Below, piece by piece: positions 1 to 64,000 of a stretch of 64,000 nucleotides of DNA (its first letter is position 1; each line of letters starts with the position of its first letter). The stretch comes from Bdellovibrionales bacterium (GTDB lineage: Bacteria; Bdellovibrionota; Bdellovibrionia; Bdellovibrionales; JAUICD01): contig OZ241865.1 of assembly GCA_965203275.1 (NCBI GenBank), positions 1,472,001-1,536,000 of the forward strand, written 5' to 3'. The position numbers and the translations under genes are program-made. The notes beneath the pieces were generated by a model, which had not been told where the DNA came from, searched no databases, and saw nothing but the letters and a program-made list of their open reading frames with translations.

Positions 1-150
1 ACTAGTTTAAATTTGATCTATTTGCTGGTTCATCCTTTATTTATTCTTTCAGTTTTTAGGAGACTTAAAGCTTTAGTTTTTGGTAGCTCTCACACCAACT
101 AAAGAATTTGAATTTATTCATCTTATGGTTTTTACATTCTTTTTCTAAAT

Positions 151-164
151 CCTGAGTTTGACAG
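151..164. mobile_element. Isolated IS1634-like terminal sequence CCTGAGTTTGACAG
   Basis: Identical 14-mer at 872-885, next to the IS1634-like transposase C-terminus. Confidence 0.55.
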
Positions 165-478
165 TCGATTTGCAGATATGGGCATCTTTTTTTTAAGAAT
201 GCTTTATTTATAGATATTAAAGGTTTGCAAGCCTTAATTTTTTGAATTTCGTCAGAATTTGTAGTGAAACAAAATTCGAATGCAGTGTGCTAGAAAGTTA
301 TTTTTCTTGATTTTTTGTATTTTTATTCTAGTATATTCTTATGTTTATAAAGAAAACAAAAAAAACACTTTCATAAAACATTACACTTTTTGTCATAATT
401 GACAAAAAGTGTAAAAAATGCTACTATAGAGTAAAAGTAAGGCAAATTAAAAAGAGAAAAACAAAAACGGGGTGCATT

Positions 479-865
479 ATGGAATTTTTAGAAATTATCG
501 GCATTATTGCCGGAATTTTTGTGGGTATTTTTTTACTAGGTTATTATTATCCAAACAAAGAAAGGTTTCAAAATTTGAGCGAAAGAATAAAGGCGGTAGA
601 GTTACACGTAACAAATCATATCCCTTCACAAATTAAGGAAGTTAAAGAAGAAATTAAGGAAGTTAAAGCAGAAGTTAAGGATGTTAAAGAAGAAATTAAG
701 GAAGTTAAAACAGAAGTTAAGGATATTAAAACAGAAGTTAAAACAGAAGTTAAGGATATTAAAACAGAAGTTAAAGCGGAAGTTAAGGATGTTAAGGAAC
801 AAATAAAAAACAGCCAAGAAAATATAATAGAAAGGATCCTGAATAATAACAAAAGGAGTACTTAA
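479..865 (+). CDS. Small membrane-anchored coiled-coil repeat protein (NHIPSQI motif family)
   Basis: N-terminal hydrophobic helix; (K/D)(E/I)VK(T/A)EV tandem repeats; paralogous remnants at 34977 and 50598-50997. Confidence 0.75.
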   Translation: MEFLEIIGIIAGIFVGIFLLGYYYPNKERFQNLSERIKAVELHVTNHIPSQIKEVKEEIKEVKAEVKDVKEEIKEVKTEVKDIKTEVKTEVKDIKTEVKAEVKDVKEQIKNSQENIIERILNNNKRST

Positions 866-871
866 GTAATT

Positions 872-1425
872 CCTGAGTTTGACAGTTGAAAAAATAAAGT
901 TGAGTAAAATCAGTAGGTTATGAGTCGAAAGAGATTTTGTGCCACTAGGTTTTTGTTTTTGTGGCAGAATTTTGGAAAATCTATTAAATTTTAAGATTGA
1001 GATTGTGATGATTCTACTTTTAATTGTTTTGCTGGTATTTTAACTCCTATTGCTTTAAATACATCTGTTGCATAACCTGTGATATCTGTTCTCATCCACA
1101 GGGTCTTATCTTTTAATGTAACTGGCACTGCTCTGACTTCTTTTAACTTTAACATTGCTTCTGAAACACTCAATTGCCTTGGTTGTTTATTCTGACCTGT
1201 CATTAATTCTTCTCTACATTTAATACCTTTTTCATAAAGCTTCTTGCTTAAATAAGCTTCACAAAGATATGATATAAAACATAATACCAAATGACCTAAT
1301 ATCCTCTTGTCTGTCCAATGAAACATCGGACGAGTTTTGAGAAAACCTTTTATATCTCTAAATGCTTTCTCTACTTTCCAAAGATGTTTATAATTTAATA
1401 TAAGCTCCTTTGTTCCAAAGTCTTT
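872..1425 (-). mobile_element. IS1634-family remnant (end plus transposase 3' part)
   Basis: YKHLWKVEKAFRDIKGFLKTRPMFHWTDKRILGHLVLCFISY is typical of the IS1634 DDE C-terminus; terminal sequence at 872. Confidence 0.7.
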
Positions 1426-2205
1426 AGTTTCTTGAATTTGATGTATGCATAAGAAAAGGCTTTGAAATAAGTTTCTTGTCTCTAGTATAAAGTCATTAAG
1501 CCTTACATGGTCTTTTTTGTGCAAATAATAGTTAAACCCATAAGGTTCTTTTAGTAGCATCTTTAAATTATGATAGTCTTTTACATCCTTTTTTTCACAC
1601 ACATCTAAAAATTGAGATATTGTCATTTGATTTATATCATTTGAAGGCCCACTTGTTTTTTTGCAGACATCCAACAGTTGAGGGTCTATACTAGTCAAAC
1701 GAGGGTCTATACTAGTCAAAAACTTTACCAAGTTGGCCACTTCGTCTTTGTGTGGTCTATAATCAAGTATTTCACCTTTAAAAAGACTTTCTTTTAATTC
1801 TTCTCCTACATCTTTCAATATTGATAAAATCTCTTTTTCATCTATAGTCTCTTTTGGTTTTTTTTTATCAACTTGTCTCAAATGGCCATAGAAATTGCGA
1901 ATAGCCCTCATCTTTTCCATCTTTTCAAGAGTTTTGTCATTTATAAAAAAGTCTTCTTTTTTTATTTTTTTTAGAAGCTCATATAGGTCTATAAACAATT
2001 TCTCACGAGCATATTTCTCAACTAAAAGATATGTACACTCATTATCTGCCTTATCAAAGTTTATTTTTTTATCAATAATTCTGCTTTTCTCTTTTAAGTA
2101 ATCAAGAAAAAATTTTATAAGCTTGTTTAATTCAAAAAAACAATCCCGGGCCTTTTCAGCATTTATCATTTTATAATTGTTTTTATTGTCTTTTGAATTT
2201 GTCAT
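991..2205 (-). CDS. Chimeric ORF: N-terminal HEPN-like region fused in frame to an IS1634 transposase C-terminus
   Basis: RNFYGH (RX4H) in a helical N-terminal half; IS1634-like motifs in the last ~140 aa; RBS AAAGGA. Confidence 0.55.
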   Translation of the reverse strand: MTNSKDNKNNYKMINAEKARDCFFELNKLIKFFLDYLKEKSRIIDKKINFDKADNECTYLLVEKYAREKLFIDLYELLKKIKKEDFFINDKTLEKMEKMRAIRNFYGHLRQVDKKKPKETIDEKEILSILKDVGEELKESLFKGEILDYRPHKDEVANLVKFLTSIDPRLTSIDPQLLDVCKKTSGPSNDINQMTISQFLDVCEKKDVKDYHNLKMLLKEPYGFNYYLHKKDHVRLNDFILETRNLFQSLFLCIHQIQETKDFGTKELILNYKHLWKVEKAFRDIKGFLKTRPMFHWTDKRILGHLVLCFISYLCEAYLSKKLYEKGIKCREELMTGQNKQPRQLSVSEAMLKLKEVRAVPVTLKDKTLWMRTDITGYATDVFKAIGVKIPAKQLKVESSQSQS

Positions 2206-2295
2206 ATTCCACGTCCTTTCTTTGTTAATTAATTGATTAATTTAAATACCTAAAGAAACTATCGGTATGACTTTGGTCTGACTTAATGATTTATT

Positions 2296-3695
2296 GAGCA
2301 TGTCCTATAATTCGGTGAATTTTTCTTAGAGAAGATGTTAAGATAGAAGGCTCCTGGTTGGCATATTTCAGCCAACCAAATTTTATTAACAATTAACTTT
2401 TAAAAATAAAAAGAAAGGAGCCATTATGAAGTGTACCAAAAATAGTCATTCATTTCAAGTTTCAGCCAATACTTTGTCAGAAATTCGTCAGATTGTAGAG
2501 GATGAGATCAAGTCATCTATTCTTTGTTCGGTCTATGGTTTTTTTGAAGCAGAGCTATTAGAGCTTTGCGGTGAGCGTTATGGTCGTCATAGAGATACAC
2601 CATATCATAGAGCTGGTAGTGATAAAGGTAGCATACTTGCAGGTGGTCAAAAGTTGCAGGTTAGGAAGCCTCGTGTTAAGCAGTCAGGTCGTGAAGTGAG
2701 GCTTAAGATCTATTCAGCCCTTCAACACTATGACATACTCAGTGATCGTGTTTTAAAACATGCCATGAGTGGAGTTTCATCACGGAATTACAATCATCTT
2801 TTAGATGATATTTCAGGAGGGCTTAAACTTTCTAGGAGTAGTGTGAGTAGAGTTTTTAATAAGTCATCTAAACAAGCCCTTGAGTCGATTAACAATCGTG
2901 ATTTAAGTAAGTACAGGTTTCCAGCGATAATGATAGATGGAGTGGGTATTGGTTCTACGCTGGTTATAGTGGCCTTAGGAATCACAGATCAAGGTAAGAA
3001 GGTTATATTAGGTCTTAAAGAAGGCAATACAGAGAGTTGGGAAGTTTGCCGTGATCTTCTGGAGGGACTTATAGGTCGTGGTCTTGATAAAGAGAAGGGT
3101 TATCTTTTTGTGATTGATGGTAGCAAAGCATTAAGGAAGGGAATAGATAGAGTATTTTCAGGTCGTTCAGTAGTTCAGCGTTGTATTCAGCATAAAGAGA
3201 GAAATATTCTGAGTTGCTTACCTCCAAGTCGTCACATAGAGTTTAAGAGTCGTTGGAAGAAGTTACATGGTATGCCAGATGAGTTGTCATCGAAGTTAGA
3301 GCATGAGTCTTTATTAAGCTGGTTAAAGCGGGTCAATCATTCAGCATTCACATCTTTAAAAGAGGCAGAGATGGAGACACTGACAACGATCAAGCTTGGA
3401 GTTTCATTACTTTTAAGGAGGTCATTATCATCGACAAATCCTATTGAGTCTGTTTTTTCAGTTGTGAGGGAAAAAGTTCGGAGGGTAAAGAATTGGAGTT
3501 CTTCTTCAGATCAAGTTTTAAGATGGTCTGCTGTGAGTCTATTGGAAGCAGAAAAACATTTCAAAAGCATTAAAGGATTTAAAGATTTAGAACAATTAGA
3601 ACAAAGTTTAAAAAAAATTATTATTGACAAAAAGAAAAAACAATTAAAAACTAATTTATGAGCCGTCTATTTTCACCGATATCAGGGACAAGCTC
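2296..3695 (+). mobile_element. Complete IS256-family element with 8-bp target site duplication
   Basis: Imperfect TIRs GAGCATGTCC..TCGGTGAA / TTCACCGA..GGACAAGCTC; GATTTATT at 2288-2295 and 3696-3703. Confidence 0.92.
2426..3661 (+). CDS. IS256 family (Mutator-type) transposase
   Basis: IMIDG, VIDGSKAL, QRCIQHKERN, STNPIES motifs. Confidence 0.93.
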   Translation: MKCTKNSHSFQVSANTLSEIRQIVEDEIKSSILCSVYGFFEAELLELCGERYGRHRDTPYHRAGSDKGSILAGGQKLQVRKPRVKQSGREVRLKIYSALQHYDILSDRVLKHAMSGVSSRNYNHLLDDISGGLKLSRSSVSRVFNKSSKQALESINNRDLSKYRFPAIMIDGVGIGSTLVIVALGITDQGKKVILGLKEGNTESWEVCRDLLEGLIGRGLDKEKGYLFVIDGSKALRKGIDRVFSGRSVVQRCIQHKERNILSCLPPSRHIEFKSRWKKLHGMPDELSSKLEHESLLSWLKRVNHSAFTSLKEAEMETLTTIKLGVSLLLRRSLSSTNPIESVFSVVREKVRRVKNWSSSSDQVLRWSAVSLLEAEKHFKSIKGFKDLEQLEQSLKKIIIDKKKKQLKTNL

Positions 3696-3747
3696 GATTT
3701 ATTTGATAAAAAAAGATTCTCACTTTGAGACAAATATAGAATTGGTA

Positions 3748-4242
3748 TTATTCTGTAGCCCCGGCTTCTTTTAATAGCCTTATAATATCTTCTCTACCTC
3801 TAGCATGATTTAAAGCGGTAAGTCCGGTGTAGTCTTGAACATTGACATCAGCACCAGCCGCTAGCAATAATTTTACAATTTCAATATGACCTTTCCAACT
3901 TGCATCCATTAAAGCCGTCTCTCTATGTATTGTCATTCCATTAACGTCAGCTCCGGCCGCTAGCAATAACCTTACAATCTCTATAGATTGATACCGAAAA
4001 ATAGCCATCATTAAGGTCGTATGGTTTTCAAAAGAGGGACCATCAGAAAAAATATGGTTTACATTAGCTCCGGCCGCTAGCAATAGCTTTACAATCTCAA
4101 GGTATATTGGTTGGTCAGTATTATTAAAATATTCCATAGCATAATTTAAAGCCGTCCAGCCACTATTGTCTTGAATATCAGTATTAGCATCGGCCTCTAG
4201 CAACAGTTTTACAATCTCTATATGATTATTCTCACTAGCCAA
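3748..4242 (-). CDS. Ankyrin-repeat protein, probably 5'-truncated
   Basis: Four repeats of TAL..A...GH.EIVKLLLAAGADVN; begins mid-repeat at a TTG with no RBS. Confidence 0.85.
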   Translation of the reverse strand: MASENNHIEIVKLLLEADANTDIQDNSGWTALNYAMEYFNNTDQPIYLEIVKLLLAAGANVNHIFSDGPSFENHTTLMMAIFRYQSIEIVRLLLAAGADVNGMTIHRETALMDASWKGHIEIVKLLLAAGADVNVQDYTGLTALNHARGREDIIRLLKEAGATE

Positions 4243-4280
4243 CTCACAATAGTTTAAATTTGTTAAAGGTTATAAAAAAA

Positions 4281-4603
4281 CTAAGCTACTTTGCGAAGTT
4301 TGTTTGGTTTTTTGTGTTTTTTTGCCTTCTTTTGTTTTGCTTTGGTTTTTGGAGTGATATCTTTTTCAACCTTGTTTTGTTCCAGTGTTTCTCTACTTGA
4401 GAGGAAAGAGCTTATAGTATGAGGAGTTTCTTTCACTGTATTTTTTATGCGTTTCATTACTTTTTTGTTCTCATGTAGGGGTGTCACCTTGTTAAGATCT
4501 CCTTTTGTTCTTGCACCTTCTTTTACACCTTCATCGTAGATAATGTGTGCTATTTTGCAGGCACATACTGTCCCGAGGCTAATGGTAATAGTGGTAATGG
4601 CAT
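4281..4603 (-). pseudogene. Small basic hypothetical protein with one frameshift near its start
   Basis: AAGGAGG-ATG at 4603 (MPLPLLPLA..) shifts into the frame GTVCACKIAHII..VTPLHENKK. Confidence 0.45.
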
Positions 4604-4679
4604 AATAAACCTCCTTATGGTTTTTATGGTTTTGGTTAATATGGTTTTAGTTAATAAAATTAAATTAATTAAAAAAAAA

Positions 4680-4703
4680 CATAGGGACCGTTAAGCCCCT
4701 ATG
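4680..4703 (-). terminator. Intrinsic terminator after the pilin gene
   Basis: CATAGGG..CCCTATG hairpin with an A-run on + (U-run on -). Confidence 0.6.
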
Positions 4704-4739
4704 CATAATTAATTGTACACTGTTTAAAAAGTTATGTAA

Positions 4740-5522
4740 TTAAAGCCCTGATTCTGTATTTACAAGTTGCTTATCTTCGTTTATTGTCCATTGATCTAAG
4801 TTAGATGTACCAGTAGAACCATCAATAACACCAGTTGCTCCAATTTGAAATTGAACGTTCCTAATACCTGTGTTTTGAACTCCTCCTCCCCTAGCTGTTG
4901 TACAAGCTTGAGCATTATTACTACTTGTATTACAACCAGAAGTGACTCCACTCGCTGCACATTTGACAGTATTAGTGGAGTTATATGTTGCACTACAAGA
5001 ACAGCCATCATTGGCTTGAGCTACACTTAAACAAGTTCCTTGTATTGCCATACTAGTTTTTAAAGTACCCACAGCAGGTGAAGTATAAGCCATATCATGG
5101 CCTAAAAACGTGTGTGAGTTGATGTTATTATCATCTGACGGCAAAGGGCCTCTATAACCAGTTGCTCTTTGATTTTCATCATTAATCGTAACTGTTAGTT
5201 CGTCTCTATCGTTATCATGCCATCCAACAACATAATAGCTCGCTTCCCCTTTTTGAGCATATCCTAATAATTCTAAATTAGTAGTTCCATAACCCCATTC
5301 GTTTATAAATGTGGTTTGAGAAGTAAACAAAGAACCAAGTTTTGCTCTTGCCTCTGTTTGCACTGCTCTTCTTTGAAACTGTTGATAGTTTGGAACTGCT
5401 ATTGCGGCCAGAATTCCAATAATAGCTACGACGACCATTAATTCAATCAATGAAAAGCCTTTTTGGTTTGCTAAGCCAAAAAGCCCTTTCCCTTTTATTA
5501 AATATTTATTAAAAGTATTCAT
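4740..5522 (-). CDS. Type IV pilin (PilA-like), long Cys-rich variable domain
   Basis: KG|FSLIELMVVVAIIGILAAIAVP N-methylation motif; RBS AAGGAG before ATG at 5522. Confidence 0.92.
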   Translation of the reverse strand: MNTFNKYLIKGKGLFGLANQKGFSLIELMVVVAIIGILAAIAVPNYQQFQRRAVQTEARAKLGSLFTSQTTFINEWGYGTTNLELLGYAQKGEASYYVVGWHDNDRDELTVTINDENQRATGYRGPLPSDDNNINSHTFLGHDMAYTSPAVGTLKTSMAIQGTCLSVAQANDGCSCSATYNSTNTVKCAASGVTSGCNTSSNNAQACTTARGGGVQNTGIRNVQFQIGATGVIDGSTGTSNLDQWTINEDKQLVNTESGL

Positions 5523-5559
5523 GATTACGTTCTCCTTTAATTTTAAAGTTGTTCGTTCC

Positions 5560-5830
5560 ACTCAAAGTGAACAGGCTTTTGAGACAATGACCACTTTGTC
5601 AAAGGCGAAAAAAGTGAAATAAATATCTTGTTTCCTTAACTTCCTGTAAAGAAACAGGAGGATTCTTCCTACTAAAAATAAACGGATTTTTGAGGCAATC
5701 AGCCTTTGATCGACGGCGGTAGCCGTCGGGCTGATTGCCCAAAAACAGCCAGAGGCTGGTTTATTTTTAGTGAGACAAAATGCGGTCATTGTCCAAAAGT
5801 GGCCAGAGGCCAGTTCACTTTGAGTGAAAC
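5560..5830 (+). repeat. Nested multi-stem palindromic element in the pilin 5' region
   Basis: ACTCAAAGTGAAC..GTTCACTTTGAGT outer unit interrupted by an ACTAAAAATAAAC..GTTTATTTTTAGT unit. Confidence 0.85.
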
Positions 5831-5858
5831 AATGTTTACAATTGTTAGATTTGCTAAG

Positions 5859-5873
5859 GCAATTTCATTGCCA
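5859..5873 (-). promoter_or_regulatory. Sigma54 -24/-12 promoter of the pilin gene
   Basis: Minus strand TGGCAATGAAATTGC = GG-N10-GC. Confidence 0.65.
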
Positions 5874-5968
5874 TCTAACACAATTCTTATCGTTTATTAT
5901 GACATAAAACTTCATATCTTTTTTAAAAAAATCAAAAAAAAGTAACTTTTTGTATCAAAAAGAATCAC

Positions 5969-6001
5969 TTTTTAAAATTTTTGTATCATCTTGAAACACT
6001 T
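5969..6001 (+). repeat. 33-bp direct repeat, left of Zorya
   Basis: TTTTTAAAATTTTTGTATCATCTTGAAACACTT also at 13633-13665. Confidence 0.9.
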
Positions 6002-6167
6002 AACAAGCTTAAAGATATAAGATCAGAGAAATAAATTGGGAAACAAGTTTATTTTTTAATGCTAGGTTCAAAAATTATTGAACTCAAAACTGAAATAAAG
6101 TCTTTAGAAAAAATCAAAATGAACCGATTCAATTTATAATTTAGATAGAAAAAAGAAAGGATCGAAC

Positions 6168-8315
6168 ATGGATAAGATAATGGAGCTTAATAAAAATTTA
6201 TGGGAAAATGCAAATGAATTACTTGTATCTTTAGATATTAATCTTGTGATGACAGTATTTGTGATCTTGATATTTGGTTATTTTCTATACCATCTTGTTG
6301 AAATGTATAGAAGTACAAATACAATTGAGAAAGACCTAAAAGATGTTAATAATTTAATGGAACAATGTATAGGAAAGGATCGCAATCAATTTTATAGTAG
6401 AATGGTTACAGAATTTGATAAGATCAATAGTAAGTTAGAATCCAATGCATCCTTAAAACATAAATGGCATGAATTTAAAGAGCATATTATCTTTCTTTCT
6501 GATGAAGAATCGTCTCAATCTGATACAAATACACTTAAAATAAAAAATTCTATTCAACCTGATTTTTTCTTCCATGAAGAAGTTTTTTTAGAAGGTACAA
6601 ATGCAGATTTAAGATATTTGGATTCTATTCCAGGTAAGCTGACAAGCTTAGGGATTTTAGGTACATTTATAGGGCTTAGTATTGGTATCGCTGGGGCTAT
6701 GGTTGATGTCTCAGGAAATGCTATAACAATTGAATCATTAATTCCGCTTTTAAAAGGGGCAAGCTTAGCATTTATGACATCAGTGCTAGGGGTATTTTTA
6801 ACTATTATCTTCTCACATATTGAGAAAAGAAAAATCAAATCTATCCGCATTGAATTAAAAAAGTTTGTAGATTATTTAGAAAAGTCATTTAAATTAATCA
6901 CAACTGAACAGATCATATCAGAAGTGCATTTAAGTATTCAAGAACAAAATAAAAAGTTTGATGGTTTTAGCAATGAGCTAGCCGTAGCAATAGGAAACAC
7001 TTTAAAAGATCCACTGACAAAAGGCATCTCTCAAATTGTTGATGGGATGTCTTCTTTAAAATCTGCACAACAAAATATCAGCAATGACCTCATTGGTCAG
7101 TTAAGTGAGAAGCTTTCTGGAGGTTTATCTTCTCAGGTTCAAAAAGCTCAAGAACAAGCCGGTCAAACCTTGCATAACATACAAGGCATTTTCCAAGATC
7201 AGTCTCAACACATTATAACATCTCAAAATGAAATGATGGAAAAAACAAATCAAATGATGGCAAATATCTCTCATACCATTCAAGAACAACAAAAATTTAT
7301 GAAACATCAATCTGAAAAATCTGCTCATCATTTAGCTTCATCTCAAGAGCAAATCATTGCAACTACAAAACAAATGGTCAGTGATATTATCAATGCCACA
7401 GAAAGCCAGCAGAAAAATCTAATGGAACAAACTCAAGATTCAACCCATCAATTGATAGCTTCTCAAGATAAATTTGTTCACCTTCAAAATGATGTTCATA
7501 CAAAAGCAAAAGAAAACATAGCAGAACTTTTCAAAGCATCTCAAGATCAACAAAAATACATAGCAGAGCAAACTACAAACTCTGCAAGACACTTTGTTCA
7601 ATCTCAAAATAAGATGATAGAAAAAACAAATCAAATGATCACAAATATATCAGAGACGATTCAAGAACAAAGACATCAAATAACAGATCAAAATAAAAAA
7701 TCAACAGAGTCTTTTATAAAATCTGCACAAGAAGTTCTTTTTGAATTTTCTAAAGCATCTCAAGACCAACAGATACAATTTAAAAACCAAATAGCAAAAC
7801 ATTTAGAAGTATTTTCTACCATGGTAGAAAAAATCAAAGAAGCCTCGTATACTTTAATCCCACTTTTAAAACAGCTCCATAATAATCTTGATCAAAATAA
7901 AAATATTACAGAAGATAACAAGCATCTTATTGAAAAACAAAAAGAGCTTATTGCACATTTTAAAGATTGCTCAAATCAAATAAGTCGTTCAAGCCAGGAA
8001 CTCAATCAAGCAGGAGATTCTATTATGGAGGCTTCTAAATTTATAAAAGAAATACCTCATCAAATGCAAGAAACCAATCGCAACCTTGAAGCTGTTTGGA
8101 GTGATTATCAATCTCGTTTTGAAGGTGTAGATGAAAAACTAATTCGCACTTTTAACATATTTAAAGATGGTGCAAGTACTTATCAGAATGCTGTCGATGA
8201 ACATGTAAAAAATATAACAGCAGAATATAGCAAAGCCATTAATATTTTAGCAGATCAGTTAGAAGAATTAAGTGACATTCTTGATATAAGAAAGAACAAA
8301 GATTATGCTGCTTAA
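6168..8315 (+). CDS. zorA: Zorya ZorA (MotA-like TM domain plus long coiled tail)
   Basis: IPGKLTSLGILGTFIGL and AFMTSVLG TM motifs; ~450-aa Gln-rich helical tail; operon context. Confidence 0.9.
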   Translation: MDKIMELNKNLWENANELLVSLDINLVMTVFVILIFGYFLYHLVEMYRSTNTIEKDLKDVNNLMEQCIGKDRNQFYSRMVTEFDKINSKLESNASLKHKWHEFKEHIIFLSDEESSQSDTNTLKIKNSIQPDFFFHEEVFLEGTNADLRYLDSIPGKLTSLGILGTFIGLSIGIAGAMVDVSGNAITIESLIPLLKGASLAFMTSVLGVFLTIIFSHIEKRKIKSIRIELKKFVDYLEKSFKLITTEQIISEVHLSIQEQNKKFDGFSNELAVAIGNTLKDPLTKGISQIVDGMSSLKSAQQNISNDLIGQLSEKLSGGLSSQVQKAQEQAGQTLHNIQGIFQDQSQHIITSQNEMMEKTNQMMANISHTIQEQQKFMKHQSEKSAHHLASSQEQIIATTKQMVSDIINATESQQKNLMEQTQDSTHQLIASQDKFVHLQNDVHTKAKENIAELFKASQDQQKYIAEQTTNSARHFVQSQNKMIEKTNQMITNISETIQEQRHQITDQNKKSTESFIKSAQEVLFEFSKASQDQQIQFKNQIAKHLEVFSTMVEKIKEASYTLIPLLKQLHNNLDQNKNITEDNKHLIEKQKELIAHFKDCSNQISRSSQELNQAGDSIMEASKFIKEIPHQMQETNRNLEAVWSDYQSRFEGVDEKLIRTFNIFKDGASTYQNAVDEHVKNITAEYSKAINILADQLEELSDILDIRKNKDYAA

Positions 8316-9069
8316 AAAAAAAGAACGAACTTCATATAATAACTCTCATGCACAGTTATCTATCAGTGACCTGATGTCTGGCTTGGTGTTTATTTTTATC
8401 ATTATTATTGTTATATTTGCCATACAATTAGATCAAACCAATAAACAAAAAATTCAAGCACTAAATGAACATAAAGAAACCAGTGATGCTCTTGAAGACA
8501 TATTAAAAAACATTCAAAAAAATTTTAAAGAAGAAGAAAATATACAAATAGAAGTGGATCTCGAAAATAAAATATTGCATTTACCGACAGATGTATTGTT
8601 TGAAAGTGGAAAATATACCCTTAATGAAGCAAAAGGTATTCCTATAGTTGAACGTCTGGGATGGCTTTTTAAAAAATATCTTGATTGTTCTGATCAAAAT
8701 CAAAATAAAAATCAAAATAAAATATGTGATGGCGATAAATTAAAATTAGAAACAATATTTATTGAAGGTCACTCTGATGATGTTCCACTAGGCTATAAAT
8801 TAAAACTGATTATAGGGTCAAATCTCAACCTTTCAGTTCAAAGAGCTATTCATACCAATAATGAGATGAAAGATCATATTCAATATCTTAAAAATTATCA
8901 AGGGGATTACTTATTCAGTGTTGTAGGTTATGGTGAAAAAAGACCTCTAACAAAAAAGCCAATTAATTTTAAGAACCTCCCTTTTAAAAAACAAGAAGAA
9001 TATCACAAAAAAAATAGAAGAATTGATTTAAGATTTTTAGTGGGTATCCCAAAAATATTAAGGAATTAA
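8305..9069 (+). CDS. zorB: Zorya ZorB (MotB/OmpA-like)
   Basis: SISDLMSGL TM with the conserved Asp; IEGHSD, NLNLSVQRA, NRRIDLR OmpA motifs. Confidence 0.92.
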   Translation: MLLKKKERTSYNNSHAQLSISDLMSGLVFIFIIIIVIFAIQLDQTNKQKIQALNEHKETSDALEDILKNIQKNFKEEENIQIEVDLENKILHLPTDVLFESGKYTLNEAKGIPIVERLGWLFKKYLDCSDQNQNKNQNKICDGDKLKLETIFIEGHSDDVPLGYKLKLIIGSNLNLSVQRAIHTNNEMKDHIQYLKNYQGDYLFSVVGYGEKRPLTKKPINFKNLPFKKQEEYHKKNRRIDLRFLVGIPKILRN

Positions 9070-9072
9070 GTT

Positions 9073-10494
9073 ATGCAAATATATCATCTACAAAAATTAG
9101 CTTATAAAAAAGCAAATGGGATAAACCTTTCAAAAGCTTTGGAAGAATTTAAACAGTTTGTAAAAGAGAAAATAAAAATATCTCAACAAGTCACAATAAA
9201 AGAGCCACTTCAAATGGAGAATATCTATTATGAAATTTCCAAGCACTGGGATCAAAATAAGAATTTAAAATTTTCTAAAAGGCGTCTTTATCGTAAAATA
9301 CCAATGCTCTTACCTTTTTCTTTTTCTTCCAAGCCTTCTCTTATTAAAAATAAAGAATTTTTAAAAGCTTATTTTAAAGATATACAATTAAATAATGATG
9401 ATCGCTCTGCAAGAAAGCTATTAAAAGCTATTTTAAGAAACTACGACTCATTTAATCAACTAGAAATAGAACAAATAATAACAGTTATAAAACCTATTAT
9501 CTCAAATGCCAAATCTAAAAAATGCCAGAGGCTTATTCAAATAGACTCTGATTATCATATTATTAGCAAAGAGATAGTTTCAAATATTGCAGAGAAAATG
9601 CTGAATAGCTCAAAATCTATTGAAGATATATTTTCAGATTTGTGTGAATGTATAAGTCCTGATCTTTGGGAAGGGAAATTAGGGGAAGCTATTGCGATGG
9701 AAATACTTAAAAAAAATCAAATAGAAATGCAAAATAATCACTTTAAATATTTAGAGCGTACCTTAAATTATTTTAAGAACAAAGAAGCCAATCAACTACG
9801 ATTAGAGCGTCTTAGCTCTGATCTGTTAGATTATTTATTAAGACCCTTTATAGAAAGGGATCCACAGCTAGATGTTAAAAATAAACTTTCTCAATTTATT
9901 GACACATATTTTGGTGACCCTCGTGTTGATCCTCGATGGGGAAACTTCATACTTAAGGATGAAATTAAACAAGTGGTCTTAAGATGGAAAACAGCCTTAA
10001 CCTTGAAGGCCTTCTTTAAATTACTAGATCATGTTGCTCAAACTGATCCCACCCATGATAGACATTGGGAAAGTAGAAGAAATTTTTGGAATGATTTCTT
10101 AGATAGACAAGAGATTCTTGAATCTTGGCTTATTTTAGGAAAAACACATATTAAAGTATTAAATAAATGGAGTAATAAAAAGGAAAAATTAGAATATGCT
10201 ACTTTTTTAAATAGCACAGGCATTCAAAATACTCACTCTGCCATTATAATGAAAATTAGAAACTTTATACTTGTAGAATGGTCTCATTCTGGAGCTTTAA
10301 GAATATACAAAGATACAGATAAAAGAAAACCAAAGCTTTATAAAAAAGAATATTATCCTAATGAAATAAAGAAAATAAAGCAACACACAGATGGTTGGAT
10401 TCAACATGATCAATATGAAAGATGGAAAGAAGAGGTAGAAGATATGCTCTTTGATAGAAGAAGAAAGAGAAAAATACTTAATACAAATTACTGA
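9073..10494 (+). CDS. zorC: Zorya ZorC (EH-signature protein)
   Basis: FGDPR, RRNFW, VEWSHSGALRIY..QH..W; third gene of the operon. Confidence 0.85.
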   Translation: MQIYHLQKLAYKKANGINLSKALEEFKQFVKEKIKISQQVTIKEPLQMENIYYEISKHWDQNKNLKFSKRRLYRKIPMLLPFSFSSKPSLIKNKEFLKAYFKDIQLNNDDRSARKLLKAILRNYDSFNQLEIEQIITVIKPIISNAKSKKCQRLIQIDSDYHIISKEIVSNIAEKMLNSSKSIEDIFSDLCECISPDLWEGKLGEAIAMEILKKNQIEMQNNHFKYLERTLNYFKNKEANQLRLERLSSDLLDYLLRPFIERDPQLDVKNKLSQFIDTYFGDPRVDPRWGNFILKDEIKQVVLRWKTALTLKAFFKLLDHVAQTDPTHDRHWESRRNFWNDFLDRQEILESWLILGKTHIKVLNKWSNKKEKLEYATFLNSTGIQNTHSAIIMKIRNFILVEWSHSGALRIYKDTDKRKPKLYKKEYYPNEIKKIKQHTDGWIQHDQYERWKEEVEDMLFDRRRKRKILNTNY

Positions 10495-10534
10495 GATATG
10501 TTTTATGAAAAATTAAAAAACTAGAAGATAAACT

Positions 10535-13500
10535 ATGAAACTGATATTTAATATAGAAAAAAATGATGTTCATATCACAGCAAAAGATTCTTTAAATCAA
10601 CGAATTGCTGTAGAGCAATGGTCTACTCAAAATCCCAAGCTTGACTTCATCCATTTACTTCTTGAAGAAGCCAAAGCTTCACAAGATCAATACACATTGA
10701 TCATAGCAAAATCAAACATACCTGATCTCACATCTTATCAAATAGAACAGCTCTCTTTATATCCAGTCATTCCTTACACACTGCACTGTAAATCAACAGG
10801 TACTATTTTAAGAGACAACTATAAAATTATTGTCAATTTTAAAAGTTCTAGTGGTCTGCCACTTGGCAAGATAGAACGAAATGGTCCTTTTGCAAAAGTC
10901 GCAGGCAAAACCTACACTCTGATCAACCCTATTTATGAATCCTTACTGCTTATTGAACAAATCAACCAAAGCAAAGACAAAACAAAATTAATTCATCTTC
11001 AAAAACTTAAAGAAATACTACCTTTTCAATGTCTTAAAAATGATGAATCTTTGATAGAAACAGAAGTTTTTATTGCTAATAATTTTACTTTAAGAGTTAT
11101 TGATAGAGAAAATTTCTTATACACTCCTTGCTTTGTGGATGTAGACAAAGAAGCTGATGAAATGGTCTATTTATTAAATGACAAACAACAACAACAATAT
11201 TCAAAGCAGTTTTTAGATTATAATCAAGTCAAACTTCAAATGCAGATCCAAACTAATCAATTTATAGTTTTACCTCCTCGAACAAAACAGTTGATTGATG
11301 TAGTCAAATCGACCATTTCAAAAAGCTATCAAGAAAAAGCACGACTTTTTGCAAACCCTCATTCTTTTTTTAAAGAAGCTCTAGGAGAAAGTTATCTCAA
11401 TGAGCATGAAGATCTATTTGTTTTAGATCAAGCTTATGCTTCCGATAGGATTAGCCATATAGGAATATGGGAACCTAAAACTCAAGTATTTTTACCTCAA
11501 TATCAAAGTGAATGGTTTCCTCAATATTGTGTTGGCATTCCATTAGACAGAGGAATCATCTTTATGAAACCAGAAAATATAGAAAATAACTGTCAAAAAA
11601 TAGAGCAAGCTATCCGCAATAATATTCCTTTTGTTCAATGTGAAGGGCAAAAGATAAAGGCCACTCAAGAAAATCTTAAATTATTGAAAGAAACAGACGA
11701 AAGAATAAAAAAAGAAATAAAACCATCAGAATTGAATATAAAAGAAGAGAAAAAAGAAAAAAATCCTCCCATTGTAGCTATTATTAAAGACAATTTAGAT
11801 GAAAATGGAGTTTATAGTGCAAATAAAAATAAAAGGCAAATACAAGATGTGTTCTGTCCATCTTTATTAAACATTTCACTTTTTCCGCATCAAAAAGAAG
11901 GACTTTCATGGTTGCAAAATTCATGGAACAAATCTAAAAGAGGTGTTTTGCTAGCTGACGATATGGGGCTTGGTAAAACTTTGCAAATCTTAGCCTTTTT
12001 AGCATGGTTAAAGGAACTTGAACAAAATCAAAAAATAGATAAAAGACCTATTTTAATTATTGCATCTACAGGTCTGCTTAAAAATTGGGAAGACGAACAT
12101 AATAAACATCTAAAGGAGCCAGGCTTGGGTATACCAACAAAAGGATCTGATTTAAAACAACGTTTAATCCAAAAAGGGGAAGATTATATTGTGGATCGTT
12201 TTAAAAAATCTCATTGGGTATTAACGACTTATGATTCACTGGCAAGATACGAAAGTATTTTTGGGCATATTTCATGGCAAGTGATTGTTTTTGATGAGTG
12301 TCAGGCTATTAAAAATCCAAGTTCCTATCGTACAGATAGAGCTAAGATGATGGATGCTGATTTTTCAATTGGTTTAACTGGTACACCTGTTGAAAATAGA
12401 TTAAGTGACTTGTGGTGTATTTCTGACACGTTATATCCAGGCCTTCTTAAAACTTATAAAGAGTTTAAAAAAAGATATGAAGATAAACAAGATCATTTAA
12501 AAGAATTAACTCAAATAATGAAGGAAGGTCATCCTCCGTCCTTTATGCTTAGAAGAATGAAAAAAGATCATATCAAAGGTTTAACTCATAAGAAAGAGAT
12601 CATCAAAAAGGAATTGATGCCTCAAAAACAAACTTCAGGTTATGATGCTATTTTGCAAAAGGTACAATCTCAAAGATATAGAAAGTCTATGGTGGCTATT
12701 CAACATCTTAAGTCTATGAGCTTAGCTTCTAAGTTTGATGAAAACTTAGAAGATCAAGCATTTATAAACAGTTCAGCTAGGTTGATTGCTTTATTTAAAA
12801 TTTTAGATGAGATTGAATCAAGGAGAGAAAAAGTTTTAATATTTTTAGAATCTCGTCATTTGCAAGAAAAACTTATTCCAATTATAAAGAGAAAATACAA
12901 GCTAAATCACTCACCTCTTTTAATCAATGGTCAAGTGGCTGGACAACAAAGAAAACAAAAGGTAGATATTTTTCAAAATTTACCACTAGGATTTGATGTG
13001 ATGATTTTATCTCCTAAAGCTGGTGGAACAGGCTTAACACTCACAAGAGCTAATAATGTTATTCATTTAGAGCGGTGGTGGAATCCAGCAGTAGAAGATC
13101 AATGTTCAGATAGAGTTTATAGAATTGGTCAAAAAAAAGATGTTAATATTTATATTCCTATGGCTATTCATCCATCTATAAAGAGCTTTGATATGGTTTT
13201 ACATGAAAGGCTTAAGAAAAAAAGAGAGTTAAGTCAGAAGGTGATTGTTCCAACAAAACTTGATTCAGAGGATTATAAAGAAATTTTTGAAACAACGACA
13301 GGTGAAACTTTTGAAGATGATCAGGATCAGAAAGATAATTTCTACAAATCCCGAGCATGGCATGAATTGAGATATCGTATCTTTAATAAATATGGGCATA
13401 GATGTCAAAAATGTGGTGCTGATCAGAGTCAATCGACCCTGCATGTGGATCATATCAAACCAAGATCAAAGTATCCTCAATTGGAATTAGACCCTAACAA

Positions 13501-13570
13501 CCTTCAAGTTCTTTGTGAAGAATGTAACTTAGGAAAATCAAACAAACATGAAGATGACTACCGACCTTAG
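10535..13570 (+). CDS. zorD: Zorya ZorD-like SNF2 helicase with C-terminal HNH nuclease
   Basis: LADDMGLGKT, DECQ, TGTPVEN, WWNPAVEDQCSDRVYRIGQ; C-terminal CQKC..HVDHIKP..NLQVLCEECNLGK. Confidence 0.88.
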   Translation: MKLIFNIEKNDVHITAKDSLNQRIAVEQWSTQNPKLDFIHLLLEEAKASQDQYTLIIAKSNIPDLTSYQIEQLSLYPVIPYTLHCKSTGTILRDNYKIIVNFKSSSGLPLGKIERNGPFAKVAGKTYTLINPIYESLLLIEQINQSKDKTKLIHLQKLKEILPFQCLKNDESLIETEVFIANNFTLRVIDRENFLYTPCFVDVDKEADEMVYLLNDKQQQQYSKQFLDYNQVKLQMQIQTNQFIVLPPRTKQLIDVVKSTISKSYQEKARLFANPHSFFKEALGESYLNEHEDLFVLDQAYASDRISHIGIWEPKTQVFLPQYQSEWFPQYCVGIPLDRGIIFMKPENIENNCQKIEQAIRNNIPFVQCEGQKIKATQENLKLLKETDERIKKEIKPSELNIKEEKKEKNPPIVAIIKDNLDENGVYSANKNKRQIQDVFCPSLLNISLFPHQKEGLSWLQNSWNKSKRGVLLADDMGLGKTLQILAFLAWLKELEQNQKIDKRPILIIASTGLLKNWEDEHNKHLKEPGLGIPTKGSDLKQRLIQKGEDYIVDRFKKSHWVLTTYDSLARYESIFGHISWQVIVFDECQAIKNPSSYRTDRAKMMDADFSIGLTGTPVENRLSDLWCISDTLYPGLLKTYKEFKKRYEDKQDHLKELTQIMKEGHPPSFMLRRMKKDHIKGLTHKKEIIKKELMPQKQTSGYDAILQKVQSQRYRKSMVAIQHLKSMSLASKFDENLEDQAFINSSARLIALFKILDEIESRREKVLIFLESRHLQEKLIPIIKRKYKLNHSPLLINGQVAGQQRKQKVDIFQNLPLGFDVMILSPKAGGTGLTLTRANNVIHLERWWNPAVEDQCSDRVYRIGQKKDVNIYIPMAIHPSIKSFDMVLHERLKKKRELSQKVIVPTKLDSEDYKEIFETTTGETFEDDQDQKDNFYKSRAWHELRYRIFNKYGHRCQKCGADQSQSTLHVDHIKPRSKYPQLELDPNNLQVLCEECNLGKSNKHEDDYRP

Positions 13571-13632
13571 GTTCATTGGTTCACTAAAAGTGGTCTGACC
13601 TCTGGTCACTTTTGAGCTGGATCTTCAATTTA

Positions 13633-13665
13633 TTTTTAAAATTTTTGTATCATCTTGAAACACTT
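13633..13665 (+). repeat. 33-bp direct repeat, right of Zorya
   Basis: Exact match to 5969-6001. Confidence 0.9.
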
Positions 13666-13742
13666 GATAAGTTTCAATCTCACATCACACCAATCATACG
13701 TTCATACGTTGAAGCAAATTTAATTTGTTTAAACTATATTTT

Positions 13743-14118
13743 AAAAGTCAAAAGAGGTGGGCAAAAATAAATTTGATTTTTTTAAGAAAAGCAACAAACA
13801 TTTGAATTTTTTAGTGAAGAAGCCACCATCAACAATATAAGCTATTCTGTCCATTTCAAAAAGCCTTTAAAAACCTTATAAAACTGTAAGCTTTATAAAA
13901 AAATTGGCCTAAGTGTCCAACCCTAAAGTTTTTTATTAGGGAATAAGGAACAGAGACCCGTGTATTTTCATATCTTTACATATAATCTTCGCCTAAATAA
14001 TCTAAAAAGTCAAGAGGAATGAGCAAATAAATTTTTTAAAACAATAAAAAGCACCATCAACTCCATCTATTCATCCATCGTAGAAGCTTAAAACCCTCAA
14101 ATATCTTGACAAAATTGG
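13743..14118. repeat. Inter-cassette element, copy 1
   Basis: Near-identical to 20186-20567 and 24778-25183. Confidence 0.92.
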
Positions 14119-14134
14119 GATTTAGCATTATACT
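14106..14134 (+). promoter_or_regulatory. Sigma70-type promoter at the right end of the element
   Basis: TTGACA-17 nt-TATACT. Confidence 0.7.
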
Positions 14135-14451
14135 TCCAATCAAAATTTAATTATTAAACTTATTTTAAAGGAGGTGCAAAATACCAAAAAGATATGCAAT
14201 TACAACAGATTAAATGACAAATTATTTTAGATACATACAATGAAATTAAGAAAAATATGGCATTCGCTATATCATCTAAGTATGACTAGGAATGAGGATG
14301 TATTAGATGGATAAGCCATCAATTCCATTGACTCCATTCCCATCACAGAAAAATAAAAATATTTTATATTTGATGAAGATATGATTTATCTCAAAAGATG
14401 TTGCATATTGCTTAAAGTTATGATATAAGTAGCTTTCATGTAACAAAGGAG

Positions 14452-14997
14452 ATGCTTATGCTGAAAAAGTATTTAATTTATATTTTATTTCAAAGTAATA
14501 TTTTGATTTTACTTGCTCCCACTAGTAGTTATGGAGTTTTTAATTTTGTTTCAACAGGGATTGAAGAATTAAATGTCGATGGAACTGAGATTAAAATTAA
14601 CCAAAGTAGATCAGAGTATTGTATTCAAAAAGCTAGCGAAGGAAAATATGTGCTTTGTTTCCCTCATGCTGAAATGTATATCACACAAAGAGGTGAAACA
14701 AATGATATCACTCATATCCTTAAGGAATGGGATGGTTTTTTTGTTTTCTTTGTCAAAATAAGAACGAATCAATATGCTGTGGATTTGAATAGTGATGGAA
14801 AAAAAGAAATCGCTATTGTACCTCAAGTCTCTGGAGGAGGTGCTATTAGTTTGCCAGCTTATCTCTATACTATAACGGATCATGGCTTAGCACCTTATGG
14901 TGAAGGAAGATTTTTTTGGGAAAATGGCCAGAAGGTCTTACTTGGTTGCCCTCAATGTTCAAAGTTTAACTTAGGAGCTTGTAATTCTTGCTATTAA
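14452..14997 (+). CDS. Exported hypothetical protein with FG-GAP/EF-hand-like motif and Cys-rich tail
   Basis: RBS AAGGAG; signal-like N-terminus; DLNSDGKKEI; CPQC..CNSC. Confidence 0.65.
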   Translation: MLMLKKYLIYILFQSNILILLAPTSSYGVFNFVSTGIEELNVDGTEIKINQSRSEYCIQKASEGKYVLCFPHAEMYITQRGETNDITHILKEWDGFFVFFVKIRTNQYAVDLNSDGKKEIAIVPQVSGGGAISLPAYLYTITDHGLAPYGEGRFFWENGQKVLLGCPQCSKFNLGACNSCY

Positions 14998-15037
14998 AAA
15001 TTTGAGCTATTTTAAGCTATAAAAAATAAGTTTTCTT

Positions 15038-15349
15038 ATGACATTTGGTTATCTTGAAGTAGGTTTTGCACTGATCACAAGCTTGTGGTTTTATGCAGTG
15101 ATTTTCTGCAAATCCAATTACGAAGCTGAAAAACATAACGAGATCACAAATGCCAATAAGGCAAGAGCTTTAAAAACTTTTCGAGTTTTTGTAGATGGTA
15201 GCGATGCTCAGTCAATCAAAGATGCAATGCTTTTACTTGCAGGTCAGGCAGCGTTTTACACACCAACAAGTGGCTTTAGAAAAAATGAAAAAGAAATTCC
15301 GCTTCCACCTCTTGCCCAAACTGCAAAGCAATTTTACAAAGAAAAATAA
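15038..15349 (+). pseudogene. Probable 3' fragment of a membrane/coiled-coil hypothetical protein
   Basis: Starts at a TM helix without an RBS; 103 aa. Confidence 0.4.
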
Positions 15350-15518
15350 AGACTTACTTAAACCCCTGCTTTGATAATCTTTTTTAGACTTGTCAGAAGC
15401 TTATCAAATGCTTTTCAGAATACAAAATATATTTTCAACTGAAAAAATCAATTATTTAAGATAACATATCACTGAACATATATAATATAACATCCAAAGA
15501 AAATCCTTAAAAACAAAT

Positions 15519-16148
15519 TTAAAATAACTCTAATTGTTGTGTATAATCTAAATGATTTTTAAAAGGCTTTTCTCTTTTTTTCAAAATAATTTCTTCTCCT
15601 ATTGATTGATCTATAAGTTGCCTTAAATCAACCACTGCACCAAATTTTAAAAATGTACTAAAGAATTTTTCATATTTTTTACCCCAATAGACCATTGCAC
15701 AAGACATTGGAGCTCCTTTCCCTTCTTTATCTCCATCTTCTAAAAATTTTAACCGGGTTTCATATAAAAAACACACTGCAATAGCTTTGCCCCATATATA
15801 TTCTTTCCAATGACTTGTATTGCTTGCTACTGGAATTAATGCTAACACTTCTGAATGAAATTGTTTATTTGCATTTGCACACTTACATAACCAATTTTTT
15901 ATTGTTGTCCCTCTGTGTCTATCTGCTCCGTAAGGGGGATTGACATATATTGTTTTATAATCCCAATGGGCATTTAATCCATCATTTTCAGGTAAAGAAA
16001 GTTCTATTTTTGCATTGACTTTTGACCATTGGTTGGAACAAGGATCAAACTCTATGACCCCTTCAAATACTTGCTTAACTGCTTTAATATACTTAAGCGG
16101 AGTACACCAATCAGTGCTTTGAGAATTAACTGTGCGACCTGCTGTCAT
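15519..16148 (-). CDS. DNA N6-adenine methyltransferase (phage Dam-like)
   Basis: DWCTP, FDPCS, VNPPYG, LIP motifs. Confidence 0.88.
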   Translation of the reverse strand: MTAGRTVNSQSTDWCTPLKYIKAVKQVFEGVIEFDPCSNQWSKVNAKIELSLPENDGLNAHWDYKTIYVNPPYGADRHRGTTIKNWLCKCANANKQFHSEVLALIPVASNTSHWKEYIWGKAIAVCFLYETRLKFLEDGDKEGKGAPMSCAMVYWGKKYEKFFSTFLKFGAVVDLRQLIDQSIGEEIILKKREKPFKNHLDYTQQLELF

Positions 16149-16290
16149 TTAAGTATCCTCTCCCATTTTTTAGATGAAAGAAAAGCCAAATCTTTTTTTA
16201 AATTTTTAATATCCTGATGAGCGGGTGCTATGACAGTAAACCATTTTTCAATTTCTAATAAATTTTCTTTAAATTTGTAAATTTTTTCAT
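16145..16290 (-). pseudogene. 3' remnant of a gene translationally coupled to the MTase
   Basis: Open frame YEKIYKFKENLLEIEKWF..WERILK ends in an ATGA overlap with the MTase start. Confidence 0.4.
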
Positions 16291-16419
16291 ATTTTTTAAT
16301 CCTTGTTTAATATCTAAATGGGACTCATGTATAGTAAGAGAAGTGTTTGTTATCAGCAAATTGCATTAAAATAGATTGTACTGTCAAGAAATACTAAAAA
16401 ATATCTTTAAAAGAGATTT

Positions 16420-17190
16420 TTTAGTAAAAGTGGTCTGACCTCTGTTTCCCTAAAATTGAACTAGCCGTCATTTTCACTCAAAATGCATCATGCCGTCTTT
16501 TGCACTTGAAATGAACCACACCTCTGTTTCCCTAAAATTGAACTAGCCTCTGGCTACTTTTGGGCAGTTAGCCCGACGACTGTCGTCGTCGATCAAAGGC
16601 TAACTCCCTCAAAAGCTTGTTCAATTTTAGGAAGAAGGATGTCCTCATTTCTTAACAGCATGTTAAGGAAAAAGAGTTTCATTTGTAAACCTGCTTGCTC
16701 TTAAGGCAATAAAAGAACTTTTTCCCTAACATGGTGTAAAGGAGTAAAAAGATCCTCCCCTACTCAAAATGCATAGATTTTTGAGGCAATGACTATTTTG
16801 TCAACGTGAAGTAAACATCTTGTTTCCTTAACATCGTGTAAAGAGACAAGAGGATTCTTCTTACTAAAAATAAACGGATTTTTGAGGCATTGCTCTTTTT
16901 GGACAGCGTAAGCTGTCAGAGCAATGCCCAAAAACAGCCAGAGGCTGGTTTATTTTTAGTGAAACAAACGCGGTCATTGCCCAAGGTGTAAGAAGGAACT
17001 TTTTCCTTAACATGTGGTCAAGAGACGAAGAGATTCTTCTTCCTAAAATTGAACAAGCTTTTGAGGCGGTTAGCCTTTGATCGACGGCGGTAGCCGTCGG
17101 GCTAACTGCCCAAAAGTAGCCAGAGGCTAGTTCAATTTTAGGGAAACAGAGGCATGATGCATTTTGAGTGAAATATTAAGGAAAAAGATT
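16420..17190. repeat. Cluster of multi-stem palindromic elements in both orientations
   Basis: Repeated CCAGAGG side hairpins, CCTTAACA..TGTTAAG, CGACGGC-GGTA-GCCGTCG. Confidence 0.88.
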
Positions 17191-17269
17191 ACTTAGATAC
17201 AATTGCAAAAGAAAGTTTTAATCAGAAAGGAATCTTTAGTGTTCTTATAATATTGCTTGTTCAAAAAAA

Positions 17270-17932
17270 TTATTTTTTCATTTTTTGTTTTCTAGCCTCT
17301 AAGATTCTTAAATGCTGTTTTTTCTCTTCGTCTCCATCTCTACAGCATTTTTTATATTTCTTCCTGCTTCCACAAGGACATTTTTCATTTTTTCCTATTT
17401 TCTTAAGTGAAGTTATATATTTTTTGCTATCTTCTATAGCTTCCTCTATACCTTTTTTGCCATGAGAATATTCCCCGCATGGTGGTATTTTCCTATACTT
17501 TTCATAATAAGCTTGCCATACAAAATATGGGTAAACTCTGTAAATAATAAAATCTTTGAGAGATGCGGTTCTTTTAAGGGGAATCAATTCTAAACAACAA
17601 CTCTTGTCATTAGGATAGAGGTGTAAATCTTGAACTTTTTTGTTTAATTTTTTTGCCAGTCTTTCAATTTTTTCACCGATCTCATATACTTTTGGCCATC
17701 CTAGTGGATGATTATTAAAGTCAATTTCTATGAGATACTCACCTGTAACACATTCATTTTCATTTGTTTCACAAGGCTTTATCTCCCACTGATCTATGGA
17801 ATTTTCTTTTTTCACATAGTGACAGGGATGAATAATAATATGACCGGTAATTTTATTATCATTCTGACAATATTTAAGATCAGGAAACCATTTAAGAGTT
17901 TCTTTAAAATCATTACTTGAATATTCTATCAT
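17270..17932 (-). CDS. CBASS-associated prokaryotic E2-like protein with C-terminal SEC-C zinc motif
   Basis: PKVYE..DLHLYPNDKSCCL E2-like His/Cys motif; KIGKNEKCPCGSRKKYKKCC; overlaps the CD-NTase stop. Confidence 0.7.
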   Translation of the reverse strand: MIEYSSNDFKETLKWFPDLKYCQNDNKITGHIIIHPCHYVKKENSIDQWEIKPCETNENECVTGEYLIEIDFNNHPLGWPKVYEIGEKIERLAKKLNKKVQDLHLYPNDKSCCLELIPLKRTASLKDFIIYRVYPYFVWQAYYEKYRKIPPCGEYSHGKKGIEEAIEDSKKYITSLKKIGKNEKCPCGSRKKYKKCCRDGDEEKKQHLRILEARKQKMKK

Positions 17933-18902
17933 CAAACGCATAAGGTTTAGTTGCTGGTACTGTAGGAAGAATAGCACTTTCTTTACGAGAAGACGAAGAA
18001 TCTATCAATCGACCAAAATGATCACCGAATAATTCACGCCATTTTTTGACGCTACTATTGTAATCTTCTTCTTCAAAAGCTTGATTAATTTTTCCATTAT
18101 ACGAATTAAACTTTTCTCTAAAATTCTTATATTTTACTTCATCCCAATGCCTGTTGAAATCCTCACTTGACATCACTGGATTTTTAATAATTGGCATAGA
18201 TGGACGGTTTTGCAAAAAATTATTTAGTCTATTTGAGAGGGTTTTCAAAGTTGTTGGTAAATCTGAAAAGCTTTCACTGTCTTTATCATCAGTTTGCACC
18301 ATATTACCTAAAAGAGTGGTCAACAGTATTGACTTAACAGAAAAGTTATCTTTATGATCTCTCAAAAATTTTAAAAGTCTAGTCACCTTTCTAAAATTAT
18401 TATTACCAACAATTTCATTTTTTTGTGCTAGCCATTGTTTATATCCATCACCATCTGTTGGCTCATATTTGCTATCGTTTCTATTAGTGATATAATGTAC
18501 TTCATTATGTTCTACACAAGGGACAATATCTAAGTGAAAATCACCAGCATAATTAATTGTCACACATCTTGTCTTTTTATTGATCTTATCTTCGTAATTG
18601 CCATTATTTTTGAATATCTCATAAATTTTTCTTACATAGTCAGTTTTAAAATCATTTGGATTAAAATCAGAATCCTGAATAAATATCAATAGATCAGCAT
18701 CAAACTCGTCATTATCTTTTACAGGTTTAATAATAGTTTTATGGGCATAAGAACCTTGCTCACTAAACTTTCTGTAACCTGACAAATTTTCTTTAAGTAA
18801 TTTCGTGATTGTTTCTATGCGTCCTTTTAATGTATCTAACCGGTCTTGATTAAGATCTACACGCTTAGACAAAAAATCTTTAAAATCTCTTTCGTGCTTC
18901 AT
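17913..18902 (-). CDS. CBASS CD-NTase (SMODS nucleotidyltransferase)
   Basis: QGSYAHKTIIKP, EFDADL, RCVTINYAGDFHLDIVP. Confidence 0.93.
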   Translation of the reverse strand: MKHERDFKDFLSKRVDLNQDRLDTLKGRIETITKLLKENLSGYRKFSEQGSYAHKTIIKPVKDNDEFDADLLIFIQDSDFNPNDFKTDYVRKIYEIFKNNGNYEDKINKKTRCVTINYAGDFHLDIVPCVEHNEVHYITNRNDSKYEPTDGDGYKQWLAQKNEIVGNNNFRKVTRLLKFLRDHKDNFSVKSILLTTLLGNMVQTDDKDSESFSDLPTTLKTLSNRLNNFLQNRPSMPIIKNPVMSSEDFNRHWDEVKYKNFREKFNSYNGKINQAFEEEDYNSSVKKWRELFGDHFGRLIDSSSSRKESAILPTVPATKPYAFDDRIFK

Positions 18903-19823
18903 TTATACCTCCTTAAGAAAATTCTTAATTTTTGCACTTTGGTTTGTAAACTCTTGCTTTGCTTTTTCTTTGAAATTAGCTATTTCTCTATAATTGTCAA
19001 GACTACAATATTCGATATTTGGATTAATTCTCAAAATATTGTCTTTATTATCCTTAAAAATCAAATTTAAGACATTTTCTGGAAACTTTGTCTGACAAGA
19101 CATAACAAAATCTACAAATTTAGTTTTTTCCCATCCATATAATAGTCCCCAATTTTTTGATTTTTGATAACATTGTTCTGATTTTCCAGTTCCTATAGAT
19201 AATATTTTGACATTATTTGTCTTTGCTTTAAAATTATTAATAGCATCTGTATAACCCACAAGAGCGGGATTATTTGCCCATATACCTCCATCACAAATAA
19301 GAGTTCCATTTATATTTACTGGGTCAAAATAAGTTGGTGTTGCACAAGAAGCTAAAACAGCTTTAAATAAAGGTATTTCGCCATCTCTCACATAGCCAGC
19401 GTTTCCTCTTTGCTTCTGCTGGTAAGCCGACTTAAAAACATGGACGTCTCCCATACTGACATTTGTAGCATTAAGAATAAGAGGTTTTTTAATTTCTCCT
19501 AGCTTTTTCTCTTTGAATTTCTGGTGAAGAAATATCTCTAAGTGATGATTATTATATTTTGATCTAAAAAGTCCACATAAATTCCATTGTTTTTGAAAAA
19601 TCTCAGGAGCCTTTTCTGAGTAATCATCAACTAATTGAGCTAAATCACTGTCTATTGCCACTGTTCCAGCTACAATGCTCCCTGTGCTTGTACCGACAAT
19701 AAGATCAAAAGTATCATGTATTTTTATATTTAGCTTTGCTTCTATAAGAGCTAATATCTTAGTAGCAAATATTCCCTTTATCCCACCTCCATCAATACTT
19801 AAAATTTTAAACATTTTATTCAT
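18903..19823 (-). CDS. Patatin-like phospholipase CBASS effector (CapV-like)
   Basis: DGGGIKG, GTSTG, DGGIWANNP; immediately upstream of the CD-NTase. Confidence 0.9.
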   Translation of the reverse strand: MNKMFKILSIDGGGIKGIFATKILALIEAKLNIKIHDTFDLIVGTSTGSIVAGTVAIDSDLAQLVDDYSEKAPEIFQKQWNLCGLFRSKYNNHHLEIFLHQKFKEKKLGEIKKPLILNATNVSMGDVHVFKSAYQQKQRGNAGYVRDGEIPLFKAVLASCATPTYFDPVNINGTLICDGGIWANNPALVGYTDAINNFKAKTNNVKILSIGTGKSEQCYQKSKNWGLLYGWEKTKFVDFVMSCQTKFPENVLNLIFKDNKDNILRINPNIEYCSLDNYREIANFKEKAKQEFTNQSAKIKNFLKEV

Positions 19824-19900
19824 TTATATACCCTTCTTGCAATGATCATGTCTAAGTAATTTCAATGGATTATATTATTTCCACCTATTGTAAACAGTCT

Positions 19901-20122
19901 TTATCCTAGATTATTACTCCTTCTTCCATCAGGATTAGATACAGGAGTTTTTATTCCATTAATCTTTCTTATATGGTAACTAGGATACTTTTCACGCTCT
20001 ATTCCTCTGACAAATTGAGGTCTAGTCATCTTTTTGTGTGTTTTTTTATCAATAAAAAGCACATTTCGACCTGTCTCTGACTTTTTATCAACTTCGATTG
20101 CTTTTCTATTATTTTTTACCAT
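19901..20122 (-). CDS. Small DUF3892-like protein
   Basis: 73 aa ending SNPDGRRSNNLG; RBS AAGGGG. Confidence 0.6.
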   Translation of the reverse strand: MVKNNRKAIEVDKKSETGRNVLFIDKKTHKKMTRPQFVRGIEREKYPSYHIRKINGIKTPVSNPDGRRSNNLG

Positions 20123-20185
20123 TATTTACCCCCTTATATTATTAGTAATAACAAACATACCCTTTCACTTTAGAGCTTTATAAAA

Positions 20186-20567
20186 AAGTGTGTTCGATAG
20201 AAAAAAAGTCAAGGAGGTGGGCAAAAATAAATTTGATTTTTTTAAGAAAGGCAACAAACATTTGAATTTTTTAGTGAAGAAGCCACCATCAACAATATAA
20301 GCTATTCTGTCCATTTCAAAAAGCCTCTAAGAAACCTCTAAGCTTTATAAAAAAATGGGCCTAAGTGTCCAACCCTAAAGTTTATTAGGGAATAAGGAAC
20401 AGAGACCCGTGTATTTTCATATCTTTATATATAATCTTCGCCTAAATGATCTAAAAAGTCAAGAGGAATAGGCAAATAAATTTTTTAAAACAATAAAAGG
20501 CACCATTAACTCCATCTACTCCCCTATCGTAGAAGCTTAAAAACCTCAAATACCTTGACAAAATTGG
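20186..20567. repeat. Inter-cassette element, copy 2
   Basis: Matches copies 1 and 3; lies between the divergent CBASS and protease genes. Confidence 0.92.
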
Positions 20568-20639
20568 AACTATTCAATCAAATAAGAAACAGTTTTGTAA
20601 TTATACGTACATGAAAATATAACTAAAAAAGGAAAAAAT

Positions 20640-21311
20640 ATGATTACTTCTAAATATATTCAAAATACCTTTCTCATTAAACATGATAATAAATGCGGAT
20701 CTTGTTTTAAAGTTATTAAAACAAAAAAATATTCATATCTAATCACAGCAAAACATGTTATCTCAAAATTAAAAGATAATGATATTATAAAAATATATTT
20801 TAATAATCCTCATGGCTGGTATGATATAAAAGCCATTAAAATTCTTCATTGCGATGATACTGATATATCTATTTTTGTTTTTGATGATTCAAAAAAAACA
20901 TCAGTAACTTTTCAATTACCTATGAGTTCTAATCATTTAATTTGTGGTCAAGATATTTTTATTTTAGGATTCCCTCTTGAAATAACTCAAGATACAAGAA
21001 TACAAGATCAAGAATCTTCAACTCCCCTTCCTTTAATAAAGAAAGGAGCTTTATCAGGTATAACGCCCGTTGACAAGAAAACTATTTTTTATGTGGATAT
21101 ACATATTAATCAAGGATTTTCTGGAGGCCCCGCTTTATTTAAAAATCAATTTGATAATGAAATAAAAATTTTTGGCGTTGTTTCAAGCTACATCTGTGAT
21201 CAAATTAAAGGGAAAAACGTTTTAGCCAATAGTGGCATTGGCCTTGTTGAATGTATCTCTTCTGCCTCTAAAATTATTGAGCAGGCTAGGAAAGAACTAC
21301 AAGATACATAA
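20640..21311 (+). CDS. Cytoplasmic trypsin-like serine protease
   Basis: ITAKHV, DISIF, GFSGGP catalytic triad motifs; no signal peptide. Confidence 0.85.
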   Translation: MITSKYIQNTFLIKHDNKCGSCFKVIKTKKYSYLITAKHVISKLKDNDIIKIYFNNPHGWYDIKAIKILHCDDTDISIFVFDDSKKTSVTFQLPMSSNHLICGQDIFILGFPLEITQDTRIQDQESSTPLPLIKKGALSGITPVDKKTIFYVDIHINQGFSGGPALFKNQFDNEIKIFGVVSSYICDQIKGKNVLANSGIGLVECISSASKIIEQARKELQDT

Positions 21312-21349
21312 AGTCTCATTTAAAAGTTTAAGTAATAAATAAAAATACT

Positions 21350-22722
21350 ATGAAAAAGAAACAAAAATTAAATATCTTAAAAAGAGATAATTATAAATGT
21401 GGTATTCATTTAGGTGGTTGTGGTAAAAAACTTTCTCTTGATTCGATGACCATTGATCATATTGTTCCAAAAAATATATTGAAAGGATGCAAGGAGTATA
21501 AAAAACAATTTAAAAAGTACAAATTTATAGATAATGAGTTCTTTAATCTGCAACCTATGTGTTTAGAATGTAAAAGCAAAAAACAAGGCAATTTTCCTCC
21601 AAATAACATAGTAAAAAATGTTCTAATAAATGTTGCAATTTTATTTATCTTAAATATGAAAAAAAGAGTAAATATTATTTAGTCTTTATTCATTATCTGT
21701 TAAAAGATGCTGAAAATCTTCATTATTCAAACGAACCATCAGCAATGAACTGTGTAGCTTTTATATTTAATTTCATACAAATTCAATTCAAATATGCAGA
21801 TGGAAGTAAGTCACCACAAATATATATGTTAAGAGGTGAAAGTAAGAATTATGTAGGTTTTCAAAAGAATAAAGTGGGAGGTTTAGTTTCTGAAGTAGAT
21901 ATGATCAGAAACAACCAACAATATGGCCAAAAAGAAATATCCGAAGCTATAAAACATCTAAATATTCAGCTTAAAAGAATTGACAAACCAAGGTTGCTCC
22001 TAATTTCTGAAATAAGCCAGTGGCATATAAGAATAGCAGTGGAAGGAAATATTTCTGAGTATTCAAAAGCAATTAAAGAAAGTAAAAATAGTATTGAAAA
22101 ATACTATAGTGAATGCCACTCTTTTTATGGAGTTACTGTTTTATGTGAATTTCAAGGCAAAAAAATCATAGAACAACATCCTCTATCTGCTCAATATCTT
22201 TCTTTTGGAACTCAATTTCCAAATAAACCTCAATTGAAAGGTCAATCAACTCATGCATTAGTGTCAATAGATAAACTGAAAAAAGAGAATATAACAGATT
22301 ATTTATTGAAATCATATATCATATTTATATATCAATTATGGGAAACACGCTTTCGCTCTGAAATAGCAAATCATTTTGGTATTGAAAACACAAATGTAAG
22401 GTGTGATTTTTTTGGTGATTTAAGGGTGATAAGAAATAGTTTGATACATGAAAGTGCATCAATGTTAAGGAAAGATGTAGAAAATTTTAAAGTCCTCAAG
22501 TTTGGATTAAATAAAAATCTTACAAAAGGAATTTTAATCACGTCCCCTGCAATACTTGGACATATTATGGAACAACTCAACTTAATGCAAATAGATATAG
22601 CATTGAAAGATAAGTATATTACTTTCAAAATGTGTCCTGTTGTCGCTGATTCTATAATAAAAGGGCAACTACATTATCAGACAGAAACCAGACATAATCT
22701 AAATATAACCCCATTATTATAG
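21350..22722 (+). CDS. HNH endonuclease with C-terminal HEPN-like motif; apparent single frameshift at the A-run ~21613-21618
   Basis: RDNYKCG..CG..TIDHIVP..NLQPMCLEC; adding one A joins it stop-free to ORF 21745-22722, which has DLRVIRNSLIH (RX4H). Confidence 0.65.
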
Positions 22723-22843
22723 ATCAATTTTAGTTAGAGCTACTCATAAAAGAGGAACTCCTGTATGCGATTTTGAATTATCTGCAAATTCAGTAAATTG
22801 ACAAGAGTATTTAATAAATTCTTTTAATTCATCAATGTTTATT

Positions 22844-23269
22844 TTATCTATATTTGATAATTTTAGAAAGTAATGATTTTATTTTTGCAAAAAATCTAAC
22901 AGGCTTCTTTTCTTTTTCAATATTTAATTGTTTTTCTTGTATTTGATAATATTTCTCTTTTTTGAGTAAGTCTTTCCTTCTTCCTTCTAAAATTTCTTTT
23001 TTAGACCATCTTCTACTCCAAATAATATTACTATTTTTTATCCAATAGTGAGATTTACAATTAAAGCTCCAGTTTCCTATAGAAGGATCAAGTGAAATAG
23101 TATATCCATTATAGATAATTTTCCAATCTGTAGGACTTATAGGCGTGACGACTTCTTCACCACATCCACAAAAACAATTATGAGAAGCTGTATTATATTT
23201 TATAGAAATATAGATAATATTATCTTCTAAGACATTTGGAATATTTGTAACAAATTTATGTTTGATCAT
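22844..23269 (-). CDS. DUF6527-family protein
   Basis: HNCFCGCGEEVVTP, SLDPSIGNWSFNCKSHYWI. Confidence 0.8.
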   Translation of the reverse strand: MIKHKFVTNIPNVLEDNIIYISIKYNTASHNCFCGCGEEVVTPISPTDWKIIYNGYTISLDPSIGNWSFNCKSHYWIKNSNIIWSRRWSKKEILEGRRKDLLKKEKYYQIQEKQLNIEKEKKPVRFFAKIKSLLSKIIKYR

Positions 23270-24440
23270 CTACTTTGTCCTCATTTATTAAAGAATTGCA
23301 CTCTATTTGATATAAAGTAGTATACTCTTTACTACAATCAAAATAAAATTCGTTTATTTTTTTCCACTTTATTACAGCTAGGGAAGCATTAAGAGCATTA
23401 AGTTCAGCAACTTGAATATTTGTTGAATATGGATCATTATTGCCATCAGAATATGAAACTCTATTATCAAGATGATTTTTCTTATCTTTTGTGCATAGAG
23501 TAGTTCTTACATTACCAAGTATTTTTTGATCTTGATTACAAAGTCCCATTCCTACATCAATAAATGGTATCTCTTTATTGATGAGAAAATTGAATAATTC
23601 TTTTTTAACACATCCTTGATCTATACAGATGAAAACAAAGCTTTTTTCTGATAATTTATTAAACTTAGATGATTTAATATTATATGGATAAGAGATGATA
23701 TTTTTGTGCATTTTCGAATAAACTTCCTTTAAATAATTCGTTTTTTTGACTTTTTCATTTAAATTTTCCTTTGAAGCTACTCCAGGAGTTCTAAAGGCAT
23801 TATGATTTAAAAAAATATCACCATCAAATAAACTGATTTCTCTGACAGGTGTTTTTGCAACAAAATCTAAGATATAAGCTCCAGTTCCTCCCAAACCTAT
23901 AATGGCAATTTTTTGATCTTTTAACTTCATAGATATATTATTAATATTAGATTTACTTGAATTGGTATCTTTATACTGAAATACAGAATTATCCATATCT
24001 TTATCTTTAGATATAGATTGTCTAGAAGTTGCTGTCACAGAAGAGTCTATTGATTGAGCTGGATGAGAAATAATACGAACATAATTAGTTATTTTTTCAT
24101 AATAATCTTTATATCCCTCATTTGGCTTATTTGAAAATGAATATTGAATATCATAACCAGCAATATTTTCATTTTTTGATTCATTTCGAATTGACTCTAT
24201 AGGGTTCCCTTGATTATCACAAGGATACTCCCCTGTAAAGAAAATAACGTGGGTTTCTGGCTTAACTGTTTTATCTCCGGCTAGTGTTAAAGCTGATATA
24301 AGCTCACCGTATTTAATTTCTTTTTTGGAATTGATATATGGAATCTTATGAACAATTAGATAAGAATCCTTTATTTCAAGCTTATAACCATCTTCTTTAA
24401 GTTTTTTTAAATCAGAGCTATGATTTATCAGTTTTTGTGA
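23256..24440 (-). CDS. ThiF/E1-like adenylyltransferase with N-terminal DUF6791-like domain
   Basis: IAIIGLGGTG, LFDGD..HNAFR, FIDVGMG, NIQVAELNALNA; likely GTG start at SQKLINHS overlapping the Ubl end. Confidence 0.85.
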   Translation of the reverse strand, partial: SQKLINHSSDLKKLKEDGYKLEIKDSYLIVHKIPYINSKKEIKYGELISALTLAGDKTVKPETHVIFFTGEYPCDNQGNPIESIRNESKNENIAGYDIQYSFSNKPNEGYKDYYEKITNYVRIISHPAQSIDSSVTATSRQSISKDKDMDNSVFQYKDTNSSKSNINNISMKLKDQKIAIIGLGGTGAYILDFVAKTPVREISLFDGDIFLNHNAFRTPGVASKENLNEKVKKTNYLKEVYSKMHKNIISYPYNIKSSKFNKLSEKSFVFICIDQGCVKKELFNFLINKEIPFIDVGMGLCNQDQKILGNVRTTLCTKDKKNHLDNRVSYSDGNNDPYSTNIQVAELNALNASLAVIKWKKINEFYFDCSKEYTTLYQIECNSLINEDKVDDQT

Positions 24441-24711
24441 CACTAAACACCATCCCATCTTCAATATTTACTTCTTTGCCAGCTACAAGACTACCTTTTC
24501 TATCTGTTTGGATATGTGTATAGGTCACTGTATAAGCAATATCCGGATTATTAAAATCTGTATTGTCAAAAGCTAACTTTACAACATCTTCAAAGGTTAG
24601 CGTTCTTTTTGGAGGGACTTTATCCCTACCATTAACAATGATTTTCATTTTATTTTCTTGTTTTTCCTGATGATCAGGATTGCTTTTACCATTTTTTTCA
24701 ATATTTGACAT
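24418..24711 (-). CDS. Multiubiquitin-domain (beta-grasp) Ubl protein
   Basis: IIVNGR..LTFEDVVKLAF..YTVTY..GSL..G..V.IEDGMVFSVTKTDKS; RBS AGGAGG. Confidence 0.8.
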   Translation of the reverse strand: MSNIEKNGKSNPDHQEKQENKMKIIVNGRDKVPPKRTLTFEDVVKLAFDNTDFNNPDIAYTVTYTHIQTDRKGSLVAGKEVNIEDGMVFSVTKTDKS

Positions 24712-24777
24712 AAGAAACCTCCTATCAAATTAAGTTAAATTTAATGCTTTAAAGACAAATAAACCCTAATACTTATA

Positions 24778-25183
24778 AAGTGTGTTCGATAGAAAAAAAG
24801 TCAAGGAGGTGGGCAAAAATAAATTTGATTTTTTAAAGAAAAGCAACAAACATTTGACTTTTTAAAAGGCAAGAAATAGCTACCATCAACAATATAAGCT
24901 ATTCTGTCCATTTCAAAAAGCCTCTGAAAACCTTATAAACCTTAAAAACCTATAAGCTTTATAAAAAAATGGGCCTAAGTGTCCAACCCTAAAGTTTTTT
25001 ATTAGGGAATAAGGAACAGAGACCCGTGTATTTTCATATCTTTATATAATCTTCGCCTAAATAATCTAAAAAGTCAAGAGGAATGAGCAAATAAATTTTT
25101 TAAAACAATAAAAGGCACCATTAACTCCATCTACTCCTCCATCGTAGAAGCTTAAAACCCTCAAGTACCTTGACAAAATTTGG
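24778..25183. repeat. Inter-cassette element, copy 3
   Basis: Matches copies 1 and 2; directly upstream of the Ubl operon. Confidence 0.92.
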
Positions 25184-25252
25184 TCTATGTGATCAAATAG
25201 CAAGCATTCTTTCAACTATGCAAATGCAACAAAAACAATAGAGACTCTAAAA

Positions 25253-25608
25253 ATGAAAGAAAAGAAACGAGTAAAAACGGTGGTAATGGGAACACCAACA
25301 ATAAGAGCATTGTTAATAATGGCCAGCTCTTTACAAGAAGTCTCTGATTTGCTACTAAGAACATCAGAAACATTTGACAGTCAAACTTGACTGCTGATTC
25401 TCAATTAAAATCTATGGATATAATGTGGGGAACAAGTATTCTTTTACCTTTTATTTGTGAGTTAGGCTTAACATCATTATATTTATTAGACAATCAAGGA
25501 ACTCAAATGATTCCTAAAAAACATTCCTTATTGTATTGGTGGAATAGGTTAAAAAAAGATACTAAAGATAAAATAACACAACAATTTGAAAATGGTTTTA
25601 TAATATGA
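25253..25608 (+). pseudogene. Degenerate HEPN-like ORF (frameshift ~25385, truncated)
   Basis: MKEKKRV.. frame shifts into ..FICELGL..KKHSLLYWWNRL, resembling the HEPN E..L/H.L pattern. Confidence 0.35.
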
Positions 25609-25654
25609 TTTTAAATAATTGACTCAGATACTATTTATTGATATTTTTTATAAA

Positions 25655-25930
25655 ATGAAATGGCAGGTTAAAATTTCAAATAAAATGGTAAAGCGAATGA
25701 TTAAGCTTCCAAAATTAGTTAAGGAGAATCTTACTAAGCTCATAGTGGAAATGGAAATTTTAGGACCTGTAAGAGGCAATTGGAAAAATTATGGTAAGCT
25801 AGGAAGAAACAAACATCATTGTCATATCAAAACAGGCAAGCCCACTTATGTTATGTGTTGGAAAGTATTCAAAGAAAGAAAAATAATTTAGGTTTATTAT
25901 GTCGGAAGCCATGAAAAAGCACCCTACTAA
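25655..25930 (+). pseudogene. RelE/ParE-like toxin with in-frame TAG at 25889-25891
   Basis: W.V.I..GPVRGNWKNYGKL..HHCHIK..PTYV.CW; reading through TAG gives VYYVGSHEKAPY*. Confidence 0.7.
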
Positions 25931-26276
25931 AGACGAAAGAGTGTCTATTTGGATTGGAAATAAAAAGGCTAAATTATATCTTATTCCAAAGAAAAAGGCA
26001 AAAGCCTTGTCTGATATGTTAGAAGAATATAAAAGTGAAGAAAGTATTCCCTGGAGAGATGCTTTGACTGATTTGATCAGTGAAACCAGTCAACAAGCTA
26101 TCGTTTTGAGAGATTCAAGACGTGAAAAAAATCTATCTCAAAAAAAGTTGGCAAAAATTTTAAAGGTTGATCCTTCTTTTATCACTCAAATTGAAAAAGG
26201 TGAAAAAAAGATCAACAAGCCCCTTGCGAAAAAGTTAGCAGAAGTTTTTAATACAGATTATAGAATTTTCCTATAA
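25899..26276 (+). CDS. XRE/HTH antitoxin
   Basis: LSQKKLAKILKVDPSFITQIEKG; directly after the toxin. Confidence 0.85.
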   Translation: MSEAMKKHPTKDERVSIWIGNKKAKLYLIPKKKAKALSDMLEEYKSEESIPWRDALTDLISETSQQAIVLRDSRREKNLSQKKLAKILKVDPSFITQIEKGEKKINKPLAKKLAEVFNTDYRIFL

Positions 26277-26361
26277 CCTTATAAGAAGTCAAATATCTTA
26301 TACCTTAAAAAATAAACACAACCATCACCTCCATCTACTCCCCCTACTTTAAATAGATATT

Positions 26362-26490
26362 CTATTTTTTTAGTTTTCTAGAATTAAGCTCTAATTCAAT
26401 ATCTCCAGTGGTCTTTCTATCTGTCCAATATGAGCCTTTTAACTTTAGCTTTTGTTTTTCTGTGGAAAATTGAAGTTTTGCACTTCCATT
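26362..26490 (-). pseudogene. C-terminal remnant of a SMODS-associated 2TM beta-strand effector (Cap15-like)
   Basis: NGSAKLQF..LKGSYWTDRKTTGDIEL* (my translation). Confidence 0.55.
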
Positions 26491-26493
26491 TTT

Positions 26494-26682
26494 TTAAAAA
26501 GTAAAAATCAAAGTAAAGTAGTGGCAAGTTTTGTTAAATTCGTCTGTGTTTTTCTGAATAAGATATGTCACTTTAAGAGTTAGAAAAGAAATAATAAGAC
26601 CAGACAAAGCAATGCAAAGTGCTAAAACTGTCGCTATAAAGGTAAGAAAGACAATAACAAGAGGTAAATCGTGATCATCCAA
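26494..26682 (-). CDS. Short TM ORF downstream of the Panacea gene, likely truncated
   Basis: One long hydrophobic helix; starts 2 nt after the previous stop. Confidence 0.35.
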   Translation of the reverse strand: MDDHDLPLVIVFLTFIATVLALCIALSGLIISFLTLKVTYLIQKNTDEFNKTCHYFTLIFTF

Positions 26683-26684
26683 GT

Positions 26685-27215
26685 TTAAAGACCCCTGCTA
26701 TTTTTATCTAATTCTTCGGATTCTATCTTTTTATAATAAGCTTTAATATGATCATTTGGGATCTCTATGAAAGAATGATTTTGTCTATCAAAATACTCTG
26801 ACCATGGAGTTCCATTTTTATGTGTCAAGTCTGATAAACGTGAACTTGTATAATTTTTGTACTCTTTATAAACCTCATCCATTATCTTTATTTGAATTGG
26901 ATTAAATTTTTTCTTAAGATTTTCACTATCTATTTTTTCTATCTGAGCTATAGGAATAATTCTTCCATTTTTAAAAGTCATATCTCTAAACAAAAAAAAT
27001 ATTTCTGGAATGACAGGACCATACCACCACGCTTCAAAATTCTTATTAGATAATGGCTCACCTGTTCTAGCTAGGTGAATACCATGAGCAATATAAATAA
27101 ATTTAAGCAAGTGAGTTAAATAGAGAATAGTTCGAGCTTCATCTGTTTGATTAAGGTAAATAAAATATTTTGCAATGTTTAAAGGATTAACTCCTTCTGC
27201 TTTCATATCTTTCAT
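26685..27215 (-). CDS. Panacea/SocA (DUF4065) antitoxin-domain protein
   Basis: IAKYF, LLKFIYIAHG, FEAWWYGPVIPE, LSDLTH..TPW. Confidence 0.85.
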   Translation of the reverse strand: MKDMKAEGVNPLNIAKYFIYLNQTDEARTILYLTHLLKFIYIAHGIHLARTGEPLSNKNFEAWWYGPVIPEIFFLFRDMTFKNGRIIPIAQIEKIDSENLKKKFNPIQIKIMDEVYKEYKNYTSSRLSDLTHKNGTPWSEYFDRQNHSFIEIPNDHIKAYYKKIESEELDKNSRGL

Positions 27216-27323
27216 GCTATAACCTCCAGTTAATCAACATTTAAAATAGACTTATCTTCTTGATACTTTGTATTATATTATTATCATTATAGCAACGTTA
27301 TTATAAAAAATCAAACTGCTGAA

Positions 27324-27638
27324 AAAATCCTTAGAAACAAATTTAAAATAACTCTGATTGTTGTGTATAATCTAAGTGATTTTTAAAAGGCTTTTCTCTT
27401 TTTTTCAAAATAATTTCTTCTCCTATTGATTGATCTATAAGTTGCCTTAAATCAACCACTGCACCAAATTTTAAAAATGTACTAAAGAATTTTTTCATAT
27501 TTTTTAATCCTTGTTTAATATCTAAAAAGTCAAATAAAATAGGACTCATATATGGTAAGAACAGAGCTTGTTATCAGCAAATTGCATTAAAATAGATTGT
27601 ACTGTCAAGAAATACTAAAGAAAGGTCTTAAAAAGATT
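27324..27638 (-). repeat. Internally deleted duplicate of the MTase locus
   Basis: 27324-27502 matches 15500-15680; 27490-27638 matches 16283-16420. Confidence 0.85.
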
Positions 27639-27869
27639 TAAAGACTTAACAGAATGAATTAATTAGATTTAAGATATATATAGAAAGTAGAAAGAGCTAA
27701 AAATCATTCTAGCGAGTATGTTAGCAGTAACTATGACTCATTCTTTTGTGGTTCATACAGATATCAAAATCAACTAGCAGAAACAATAGACCATAAGAAC
27801 AAGCTTTATAAACTGCTACTAACCAGCCCGCTAGGGCAGAGCTTTATTAATAACAAGAAGGAGAAAAAT

Positions 27870-28199
27870 ATGAGATTTTTATTTTTAGTTTTAATAATAT
27901 GTTTGGCTTCAGTAGAAGCCAGAGCTGAAAGATCGGAAAGTCTATTTAAATACTTAGGTAGGCAGATTAAAAACATGGACGAAAGGATGACTAAAAATGC
28001 AAAAGCCAATAGAGCTGACTGGCGGAGAGAGAATTCCTGTATTAGAAGATGTTATCATAACCAGTTAGGTATTAAAAGGCCTTCAAAGGGTGTTGAAAGG
28101 AGAAGGTTTTTTAGAAAGAGAAATAGAATACTGAACAGGTGCAGGTCAGGTTGCATCCGCGAAAGGATGTTAAGAAATGAAGACATCCTCCCCTACTAA
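27870..28199 (+). CDS. Small secreted Arg/Cys-rich protein; 3' end runs into a repeat
   Basis: RBS AAGGAG; signal peptide; CIRRC, CRSGC. Confidence 0.55.
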   Translation: MRFLFLVLIICLASVEARAERSESLFKYLGRQIKNMDERMTKNAKANRADWRRENSCIRRCYHNQLGIKRPSKGVERRRFFRKRNRILNRCRSGCIRERMLRNEDILPY

Positions 28200-29225
28200 A
28201 AGTGGTCAGACAGCAAGCTTCTCTGAAGCTTGCCATGTAACAACACTAGGCAATGACCATTTTGTCAATGGCGAAATATCAAAGTGAAATAAACATTTTG
28301 TTTCCATAACATCGTGTTCATCTGGGATCCGGGATCGGGCAATCCGGCATCAAAAGGAAATTTTTCCTTAACATGGTGTTAAAAAATGAGGATATCCTCC
28401 TTCCTAAAATTGAACAGGCTTTTAAGGGTATCAGGCAGAAAAGGCATTTTGTTTCCTTAACATGATGTTGATCCGGGATCCCGGGATCCGGCAACCCGGC
28501 ATCAAAAAGAATTGTTTCCTTAACATCATGTTAAGAAACGATGAGATTCTCTCTACTCAAAGTGAACAGTCTTTCTAGGCGATGACCATTTTGTCAACGT
28601 GAAATAAACATCTTGTTTCCTTAACATCGTGTAAAGAGACAAGAGGATTCTTCCTATTAAAAATAAACGGATTTTTGAGGCAATCAGCCTTTGATCGACG
28701 GCGAGAGCCGTCGGGCTGATTGCCCAAAAACAGCCAGAGGCTGGTTTATTTTTAGTGAGACAAACGCGGTCATTGCCCGAGGTGTAAGAAGGAACTTTTT
28801 CCTTAACATAATGTTAAGAAATGAGGAGATCCTCCTTCCTAAAATTGAACAGGCTTTTGAGGCAGTTAGCCTTTGATCGACGGCGAGAGCCGTCGGGCTG
28901 ATTGCCCAAAAACAGCCAGAGGCTGGTTTATTTTTAGTGAGATAACGCCCAAAACACACCAGAGGTGTGGTTCATTTCAAGGGAAACAGAGGCTGGTTTG
29001 CTTTTAGTGAGACAAATGCGGTCATTGCCCGAGGTGTAAGAAGGAACTTTTTCCTTAACATGATGTTAAGAAATGAGGACATCCTCCTTCCTAAAATTGA
29101 ACAGGCTTTTGAGGCAGTTAGCCTTTGATCGACAGCGACAGCCGTCGGGCTAACTGCCCAAAAGTAGCCAGAGGCTAGTTCAATTTTAGGGAAACAGAGG
29201 TCAGACCACTTTTAGTGAAACAACC
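28165..29225. repeat. Cluster of multi-stem palindromic elements with GATCCGG-type heptamer tracts
   Basis: Several ~105-bp units and linker hairpins. Confidence 0.88.
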
Positions 29226-29229
29226 AGGC

Positions 29230-30312
29230 CTATTTAAAGAAACCTGTTTGAGCTTCTAATATCTTTTGATAAATATGATGAGCCTTTGAAGATGAGCTAG
29301 ATGATAGCTTCTTTTTTTTGGCACTTGATTTTTTCTTTTTAGTTGAGGGTGAATTTTCTTGAATTAATGATAGATTATGTGCCTGAAAAGCTTGTTGTAA
29401 ACTAGTTAATTGATCCAGAAGCTTCTTATTCACCAAAGTGCTTGCTTGAGATTGTGACTTTTCCCTTTTAGTTAGCTCTTTTGAAAAAACTTTAAGCTGT
29501 CCTAGAATTTCTTTTTTTTCTGATACAAGTGTTTGAATTTGTTTTTTAAGCTTTTCAACTTGCATAGAATGTTTTTTCTCTGATTGAGATTGACTTTCCT
29601 TGGATGCTATAAGGGCCTTTTCTAATTTTATAAAGTTATTTTTAAGCTTTAGGATATCTTGATTTAGTTTTTGATTTTTAATGAGATACTCTTGAGCTTT
29701 TTGGTTCTCTGCTTCTTTTTGAGTGAGTTGCTTTTGCATTTGACCTGTAGCCTTTTGAAAAGCTTTTTCTTTATCACGTAATTCTGAAGATAATCTTTGA
29801 ATATATTTGTAAGCATCTTTGAGCTGTTTTTGAAAAAGAAATATTTTCTCTTTTTGATAGAGAAGCTCTTTGTTGCCTTGAATAGATTCTTGTTTAATTT
29901 TTTGAATATAAGGCCTGACCCGTTGATGAATGTGTTCTCTATATTTTGCAAGACGAAGAGTATAAGCCCGAAGTTTTAAAATTTGATCTCTCCAAGCTTG
30001 TTTTTTTTCTAAAAAATGAGTGTACTCAAGTGCAAATTGTTTTTCCGTATCAGCTAAGTTATCTTTAAATTGTTGGTGAGAGTTTTGTAACCCTTGATAA
30101 GAGATTTGTAAACTTTGATAAGCTTTTTGAAGGTTTTGTAGTTTTTCTTCTTTATCTTGGTTAGCTCCAGATAGACTTTGGTATTGTGCCTTTAATTGTT
30201 GTATTTGTTTTTCTTTGTTTTTGCAATGGTGTGAAAAAGTAGCCACTTTACTAGAAAGAGTCTTATTTTGTTGAATAAGGGCTTCCATTGTTCTTGTAGG
30301 AAAATCTATCAT
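29230..30312 (-). CDS. Coiled-coil hypothetical protein
   Basis: 360-aa Q/K/E-rich heptad pattern; RBS AAGGAG. Confidence 0.75.
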   Translation of the reverse strand: MIDFPTRTMEALIQQNKTLSSKVATFSHHCKNKEKQIQQLKAQYQSLSGANQDKEEKLQNLQKAYQSLQISYQGLQNSHQQFKDNLADTEKQFALEYTHFLEKKQAWRDQILKLRAYTLRLAKYREHIHQRVRPYIQKIKQESIQGNKELLYQKEKIFLFQKQLKDAYKYIQRLSSELRDKEKAFQKATGQMQKQLTQKEAENQKAQEYLIKNQKLNQDILKLKNNFIKLEKALIASKESQSQSEKKHSMQVEKLKKQIQTLVSEKKEILGQLKVFSKELTKREKSQSQASTLVNKKLLDQLTSLQQAFQAHNLSLIQENSPSTKKKKSSAKKKKLSSSSSSKAHHIYQKILEAQTGFFK

Positions 30313-30396
30313 AAAAAACTCCTTATCTTGATGTTTATAGTTTCATTTTCATTATAAGAAACTCTATCAAAATAAGTAAAGGTTTATTCCAAAAAA

Positions 30397-32325
30397 CTAC
30401 AACGTAGAAATAAGAACTGCAGAAATAATAGCTAACCCTATCAACATATACATAGCATATTGCTGAAGATTGCCGTTTTGTAATTGACTTAAACTAACAC
30501 CTGTTGCCCTAACTATATCCGTCATCTTATACGTAGCCCTATCAATTAAACCTATATCCACAACCTTCCATAACCTTTGGCTTAATCCTACAAAAGGCTT
30601 AACAAGCCATTTGTCATAAATTTCGTCTATCCAATATTTGTTGACTAAACATCGATATAACCTAGGATATTGTTTTTCTAAGCTAATATTTTGCTTCACC
30701 ATATAAATCCAAAAAGCTAAAACAGCAAACCCTAAAGCAACCAAAACAGACAAAGCCATCATAATAGCTTCTAATAGAACTTCTGGGGGTTGAAGTCCTG
30801 GCACTGCTATCAAAGGCAACCATTCTTCTAAAAAATGTGGGATATGTAAAGGATGCCCTATGAGATGAGGCAAACCCAAATAACCTCCTACCAGTGATAA
30901 AATAGCTAACAATATTAAGGGAAGGGTCATTGTGTAAGGGGATTCATGAGGATGTATTTTAGTATTAGACCTCTTAGTCCAAAAAGTCAAAGACATTAAC
31001 CTTGTCATATAAAAAGCCGTAAGAGCTGCACCGCAAACCCCTAAAAGCCAAAACACAACATGCCCCCTCGGACTATGAAAAGACATCCATAAAATCTCAT
31101 CCTTACTAAAAAATCCAGATAATAAAGGAAAACCAATAATAGCAAGCCATCCTATAACAAAAGTTATATACGTGATGGGCATTTCTTTTTTAAGCTGGCC
31201 CATTTTACGAATATCCTGCTCTCCATTTAAAGCATGGATCACACTTCCTGCTCCTAAAAACATCAAAGCTTTGAAAAAAGCATGAGTCATCAAATGAAAT
31301 AAAGCTGATGAAAAAGCCCCCACACCCACAGCTAAAAACATATATCCTAATTGAGATACAGTAGAATAAGCTAAGATTTTTTTAATGTCGTTTTGAGCCA
31401 CTGCAATAGAGGCAGCAAAAACTGCTGTGAAAATACCTACCACTGCAATAACAGTCATAGCTAAAGGAGTCAGTAAATAAAACGCATGAAGCCTCACAAT
31501 CATATAAATACCAGCAGTTACCATAGTGGCTGCATGAATTAAAGCCGATACAGGCGTTGGACCTGCCATAGCATCAGGGAGCCATGTATAAAGTGGAATC
31601 TGTGCTGACTTGCCTGTAGCCCCTATAAATAATAATAAAGCTGCTAGAGTGATCCACAAAGGGGTAGCTTCCTGATCTAAAAGTTGCTCTGTTGCAAAAG
31701 CATGGATCTGTGTAAATTCTAAACTTTCTGTATAAATAAAGATGAAAAACATACCTAAAAGCAATGCTGCATCACCTATGCGGTTCATCACAAAAGCCTT
31801 CATCCCAGCAGTCGCTTTTTGTGGGTCAGAAAACCAAAAACCAATGAGCAAATAAGAACACAATCCCACTCCTTCCCAACCAATAAACATCACAGGCAAG
31901 TTAGAAGCTAACACCAAAATCAACATATTAAATATAAAAAGATTAAGGTAAGAAAAGTATTTTGCAGGGTTTTTATCTTCATTCATATAACCTATACTAA
32001 AAAGATGAATCAATGTCCCTACACCTGTGATGATCAAAACCATCACTATGCTTATAGGGTCTATAATAAAAGAGGCATTGATTTGGAAGTCTCCTACAGA
32101 AATCCATTGAAAAAAATGAGCTACAAGTTGTCTTTGATCAGATGCTTTTGCTAAAAGTCTTACAAAAGCCCAAATGCCACAAACAAAAGAGGCTAACACT
32201 GCACAAGTAGCTATCACACCAGAAGTTTTAGATGTAGGAAATCGTATGGCTTTCAAACCACAGATGAAAAAACCAACAAGAGGGCATAAAAGCAAAAGAG
32301 CTATAATTATTTCTTCTCTTATCAT
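30397..32325 (-). CDS. nuoL: NADH-quinone oxidoreductase subunit L
   Basis: WEGVGLCSYLLIGFW, GKSAQIPLYTWLPDAMAGPTPVSALIHAATMV. Confidence 0.97.
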   Translation of the reverse strand: MIREEIIIALLLLCPLVGFFICGLKAIRFPTSKTSGVIATCAVLASFVCGIWAFVRLLAKASDQRQLVAHFFQWISVGDFQINASFIIDPISIVMVLIITGVGTLIHLFSIGYMNEDKNPAKYFSYLNLFIFNMLILVLASNLPVMFIGWEGVGLCSYLLIGFWFSDPQKATAGMKAFVMNRIGDAALLLGMFFIFIYTESLEFTQIHAFATEQLLDQEATPLWITLAALLLFIGATGKSAQIPLYTWLPDAMAGPTPVSALIHAATMVTAGIYMIVRLHAFYLLTPLAMTVIAVVGIFTAVFAASIAVAQNDIKKILAYSTVSQLGYMFLAVGVGAFSSALFHLMTHAFFKALMFLGAGSVIHALNGEQDIRKMGQLKKEMPITYITFVIGWLAIIGFPLLSGFFSKDEILWMSFHSPRGHVVFWLLGVCGAALTAFYMTRLMSLTFWTKRSNTKIHPHESPYTMTLPLILLAILSLVGGYLGLPHLIGHPLHIPHFLEEWLPLIAVPGLQPPEVLLEAIMMALSVLVALGFAVLAFWIYMVKQNISLEKQYPRLYRCLVNKYWIDEIYDKWLVKPFVGLSQRLWKVVDIGLIDRATYKMTDIVRATGVSLSQLQNGNLQQYAMYMLIGLAIISAVLISTL

Positions 32326-32335
32326 TTTATCTCAC

Positions 32336-32653
32336 TTATCCTTTTAAGTTTTCAAAAAGTCGTATATGGATGCCTCCAAATCTTTTGAAAACAGCTACAG
32401 CAATGGCTAAGCCTACAGCTGCTTCAGCAGCAGCAATAGCCATAACAAAAAAGACCATCACCTGTCCGTCCAGATGATTCATAAAACGACTAAAGGCAAC
32501 AAAAGTCAGATTGACTGCATTTAACATCAGTTCAATAGACATCAAAACAACAAGTGCATTTTTCCGCAACAAGACACCTAAAAAACCTATAACAAAAAGC
32601 ATTGCTGATAAAATCAAGTAATGTGAAAGCCCTACTTCTATCCAATCATGCAT
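32336..32653 (-). CDS. nuoK: NADH-quinone oxidoreductase subunit K
   Basis: [20 protein letters not shown]. Confidence 0.95.
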
Positions 32654-33161
32654 GAGTCCCTCCTTTGCCTTTAGCCAAAGCAATAGCTCCCACAAGAACA
32701 ACCAATAACAGAACTCCTATAGCTTCAAATACAAAAACATATTTTGTAAAAAGTTGAACAGCTAAACCCTTTGCTGCAATCATTGCAGCTGTGTTGATTT
32801 CAGTCAGTGGAGTTTGAGGAATAGCAGCAAAAATAGCCCCTATAATAGCTGCCAGTAAAAGAGACGTCCCTGAAATTTTCAGTACATTACTGAAAAGTCC
32901 CCTGACAAATGCCCTTTTTTCTTCTTGCAGGTTAAAGATCATTAAAATCATTACGAACATCACCACAACAGCACCTGCATAAATAATAACCTGAACACCC
33001 GCAATAAAATAAGCTTCTAATGTGAAGAAAAGGCCAGCCATACCTAACATACAAATGGCTAAGGCTAAGGCACAATACAAAGGGTTAGGCAAAAGCACAA
33101 CAGCTAAAGCCGAAGCAAAAGTTACAAAAGCTAGTAAAAAATAAATACCCTGTAATATCAT
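32646..33161 (-). CDS. nuoJ: NADH-quinone oxidoreductase subunit J
   Basis: [24 protein letters not shown]. Confidence 0.93.
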
Positions 33162-33239
33162 TGGACTTACATTGGACCTATTATTACCTAATTTCGTTAA
33201 TCTTCATCTACCCATACGTACCTTTTTTAGAAATACGGC

Positions 33240-33836
33240 GTTGTTTCACTAAAAGTGGTCTAGCCTCTGGCTACTTTCTAGGCGATGACCACGATGGCTT
33301 TCGCCATCGATAAAATGGTCATCGCCTAGAAAGCGTGACCACTTTTAGTAGGAAGGATCCTCTCGTCTCTTAACTACATGTTAAGGAAACAAGACTTTCA
33401 CTTTATCCCTGCCTGTCTGATGCCGGGTTGCCAGATCCCGGATCCCAGATCCCGGAAAAAGGATTCTCTCATATCTTTATACCATGTTAAGGAAACAAAG
33501 CATTCGTTTTTTTATTTTTTTATTCTTTTTAGATTCTGCGTAACTCTCAAAAAGATGAAGAATATTATGAGTGGGAGGCGGGGGCAGGCTGGAGGAGTTG
33601 TTTCACTAAAAGTGGTCTAGCCTCTGGCTACTTTCTAGGCGATGACCACGATGGCTTTCGCCATCGATAAAATGGTCATCGCCTAGAAAGCTTGACCACT
33701 TTTAGTAAGAAGGATCTCCTCGTTTTTTAACTCCATGTTAAGGAAAAAGTTCTTTCTTACACCTCTCGGCTTTCGCCATTGGCAAAATGGTCATTGCCCA
33801 AAAACATGCCAGAGGCATGATGCATTTTGAGTGAAA
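33240..33836. repeat. Two palindromic elements (33243-33350, 33598-33707) plus fragments
   Basis: ACTAAAAGTGGTC..GACCACTTTTAGT with CGATGGC-TTTC-GCCATCG. Confidence 0.85.
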
Positions 33837-33954
33837 AAAGCTTTTGATTAAGATGGCTTCCAGTATTTGGTCTTTAAGATCATGTTTTCTATTGACAGCA
33901 ATGAAAGCTAATAAGTATAATAAACACAAGCTTAAAAATGATCACGAGGTTATA

Positions 33955-34626
33955 ATGTTTAAAAAATATGTTTTTATTTTTTTAGGGGTTCTTATGTTTC
34001 AAAATATATCAATCTTAGCACAAGAGGATAAAAAAACACCTAGAGAAACTCAGAAAAAATCTCCTCCACCTTCTATAAACTTAAATAAATTTCAAAGTGT
34101 TATAGCCGTTATACAAACATCTCTTGGAACTATTCAAGCCAATTTATACCATAAAAGAGTCCCTAAAACAGTTGCCAACTTTGTTGAGCTGGCAAGAGGA
34201 CAAAAAGGCATCAAGATCACAGATTCTAAAAAAGGAACAACAACAGTGCCTTTCTATAATGGATTGATTTTTCATCGTGTGATCCCTCAATTTATGATTC
34301 AAACAGGATGTCCTTATGGAACAGGGACAGGAGGACCAGGTTATACATTCGATGATGAATTTCATTCTTCCTTACGCCACGATGCCCCTGGTATTTTATC
34401 TATGGCTAACTCCGGCAAGAATACCAATGGGAGTCAATTTTTCATAACTCTTGCACCAACTCCTTGGTTAGACGACAAACATTCTGTTTTTGGAAAGGTC
34501 TCTGAAGGAATGGATATAGCCAATAAAATTGCAGGTGCTAAACGTAATCCTCTCAATGATAAACCCTTGAAAGATATTAAAATTATAAAACTCACAATTA
34601 AAACAACTCCCATAGCCAAAAAGTAA
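33955..34626 (+). CDS. Cyclophilin-type peptidyl-prolyl isomerase, exported
   Basis: FHRVIPQFMIQ, LSMANSGKNTNGSQFFIT, HSVFG. Confidence 0.95.
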   Translation: MFKKYVFIFLGVLMFQNISILAQEDKKTPRETQKKSPPPSINLNKFQSVIAVIQTSLGTIQANLYHKRVPKTVANFVELARGQKGIKITDSKKGTTTVPFYNGLIFHRVIPQFMIQTGCPYGTGTGGPGYTFDDEFHSSLRHDAPGILSMANSGKNTNGSQFFITLAPTPWLDDKHSVFGKVSEGMDIANKIAGAKRNPLNDKPLKDIKIIKLTIKTTPIAKK

Positions 34627-34976
34627 CTATTGACCTTGCAACAATCAGTAACAATCCAGTAAAAATCAATATATCTATAAAAAAAGACCTACAAACCCAC
34701 AAAAGCATATAATCTATCAAGTAAAAAGAAAGCTAACTTATTAAATCCAACAAAAATCTTTTTCTTTATTATCATTGGCTTTTGAATTTGTCATAATAAA
34801 CATTCTTTCTTTTTAAATTGTTTTTTTATACCTGTTATTATACCTGCTTTATAAATCGAACATTGTGTATTGATTTTTTCCTTAAATAAGTATAATGAAA
34901 TAAAAGTAGAAAATCATATAACTTTATTAAACATAATTGAAGGCTTTCTTCACTTTACAAAAATAGGATGTATTAA

Positions 34977-35150
34977 ATGGAGCTTTTACAAATAGTTGTA
35001 ACTGTTATGGTTTTTTTGGTAGCTTAGTTGGCATTGTGCAATTTTATATCGGACCTATTGAACAAAGGATCAAAGATTTTAGAATGAGATTAAAGAACAA
35101 GTCAGCAATCATCTACCTTCACAAATTAGAAGGCTAGAAGACAACATTAT
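34977..35150 (+). pseudogene. Degenerate paralogue of the 479-865 family
   Basis: MELLQIVVTV.. followed, out of frame, by QVSNHLPSQIRRLED. Confidence 0.5.
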
Positions 35151-35214
35151 AATGGATGAGACTTTAATAAGTCTTTTCTTAAAAGTCTCCAATGAGGATG
35201 ATTATAAGGACTTT

Positions 35215-35508
35215 TCATATTTTCTTTATATCATCCATTAAATGAGAAATAACCAAAGCTATTTTAATATTATCCTTCATCATCAAATAAGAAAGGTGAG
35301 TCATAATCCCCCAATACAACTTTCCTTTTTTATTTAATGAATCTAAATAATCCTTTAAGTCCCTTACTTCGTCTATAGGATTTTTAGACTCTTTTAGAAA
35401 TTCATTAACAAATCTTTTTAAAAAAAGCTCTGGATTAATTTCATCCATACGCATCATATAACATAAGGCTTTAATAATATCTTTATATACAGAAAGCGTG
35501 TTATCCAT
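35215..35508 (-). CDS. Hypothetical protein
   Basis: 97-aa ORF with ATG start. Confidence 0.4.
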   Translation of the reverse strand: MDNTLSVYKDIIKALCYMMRMDEINPELFLKRFVNEFLKESKNPIDEVRDLKDYLDSLNKKGKLYWGIMTHLSYLMMKDNIKIALVISHLMDDIKKI

Positions 35509-35615
35509 AAACCCTGTATAGGATTATTTTCTAAGAAAGTCAAAAAAACTATATGGACTTTAGCGATAGTCCCTATGCTCCATCATGCTTAAACTTTAAA
35601 ATTAAAGGATTATGT

Positions 35616-35745
35616 TTATTGAGTACTATCTTGAGTATTAGTCAGCACTTTATTATTATTCATTGTCCACTCGTCGTCTTGACTACCATCTATATCTCCA
35701 GTTGCTCCAATTGTAAAAGTCACAGTATTAAGTAGCTGAAATCAC
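35616..35745 (-). pseudogene. Orphan C-terminal fragment of a pilin paralogue
   Basis: VTFTIGATGDIDGSQDDEWTMNNNKVLTNTQDSTQ* versus pilin VQFQIGATGVIDG..DQWTINEDKQLVNTESGL. Confidence 0.7.
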
Positions 35746-35799
35746 TGGATTTCTAATTTTCAAACCTAATTCCTCTCATTTTTTAGAAAAATATACAGA

Positions 35800-35972
35800 G
35801 AAACAAATATCTTGTTTCCTTAATATCTCACTCAAAATGAGCCACACCTCTGGTTCACTAAAAGTAAACCAACCTCTGGTTGCTTTTGAGGTAGCCAGCC
35901 TTGATGAAGGAACTTTTTCCTGAACATTTCACTCAAAATAAACTGGCCTCCGGCCACTTTTAGTGAAACAAG
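35800..35972. repeat. Fragments of palindromic element ends
   Basis: CACTCAAAA/CACTAAAA..CCTCTGG motifs. Confidence 0.6.
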
Positions 35973-36058
35973 CTTGACATTTCTTTTACTTAATTATAGG
36001 CTATCTTTAATTATTTTATAAGTTCAAACAACAATCTCACTCTTAGTGGAGGTACACT

Positions 36059-36774
36059 ATGTCTATGATCAATCAATTAAAAAAGAATTTATTTATTTAT
36101 TTATTTATTTATTTAGTAATTTAGGCTTTCCAGGAGGTTCTCATTTTGCTTATGGCAATGTGGAGATTTCAGGCCATTTTGGTAAAAAACTCAAAAAATA
36201 TGGAGCATTGAATTTTGGAGCAGACACTCTTTTTTATAGATTATCCTTAGATGAAAACTCTAGTTTTGCATTAGGTGCAAGATATCGTTACTTCTTCGGC
36301 TCAATAGCAACAAATATAAATATAACTGGAATGACTATTGAAACACAAGAAGCAAGAAAACCTCATAAGCATCGCCTAGCTCTTCTAACGAATTACAGAT
36401 TTCTTCTACATAGATCATTTTTTATAGGAGCTATTGCTGGAATAGATATTTGGAAATTTTTAACTCTTACTAACAAAATTAGTGGAAGTTATAAGGAAAT
36501 ACCTGCCAATGCAGATGTGAATATTACAAGTAGTCAGTTTTTATGGAATAGAATCACTGGACAGCTTGCTTTAGAACTGGGATATATGAGTACCTCTAAT
36601 TTCCTAGTCAAATTAGAAGTTGGATATGATATATTTGGCTTTAATAAATATAAAGTAGAAGCTACAGCTACACTGGAGGGAACAGGAACAGGAACAGGAA
36701 GTGATGACGCAGAAGGTGATTTTAATCTCAATGGTGTTTATGCCACATTTGGATTAGGTTATTTCTTTGGATAA
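36059..36774 (+). CDS. Outer-membrane beta-barrel-like protein, out of frame near an (ATTT)7 tract in the signal region
   Basis: GGAGG-ATG at 36059; amphipathic strands; C-terminal GVYATFGLGYFFG. Confidence 0.65.
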
Positions 36775-36970
36775 TCTTCTTTAATTCAGTGTTAGTTAGT
36801 TTGTATTGAATTTAATATACTGTTAAACAATCCTTCTTCCGGGATCCGGGATCCGGCAATCAGGCAACCCGGCATCAGATCATAGAGATGCATATTGATC
36901 GTAATGAATTTTTGCATCTAAAAAATTTCCTCCTGAGCCCTTGGCGGGTTTTCAGAAAGGAGGAAATTTT

Positions 36971-37181
36971 TATGACGATGCAAAAATTCAAAACTTACCA
37001 ATTAGCTACTGAGTTTTATCGTAACTCTAAAAAATTACATCTGAAAGAGTCTCATAGAAGTCAATTTCGAAGGGCTGTTTCAAGTATTGTACTTAACTTA
37101 GCTGAAGGATCTGCTAAGCCTACAGCAAAAGATCGTAGGAAATTTTATTATATTAGTCTTGGCTCTCTAATATCTCAATGA
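36971..37181 (+). pseudogene. Four-helix-bundle protein (23S rRNA IVS protein/bAvd-like), 3'-truncated at a repeat
   Basis: SQFRRAVSSIVLNLAEGS..KDRRKFYYISLGSL; RBS AGGAGG. Confidence 0.8.
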
Positions 37182-37184
37182 AAC

Positions 37185-37362
37185 TCTTTTTCCTTAACAT
37201 GGTGTTAAGAAACGAAGAGATCCTCCCTACTCAAAGTGAACAGGCTTTTGAGACAATGACCATTTTGTCAAAGGCGAAAGCCTTTGCGGTCATTGTCCAA
37301 AAGTGGCCAGAGGCCAGTTCACTTTGAGTGAAACAGAGATGCGGCCCACTTTGAGTGAAACA
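37185..37362 (+). repeat. Uninterrupted multi-stem palindromic element (core 37229-37334)
   Basis: ACTCAAAGTGAAC..AAAGGC-GAAA-GCCTTT..GTTCACTTTGAGTGAAAC. Confidence 0.9.
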
Positions 37363-37436
37363 AACGGCTTGACCTGGTGGATATACGAAATTAAAGATAG
37401 AAAGTTCAAGGAAGGGAATTTGAGAGGGGATAATGA

Positions 37437-38219
37437 ATGCAGTTTGATATTGTAACTATTTTCCCAGAAATATTTACCTCAGAGGGTTTTAAGGGAGTGG
37501 TAGGCCAAGCCATTGCCAATCAAAAGATTTGCCTTAACAAAATAGATCTGCGTAAGTTTTCTGATAAAAAATATAAACAAGTAGATGATCGCCCTTTTGG
37601 TGGAGGGGATGGAATGATCTATCGAGCTGATATTTTATCTCAAGCCATCCGATCTATTCCTAAAAAACCACAATCTTTATCTATTTATTTAACCCCTCAA
37701 GGCAAGTTATTTAACCAAACCTTAGCTAGACAGCTCACTGAAAAGGAGCAAATTATTTTTGTTTGTGGTCGCTATGGAGGAGTGGATGAAAGAATTTTAC
37801 GCACAGATATTGATGTAGAGCTTTCCATTGGTGATTATGTGCTAAGTGGCGGAGAACTAGCTGCTATGGTGGTGATTGATGTGGTCGCTCGATTAAAAAC
37901 AGGAACACTTGGAAATGAAAACTCTATTCAACACGATTCCTTTGGCAAATCAGGCATTGGTCGTTTGTTAGAAGCTCCTCAATTTACCCACCCCAGAGTA
38001 TTTGAAGGCATGAGCGTCCCTGAAGTTTTATTAAGTGGCCATCATCAAAAAATTGCTGATTGGAAAAAGAACCTCTCTATTTTAAGGACACTTTTAAGAA
38101 AGCCTTTTTTAATAGATAGCAGTATTACTGAAGATGATAAAAAAGCTGCTTATGAATTCTATCAAAGCCTATCAGAAGAACAATGTAAAATATACGGGTT
38201 ACCCTTTTGTTCATTTTGA
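37437..38219 (+). CDS. trmD: tRNA (guanine-N1)-methyltransferase
   Basis: VDDRPFGGGDGM, CGRYGGVDER, SIGDYVLSGGE. Confidence 0.97.
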   Translation: MQFDIVTIFPEIFTSEGFKGVVGQAIANQKICLNKIDLRKFSDKKYKQVDDRPFGGGDGMIYRADILSQAIRSIPKKPQSLSIYLTPQGKLFNQTLARQLTEKEQIIFVCGRYGGVDERILRTDIDVELSIGDYVLSGGELAAMVVIDVVARLKTGTLGNENSIQHDSFGKSGIGRLLEAPQFTHPRVFEGMSVPEVLLSGHHQKIADWKKNLSILRTLLRKPFLIDSSITEDDKKAAYEFYQSLSEEQCKIYGLPFCSF

Positions 38220-38299
38220 CATGCTTGTTCTATAAGCCTATTGCTTGTACCTTTACCCATCCGCCCGATGCCGGACTGCCAGATCCGGATAAATTACGA

Positions 38300-39495
38300 T
38301 GTTAAGGAAACAAGAGTTTCATTTGTAAACCCGCTTGCTCTTGAGGTAATAAAAGAAAATTTTCCCTAACATGGTGTCAGAAGCAAGGAGATCCGCTCTA
38401 CTCAAAATGAACAAGCTTTTGAGGTAGCCAGCCTTTTACGACGGCGTGAGCCGTCGGGCTAAACAGCTTATTTCCTTAACATGATGTTAGGAGACGAAGA
38501 GATCCTCTTTACTCAAAGTGAACAGGCTTTTGAGACAATGACCATTTTGTCAAAGGCGAAAGCCTTTGCGGTCATTGTCCAAAAGTGGCCAGAGGCCAGT
38601 TCACTTTGAGTGAAATGTTAAGGAAACAAGAGTTTCATTTGTAAACCCGCTTGCTCTTGAGGTAATAAAAGAAAATTTTCCCTAACATGGTGTAAAGGAG
38701 TAAAAGGATCCTCCTCTACTCAAAATGCATGGATTTTTGAGGCAATGACTATTTTGCCAACGTGAAGTAAACATCTTGTTTCCTTAACATCGTGTAAAGA
38801 GACAAGAGGATTCTTCTTACTAAAAATAAACGGATTTTTGAGGCAATCAGCCTTTGTCGACGGCGAGAGCCGTCGGGCTGATTGTCCAAAAACAGCCAGA
38901 GGCTGGTTTATTTTTAGTGAGACAAACGCGGTCATTGCCCAAGGTGTAAGAAGAAACTTTTTCCTTAACATGTGGTCAAGAGACGAAGAGATTCTTCTTC
39001 CTAAAATTGAACAAGCTTTTGAGGCAATCAGCCTTTGTCGACGGCGAGAGCCGTCGGGCTGATTGTCCAAAAACAGCCAGAGGCTGGTTTATTTTTAGTG
39101 AGACAAACGCGGTCATTGCCCAAGGTGTAAGAAGAAACTTTTTCCTTAACATGTGGTCAAGAGACGAAGAGATTCTTCTTCCTAAAATTGAACAAGCTTT
39201 TGAGGCGGTTAGCCTTTGATCGACGGCGGTAGCCGTCGGGCTGATTGTCCAAAAACAGCCAGAGGCTGGTTTATTTTTAGTGAGACAAACGCGGTCATTG
39301 CCCAAGGTGTAAGAAGAAACTTTTTCCTTAACATGTGGTCAAGAGACGAAGAGATTCTTCTTCCTAAAATTGAACAAGCTTTTGAGGCGGTTAGCCTTTG
39401 ATCGACGGCGGTAGCCGTCGGGCTAACTGCCCAAAAGTAGCCAGAGGCTAGTTCAATTTTAGGGAAACAGAGGCATGATGCATTTTGAGTGAAAA
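38300..39495 (+). repeat. Large cluster of palindromic elements including a ~180-bp tandem array (38836-39425)
   Basis: Apical hairpins at ~38858, 39039, 39221, 39403. Confidence 0.92.
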
Positions 39496-39806
39496 AATAA
39501 GGTTAGGGATAATCCTTTTGTCTCTCAAAACTCCATGTTAGGAAAACAAGGCTTTCACTTTATCCTTGCCCATCTGCCCGCCCGTCCATCCGCCCATCTG
39601 CCTATTCTTCATAACATGCTGTTATAACTAAGTTTTATTTTAAAAAGGATAAAAAAGCTGTAAAAAGCTTAAGAAAAAAAGACCATATTCTTATTATAAT
39701 TAAAGGGCTTAGAAAAGAACTTAGGGTCATCAATACATATTGCAAAAAAAATACTAGACAACGTAATTGTTTGTTTGTAGAATAAAAGTAAAAAAGGATT
39801 TTAAAA

Positions 39807-40049
39807 ATGGCACGTATAACTGTTGAAGACTGTTTAGATAAAGTAGTGAATCGGTTTGATTTGGTAATTTTAGTGGCAAGAAGAGCAAAGGCCTTGTTCA
39901 GAGGGGCAGAGCCTATGGTTCAAAGCAAGGACGATAATAAGCAAGTTGTTACAGCCTTGAGAGAAGTTGCTGCTAATTATGTGAGCTTTGCACACAATGA
40001 GGCATTAGGGACCCCTATTGAGCAAATTGAACGGGACCTCAATCGCTAA
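39807..40049 (+). CDS. rpoZ: RNA polymerase omega subunit
   Basis: MARITVEDCL..NRFDLV..ALREV. Confidence 0.95.
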   Translation: MARITVEDCLDKVVNRFDLVILVARRAKALFRGAEPMVQSKDDNKQVVTALREVAANYVSFAHNEALGTPIEQIERDLNR

Positions 40050-40264
40050 AGAGTTATCAAAAAGATCGCACTTTTATCAGGGCAGAACCTTAAAAGCAAA
40101 AAATACCAGAGGGTGTTTTTCTGGAGGGCAGGTATATGGCCACCAGAAAATAGCCAAAATAGCCCAAAGAGCTAAGAATAGCTAAAGTGTCCTAGAAAAA
40201 GTAGTTTTAAAGAGCAAACAAATGCCAAACTACTTTCAATGAGACAAAGAGCAAAAGGAGGTTG

Positions 40265-42541
40265 ATGTCTGATCATCAAAACGATCAAAAATTAACTTCT
40301 GCAAATCAAGTATTGGTGGAATCTCAAGGTTATCTCACCCAAGGAGTCTCTCAGTCGTTTTCTTACTCCATTACATCCATTAAAGACCTTTTAGCACGCT
40401 TAACAGGTGAATATTCACAAGAACATCTTCAGCTCATAAGGAAAGCATACGACTTTTCTAAAAAAGCCCACGAAGGGCAGTACAGGAAAAGTGGAGAGGC
40501 TTTTATCTTACATCCTTTGTCCGTATCTGCCATTTTAGCAGAACTTAATTTAGACCCTGCCAGTATAGCTACTGGTCTTTTACATGATACAGTTGAAGAT
40601 ACCTCTGTGACACTTCAAGATATCACACAGCATTTTGGCGAAGAAATTGCTCATTTAGTCGACGGCGTAACTAAAATTTCCAAGCTGACTTTTTATACCA
40701 ACACACATAGCAAACAAGGTGAAAATATCCGCAAGATGTTTGTTGCTATGGCAAAGGACATGCGTGTGGTTGTTGTTAAACTAGCTGATCGCCTTCATAA
40801 TATGAGAACACTTAACCACATGCCTTATGAAAAGCAATTAAATATATCTCAAGAAACCCTTGATATTTATGCTCCTTTATCTCATCGCTTGGGGATCAGT
40901 GCTTGGCAAGTAGAATTAGAAGACTTAAGTTTTAAATATCTCAAACCCAATAATTATCAAGATCTTTCTCAAAAATTTTCTGATACAAAAAAAGAGAAAA
41001 AACAATTTATTAAAGACACTACTCAGACTTTATTTCAAGAGATCAAAAAGCAAACCAAACTCACGCCTATTGTACAGGGTCGACATAAGCATCTTTACTC
41101 TATCTATCAAAAAATGAGCAGAAAAAACGTGGACTATGATGCCATTTATGATGTGTTTGGCTTTCGGGTGATCACAGATACAAAAACCCAATGCTATGAA
41201 ATACTTGGCATTATGCATAGCTTATATCATCCTATTCCGGGGCGGTTTAAAGATTATATTGCTATACCTAAGGCCAATCATTATCAAAGCTTACATACGA
41301 CTGTGATGAGTTCTCAAGGAGATAGAATTGAAATTCAAATACGTACAAAAAAAATGCATTTAATAGCAGAAAAAGGCATTGCAGCTCACTGGACATATAA
41401 GTCAGGTCAAAAAATAGCTTCTACGATAGGTACTTCAGAGCGATTTGAGTGGATGAAAAACCTTATGGATTGGAATAAAGAAACATACGACCCCAGTGAG
41501 TTTTTAGAAAACATCAAGTCTGATTTGTTGCAATCAGAAATTTATATTTTTACTCCCAAGGGAGATGTAAGGGCTTTAAGAAAGGGGGCTACAGCCCTTG
41601 ACTTTGCTTATCTTATTCACACAGAGATAGGTCATCACACAATAGGGGCTAAGATTGACGGCCAAATAGTGCCGATCAAACATCAGCTACAAAATGGAGA
41701 TACAGTGCAAATTATGACGGCCTCACATCAAAAGCCTTCTAAAGATTGGTTACAATACTGTATCACCACAAGTGCTAGATCTAAAATTCGCAACTTTATC
41801 CGCACAGAGGAGGGGAAAAAATCCATTGATTTAGGACATCAACTTTTAGAAAAAGAGTTTAAAAAACATGGCTTTAAATTAGACAAGTACATCAACACAG
41901 AACAGAGCAAAAAATACTTAGAAAGCATAGGTATAAAAACAAAAGAAAATTTATATTCTCAAATAGCTTATGGAAAACATACGCCTAATAAAATCTTTAT
42001 AAAACTTAACCCTGACTTTCAAAAAGAAACCAAAAAACCTGTCTTAAAAAGCCTATTAGATAAAGTTTACAATAAAGATAAAAAGAGAAAAGATCGTTCA
42101 TTGATCAAAGTAGATGGTATGACAGATATGCTTTTGCATTATGCTAAGTGCTGTCAACCTATTCCAGGGGATCCTATTGTAGGGTTTATTTCTAGAAATA
42201 GAGGCTTGGTGATTCATCAAAGGTCTTGTTCTAAGAACTTTGAAGTTGATCCTGAAAGGAAGGTCGACGTGGAGTGGATGGATGTTCCTCATGCTAAACA
42301 CATTACAAGGTTGCGTGTGGTCTGCCATGATTATCCAGGGCTACTGAAAATAGTTAGTGAGACATTTACCTTAAAGGGCATTAATATTGAAGAAGCTCAA
42401 GTGAAGACACAGAAGAATAAAAAGACAATATGTATCTTCACTGTTTCTGTCACGGATAAGTTTCAGTTACTTCAAGCTCTAAAAAGCCTTGAGAAAGTCA
42501 ATGGCGTTATCCACGCTGAACGTACCTTTTACGAAAGTTGA
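40265..42541 (+). CDS. spoT: Bifunctional (p)ppGpp synthetase/hydrolase (RelA/SpoT)
   Basis: LLHDTVED, KLADRLHNMRT, YQSLHT, EIQIRT, TGS and ACT domains; follows rpoZ. Confidence 0.95.
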   Translation: MSDHQNDQKLTSANQVLVESQGYLTQGVSQSFSYSITSIKDLLARLTGEYSQEHLQLIRKAYDFSKKAHEGQYRKSGEAFILHPLSVSAILAELNLDPASIATGLLHDTVEDTSVTLQDITQHFGEEIAHLVDGVTKISKLTFYTNTHSKQGENIRKMFVAMAKDMRVVVVKLADRLHNMRTLNHMPYEKQLNISQETLDIYAPLSHRLGISAWQVELEDLSFKYLKPNNYQDLSQKFSDTKKEKKQFIKDTTQTLFQEIKKQTKLTPIVQGRHKHLYSIYQKMSRKNVDYDAIYDVFGFRVITDTKTQCYEILGIMHSLYHPIPGRFKDYIAIPKANHYQSLHTTVMSSQGDRIEIQIRTKKMHLIAEKGIAAHWTYKSGQKIASTIGTSERFEWMKNLMDWNKETYDPSEFLENIKSDLLQSEIYIFTPKGDVRALRKGATALDFAYLIHTEIGHHTIGAKIDGQIVPIKHQLQNGDTVQIMTASHQKPSKDWLQYCITTSARSKIRNFIRTEEGKKSIDLGHQLLEKEFKKHGFKLDKYINTEQSKKYLESIGIKTKENLYSQIAYGKHTPNKIFIKLNPDFQKETKKPVLKSLLDKVYNKDKKRKDRSLIKVDGMTDMLLHYAKCCQPIPGDPIVGFISRNRGLVIHQRSCSKNFEVDPERKVDVEWMDVPHAKHITRLRVVCHDYPGLLKIVSETFTLKGINIEEAQVKTQKNKKTICIFTVSVTDKFQLLQALKSLEKVNGVIHAERTFYES

Positions 42542-42643
42542 CAGTTTTTAAATGGGTATTTAATTGTATTTGTGGGCTATAAAAGAAATAAGAGGTTTCA
42601 TTAGAAGGGCGATGTGTTTTACATGATGACATATCCAAAATGG

Positions 42644-43642
42644 TCATATTGGCTTGAAAGTTTCTGGAGGCATCAAAGTTTTATAAAAATAAATATTTCC
42701 AAAGATGCGTTCCTTGCCTGCTGGTCTTTGTGTGGGGTTGCATCCTGTTATTAAATTTTTACATTTCATCATATTATTGTTGTGAAAGTTTATTTCTATC
42801 ACATTTTCTAAGTCCTTTGCATTGATCGTTCGAATGTTCGCACCATAATCATAACGTTGCCCTTGGGGGTCATCAGCAAATAAAAAATAACGAAAGGTCA
42901 AAGTGATCTTAGCCGTTTTAGCCATATTGTGTGTATGGTTACAAGTGACATTTCCGCTATTATTATTTTCGCATACATCGCTAACATCCATACCTATAAT
43001 TTCTAATTCAAAATCTGAAAGTCCTGAAAAAACTATATCTGTACTGTCTGGTGCAAATAAATAACTGTGACCAGAGCGTTCCCCTACATCAATATAAAGC
43101 TTGCCTGGAACATCATTAGTTGTGTTGCCAGCAGAGCTACTTGGTCTTTGATAAAAAATAGCAGATACAAAAAGATCCACAGTATTATAGCTAAAGGAGT
43201 TTTCTCTAGGGAAAAGAGCAATTAAAGATGTTATTGGAGTATCAGAGCAAACATCTTGCGGTTTAGGCTTTTTATATTTACTAATAATAAACCCTTGATC
43301 TCTAAAGTTACCTAATAAAGCTTTAGTTAAATGACAATTCTTATTTGTTGAATTGCCAACCTCTTTTACCTCAGTGTTGACAGCTTGAGATAAATAGCTA
43401 CGGACATAGTAAGATGCCCATAGCAAATCCTCTTCTGCTTTGTGTTGTTGGACGAGAATATTAAACTGTTCTACAGAAAAAATCAATATAGAAGCAACAG
43501 CAACCGTTAAAAAGCCAGAAAGAGCTACTGCCACTAGTAATTCTACTAATGAAAAACCGCGATTTTGTTTCGTTTTGATACATTTTGAGATTTTGAAAGT
43601 ACCACTAAAAGATTTTTTTTTATAAATTTTATAAAATAGCAT
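42644..43642 (-). CDS. Minor pilin/pseudopilin (PilW-like)
   Basis: RG|FSLVELLVAVAL. Confidence 0.8.
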   Translation of the reverse strand: MLFYKIYKKKSFSGTFKISKCIKTKQNRGFSLVELLVAVALSGFLTVAVASILIFSVEQFNILVQQHKAEEDLLWASYYVRSYLSQAVNTEVKEVGNSTNKNCHLTKALLGNFRDQGFIISKYKKPKPQDVCSDTPITSLIALFPRENSFSYNTVDLFVSAIFYQRPSSSAGNTTNDVPGKLYIDVGERSGHSYLFAPDSTDIVFSGLSDFELEIIGMDVSDVCENNNSGNVTCNHTHNMAKTAKITLTFRYFLFADDPQGQRYDYGANIRTINAKDLENVIEINFHNNNMMKCKNLITGCNPTQRPAGKERIFGNIYFYKTLMPPETFKPI

Positions 43643-43890
43643 AATGTTTATTCCTTTATAATGGCTTGCTTGCATAAAAAACAAGGCTTTTATGCGAATC
43701 CAATAGTAAAGATGCAATCCAATCATAAACCCTTAGGTTTATTTTAAAAGATTTTTTATCATTGATCAAGTATGTATCATAAAAAGTGGCTTATTTTTGA
43801 ATAAGAAAGCTTATTTTTTTAGGGCTAGTTTTAAGATTTGTTGAAGACAACAACATTTTTTATTGAGGGACGGACGATTGTTAAATAATT

Positions 43891-45453
43891 TCAGCGAGCA
43901 AGCTTTCTTTTGTCAAGGTTGTATTTCTCAACTTTCATAATAAGACCTGCTCTGGAAATGCCAAGCTCCTTAGCTAATCTGGATTTATTCCAGCCAGTTC
44001 TCCTAAGTCCTTCTTTGATCATTTCTCTTTCCAGGTCATCAAGGGCATCTTTTAACTTGCCATTGAGTCTTGAGTTTTGAAGTTTATTGCTTTCTGAAGA
44101 GGCATTGACAATCCTCTCAGAGATCATTTGAGGTGTGATTTGTTCTTCTTCCCCGGATAGCACTACAATTCTTTCTATCTCATTTTGAAGCTCTCGAATA
44201 TTTCCCGGCCATGAATAATCATAAAACTTTTTAATTACATTTTTTGTAATTATTTTTTTCATTTCCATTTGCTCTGAGGCACGTCCTAAAAAATAATCAA
44301 TTAAAATAGGGATATCCTCTTTGCGTTCTCTTAAAGGAGGAACATGAAGATTAATCACATTCAACCTATAGTAAAGGTCTTCTCTAAACAAACCTTTTTC
44401 AACCATATCTCTCAAAGGCTTGTTAGTAGCTGCAATAATGCGTACATCTATTTTTTTAGGCTCTGTTCCTCCTACTGGCATAAATGTTCCTTCTTGTAAA
44501 ACTCTCAATAATTTGACCTGCATAGAAGGAGTGGTATCACCAATTTCGTCTAAGAAAAAGGTCCCTTTGTCAGCAGTTTCAAAAAGCCCTTTTTTATCTT
44601 TGATAGCTCCTGTAAAAGAACCCTTAACATGCCCAAACAGCTCTGATTCTAAAAGATTATCATTAAAAGAAGAACAATTCTGAATCACAAAGGCTTTGTC
44701 TTTTCTTGGAGAATTATAATGGATGGCTTTTGCGATAAGTTCTTTACCTGTACCATTTTCTCCTTGAACTAAAATAGTGCTTTCAGTAGATTTTATGCGA
44801 TCTAACATGGCATAGAGGTCTTGCATTGGTTGAGATTGACCAATCATATTATCGTATTTATGACGATGACCCAGCTCTTTTTTAAGGGCATTTATGCGAT
44901 CTTCCCTAGTGGTGATCTCTACATAAACAGTGATAATCTCTTTAGCTACAAGTTCTGTAAGGTCTGTGAAATGTTCCTTTTGGGCCTCATTTAATGATTT
45001 AATATGGCTCAAACACTCTTTGATAATTCGATCTTCTAAGTTGAGTTGTGAAAGCTTATTTTTAATTTCATCGAGCCTTTGCTCTGTGTTGGATTGATCT
45101 TTTAAAAAGCCTAAAGCAACAACTGTTCCTGCTAGATCATTGTTAATAATAATAGGTACAATCAGGGCATCATAACCTACAATCTCCCATTTACTGATCA
45201 CAAACCGATTTTTCATATCTTTAAGTCTTTCTAAAGCCTCATTGACCAAGGCAGTTAAGTCCTTTTGAAGATCTTCTCTTTGTAACAAGTGAGTAACAGC
45301 TGGATTAAATAAAGAAGGTTTATCTGTCCTAGATGATTTGATGATCCCTCTATCATCTGTGAAGATCAGATCAATCTCCCACCAAGACAGTAGAATTTCT
45401 TTTAGTTTTTTAATGACATGAATGTCTACAAAATTATCCCAATTAATTATCAT
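43891..45453 (-). CDS. Sigma54-dependent activator with PocR-like sensor domain
   Basis: GENGTGKE, ESELFGHVKGSFTGA, FLDEIG, Fis-type HTH. Confidence 0.93.
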   Translation of the reverse strand: MIINWDNFVDIHVIKKLKEILLSWWEIDLIFTDDRGIIKSSRTDKPSLFNPAVTHLLQREDLQKDLTALVNEALERLKDMKNRFVISKWEIVGYDALIVPIIINNDLAGTVVALGFLKDQSNTEQRLDEIKNKLSQLNLEDRIIKECLSHIKSLNEAQKEHFTDLTELVAKEIITVYVEITTREDRINALKKELGHRHKYDNMIGQSQPMQDLYAMLDRIKSTESTILVQGENGTGKELIAKAIHYNSPRKDKAFVIQNCSSFNDNLLESELFGHVKGSFTGAIKDKKGLFETADKGTFFLDEIGDTTPSMQVKLLRVLQEGTFMPVGGTEPKKIDVRIIAATNKPLRDMVEKGLFREDLYYRLNVINLHVPPLRERKEDIPILIDYFLGRASEQMEMKKIITKNVIKKFYDYSWPGNIRELQNEIERIVVLSGEEEQITPQMISERIVNASSESNKLQNSRLNGKLKDALDDLEREMIKEGLRRTGWNKSRLAKELGISRAGLIMKVEKYNLDKRKLAR

Positions 45454-45727
45454 GACGTACCTCTTGTTGTAACTAGATTGTGGTTTTAATATAAAATATT
45501 TCCTCTTATATTTTGTATCGTCAAAAGTTTAAACAACATTAACAGTTAATTTAAAAAAAAATATTTTATATACTTTAGGCGGTCTACAGGACTTCAAGTG
45601 AAAAAATATGTATAAATTTGATACACTAAATAATTCTTATAGACTATAACCTTGTTGTGTGAAATAGTATTTTCAACTAATTATGAAAATTATCATTATT
45701 GCACGATAGAACAAAGCGAGAACATAA

Positions 45728-47029
45728 TGAGAACTTATGTAATAGATATAAGAAAAAACATACAGAAATATCAAAACCAAAAGATAGAGCTTAAGGGATG
45801 GGTTTATCTTGTGAGGTCCTCTGGAAAGATTAAGTTTTTAATTCTTCGAGATGGAACAGGTTTTTGCCAGTGTACTTTCGTCAAGGCAAACCTAGATGCA
45901 AAAACATGGGATGCTTGCAGTCAATTAACCCAAGAGTCTACGATAAGGGTTTTTGGGGCAGTTAAGAGAGGACAAAAGGTCACCTGGAGGCTTTGAACTC
46001 ACAGCAGAACAATTAGAAATTTTGCATCAGACCTTTGATTATCCTATTGGTCCTAAAGAACATGGCATAGATTTTTTGATGAATCACCGTCACTTATGGT
46101 TAAGATCAAAAAAACAACATGCTATTTTAAGTATTCGCAATGAGTTGGTATCTAGTATCAAAGATTTTTTCAACAGCAGATACTTTACATTAGTTGATGC
46201 CCCTATTTTTACAGCTAATGCTTGTGAAGGAACTTCCACACTTTTTAAAACCTCTTATTTTGACCAGCAGGTTTATTTATCTCAAAGCGGGCAGCTTTAT
46301 ATGGAGGCTGCTGCGGCTGCTTTTGGAAAAGTGTATTGTTTTGGCCCTACCTTTCGTGCAGAAAAATCTAAAACCAGAAGACACCTTATAGAATTTTGGA
46401 TGGTCGAACCAGAAGTAGCTTTTAATGATCTTCAGGATAATATGGAGCTTGCAGAAGCTTTTGTGGAATATATCGTACAGAGAGTTCTTAAAAATAAACA
46501 AGAAGAGCTTGCTATTTTAGAAAGAAACTTATCTCTACTAGAAAAGGTCAAATCCCCTTTCCCTCGCATTGCTTATAAAGAAGCTGTTAGGTTAATTCAA
46601 AAAGAAAACCCTCAATTTACTGAAGGCAATGATTTTGGAGCTCCAGAGGAAACTTTCTTAGGGCAACAATTTGATTGCCCTATTTTTGTTTACAATTATC
46701 CTGCTACTATTAAGGCCTTTTATATGAAACGGGATCCGGATCATCCTGAAGATAGCAAAAGCTGTGATTTGATTGCCACAGAAGGATATGGTGAAATTAT
46801 TGGAGGAGGACAGAGAGAAGACAATCCAGAAGTTCTTTTGCAAAGGATGAAAGAACATCATTTGAACCCTAAGGAATTCCAATGGTATATTGATTTAAGA
46901 AAGTACGGAGCTTTTGTTTCTTCAGGGTTTGGATTAGGAATAGAAAGAACCCTCTCATGGATTTGTGGACTTTCACACGTCAGAGAGACTATTCCTTTTC
47001 CAAGACTTTATGGTCGCTATCACCCTTAA
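45728..47029 (+). CDS. asnS: Asparagine--tRNA ligase (one extra base at ~45951-45958)
   Basis: [20 protein letters not shown] fold; [29 protein letters not shown]. Confidence 0.93.
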
Positions 47030-47291
47030 TTTATTTTTAAAATATTTTAAAATTTAAAAATATTTATTTTAATGAATTTTATTTTTTTTATTTTATTTTT
47101 TTAATGGTATCAACAGCATCTTTTTTAGATTATTTATGAAGTAAAAATACCAATATTTTTTGAGATAATATTATCTCAAAAAGTGCCAAAAACGCCGTTA
47201 ATGAGAATATATTATCCCTTTATTTTTTGCAAAAAATCATTAAAAAAAAGTAAAAAATAATATATTATTTGTTTCATAAAAGGATATAAAC

Positions 47292-47609
47292 ATGGTGCGT
47301 TTTAATGAGATGTCGGATGCGAAAATTTTAAAAGAGTTAGGTCGTAGGTTAAAACAAAAACGTCTTAATCAAAACTTTTCTCAAGATGCTCTTGCAAAAA
47401 AATCCGGGCTTTCAAGGAGGAGTATTTATTTAGTGGAATCTGGGCATTCAGTAGGATTAAGTGTTATGATTCGTATTTTAAGAACACTGAGGAGTTTAGA
47501 CGGCTTAGATGCTTTTTTACCAGTAGAAGATGTCAGCCCTGTAGAGTTTATAAAATTAAAAGGTGTAGTACGTAAGCGTGCTTCAAAAAAAAGAGGAGTT
47601 AGTGTATGA
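47292..47609 (+). CDS. HipB-like XRE antitoxin
   Basis: SQDALAKKSGLSRRSIYLVESG; ATGA overlap with the HipA-like gene. Confidence 0.85.
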   Translation: MVRFNEMSDAKILKELGRRLKQKRLNQNFSQDALAKKSGLSRRSIYLVESGHSVGLSVMIRILRTLRSLDGLDAFLPVEDVSPVEFIKLKGVVRKRASKKRGVSV

Positions 47610-48886
47610 ATTCAGCAGCCCGAGTAAAAATTTGGGGGCAAGTTGTTGGAGCGATACGGTGGGATGAAAAGAAAAGAGCTTCTTATTTTCAATATGATTC
47701 TCAATTTTTAAATTCAGGGATAGAGCTTTCACCTATTTATATGCCATTGAGTAAAGGTAATGAAATTTATAACTTCAAACATCTTAATTTTGAAACTTAC
47801 AGAGGGCTTCCTGGATTGCTTGCTGATAGTCTTACTGATGCATTTGGAAATAAACTTATAGATATGTGGTTAGCTCAAGAAGGACGTTCGAGAGAAGATT
47901 TTAGTCCTATTGAAAGATTATGTTATATTGGGAACAGAGGTATGGGAGCTTTAGAATTTGAACCTATGATTGAAAGACCTCAAGTGGAATTCATTAAAAT
48001 GAGTCACTTAGTTCAACTCACCAATCAAATTCTTAAAGAAAAGGAATCTTTCAAAACAACCTTTAAGAAATCTAATAATCTTCAAGATATAATCAATGTA
48101 GGCACTTCTGCCGGTGGGATGCGTCCCAAAGCAGTCATTGCAATTCATAAAAAAACAAAAGAGATAAGATCTGGACAAATTGAACTACCAAAAGAATTTG
48201 AATATTGGTTGCTTAAGTTTGATGGGGTTTCTGGCAGTGGCTTTGAGACACCTAAAGGATATGGACGAATAGAATATGCTTATTATCTTATGGCACAAAA
48301 ACTTGGGATTGATATGTCAGACTGTAAAATCTATAAAGAAAATGGTCGATCTCATTTTATGACTAAAAGATTTGATAGACAGTTTGGATATAGACATCAC
48401 TTACAAACATTATGTGGCATGGACCACTGTGATTATAGAATGCCTGGATATTATTCTTATGAACAGCTCTTTCAAGTGATGAGAAAATTGCACTTTTCAT
48501 ATCAAGATGTTGAGCAGATGTTTAAACGTATGGCTTTTAATATCATTGCAAGAAACCAAGATGATCATACAAAAAATATAAGCTTTTTACTTAAGAAAGG
48601 AGAAGATTGGAGATTAGCTCCTGCTTATGATTTGACTTTTTCTTATAACCCAGGAGGTTTGTGGACCTCAAAACATCACATGATGATGAGCGGGAAAGAT
48701 GATCACTTTGTAGAAGATGATTTTAATAAAGTAGCTACTTCTTTAGGAATTAATAAATGGAGAAATATTATGAAGGAAGTAGTTCAGGTAGTAAAACATT
48801 GGCCAGATTTTGCTAAAAAGGCTGGGGTGTATGCAAGGCAAATCAAATCAGTTGCTTCTCATCATAGAACCAAACTTAAGTTTTAA
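47606..48886 (+). CDS. HipA-family kinase toxin
   Basis: SAGGMRPKA, WLLKFD, RFDR, NQDDHTKN, LAPAYD. Confidence 0.93.
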   Translation: MNSAARVKIWGQVVGAIRWDEKKRASYFQYDSQFLNSGIELSPIYMPLSKGNEIYNFKHLNFETYRGLPGLLADSLTDAFGNKLIDMWLAQEGRSREDFSPIERLCYIGNRGMGALEFEPMIERPQVEFIKMSHLVQLTNQILKEKESFKTTFKKSNNLQDIINVGTSAGGMRPKAVIAIHKKTKEIRSGQIELPKEFEYWLLKFDGVSGSGFETPKGYGRIEYAYYLMAQKLGIDMSDCKIYKENGRSHFMTKRFDRQFGYRHHLQTLCGMDHCDYRMPGYYSYEQLFQVMRKLHFSYQDVEQMFKRMAFNIIARNQDDHTKNISFLLKKGEDWRLAPAYDLTFSYNPGGLWTSKHHMMMSGKDDHFVEDDFNKVATSLGINKWRNIMKEVVQVVKHWPDFAKKAGVYARQIKSVASHHRTKLKF

Positions 48887-48950
48887 GTTTCAAAGATAAA
48901 TTTCATTAATGAATATTTCCAAATAATTATTGGAACTCAAAGAAAAATGT

Positions 48951-49610
48951 ATGAAAACAGCATGCAATCTACAAGCTTTACTTGATAAGATTCTGACTTA
49001 CTTTATAGGTGGCTCCTATAAACAAGATGTTTTGCTTGCTCAAAAAGATTTCTTTAATGAGATGATGCCTGTCAATGATCATGTCTATCAATTTGATACT
49101 AAGATGTCACAATTTTTAGACTGGTATCTTTTAGATTATCGTTTGCAAAAAACAGGATTTACGCCTTTAGAAGAAATTCTTGAAACAAAGTCTATTCAAG
49201 ATCAACTTCAAATAAATGATAAAGAAGTTCTTATACTTCAAAGCCTTTGCAGTCATTGTCACAGTTTATTCGAATTAACTCATCCCACTCGTCAAGAAGG
49301 ATTTTCTGTAAAAGATATCTTCAATCGAAAGAAACTCATAGCCGAAAACCATACTCTTACTTTTCATCTCAGAAAAGGTGAATGTTTTGAGGCAAGAATT
49401 GTATCTTTTGATCAAAGTTATCAGATGTTAGGTGGAATATGTGTTCATCCTTTAGAAGCTAGAAGCTTTATTTTAGATGAAGTGAAAAAAGTAAGAGGTG
49501 AATATGAACAGAAAGAACTAATGAAAAAGCTAACCAAAATGTGCTTTAAACATCATCAATTTCCTCACATTCCTATTAAACATGTTTACACATATACAAA
49601 AATAAATTAA
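48951..49610 (+). CDS. Hypothetical protein
   Basis: ~220-aa ORF; no recognised motif. Confidence 0.7.
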   Translation: MKTACNLQALLDKILTYFIGGSYKQDVLLAQKDFFNEMMPVNDHVYQFDTKMSQFLDWYLLDYRLQKTGFTPLEEILETKSIQDQLQINDKEVLILQSLCSHCHSLFELTHPTRQEGFSVKDIFNRKKLIAENHTLTFHLRKGECFEARIVSFDQSYQMLGGICVHPLEARSFILDEVKKVRGEYEQKELMKKLTKMCFKHHQFPHIPIKHVYTYTKIN

Positions 49611-49618
49611 GTCTATTT

Positions 49619-50521
49619 ATGTTGAGTCTTGCAATTTCAGGAGCTACTGTGTTTAAAGAGTCCGAATTTTCTAAAAGCAATAAAAAAGATTTTAAGCGTG
49701 AAGCTCTGCACACTTATACCTCTTTACAAAGTCAAAATGATCGCAGTATTTTTGTGCAGAAACATCACAGTGTTATTTTTTATCAAACCTTGCCTATTTT
49801 ATTAAAAAGAAAATCCTATTTAAGGGCTATACGCCTTCAAATTATTCCTTGTCAGACGATTATATGCTATGCAAACCAAAAGACTAGCATTTCTGATATT
49901 ATGAATTTTTTATCCGCTCACGATAAGTGGATACATAAGCAACTTAATAAATTACAGAATCTAGCAGATCAATATCCACATATCTACTGGAATAGCCATG
50001 CTCAAGTGCCTTTTTTAGGAGAGTTCAAACCTTTAAAGATTATAAATGGCAAGCCTAAACAAGTAAGGGTTCAAGAAGATCATATAGAGGTTCATTTACC
50101 TCATTTTAAAGTTTCTCAAACAGAATGGTCTGAGCTTTTTAAACAGCACTATAAAAAATTAGGCATTCGTGTACTTAAATGTAGGCTGGATAAATGGTCT
50201 GATCAGATGCAATTACATCCTCAAAAAGTGATTTTTAAAAAACAAAAATCACAATGGGGTAGCTGTTCTACAACAGGTAGCCTTTCTTTAAATTGGAAGC
50301 TTATTGTAGCTCCTCTTGCTGTGATAGATTATGTGATCATACATGAGTTATCTCATCTTAAATATCCCAATCATTCAGTTGCGTTTTGGGCTTTTGTAAA
50401 TACTTATTTTCAACGTACTCAGGAATGTCGTAGGTGGCTTAAACGCAATCAATATGCTTTTGATTTTTTAGAGGATAGACCAGAGTTGCACGCCTCTGAT
50501 ATTCAATTGCCTTTTTCATAG
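49619..50521 (+). CDS. YgjP/DUF45-like zinc metallohydrolase
   Basis: WGSCS..LNWKL..YVIIHELSHL..NHS..FW. Confidence 0.88.
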   Translation: MLSLAISGATVFKESEFSKSNKKDFKREALHTYTSLQSQNDRSIFVQKHHSVIFYQTLPILLKRKSYLRAIRLQIIPCQTIICYANQKTSISDIMNFLSAHDKWIHKQLNKLQNLADQYPHIYWNSHAQVPFLGEFKPLKIINGKPKQVRVQEDHIEVHLPHFKVSQTEWSELFKQHYKKLGIRVLKCRLDKWSDQMQLHPQKVIFKKQKSQWGSCSTTGSLSLNWKLIVAPLAVIDYVIIHELSHLKYPNHSVAFWAFVNTYFQRTQECRRWLKRNQYAFDFLEDRPELHASDIQLPFS

Positions 50522-50597
50522 CAATATTTAGATAAGAAAGTTATCAATGGTTTTTTAGTTGGGCAAACTAAAAGAGCAAAATTTTAAAATGCAAAGT

Positions 50598-50997
50598 TTA
50601 TTTCTTTTGATGTTCTTTAGCTAGAATTTCAAATAATCCGTCGAGCCTTTGATTAACTTTGTCGATCTTTTCTTCGAGTTTGTCTATTTTCTGGTCGATT
50701 TTTTCTTCAAGTTTGTCTATTTTCTGGTCAATCTTCGGATTAACTTTGTCGATCTTTTCTTCGAGTTTGCAATCTTCTGTTCAAATTTCTGATCAATGGC
50801 TCTGAGTTGAGTTGGGATATGATTATTTACTTGGTTCTCAATGTAAGTAAGCCTTTGATTTAGCCCCTCTATTTTTGTGTTTAATGCGTCAAATTTCGTG
50901 TTCAATGAATCAAACAGAATTTAAGTATGATCACCAGTGAAGCAATCACAATGAGAATGGTAGCGATAGAAGCCATATTTTCTAAAAACCATTCCAT
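50598..50997 (-). pseudogene. Frameshifted paralogue of the 479-865 TM/coiled-coil family
   Basis: AAGGAGG-ATG MEWFLEN..TM; NQVNNHIPTQL; KIDQKIDKLEE repeats; two frameshifts. Confidence 0.65.
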
Positions 50998-51176
50998 TGG
51001 TAACCTCCTTTTTACTGTATCATTAATAATCTAAGAAAGCAAATGAATTTTTCAAGCACTGCAAGCACTGTTTTTAGTGGGGTGGACGTAACTAATAATG
51101 GTTTTAATGTAGTCAAGCCTTAAAGGCCATATAAATAGGGCTAGAGATTTTATTTCAAAATAATCTTTTCAAAAGA

Positions 51177-51593
51177 CTAAAAAGTAATGACTTCTGGTTC
51201 ATATTCAATAGACTCTTGGTCAATAGAAACCTTCTTAATAGTCCAACTTTCTTGAGGGTTCTCTGATGCAGGATTCAATAAGGCCCATCCTTTCAGTTTT
51301 GAAGATGTCAATTGTTCTTCTGATGGATGTTGAAATTGGTATTCAAAAAAAACTTTTATTTCATCATCATTAATTAGTTCAGACCAGAGTGATAAAAACT
51401 GAATATTTGTTGCAGATGGTAAGTTTTCCTTAATATGATTGACAACAAACTCTTGCAGTCCTTTTTGAAGTCTAGCATGAAATTCCCATGAAACTTGATA
51501 AGACCTGCTGGTGGATCCTTGGTAAATATACCAAGAAGTACATAAAATGACAATCCATAAAATAATTGCTAGTAGCGGATTAAAATACTTCAT
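51177..51593 (-). CDS. Hypothetical membrane-anchored protein
   Basis: N-terminal TM; RBS GAGG. Confidence 0.7.
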   Translation of the reverse strand: MKYFNPLLAIILWIVILCTSWYIYQGSTSRSYQVSWEFHARLQKGLQEFVVNHIKENLPSATNIQFLSLWSELINDDEIKVFFEYQFQHPSEEQLTSSKLKGWALLNPASENPQESWTIKKVSIDQESIEYEPEVITF

Positions 51594-51647
51594 TCTAGTT
51601 CCTCTCTTTTATTCTACATGAAATCACTTTGAAAATCTTTAAATTTT

Positions 51648-52583
51648 TTAGCGAGCCAAATGAACATTGCTTACAAAATTTAAATAAAACCTTTTTGCAT
51701 TGTCAGAAAACTGGTCTTCAGCAACAAAAAAATCACCTGTAGGGTTGCGTACAAGCCCTATAGGCAAAACCTTGCGAGAAACCCCTGGTCGAGAGCCTCT
51801 ATGATACACAAAATGAATTTGCCTTTGATCTAAAACAGCATTCATTAAAAGCTTCATTTCTGGTTTTGCTTGAATATGCTTGAGAGAAAAGTAATCCCAC
51901 ATTAAAGGCACATTCATATAATCATTTATGGCATCCATTGTCAGAGGATGTATCTTTTTGAAACATTCTAAGGCAACTAATAAACAAGCATGAGAATCAT
52001 TTAAAGATCTATGAGATGGTTGTTGTTTTTTTAATTTGAAATATTCAATGAGAGTTTGTAATTTGTGATTAGGAAATTCAGGGAAAAGACTGCGAGATAA
52101 AAGAGATGTACAAATCACTTTATTGGTAGGCAATTTGTGTTGGCATCGTTCTTCTAAGTCATAAGCTATAAAGCCCATGTCAAATGGAGCATGATGTGCA
52201 ATTAAAGTAGCATCTCCAATAAAATTTAAAAACTGTGGCAAAACCTCCTCAATGTAAGGCTGGCTATTTAGTTGAGTAGCAGAAATACGATGCACTTGAT
52301 AAGCCACAGGATGCATGGGACCTCTAGGACGCACCAACTGGGAAAACTCATCAATAACTTGGCCATCCTTCCATTTAACACCTGCAATCTCGCAGATTTC
52401 CCATTTCATGGGATAAGCACCAGTTGTCTCTGTGTCAAAAGCAACAAAAAAAGCTTCTTCTTTTGTATCTGAAGAAGGTTTTTCCTTTTGGTGCTTAAAT
52501 TCTTCTTGAGTCTCTTCTGTATTTCCCTTGATATTATTTGTCATTTTTGATATATTCCTTGTGATGATTTTCTGCAATGCCAT
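51648..52583 (-). CDS. DnaQ-like 3'-5' exonuclease with C-terminal WYL-like domain
   Basis: FDTETTG, AHHAPFD, HRSLND; FVY..R.V.P..R.F. Confidence 0.85.
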   Translation of the reverse strand: MALQKIITRNISKMTNNIKGNTEETQEEFKHQKEKPSSDTKEEAFFVAFDTETTGAYPMKWEICEIAGVKWKDGQVIDEFSQLVRPRGPMHPVAYQVHRISATQLNSQPYIEEVLPQFLNFIGDATLIAHHAPFDMGFIAYDLEERCQHKLPTNKVICTSLLSRSLFPEFPNHKLQTLIEYFKLKKQQPSHRSLNDSHACLLVALECFKKIHPLTMDAINDYMNVPLMWDYFSLKHIQAKPEMKLLMNAVLDQRQIHFVYHRGSRPGVSRKVLPIGLVRNPTGDFFVAEDQFSDNAKRFYLNFVSNVHLAR

Positions 52584-52623
52584 ATAAAAATATGTTAATC
52601 TTTAATAAGTAGGTGTTAAAAAT

Positions 52624-54390
52624 ATGAAAGCAAACTTTTTATCGTATATTTATTTTATTGTATCTTGGAATCTTATTTATTTTCTACTAATTCCTTTATC
52701 TTCTTATGCTAAATTGCCCACTCCTCACCCTCAACCTTTGTCTATCTCTCTCCAACAGATGGAAACCCCTATAAAAGTTCAAGAGAAAAATCAAATCAAA
52801 TTTCAGCTTAAGTTGATAGATGGCTACAGGGCTTATTTAGATAAATTTCAAATTAAGTCTAAAAATCCTAAAAATATTGAATATTCTTCTATTCAGGTAG
52901 AACCCACGATTGTTTTTTATGATAAATTTTTTGATAAAGAACAAGAAGGCCTTGTAGGACAAGGAGAGCTATCAGCTCAATTTCAAATCCCAGAAGGTGT
53001 GGATGTGCATCAGTTAGACGGATGGCTTGTTTATCAAGCTTGTACAGATGACTTTTGTCTCTTGCCTAAGGAGATTCCATTTTCTTTGCATGTGACTTCT
53101 AATTTTCACACGATACCTGGATTTCAAGAGGCCCTTAGTAGAGGTATTTTTTGGGCTTTTCTGCTTGTCTTTATGGCAGGTTTTTTGACAAGTTTAACGC
53201 CTTGTTTTTTCCCTATGATTCCCATTACACTTTCTGTTTTAGGGACTCAAGCCATTGGACAATCTCGGCTTAAAAGCTTTTTCTTAAGTCTGTGCTATGT
53301 GTTAGGAATGGGCATTACTTATGCCTTATTAGGTGTTATGGCAGCTACTACTGGCTCTCTTTTTGGTTCGTTGCTGGCTAATCCTTTGGTGATCATCACT
53401 ATTGCTATTGTGTTTGTTCTGATGGGATTGAGTATGTATGGTGTTTTTGAAGTGAAAACTCCTGATTGGATGCAGAAAAGATTTGGTCAAAGTGGTATTG
53501 GCAAAGGATTTAAAGGGGTTTTTATTGCAGGACTTATGTCAGGTGTGATTGCAAGTCCTTGTGTAGGGCCTGTGTTGATAGGATTGCTGACTTATGTGAG
53601 CCAAACTCAGGATATTGTGATGGGCTTTTTGCTTCTTTTAACTTTTGCTATGGGTTTAGGTGTTTTGTTTTTATTACTAGGTACATTTAGCCAACTGATC
53701 AACCAGCTTCCTAAATCAGGAGCATGGATGGAAAGTGTGAAATTTCTTTTTGGTACCACCATGATTGCTATGGCTTTTTATTATCTAAACTTTACCTTAG
53801 ATTGGCACTATTTAAAGATTTTATTGGGTTTAAGTTGTTTCTTTGTAGGATTACAATTGTATTGGAAGTTTAGAAAGGCTACTTCATCTTATGCTCTTTA
53901 TCAGTTCAGAAAGGTACTTTCTGGTACATGTTATTTGATGGGCATTTTGTTATTGTTGACTGCTTTTTTTGATTTAGATGCTTTATTAAAATCTCCATCA
54001 AGTGGCACTTTATCACAGGACAAAAATGATACAAAAATAATAACTCCCTGGCAAGATTTTTCCAATGAGTTATTTCAAAGCGGCCTTTCTGAAAATCGCC
54101 CTATGATTATAGACTTTACAGCACAGTGGTGTGGTGTATGTAAAGCTTTAGAAATGAATACTTTTTCCGATGTCACTGTGCAAGTCGAGTTAAAAAAGTT
54201 TTTACTTTTGCAGGTGGATGCTACAACAGAGACAAACGATGTTGCTCAGTGGACTTCTCAATTTAAGGTATTAGGACTGCCGACATTGCTGTTTTATGAT
54301 CAAGAGGGGATCCTCCAAGAAGACTTAACCTTAACTCACTTTGAAGATCCACAGCCTTTTCTACAAAGACTTAAAAAAGTTTTAAATTAA
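52624..54390 (+). CDS. dsbD: Thiol:disulfide interchange protein DsbD
   Basis: QACTDDFCL, TPCFFPMIP, SPCVGP, WCGVC. Confidence 0.92.
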   Translation: MKANFLSYIYFIVSWNLIYFLLIPLSSYAKLPTPHPQPLSISLQQMETPIKVQEKNQIKFQLKLIDGYRAYLDKFQIKSKNPKNIEYSSIQVEPTIVFYDKFFDKEQEGLVGQGELSAQFQIPEGVDVHQLDGWLVYQACTDDFCLLPKEIPFSLHVTSNFHTIPGFQEALSRGIFWAFLLVFMAGFLTSLTPCFFPMIPITLSVLGTQAIGQSRLKSFFLSLCYVLGMGITYALLGVMAATTGSLFGSLLANPLVIITIAIVFVLMGLSMYGVFEVKTPDWMQKRFGQSGIGKGFKGVFIAGLMSGVIASPCVGPVLIGLLTYVSQTQDIVMGFLLLLTFAMGLGVLFLLLGTFSQLINQLPKSGAWMESVKFLFGTTMIAMAFYYLNFTLDWHYLKILLGLSCFFVGLQLYWKFRKATSSYALYQFRKVLSGTCYLMGILLLLTAFFDLDALLKSPSSGTLSQDKNDTKIITPWQDFSNELFQSGLSENRPMIIDFTAQWCGVCKALEMNTFSDVTVQVELKKFLLLQVDATTETNDVAQWTSQFKVLGLPTLLFYDQEGILQEDLTLTHFEDPQPFLQRLKKVLN

Positions 54391-54437
54391 ATATGAGGTT
54401 TTAAAATTTAGTAGCTATTCAAAGGAGGGCATTTAAT

Positions 54438-55397
54438 ATGTATCTTATGCTTGAAAGTTTCAGAAACCTTAAAAAATATCATCACAAGATGCGTGTTATT
54501 TTTAAATATTATCTTAGTTTTATACTTATATGTTTATGTATGGGTGGTTGTACACAAAAAAGACCTCCCCTTGGTTCTGTTCAAAACCCTATTAAGTTTA
54601 TATTGCTTCCTTCGGCAGACTCTGCTCTCTTAGCTGACAAAGCTGTTTTTGTCAAACGTTACTTAGAAACACACACACCTTATAAATATAAATTTTCTGT
54701 ACCTACAAGTTATATTGCTGTGGTGGAATCCTTCGGCACAAAAAGAGCCGATATAGCTTCTATTAATACTATGGGATACATCATGGCTCATGATCGCTAT
54801 AAAACAGAAGCTCGCCTTATTATAGAAAGACATGGTATGGAAACTTATCAATCTCAAATTATTGCTAAAGCTCATGGGCCTATCAAATCGCTCAAAGACA
54901 TCAACAACAAGCGATTTGCATACGTAGACCCTATGTCTACATCAGGTTATTTAATGCCAGCTAAGTTATTTTCTGATCTAAAAGTTAAACCCAAAGAAAC
55001 CATTTTTGCTCAAAAACATGACAATGTGGTCACAATGATCTACCAAGATCAAGTAGATGCAGGTGCTACGTGGTATTCCCCGCCTCATAAGGGTCAAATA
55101 CGTGATGCTCGCCGGCTTGTCCAAACTCAATACAAAGATATAGAAAGCAAAATCAAAATTGTACATCTTACTGAACATCTTCCTAATGATCCTATTGTTT
55201 TTCGTGCGGACCTACCATCATCTATCAAAGAGGCGACAATCAATAGCTTGCTTGCTTATATTGCTACAACAGAAGGCCAACAAATTTTTGATGATTTGTT
55301 AGGGGCAACAGGATTGATCAAATGCTCTGATAGTCGATATGATGGTGTCAGAGAGATGCTTAAAACACTTAAAAAATCAGTCAGAGATTTGCTTTAA
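54438..55397 (+). CDS. phnD: Phosphate/phosphite/phosphonate ABC substrate-binding protein
   Basis: YVDPMSTSGYLMP, HDNV, PND; true start may lie downstream. Confidence 0.85.
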   Translation: MYLMLESFRNLKKYHHKMRVIFKYYLSFILICLCMGGCTQKRPPLGSVQNPIKFILLPSADSALLADKAVFVKRYLETHTPYKYKFSVPTSYIAVVESFGTKRADIASINTMGYIMAHDRYKTEARLIIERHGMETYQSQIIAKAHGPIKSLKDINNKRFAYVDPMSTSGYLMPAKLFSDLKVKPKETIFAQKHDNVVTMIYQDQVDAGATWYSPPHKGQIRDARRLVQTQYKDIESKIKIVHLTEHLPNDPIVFRADLPSSIKEATINSLLAYIATTEGQQIFDDLLGATGLIKCSDSRYDGVREMLKTLKKSVRDLL

Positions 55398-56150
55398 ATG
55401 GCTATCCTCTCTATAAAAAACCTTAATAAAATTTACCTAAGTAGCAACATACATGCACTGAAAGATGTTTCTTTTGATGTACAGCCAGGTGAGTTTTTAG
55501 CTGTGATTGGCTTAAGTGGTTCTGGCAAAACAACTCTTTTAAAATGCATCAATCATTTGCAGGAACCAACAGATGGGCAGATGATATTTCAAGGACAAGA
55601 CACAACACACTTAAACAACCGATTAAAAAGATTGCTACGTCAAAAAGTTGCTATGATTTTCCAGCAGTTTCACTTAATTGATCGCTATACAGTGATCAAT
55701 AATGTGATGATGGGTTGCTTATCTTATACAGGAAGTGTGCAAAGCATTTTAGGGTTGTTTCAAAATAAAGAAAAGGCATTAGAGCATTTGCGTTTTGTAG
55801 GCATTGCTGACAGAGCTTATGAAAAGGTCCAACAGTTATCAGGGGGACAAAAGCAACGTGTAGCTATTGCCAGAGCCTTAATGCAAAATCCTCAGATGTT
55901 ATTAGCTGATGAACCTGTCTCTCACCTTGACCCTGCTACAAGCCACACTGTGATGGACTACCTAGAGAAAATCAATCAAAAAATGGGCATCACTATTATT
56001 TGTAATTTGCATTTTTTAGAGTTGGTCCAGCATTATGCGACACGCGTTATTGCCCTTGCAGAAGGTCGGCTTGTTTATGATGGGGATCCACAGCATATTG
56101 ATTCGATTTGTTTAAAGAAAATCTACGGAGAACATTCGTTTTTGAGTTAA
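55398..56150 (+). CDS. phnC: Phosphonate ABC ATPase
   Basis: GLSGSGKT, LSGGQKQRVAIARAL, LADEP. Confidence 0.88.
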   Translation: MAILSIKNLNKIYLSSNIHALKDVSFDVQPGEFLAVIGLSGSGKTTLLKCINHLQEPTDGQMIFQGQDTTHLNNRLKRLLRQKVAMIFQQFHLIDRYTVINNVMMGCLSYTGSVQSILGLFQNKEKALEHLRFVGIADRAYEKVQQLSGGQKQRVAIARALMQNPQMLLADEPVSHLDPATSHTVMDYLEKINQKMGITIICNLHFLELVQHYATRVIALAEGRLVYDGDPQHIDSICLKKIYGEHSFLS

Positions 56151-56266
56151 AATAAGTCTGATTGATTCTTTGATGTTTTGATTGATTCTTTCACATGAAA
56201 TCAGTGGTCTTGAAAAATGGTTTTGAATTGGTTAGGCAGTTCATCAATAAACAGCAAGATAGAAAA

Positions 56267-56298
56267 AAGAAAGGTGGATGATCATTATCCACCTTTTT
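56267..56298. terminator. Bidirectional terminator-like hairpin
   Basis: AAAGGTGGAT..ATCCACCTTTT between convergent genes. Confidence 0.65.
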
Positions 56299-56331
56299 AT
56301 TCTATTTGAATTAGCTACTTCATATTCAAGA

Positions 56332-56592
56332 TTAGTTGTTTTCTTGAATTATGTATTCAGCATCTTCACTGCTGTCAATCTCAAATGTGACAAAGCTACC
56401 ATCTTGAGAGACAAAGTTAAGTCCTGAAAAAGCGTTCGCTACACACACATTTTTGTCGTTTTTGGTCCCTGCTTCACCATCAGGAGTAGTGCATGCCTCA
56501 CCCTTTTTACCACAACCTACAATGGCCAAGGATGCAACAAAAAGCAAAGTAGCCAGTGAGATACTTATTGATTTTAAATTTATAAATTTCAT
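56332..56592 (-). CDS. Small lipoprotein
   Basis: GGAGGAG RBS; MKF..LAIVGC lipobox. Confidence 0.7.
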   Translation of the reverse strand: MKFINLKSISISLATLLFVASLAIVGCGKKGEACTTPDGEAGTKNDKNVCVANAFSGLNFVSQDGSFVTFEIDSSEDAEYIIQENN

Positions 56593-56843
56593 AACTCCTC
56601 CGTTTTTATTAAATTTATTAAAGTCCATTTTATTGAATTTATTGAAAACTAAAAGTAAATATTATAATAAATACTTAAAACTAAGACTGACACAATCAAA
56701 CTATGCCTGTCTATAAAAAATATTACTTCACTAGACATAAGGCTACACACGTTTAAATAGAAAATCAAGCCTGCCAAACATTTTAACGGACTGCGTTATC
56801 AACAGTATTTTACTAATAGCTTTTTATTTAAACGTTAGGTTAG

Positions 56844-57794
56844 TTAGTTTTTAAAAGATGTGGGCAAGGATTGACGTAGCTTTTCGATCAAGTGACTTTC
56901 TATTTGCCGTACGCGTTCTCTTGTAATGCCATAAAAATCTCCAACCTCTTTTAAAGTCAAAGACTGATCTGCTAATAAGCGTTTGTTTAAAATATAAAGT
57001 TCTTTTTCGTTTAAAGAAGGTTTGATTTTATCAATGTGGTTTTTTAATAGAGCAAGTTGCTCTTTCAAGGCAAGGATTTCATCTATAGAGCTAGCTTGAT
57101 CTTCTCCTGCTTGCCTGTCTATAAGATGTCCTTGTTGGTTTTTGCTAGGGGCATCTAAGTAGATAGGTTGAGAAGCCATCCTGACCTTCATGGTTTCTAC
57201 TTCTTTTTCTGGCACGTCTAACCTTTGGCTTAGTAGCCGATTGGTAGGTTCAAAACCTTTGGATTCTAGTTGATTGATCTCATTTTGAAGATTGTAAAAA
57301 AGCTTTCTTTGAGAGTGTGTCGTAGCTATTTTAACTTGAGAATAATTTTTAAGTAAATATTCCTTAATGTAACCTTTAATCCACCATACAGCATAACTTG
57401 TCAATCGCACCCCTTTATAAGGATTATATTCACGCACAGCGTGCATTAAGCCAATGTTTCCTTCTTGAATGACATCAATCAACTTAGCTCCAAATTTAAA
57501 ATATTCCATAGCAATTTTAATGACAAAACGCAGATTAGCTTTTACAAGCTGGCTTGCAGCTTCTGCGTCTCTTTCTTCAAAATATTTAATGGCTAGACGT
57601 TTTTCTTCCTCTGGACTTAATAATGGATATTTTCTGACTTCTATAAGATAAGTTCTTAAAAGGTCTTTGTGGGCAGGAGGGAGCTTTTGATGAGGTAAAT
57701 AAATTTCGGAAGACAGATCCCGTTTAGGTTTTGCCTGAGTCTTTTGATCAGTTAAATGAGCGGTTTGAGAAGAGGGCTTGTTTGATTTTTTCAC
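56844..57794 (-). CDS. RpoH/sigma32-like sigma factor
   Basis: LVKANLRFV, IQEGNIGLM, SYAVWWI, QRKLFYNL RpoH box, TRERVRQIE. Confidence 0.9.
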   Translation of the reverse strand: MKKSNKPSSQTAHLTDQKTQAKPKRDLSSEIYLPHQKLPPAHKDLLRTYLIEVRKYPLLSPEEEKRLAIKYFEERDAEAASQLVKANLRFVIKIAMEYFKFGAKLIDVIQEGNIGLMHAVREYNPYKGVRLTSYAVWWIKGYIKEYLLKNYSQVKIATTHSQRKLFYNLQNEINQLESKGFEPTNRLLSQRLDVPEKEVETMKVRMASQPIYLDAPSKNQQGHLIDRQAGEDQASSIDEILALKEQLALLKNHIDKIKPSLNEKELYILNKRLLADQSLTLKEVGDFYGITRERVRQIESHLIEKLRQSLPTSFKN

Positions 57795-57798
57795 TTTA

Positions 57799-58131
57799 TT
57801 ATTTATTGTTTAATTCAAAGGCCTGGTTTAGCTTTTTCTCTAAAGTAGATTGTATCATCTTTTTAAATGGATATAACATCAAAGGCAGATCTAAAATAAT
57901 ACAGACATTGCTTTCTTTGTGGTTGCTTTGAGAGGGAGTGACAGAAAAAGACACATTGAGGTGTTTGCTTTTAATATTGATAGTGTCTTTAAGCACTTCA
58001 CATTGATAATTCGAATCCCATTTTTTCATTTCTTTTGAAACTTCAGGGTCATTGACCATCACATATTTTAGTTTTTCAAAAGCTACTTTGGAATCTACAG
58101 GCAATGTGCGATTAATTTGTACTTTCGACAT
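57799..58131 (-). CDS. Putative polyhydroxyalkanoic-acid-system family protein
   Basis: Size and LDLPLMLYPFK..I...L pattern; RBS AAGGAG. Confidence 0.5.
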   Translation of the reverse strand: MSKVQINRTLPVDSKVAFEKLKYVMVNDPEVSKEMKKWDSNYQCEVLKDTINIKSKHLNVSFSVTPSQSNHKESNVCIILDLPLMLYPFKKMIQSTLEKKLNQAFELNNK

Positions 58132-58220
58132 ATTAACTCCTTGTTAGGTAAATATTTTGTGTTAATGAGCCAACCATTTTTAGTGAAACAAATTGTGGAT
58201 TGTTCAACAAATAATAATGT

Positions 58221-58412
58221 TTAGCTTAGATTGTTCAGTTTTTTCTGTATTTCTCGTATTCTGTTCTCTGTGGACTCTGTGATTTTTGCAATGATCGAAA
58301 TATCCATGTTATTTTTAAGCATTTTTAAGATGACACTTTGTTCTCCTTCCTGTCGCCCTTTTTGCAATCCTTCCTGTAATAATCTTTCTCTTGTGATCTG
58401 TAATGGTGGCAT
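58221..58412 (-). CDS. Stand-alone RpnS-like module with divergent C-terminus (63 aa)
   Basis: GGAGG-8nt-ATG MPPLQITRERLLQEG; tail differs from the full gene. Confidence 0.6.
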   Translation of the reverse strand: MPPLQITRERLLQEGLQKGRQEGEQSVILKMLKNNMDISIIAKITESTENRIREIQKKLNNLS

Positions 58413-58489
58413 GATTCTTTCCTCCTTTGATATATGTTTTTCTTCTATTTTTCGCAATACTTTCCATGTAAAACTAGGATCATAAATCC

Positions 58490-58735
58490 TGTCTGTTTCA
58501 CTCAAAGTGAACTGGCCTCTGGCCACTTTTGGACAATGACCGCAAAGGCTTTCGCCTTTGACAAAATGGTCATTGTCTCAAAAGCCTGTTCACTTTGAGT
58601 AGGGAGGATCTCTTCGTTTCTTAACACCATGTTAAGGAAAACATCCTTCTAATCGTTAGCCCGACGGCGGTAGCCGTCGGGCTAACTGCCAGAAAACATG
58701 CCAGAGGCATGATGCATTTTGAGTGCAATGTTAAG
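58490..58735 (-). repeat. Palindromic element; near-identical copy at 59070-59315, related copy at 60405-60560
   Basis: Part of a 580-bp tandem unit. Confidence 0.9.
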
Positions 58736-58755
58736 AAAGGGGTTAAATATAAAGC

Positions 58756-58992
58756 TTATAATCTTTGAAGGTTTAGTATTTCTTGTTTAGAAAGCCCTGT
58801 AGCTTTGCAAATAGTTTGGATATCTATATTAGCTTTTAAAAGCTTAGACAGAATCTCCCTCCGCCCTTCTTGCAAGCCCTCCTGTCGCCCTTCCTGTCGC
58901 CCTTCCTGTCGCCCTTCCTGTCGCCCTTTTTGCAACCCTTTTTGTAGTCCTTCTTGTAATAATCTTTCTCTTGTGATCTGTAGTGGTGGCAT
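58756..58992 (-). CDS. Stand-alone RpnS-like module matching the full gene's C-terminus plus one extra GRQE repeat (78 aa)
   Basis: Duplicate of 59336-59560. Confidence 0.6.
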   Translation of the reverse strand: MPPLQITRERLLQEGLQKGLQKGRQEGRQEGRQEGRQEGLQEGRREILSKLLKANIDIQTICKATGLSKQEILNLQRL

Positions 58993-59335
58993 GGTTCTTT
59001 CCTCCTTTGATATATGTTTTTCTTCTATTTTTCGCAATACTTTCCATGTAAAACTAGGATCATAAATCCTGTCTGTTTCACTCAAAGTGAACTGGCCTCT
59101 GGCCACTTTTGGACAATGACCGCAAAGGCTTTCGCCTTTGACAAAATGGTCATTGTCTCAAAAGCCTGTTCACTTTGAGTAGGGAGGATATCTTCGTTTC
59201 TTAACACCATGTTAAGGAAAACATCCTTCTAATCGTTAGCCCGACGGCGGTAGCCGTCGGGCTAACTGCCAGAAAACATGCCAGAGGCATGATGCATTTT
59301 GAGTGCAATGTTAAGAAAGGGGTTAAATATAAAGC

Positions 59336-60361
59336 TTATAATCTTTGAAGGTTTAGTATTTCTTGTTTAGAAAGCCCTGTAGCTTTGCAAATAGTTTGGA
59401 TATCTATATTAGCTTTTAAAAGCTTAGACAGAATCTCCCTCCGCCCTTCTTGCAAGCCCTCCTGTCGCCCTTCCTGTCGCCCTTCCTGTCGCCCTTTTTG
59501 CAACCCTTTTTGTAGTCCTTCTTGTAATAATCTTTCTCTTGTGATCTGTAGTGGTGGCATGGTTCTTTCCTCCTTTGATATATGTTTTTCTTCTATTTTT
59601 CGCAATACTTTCCATGTAAAACTAGGATCATAAATCCTAATAAAATCGACTGCTCTATCAACTAAAAATAACCTATCTTTTTCACTCTTTGCCTCATTAG
59701 ACAGCTTAAATAATTCCCCAACTACTTCCTCGTTTAAATTCCATACATTCTTTAGTATAAACAATATCATACTGGAAATCAAGTTTTTAGATTTTAATGT
59801 CTCTATACCTAAATCATATAGATTGAGCAAGCGATATTTGTAATTGAGAATATTCTCTTTAAAAGCTGCTTGCACCTTTGATGATGGAAAATTCAAATAT
59901 CCATGGAAACTCAACGGCATCTTCCAAGGCTCCTTACCAGAATAAACCAATACAGGAATTACCAAAGAAGGCACTTTATTTTTACCCTGTTGATCTTTAC
60001 TGTCCTTCTCATAAATATTAGCTTGGTAATTGAGCATCTGGATAAAAACACTAGGGTCGTTATAAGACTTATGCTCAAAAAGAAAAATAATCTCAACCAT
60101 CTGCCCTGTTTTCAGTTTAACAGAAAAAATCACATCAGCCCGACGCTCTCTAAAAGCCTTATCTATAAAAACAGTCACTCTAGATTGCAAAGTACTCCAA
60201 TCAAAAAGTTCAAATTCCTCTGAAGTTAAAACCAAACGGAATAAATCTAAAATATATTGTTCCTTGCTGTAAACTTCATAAAATAAATGGTCAAATAAAT
60301 GTAAGACATCACGCTTAAAACCTTTTTTGTTCTTTTTACGATGTTTGAATTTTTTAGACAT
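59336..60361 (-). CDS. Rpn family recombination-promoting nuclease/putative transposase (PD-(D/E)XK)
   Basis: RRADVIFSV..FLFEHKS..QMLNY..IPVLVYSG..W; EGRQ repeats; internal SD+ATG at 59560. Confidence 0.9.
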   Translation of the reverse strand: MSKKFKHRKKNKKGFKRDVLHLFDHLFYEVYSKEQYILDLFRLVLTSEEFELFDWSTLQSRVTVFIDKAFRERRADVIFSVKLKTGQMVEIIFLFEHKSYNDPSVFIQMLNYQANIYEKDSKDQQGKNKVPSLVIPVLVYSGKEPWKMPLSFHGYLNFPSSKVQAAFKENILNYKYRLLNLYDLGIETLKSKNLISSMILFILKNVWNLNEEVVGELFKLSNEAKSEKDRLFLVDRAVDFIRIYDPSFTWKVLRKIEEKHISKEERTMPPLQITRERLLQEGLQKGLQKGRQEGRQEGRQEGLQEGRREILSKLLKANIDIQTICKATGLSKQEILNLQRL

Positions 60362-60643
60362 AATCACTCCTTATGTGTTTTTGTTTCATTAAAAATAGTC
60401 TAGCCTCTGTTTCACTCAAAGTAAACTGACCTCTGGTCACTTTTGGACAATGACCGCAAAGGCTTTCGCCTTTGACAAAATGGTCATTGTCTCAAAAGCC
60501 TGTTCACTTTGAGTAGGGAGGATATCTTCGTTTCTTAACACAATGTTAAGGAAAAAGTTCGTTTTTTGTTTTTCATATCGGGGAAATATGACCTTTCATA
60601 AAGATGAGAATTGGCAACTTCTCTAAGAAATTAGGAAAATAGC

Positions 60644-60805
60644 CCTGATTTTGATAGCCTGCAAAAATAAAGTTGTGAGATTTCAGTAGGTTATAAGCTT
60701 TATAAGATTTTGTGCCACTACAATATAAGCTTTTTAACCTAAAAAATGATTAATTTATTTATCTAACCCCTCTATATTTATTTAGGCTTTTTATATTTTA
60801 CATTA
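60644..60805. mobile_element. IS1634-like end sequence, related to 872-947 and 61977-62145
   Basis: CCTGATTTTGA..AAAAATAAAGTT..TCAGTAGGTTA..GATTTTGTGCCACTA. Confidence 0.6.
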
Positions 60806-61128
60806 TTTTTCTTTCACCATCATTTACAAATCAAATGTCTAAACTTAGGAGGATTTGGTTTGTTAGCAGATACAGAAGACATGAAGTCTAAGTGACAAAT
60901 TGCGGACACTTTAAAGTCATAATGACAAAAATTGTCGGTATTTTTCTTCAAACCATAGATAAAAGCTCTTTTAATCAAGGCCTTTATCTTGCATATACTT
61001 CTATCTTTTGTAAGAGAAAACTTACTTTGATGATTCGGTAAATTTTTGAAAATTAAAGAAATGCCTTGACTTTATAGGATTTTTGCTTTATCCTTGTTAA
61101 AGGTATTTAAAGAAAGGAGATTTTTATT

Positions 61129-61731
61129 GTGAAAAATTTTATTATTATATCTATTTTTTTGATGACTCTTTTGATAACACAGGTTGGCTGTCAAAACTCT
61201 CAAAATCTTTTCAAAGAGGAGCAGGATTCTAAAGTTTATGACAGTAGCTTAAATGGAATGGCTACAAGCTTTTCATGGAATCAACAAGATGTTGTAGAAA
61301 CGTGGGATTGTCAAAGGGAAGATAACAGTGATCAGGTGATCCATTTGTGTGATATTATTAATAAAGGGTTATTAGATAAGGTTCATTTAGCAGGGTATAT
61401 TATAGAAGATTTGAAGGTTGAAAGTGAAACGCAGACTCAGCCTTTTACAAATCAAGACCCTTCTGTTTTAGAAAAGTATACTATTCAATATGTGTTAAAT
61501 CCATCAGATCCATCAGATCCACCAGAGGGGTTTGATGAAAAAAAAGCAGGTATCTGTTTATGGTTATCAAAATATACCTTGTTAGGCCACTTAGATTCAA
61601 TGACAGAATATGAAATTGACAAATGCACTCATCCAGAGATTCTTGTAGAAGATATCAGGGGAATATTATTTAGAAGTTGGTTTGGCAGAAATAAAGTTGT
61701 CTTTGCTGGTGGAACAAGAACTTTCAATTAA
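61129..61731 (+). CDS. Hypothetical lipoprotein
   Basis: RBS AAGGAG; QVGC lipobox-like; upstream TTGACT..TATCCT. Confidence 0.7.
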   Translation: MKNFIIISIFLMTLLITQVGCQNSQNLFKEEQDSKVYDSSLNGMATSFSWNQQDVVETWDCQREDNSDQVIHLCDIINKGLLDKVHLAGYIIEDLKVESETQTQPFTNQDPSVLEKYTIQYVLNPSDPSDPPEGFDEKKAGICLWLSKYTLLGHLDSMTEYEIDKCTHPEILVEDIRGILFRSWFGRNKVVFAGGTRTFN

Positions 61732-61747
61732 AGGAAGCCATGCTCAA

Positions 61748-61976
61748 TCAAAAGAAGTTTTTGTTGACAGCGACGCTTGAGATCAGTCCAAGAATTAACA
61801 TAGTGAGTAAAAGGTTAGACCCTCCATAAGAGAATAATGGTAAAGGGATTCCCACGATAGGCAACAGTCCTGTCACCATGCCAACATTGACAAAAATATG
61901 CCAAAAGAGAATAGCTACCCCTCCAATAGCCAATAAAACCCCTGCTTTATCAGAAGCCCCTGACGCAATATTTACC
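61748..61976 (-). pseudogene. rodA: 3' fragment of a SEDS protein (RodA-like)
   Basis: HIFVNVGMVTGLLPIVGIPLPLFSYGGS; frame is cut at the IS-like end at 61977. Confidence 0.8.
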
Positions 61977-62145
61977 CCTGAGTTTGATGTCCCGCAAAAA
62001 TAAAGTTATGAGATTTCAGTAGGTTATAAGCGTAATAAGATTTTGTGCCACTAGGATGTGAGTTTTTTTAACCTAAAAAATGCTTTATTTATCGGAAACT
62101 TCATCTTTTCCTCTTATTTTCAGACTTTTTATATTTTTATCATTG
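61977..62145. mobile_element. IS1634-like end sequence
   Basis: CCTGAGTTTGA..TCAGTAGGTTA..GATTTTGTGCCACTA. Confidence 0.65.
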
Positions 62146-62279
62146 CTTATCTGGATTTTTAATAAAGAGACCTCTAAATGCCAATTAAATAAGCCGTAAT
62201 CATTGATATTTCGGGGGAGGTAAAAAGTATTGACAAGTATAGAGGATTAGGCTAAATGCATAATTAGTAGAGGTTTATA

Positions 62280-62483
62280 ATGATCACAGAAAAAGAGATG
62301 GATAATATATCTGAAGAAATTACCTATATTGAGGAAAGACTTAATATTCTTTCTTTAAATAATTCCATTGAAAGTCAAGAAAGAAGAAGGCTTTTGAGAC
62401 GTCTTGACTTTCTTGAATATCAACTGAGATCTTCTCTTATTTCTTTAAAAAGTAAGAAGCCTCAGTTAGGACTTGTCTCTTAA
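62280..62483 (+). CDS. Small hypothetical protein
   Basis: GAGG RBS, ATG, upstream TTGACA. Confidence 0.55.
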   Translation: MITEKEMDNISEEITYIEERLNILSLNNSIESQERRRLLRRLDFLEYQLRSSLISLKSKKPQLGLVS

Positions 62484-62496
62484 ACTTTTTTTATTA

Positions 62497-64000
62497 TTAT
62501 ATCTCTTTTTGTTCTTCTTTTTCCTGTATTTCTTCAATATGTTTTATCTCTTTTTCAATACGACTCTCTTTTGTAAAGATAGCTTCTTGTGTTGTTTTAA
62601 GAAGTTGAGAAATAAGATTATTGAGCTTTTCCCATGCATTTGTACTTTCGATTTCTTCTCTGATCTCTTGTCGAATTCTTTGAAATTTCCATTGTGGTTT
62701 AATTTCTACATTTTGAGCAATTTTTTTGATTTCCTTTACTTGAATTACAATGTCCTTATGGAGTGAGTCTGAAGGATTATATTTTGGAAAAGAAGGTTTT
62801 AATAAATGTGTATGAAAGTGTCTTGGTCCATGATTTCCTTGAGATTGTAAAGGTTGAACTTGATTTAAAATGCACTCACTATTTAAAATCCCCTCAAGAT
62901 ATATTCCTTCATCTTGACTGTCAACAGGACTCCAATATAAACTTGTGTCAATAACTCCTTTTATATCTTCTAATAAAACCGCTGCTGGATATGTTCCTGA
63001 AGCTGTGTAAACTATTCTTAATTTTGAAATAGGAAATTGATTTTCTAAAAGTTTCTGATAATTAATTCTTTCTTTGAAAGTCATCTTTTCACTACTATTA
63101 GCCTTCCAAATATCTTCGGCTCTTTTGAGATATTGACTTAAATAAGTATAACCTTTTTGCTCTGCTTCAAAGGAGTTCATAACTTGATTGTCATAAGGTA
63201 TCACAGCTAGTTTTGCATCATCAATAATTCTAAACGGAGCAATAGATTTGCCTGTATAAACAGGTTTTAAAAATTGTGATTCCATTTTGTTTTCTATTGG
63301 GTCAATACTTTTCCAAGGTTCTTTATCTTGACTGGAAGTAACACCTTTGACTAAAGGTGTTTTCTTTAAAACTCCAAGTTTTCCTCCTTGCATTTTTTCT
63401 ACAAAAATAAATCGCCTTGGAACTAAAGAAGCTCCTTGTTTAAATTTATCAAAATAATAAGAATACTCAGAAGGATCATTATAATGACTTAAAGGCCATT
63501 CTTTCTTTTCATAAGATAAAGCCTTATTAGCTTCTTCTAAGTTTATATTTTTTTGAGGAAGTTTTCCTTTAAAATAAAATATATCTTCCTGAGGTAGTGA
63601 TGCTTCAGATGGCTTTCTTCTTTGAGAAAACAAAACACAACAAGTTGTTTTAAAAAGATTTTTAACCTTTGAATCAAAAAGCCACGCATTTGTAAATTTA
63701 ATTGATATTTGAGTATCGGAGTTTCTGCTAAAAGAACCCTCTCTGAAGGCTCTATGATGATCTCCATTTATAACTCCATAAGGCATTACAAAAGCTAGTT
63801 TTCCTGTCTCTTTCATATACAATTCAATGGATCTCACGAAAAAATAAGTGGATATATCCTGGCTTGTTTGAAATTTGCTATTATTTTTATTGCTGTGCAA
63901 TAATTTAATGGCACAGCATTCATCCTTAAAATTTTTCTGCATGTCGTTTGTCATACTGTTATATTTTAACCAAGGAGGATTTCCAATGACGACATCTGCT
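62497..64000 (-). CDS. Type IIG-like restriction-modification enzyme/N6-MTase, C-terminal part (continues past the window edge)
   Basis: DVVIGNPPW at the window edge in frame with the ORF; GKLAFVMP; LEGILNS TRD-like region. Confidence 0.85.
   Translation of the reverse strand, partial: ADVVIGNPPWLKYNSMTNDMQKNFKDECCAIKLLHSNKNNSKFQTSQDISTYFFVRSIELYMKETGKLAFVMPYGVINGDHHRAFREGSFSRNSDTQISIKFTNAWLFDSKVKNLFKTTCCVLFSQRRKPSEASLPQEDIFYFKGKLPQKNINLEEANKALSYEKKEWPLSHYNDPSEYSYYFDKFKQGASLVPRRFIFVEKMQGGKLGVLKKTPLVKGVTSSQDKEPWKSIDPIENKMESQFLKPVYTGKSIAPFRIIDDAKLAVIPYDNQVMNSFEAEQKGYTYLSQYLKRAEDIWKANSSEKMTFKERINYQKLLENQFPISKLRIVYTASGTYPAAVLLEDIKGVIDTSLYWSPVDSQDEGIYLEGILNSECILNQVQPLQSQGNHGPRHFHTHLLKPSFPKYNPSDSLHKDIVIQVKEIKKIAQNVEIKPQWKFQRIRQEIREEIESTNAWEKLNNLISQLLKTTQEAIFTKESRIEKEIKHIEEIQEKEEQKEI

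Follow-up and report, generated by a model that had tools for sequence, protein, structure and literature searches.

Three near-identical stretches of about 380 nt stand between the operons of a defence island in a Bdellovibrionales bacterium (genome G000; contig OZ241865.1, positions 1,472,001 to 1,536,000, the 64-kb stretch analysed here and called the window), raising the question of what these repeats are made of and how they came to separate defence cassettes.

Repeat copies and their neighbours

The repeat copies (BLASTN and alignment) and the surrounding genes are distributed as follows:

6168..13570, plus strand: Zorya type I operon (ZorA-D), left of copy 1 (PADLOC)
13743..14118, plus strand: composite repeat, copy 1
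14119..14205, plus strand: decayed start of a small gene, intact behind an HsdM-S remnant in the second island
17270..20122, minus strand: CBASS cassette (phospholipase, cyclase, E2), headed by a 73-aa ORF and running leftward from copy 2
20186..20567, plus strand: composite repeat, copy 2
20640..22722, plus strand: trypsin-like, HNH and unknown genes, running rightward from copy 2
22844..24711, minus strand: ubiquitin-like operon (Multi_ubiq, DUF6791-ThiF, DUF6527), presumably of Bil/Bub type, reading left from copy 3
24778..25183, plus strand: composite repeat, copy 3
25619..26276, plus strand: putative toxin (no family match) and HTH antitoxin

BLASTN bore out the three like copies in a single orientation reported by the preliminary description, with pairwise identities of 88-92% (gaps counted); copy-to-copy substitutions amount to 19-23 per 361-372 ungapped columns (5-6%), indels being extra. 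No further copy lies within the window, as had been stated, and partial copies sit in a second defence island (G000 2184785-2193526). The proposed association with defence holds as well: all copies and partial copies are found in these two islands and none beside housekeeping genes, every copy standing at a border between cassettes. A DNA search of 61 related genomes gave, besides G000, a real match only in the same-genus genome G001; matches in G007 and G019 turned out to be AT-rich coding sequence and were discarded.

The shorter fragment described at 26285-26347 exists and is a composite of two pieces, a stub of a fused HsdM-HsdS (HsdM-S) gene (26307-26344) and the tail of the antitoxin cassette (26285-26311), the latter common to the second island. 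The HTH antitoxin itself is 98% identical to a second-island copy. Identity had been said to stop just past an outward TTGACA, but the likeness of copy 1 runs about 90 nt further right, and copies 2 and 3 remain alike through 20584 and 25199, past the right ends first given. At copy 1, the stretch 14039-14205 is 81% identical to the second island and reaches into the decayed small gene; duplication into a flanking gene had been named beforehand among the observations that would count against a discrete module. Copy 3 contains a patch of 42 nt (24859-24900) that is 90% identical to two second-island sites. Terminal inverted repeats were not found at the repeat copies, in line with the first account, and neither was a target duplication. 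An internal inverted match of 16-21 nt was observed inside copies 1 and 2.

A repeat made of two gene remnants

By sequence comparison, the ~380-nt repeat is a chimera in which the start of an NYN gene stands back to back with the end of an HsdM-HsdS gene, so that the copies are built of gene remnants instead of the dedicated non-coding DNA originally supposed. Its parts are:

13743..13801, minus strand: left block, copy 1 (leftward TTGACT box, AT-rich sequence upstream)
20204..20261 and 24796..24853, minus strand: the same block in copies 2 and 3
13795..13854, minus strand: NYN/DUF88 stub, copy 1 (codons 1-20, ATG at 13854; tblastn, Pfam PF01936)
20255..20314, minus strand: NYN stub, copy 2 (codons 1-20; tblastn)
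24882..24911, minus strand: NYN stub, copy 3 (about 10 codons, then the imported patch; tblastn)
13895..13965, minus strand: NYN leader, copy 1 (predicted 65-nt interrupted hairpin, then a U run)
20347..20414, minus strand: NYN leader hairpin, copy 2 (predicted fold, z -4.6)
24961..25031, minus strand: NYN leader hairpin, copy 3 (predicted fold, z -4.1)
13966..14013, minus strand: putative NYN-leader promoter, copy 1 (TTGACT at 14013)
20462 and 25077, minus strand: TTGACT of the NYN-leader promoter, copies 2 and 3
14039..14091, plus strand: HsdM-HsdS 3' stub with stop codon, copy 1 (DNA identity to the second-island remnant)
20488..20540 and 25103..25155, plus strand: HsdM-HsdS 3' stubs, copies 2 and 3 (same basis)
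26307..26344, plus strand: fourth HsdM-S 3' stub, 37/37 nt identical to the longest second-island remnant

The left block is related to the right-hand block as an older and diverged version of it, and the reported resemblance of two subunits exceeds that of shuffled sequences (0, 1 and 2 of 1000).

The left two-thirds of the repeat, in minus-strand orientation, correspond to the promoter, 65-nt hairpin leader and opening 10-20 codons of an accessory nuclease gene of the NYN/DUF88 family, which is intact with the same leader in G001; 16 of the 20 residues of the copy 1 stub (80%) are identical to the start of the G001 protein. No intact NYN parent was found in G000, only the stubs of 10-20 codons beside the leader. 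The putative leader promoter occupies the -35/-10 position of intact accessory NYN genes and is absent among the consensus-scan matches listed. The AT-rich stretch at the centre was also considered as a dif-like site, a reading rejected because the NYN promoter has its -10 region there.

An NYN nuclease gene preceded by promoter, structured RNA and terminator is present intact in G001 and in four other genomes; in the comparison of upstream regions of accessory NYN genes, 9 of 34 loci were left out, no start motif having been found in them. Searches of Rfam gave no credible match for the loci of the element (7 sources), nor for 20 NYN loci except pieces of neighbouring tmRNA. A 27-nt leader pattern had no match in metagenome contigs, phages and plasmids likewise gave none, and none of the 14 viral matches to a looser pattern had an NYN gene nearby. 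The leader is also noteworthy in itself as a covarying RNA lacking an Rfam entry, of which three copies are kept here without the nuclease.

The inner part of the repeat resembles, in the manner of a type III-like RNA toxin-antitoxin, the AbiF system with its RNA RCd22 (10.1101/2025.04.15.648962) and the Rfam abiF motif RF03085: a promoter is followed by a short structured RNA with a terminal U run and then by a nuclease gene that lacks a promoter of its own. The likeness is one of layout alone: unlike AbiF, the nuclease is an NYN protein (PF01936) and not Abi_2, there is no Rfam match, and the nuclease gene is lost here.

The right third of the repeat consists of the last codons of the fused HsdM-HsdS restriction-modification gene, followed by a downstream -35 box. 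The stubs of the copies share 81-85% DNA identity with the second-island remnant, which matches protein P0003 (E 3e-17), and a Pfam search gave a Methylase_S match for the stub. A 72-aa remnant is 75% identical, over 99% of its length, to an 840-aa protein with N6_Mtase and Methylase_S domains, among whose relatives the final residues are shared and the tails vary. In copies 1-3 the likeness of the stub's left part to the reference remnant is weak, and the peptides of these stubs did not rank in a protein-profile search. No intact HsdM-S parent was found in G000, and two weak matches to the remnant in related genomes were rejected as AT-rich coding sequence.

G000 holds seven HsdM-S 3' stubs, confined to the two defence islands and co-oriented within each, and all seven best matches of a profile search (E 0.031 or better) fall in these islands. 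Two related variant sites, co-oriented and also at cassette borders, accompany them. A 15-nt stub pattern has three matches in G000 and one or two scattered matches in 32 of 383 other genomes. Among 29 intact HsdM-S loci from other environments, a single one has a second copy of the 3' end nearby, so stub duplication is no general trait of the family.

Other neighbours in sister strains

Contigs of sister strains from a third study (150-680 nt, depth 2-7, some perhaps derived from the second island and not from a rearranged first one) attach parts of the element to other neighbours, which makes the cassette reshuffling suggested earlier likely. X7 and X9 carry HsdM-S coding sequence left of 26307, the tail being different in X7, and X8 carries another HsdS-like end followed by the promoter of the second island. 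In X7, moreover, the left flank of copy 3 is joined to a copy-2-like interior, and X9 joins the antitoxin to a second-island flank. Among the joints listed from the assembled contigs of all studies, none links two copies as excision or a circle would. Run X7 covers the CBASS and trypsin cassettes almost nowhere, but at a depth of 2-6, for which reason this was not counted as evidence; contig depths were likewise not used as a sign of excision.

A likely homology anchor

We favour, at a probability of roughly 60%, the reading that these fused gene leftovers act as a shared homology anchor, where defence cassettes are gained, exchanged and looped out by recombination of the RecA type. In its favour are the seven stubs confined to two islands, their differing left junctions, the patch shared with the second island and the other partners in sister strains. 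Further duplicated scraps show a similar habit, namely a Dam gene copy that lost its middle part between short repeats and a piece of a nuclease gene of the second island. In this lineage, a variable defence slot would have lain downstream of the HsdM-S gene, where incoming alleles would pair at the conserved gene end, the other side being fused at short AT-rich microhomologies, or the cassettes entering as circles. With pairing at the conserved end and fusion elsewhere, each cassette gain would leave another stub. An NYN start fused to one such stub may then have produced the 380-nt unit, which would be the longest shared anchor and be copied with new cassettes; promoter boxes would be carried along and probably help to express some cassettes. 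Against this reading, the 5-6% divergence and the indels between copies would be expected to slow exchange by RecA. Genes recA, comEC and dprA are present in G000.

Unconventional circularizable structures (UCS) are gene blocks that lie between long direct repeats and lack a recombinase (PMC7843796, which cites Palmieri et al. 2013). They resemble the present case in that cargo lies between long co-oriented direct repeats that hold gene sequence, are not transposition genes and have no recombinase of their own. In contrast to UCS, the cargo here is anti-phage and not resistance, and the repeats are 88-92% alike and consist of stubs of two different genes. In naturally competent bacteria, homology-facilitated illegitimate recombination depends on RecA and uses one homologous anchor with short microhomology at the other end (PMC6382021). 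Competence genes are present here too; what is described there is a process and not an element, and here one anchor would have been reused many times. Nothing relevant on repeat-anchored defence cassettes or on an NYN-linked RNA antitoxin was found in a literature search that left most subscription papers and preprint supplements outside, a result that does not imply absence from print.

Alternative explanations

The repeats might instead be passive relics of a few segmental duplications in a repeat-rich, rearranging genome, now decaying and with no continuing cassette traffic. Both parent genes are ruined, and the islands contain many other duplicated scraps; the cumulative GC skew is flat and irregular, and the hairpin repeats of the island match the genome thousands of times. 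Against this stand the place of every copy at a cassette boundary, the other partners of the same blocks in sister strains and the lower variation of the leader compared with the rest of the repeat (1/68 versus 29/293 columns, Fisher p 0.025). We regard this explanation as rather unlikely.

Recombination at homologous gene ends must also be weighed against the HsdM-S 3' end being an attachment site for a site-specific recombinase encoded elsewhere, the cassettes being integrated units; this strongest version of the idea in the preliminary description is quite improbable. The co-oriented stubs and variant sites at cassette borders and the subunit likeness beyond chance would suit it, as would the junction at 26307, which coincides in this genome and X8 as a site-specific crossover would predict. 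G000 moreover holds several resolvases and a tyrosine recombinase of 187 aa that belongs to no assigned family. Against this, the left junctions are scattered over at least 60 nt: in three stubs the in-register match to the longest remnant stops at 15, 26 and 77 nt, counted leftward from a shared anchor, so that no single crossover accounts for them. Variable protein tails as a fixed att site were considered and dropped, since the tails vary family-wide and, at the DNA level, resemble one another in diverged form. No linked recombinase was found in the window island; the recombinases of G000 lie more than 400 kb from it. Two of them, tyrosine recombinases more than 500 kb away, score 55 and 54 bits, where an integron integrase would need 265. 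Integron integrases, large serine recombinases and IS110 (bridge-RNA element) transposases (PF02371) were not found in G000, a genome 90% complete. Folding of 7 strands gave no attC-like hairpin, all 7 being no better than shuffles (z +1.3 to -1.3), and attC boxes occurred once per strand with no R''/R' pair. In dif modules the site is 28 bp long and has a XerC and a XerD arm; a XerD-arm sequence, from which the dif of this organism may differ, matched AT-rich sequence with 2 mismatches at best.

In integrons and attC arrays that carry defence genes, co-oriented repeats stand between the cassettes. The present island likewise has co-oriented repeats separating defence cassettes. Unlike integrons, it has no IntI and no attC hairpin or paired core boxes, and its multi-gene cassettes have their own promoters and lie on both strands, whereas integron cassettes are mostly promoterless and co-oriented. 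The portable integron-like module initially proposed finds no support, the repeat being a chimera of gene pieces with varied left junctions and no recombinase in its island. Nor does a MITE or IS end fit: no terminal inverted-repeat pair was found, the longest word shared by the flanks is 4-6 nt, and the repeat is not dispersed genome-wide, contrary to expectation. In hsdS shufflons of type I restriction systems, hsdS-type 3' sequence is repeated within one region. Here, unlike in shufflons, the stubs are direct and 35-100 nt long (one ~200), without target-recognition domains or a linked invertase, and no intact recipient gene was found.

The outward boxes of the preliminary description are present (TTGACA at 14106, 20555 and 25170; TTGACT at 13751, 20212 and 24804), and one belongs to a complete promoter:

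14106..14134, plus strand: full outward sigma-70-type promoter (TTGACA-17-TATACT), by consensus scan in copy 1 only

The idea of a bidirectional promoter is only partly plausible, since the other five of the six positions, including every left-block TTGACT, have no -10 box that passes the consensus scan. That the unit is kept as a portable expression module, its outward promoters serving the defence operons on either side and its inner hairpin acting as an insulator between them, is very improbable. In copies 2 and 3 TTGACA does precede the next start codon by 83-85 nt, leftward genes begin about 65 nt beyond these copies, and a TIR-8xMP operon of the second island is headed by the NYN promoter and half the leader. 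Yet, beside the scarcity of -10 boxes, a 9-mer containing the TTGACT box is found 221 times in the genome, and copy 1 faces the end of the Zorya operon and a decayed gene.

That alternative strain alleles were stitched in tandem by the assembly is hardly credible, for although no listed contig spans one whole copy or the whole stretch, contigs X1 and X3 (two studies, one of which may be the assembly source) agree with the assembly to within 0-2 differences where they cross the right-hand ends of all three copies, 20493-24806 is one identical contig in both, and the copies carry private differences.

Implications

How defence islands grow without an integrase is an open question, and the seven stubs at cassette borders may offer a readable record of homology-anchored accretion, with repeat copies that are a ready substrate for a test of RecA dependence. 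They also caution that "non-coding spacers" of defence islands can be gene scraps. As an unlikely extension, the end of a restriction-modification gene might be a reusable dock for integrase-free gain and loop-out of cassettes, the orphan NYN antitoxin-like RNA of each dock shielding the cell from incoming NYN nuclease cassettes; if so, NYN-plus-leader pairs would constitute an undescribed, widespread family of RNA toxin-antitoxin systems. The NYN leader RNA is a separate, testable lead toward a possible new family of RNA-controlled nucleases.

Repeat copies and their surroundings

The genome under study (G000; 2.57 Mb, one contig, with the window at G000:C1:1472001-1536000) carries three copies of the composite repeat at the positions and in the common orientation first described, with 88-92% identity by BLASTN, gaps included, and 19-23 substitutions per 361-372 ungapped columns. 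These and the neighbouring features are as follows.

13743-14118, + strand, copy 1
20186-20567, + strand, copy 2
24778-25183, + strand, copy 3
13895-13965, - strand, NYN leader hairpin of copy 1 (z -3.1)
20347-20414, - strand, NYN leader hairpin of copy 2 (z -4.6)
24961-25031, - strand, NYN leader hairpin of copy 3 (z -4.1)
19898-20122, - strand, 73-aa ORF, first in the operon beside copy 2, no Pfam match
25253-25390, + strand, 45-aa ORF, first in the operon beside copy 3, no Pfam match

The copies divide Zorya I, a CBASS operon, a trypsin-HNH block, a ubiquitin-like operon and a putative toxin-antitoxin pair. Partial copies occur only in a second defence island (~2.185-2.193 Mb of G000) with genes for TIR-8xMP, a RelE-type pair, a C5 methylase and a type III methylase. 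At their right edges, all three copies are matched by contigs from two studies, with which the assembly agrees there; 20493-24806 is a single identical contig in both. One of these studies may have supplied the assembly, and no contig of either spans a whole copy. A search of 60 relatives gave one real DNA match, in the same-genus genome G001. The repeat is a real feature, best explained as gene scraps at cassette borders.

Among the island genes, ZorD (10535-13570) has a C-terminal HNH domain, versus the Mrr-like nuclease of the PADLOC model. A very abundant hairpin repeat family occupies 5560-5830, 16420-17175, 28167-29220, 37155-39500 and 58300-60570. Type III methylase genes, several duplicated or partial, adjoin the second island (loci L015 14313-20000 and L001 1-7765).

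The left part and its leader RNA

Judged by sequence comparison, the left part of the repeat is the start of a gene of the NYN nuclease family (PF01936). The G001 match lies directly upstream of an intact 225-aa NYN gene, the first 20 codons of which are encoded, 80% identical, on the minus strand of copies 1 and 2; copy 3 retains ~10 codons. By tblastn, G000 has no intact NYN gene of this type, and its NYN gene elsewhere is of the unrelated LabA type.

Upstream of the NYN ATG a 65-nt interrupted hairpin followed by a U run is predicted, which also precedes intact NYN genes in five other genomes (z -1.8 to -5.3). Across eight sequences, three of them near-duplicates and all used to derive the structure itself, 94.5% of cells are paired and 5 of 16 pairs have changed on both sides, values reached by 0 and 1 of 500 shuffles (slid controls, 30-56%). 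The leader is retained in G000 though the nuclease gene is gone, and is steadier from copy to copy than the remainder of the element, imported patch included (1/68 versus 29/293 variable columns, p 0.025).

Within Bdellovibrionales, an upstream hairpin with z <= -2.5 accompanies 21 of 25 scored accessory NYN genes versus 4 of 30 LabA-type controls, where best-window choice inflates both groups, 9 of 34 loci are unscored and kin are not independent. For five plasmid NYN genes of other phyla, z is -4.0, -1.5, -3.8, +0.2 and -2.9. Immediately ahead of accessory NYN/DUF88 genes (L033, L034, L048, L050, L051; L084-L116) lie a promoter, a hairpin RNA and a U run, an arrangement seen in at least three sequence types within this order and also in plasmids of other phyla. 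Rfam gave no match, and a literature search found no published description of this RNA. The leader is a candidate RNA antitoxin or attenuator; its layout is the same as in AbiF and RCd22 (10.1101/2025.04.15.648962). In the second island, the TIR (ThsB-like)-8xMP operon (L001 9960-10945; G000 2184960-2185945) is also headed by the NYN promoter together with the leader's 5' half, which refolds there as a shorter hairpin lacking the U run.

The right part and its stubs

The right part is, by the similarities that follow, read as the end of a fused HsdM-HsdS gene. The second island holds longer forms: a first remnant of 72 aa with a Methylase_S match, whose top-ranking longer relative, P0003, is an N6_Mtase and Methylase_S protein of 840 aa (75% identical), and a second that matches the same protein (E 3e-17) and has 81-85% DNA identity to the right ends of copies 1-3, which are assigned through this DNA similarity, their own peptides being unranked in the profile search. 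Fragment 26307-26343, within the partial repeat at 26285-26347, is identical to the first remnant at 37/37 positions. A further short stub (2184796-2184749) is weak as protein (E 8.4) and in register for 26 nt left and 12 nt right. Together these make seven HsdM-S stubs, sharing orientation within each island, besides two related variant sites (0/1000 shuffles). No full-length P0003 match was found in G000. Elsewhere, a nearby 3'-end duplication is rare at intact HsdM-S loci (1/29, the 29 being those of 80 loci in which the gene is complete and 1.5 kb of sequence follows it). A metagenome locus, L171, carries a diverged second copy of its own HsdM-S 3' end ~2.3 kb downstream (~8430-8530, 10830-10910).

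Subunit likeness and promoters

The proposed likeness of the two subunits is above chance. Two features account for it: a TTGACT box preceded by AT-rich sequence, and a 10-nt word that occurs both in the NYN start, reversed, and in the end of the HsdM-S gene; a 9-mer with the box is common (221 copies in G000), and the box likewise heads a duplicated Dam remnant. The left block is possibly an earlier duplicate of the right one.

Of the bidirectional promoter postulated in the preliminary description, a full outward promoter is present in copy 1 alone. In copies 2 and 3 TTGACA lies 85 and 83 nt, respectively, ahead of the next start codon, and weak promoters are therefore possible. A scan of the region gave 82 matches, about level with shuffles (74.6). 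Imperfect inverted matches of 16-21 nt upstream of the two outward -35 boxes in copies 1 and 2 (13766-13786/14087-14107; 20231-20246/20536-20551) may reflect either chance or a regulator site common to both boxes. The left flank of copy 1 (13655-13760) resembles the promoter and leader right of a second-island HsdM-S remnant (0/1000 shuffles), which suggests an older, collapsed unit.

Junctions and mechanism

The match of the stubs to the longest remnant, in register, stops 15, 26 and 77 nt left of the common anchor. Copy 3 bears a patch from the variant sites of the second island, copy 1 continues into the decayed counterpart of a gene of the second island, and an antitoxin is duplicated between islands (98%). 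Flanked by hairpin repeats on one side and the CBASS E2 gene on the other is a 96-nt fragment (17178-17273) that shares 93% identity with the second island's putative restriction nuclease gene. A Dam-family methylase gene (15500-16414) has a duplicate (27324-27636) that has lost its middle by deletion between two short direct repeats.

In a third study, whose runs are recorded as sponge metagenomes and gave short, shallow contigs, 91-99% alike, some possibly stemming from the second island, the stub has other neighbours: HsdM-S coding sequence adjoins it in runs X7 and X9, in X8 its partners are a different HsdS-like end and the promoter of the second island, and in X7 it is also followed by a new tail. 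Run X7 further connects copy 3's left flank with a copy-2-like interior.

The comparisons demonstrate the parentage of the repeat, its confinement to defence islands, scattered junctions and alternative neighbours. We infer, with a probability of about 0.6, that the stub and the 380-nt chimera would anchor, through shared homology, the RecA-type recombination by which cassettes are gained, exchanged and lost; recA, comEC and dprA are present in G000. That the copies are passive relics is unlikely.

Somewhat less probable still is an attachment site served in trans. Resolvases exist in G000, the nearest ~30 kb from the second island; neither a large serine nor an IS110 recombinase was found in the genome, nor an attC fold, terminal repeats or target duplications at the copies. 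The two tyrosine recombinases are distant from both islands and well under the integron cut-off. The integron-like module proposed earlier is not supported. A 187-aa tyrosine recombinase, catalytic part only and reaching no family cut-off, lies among housekeeping genes (L119 3790-4353; G000 2047789-2048352).

The proposed use as homology anchors resembles homology-facilitated illegitimate recombination (PMC6382021) and recombinase-free direct-repeat structures (PMC7843796). Rather than an undescribed system, the repeat is a variant on known homology-driven island growth, made of gene scraps.
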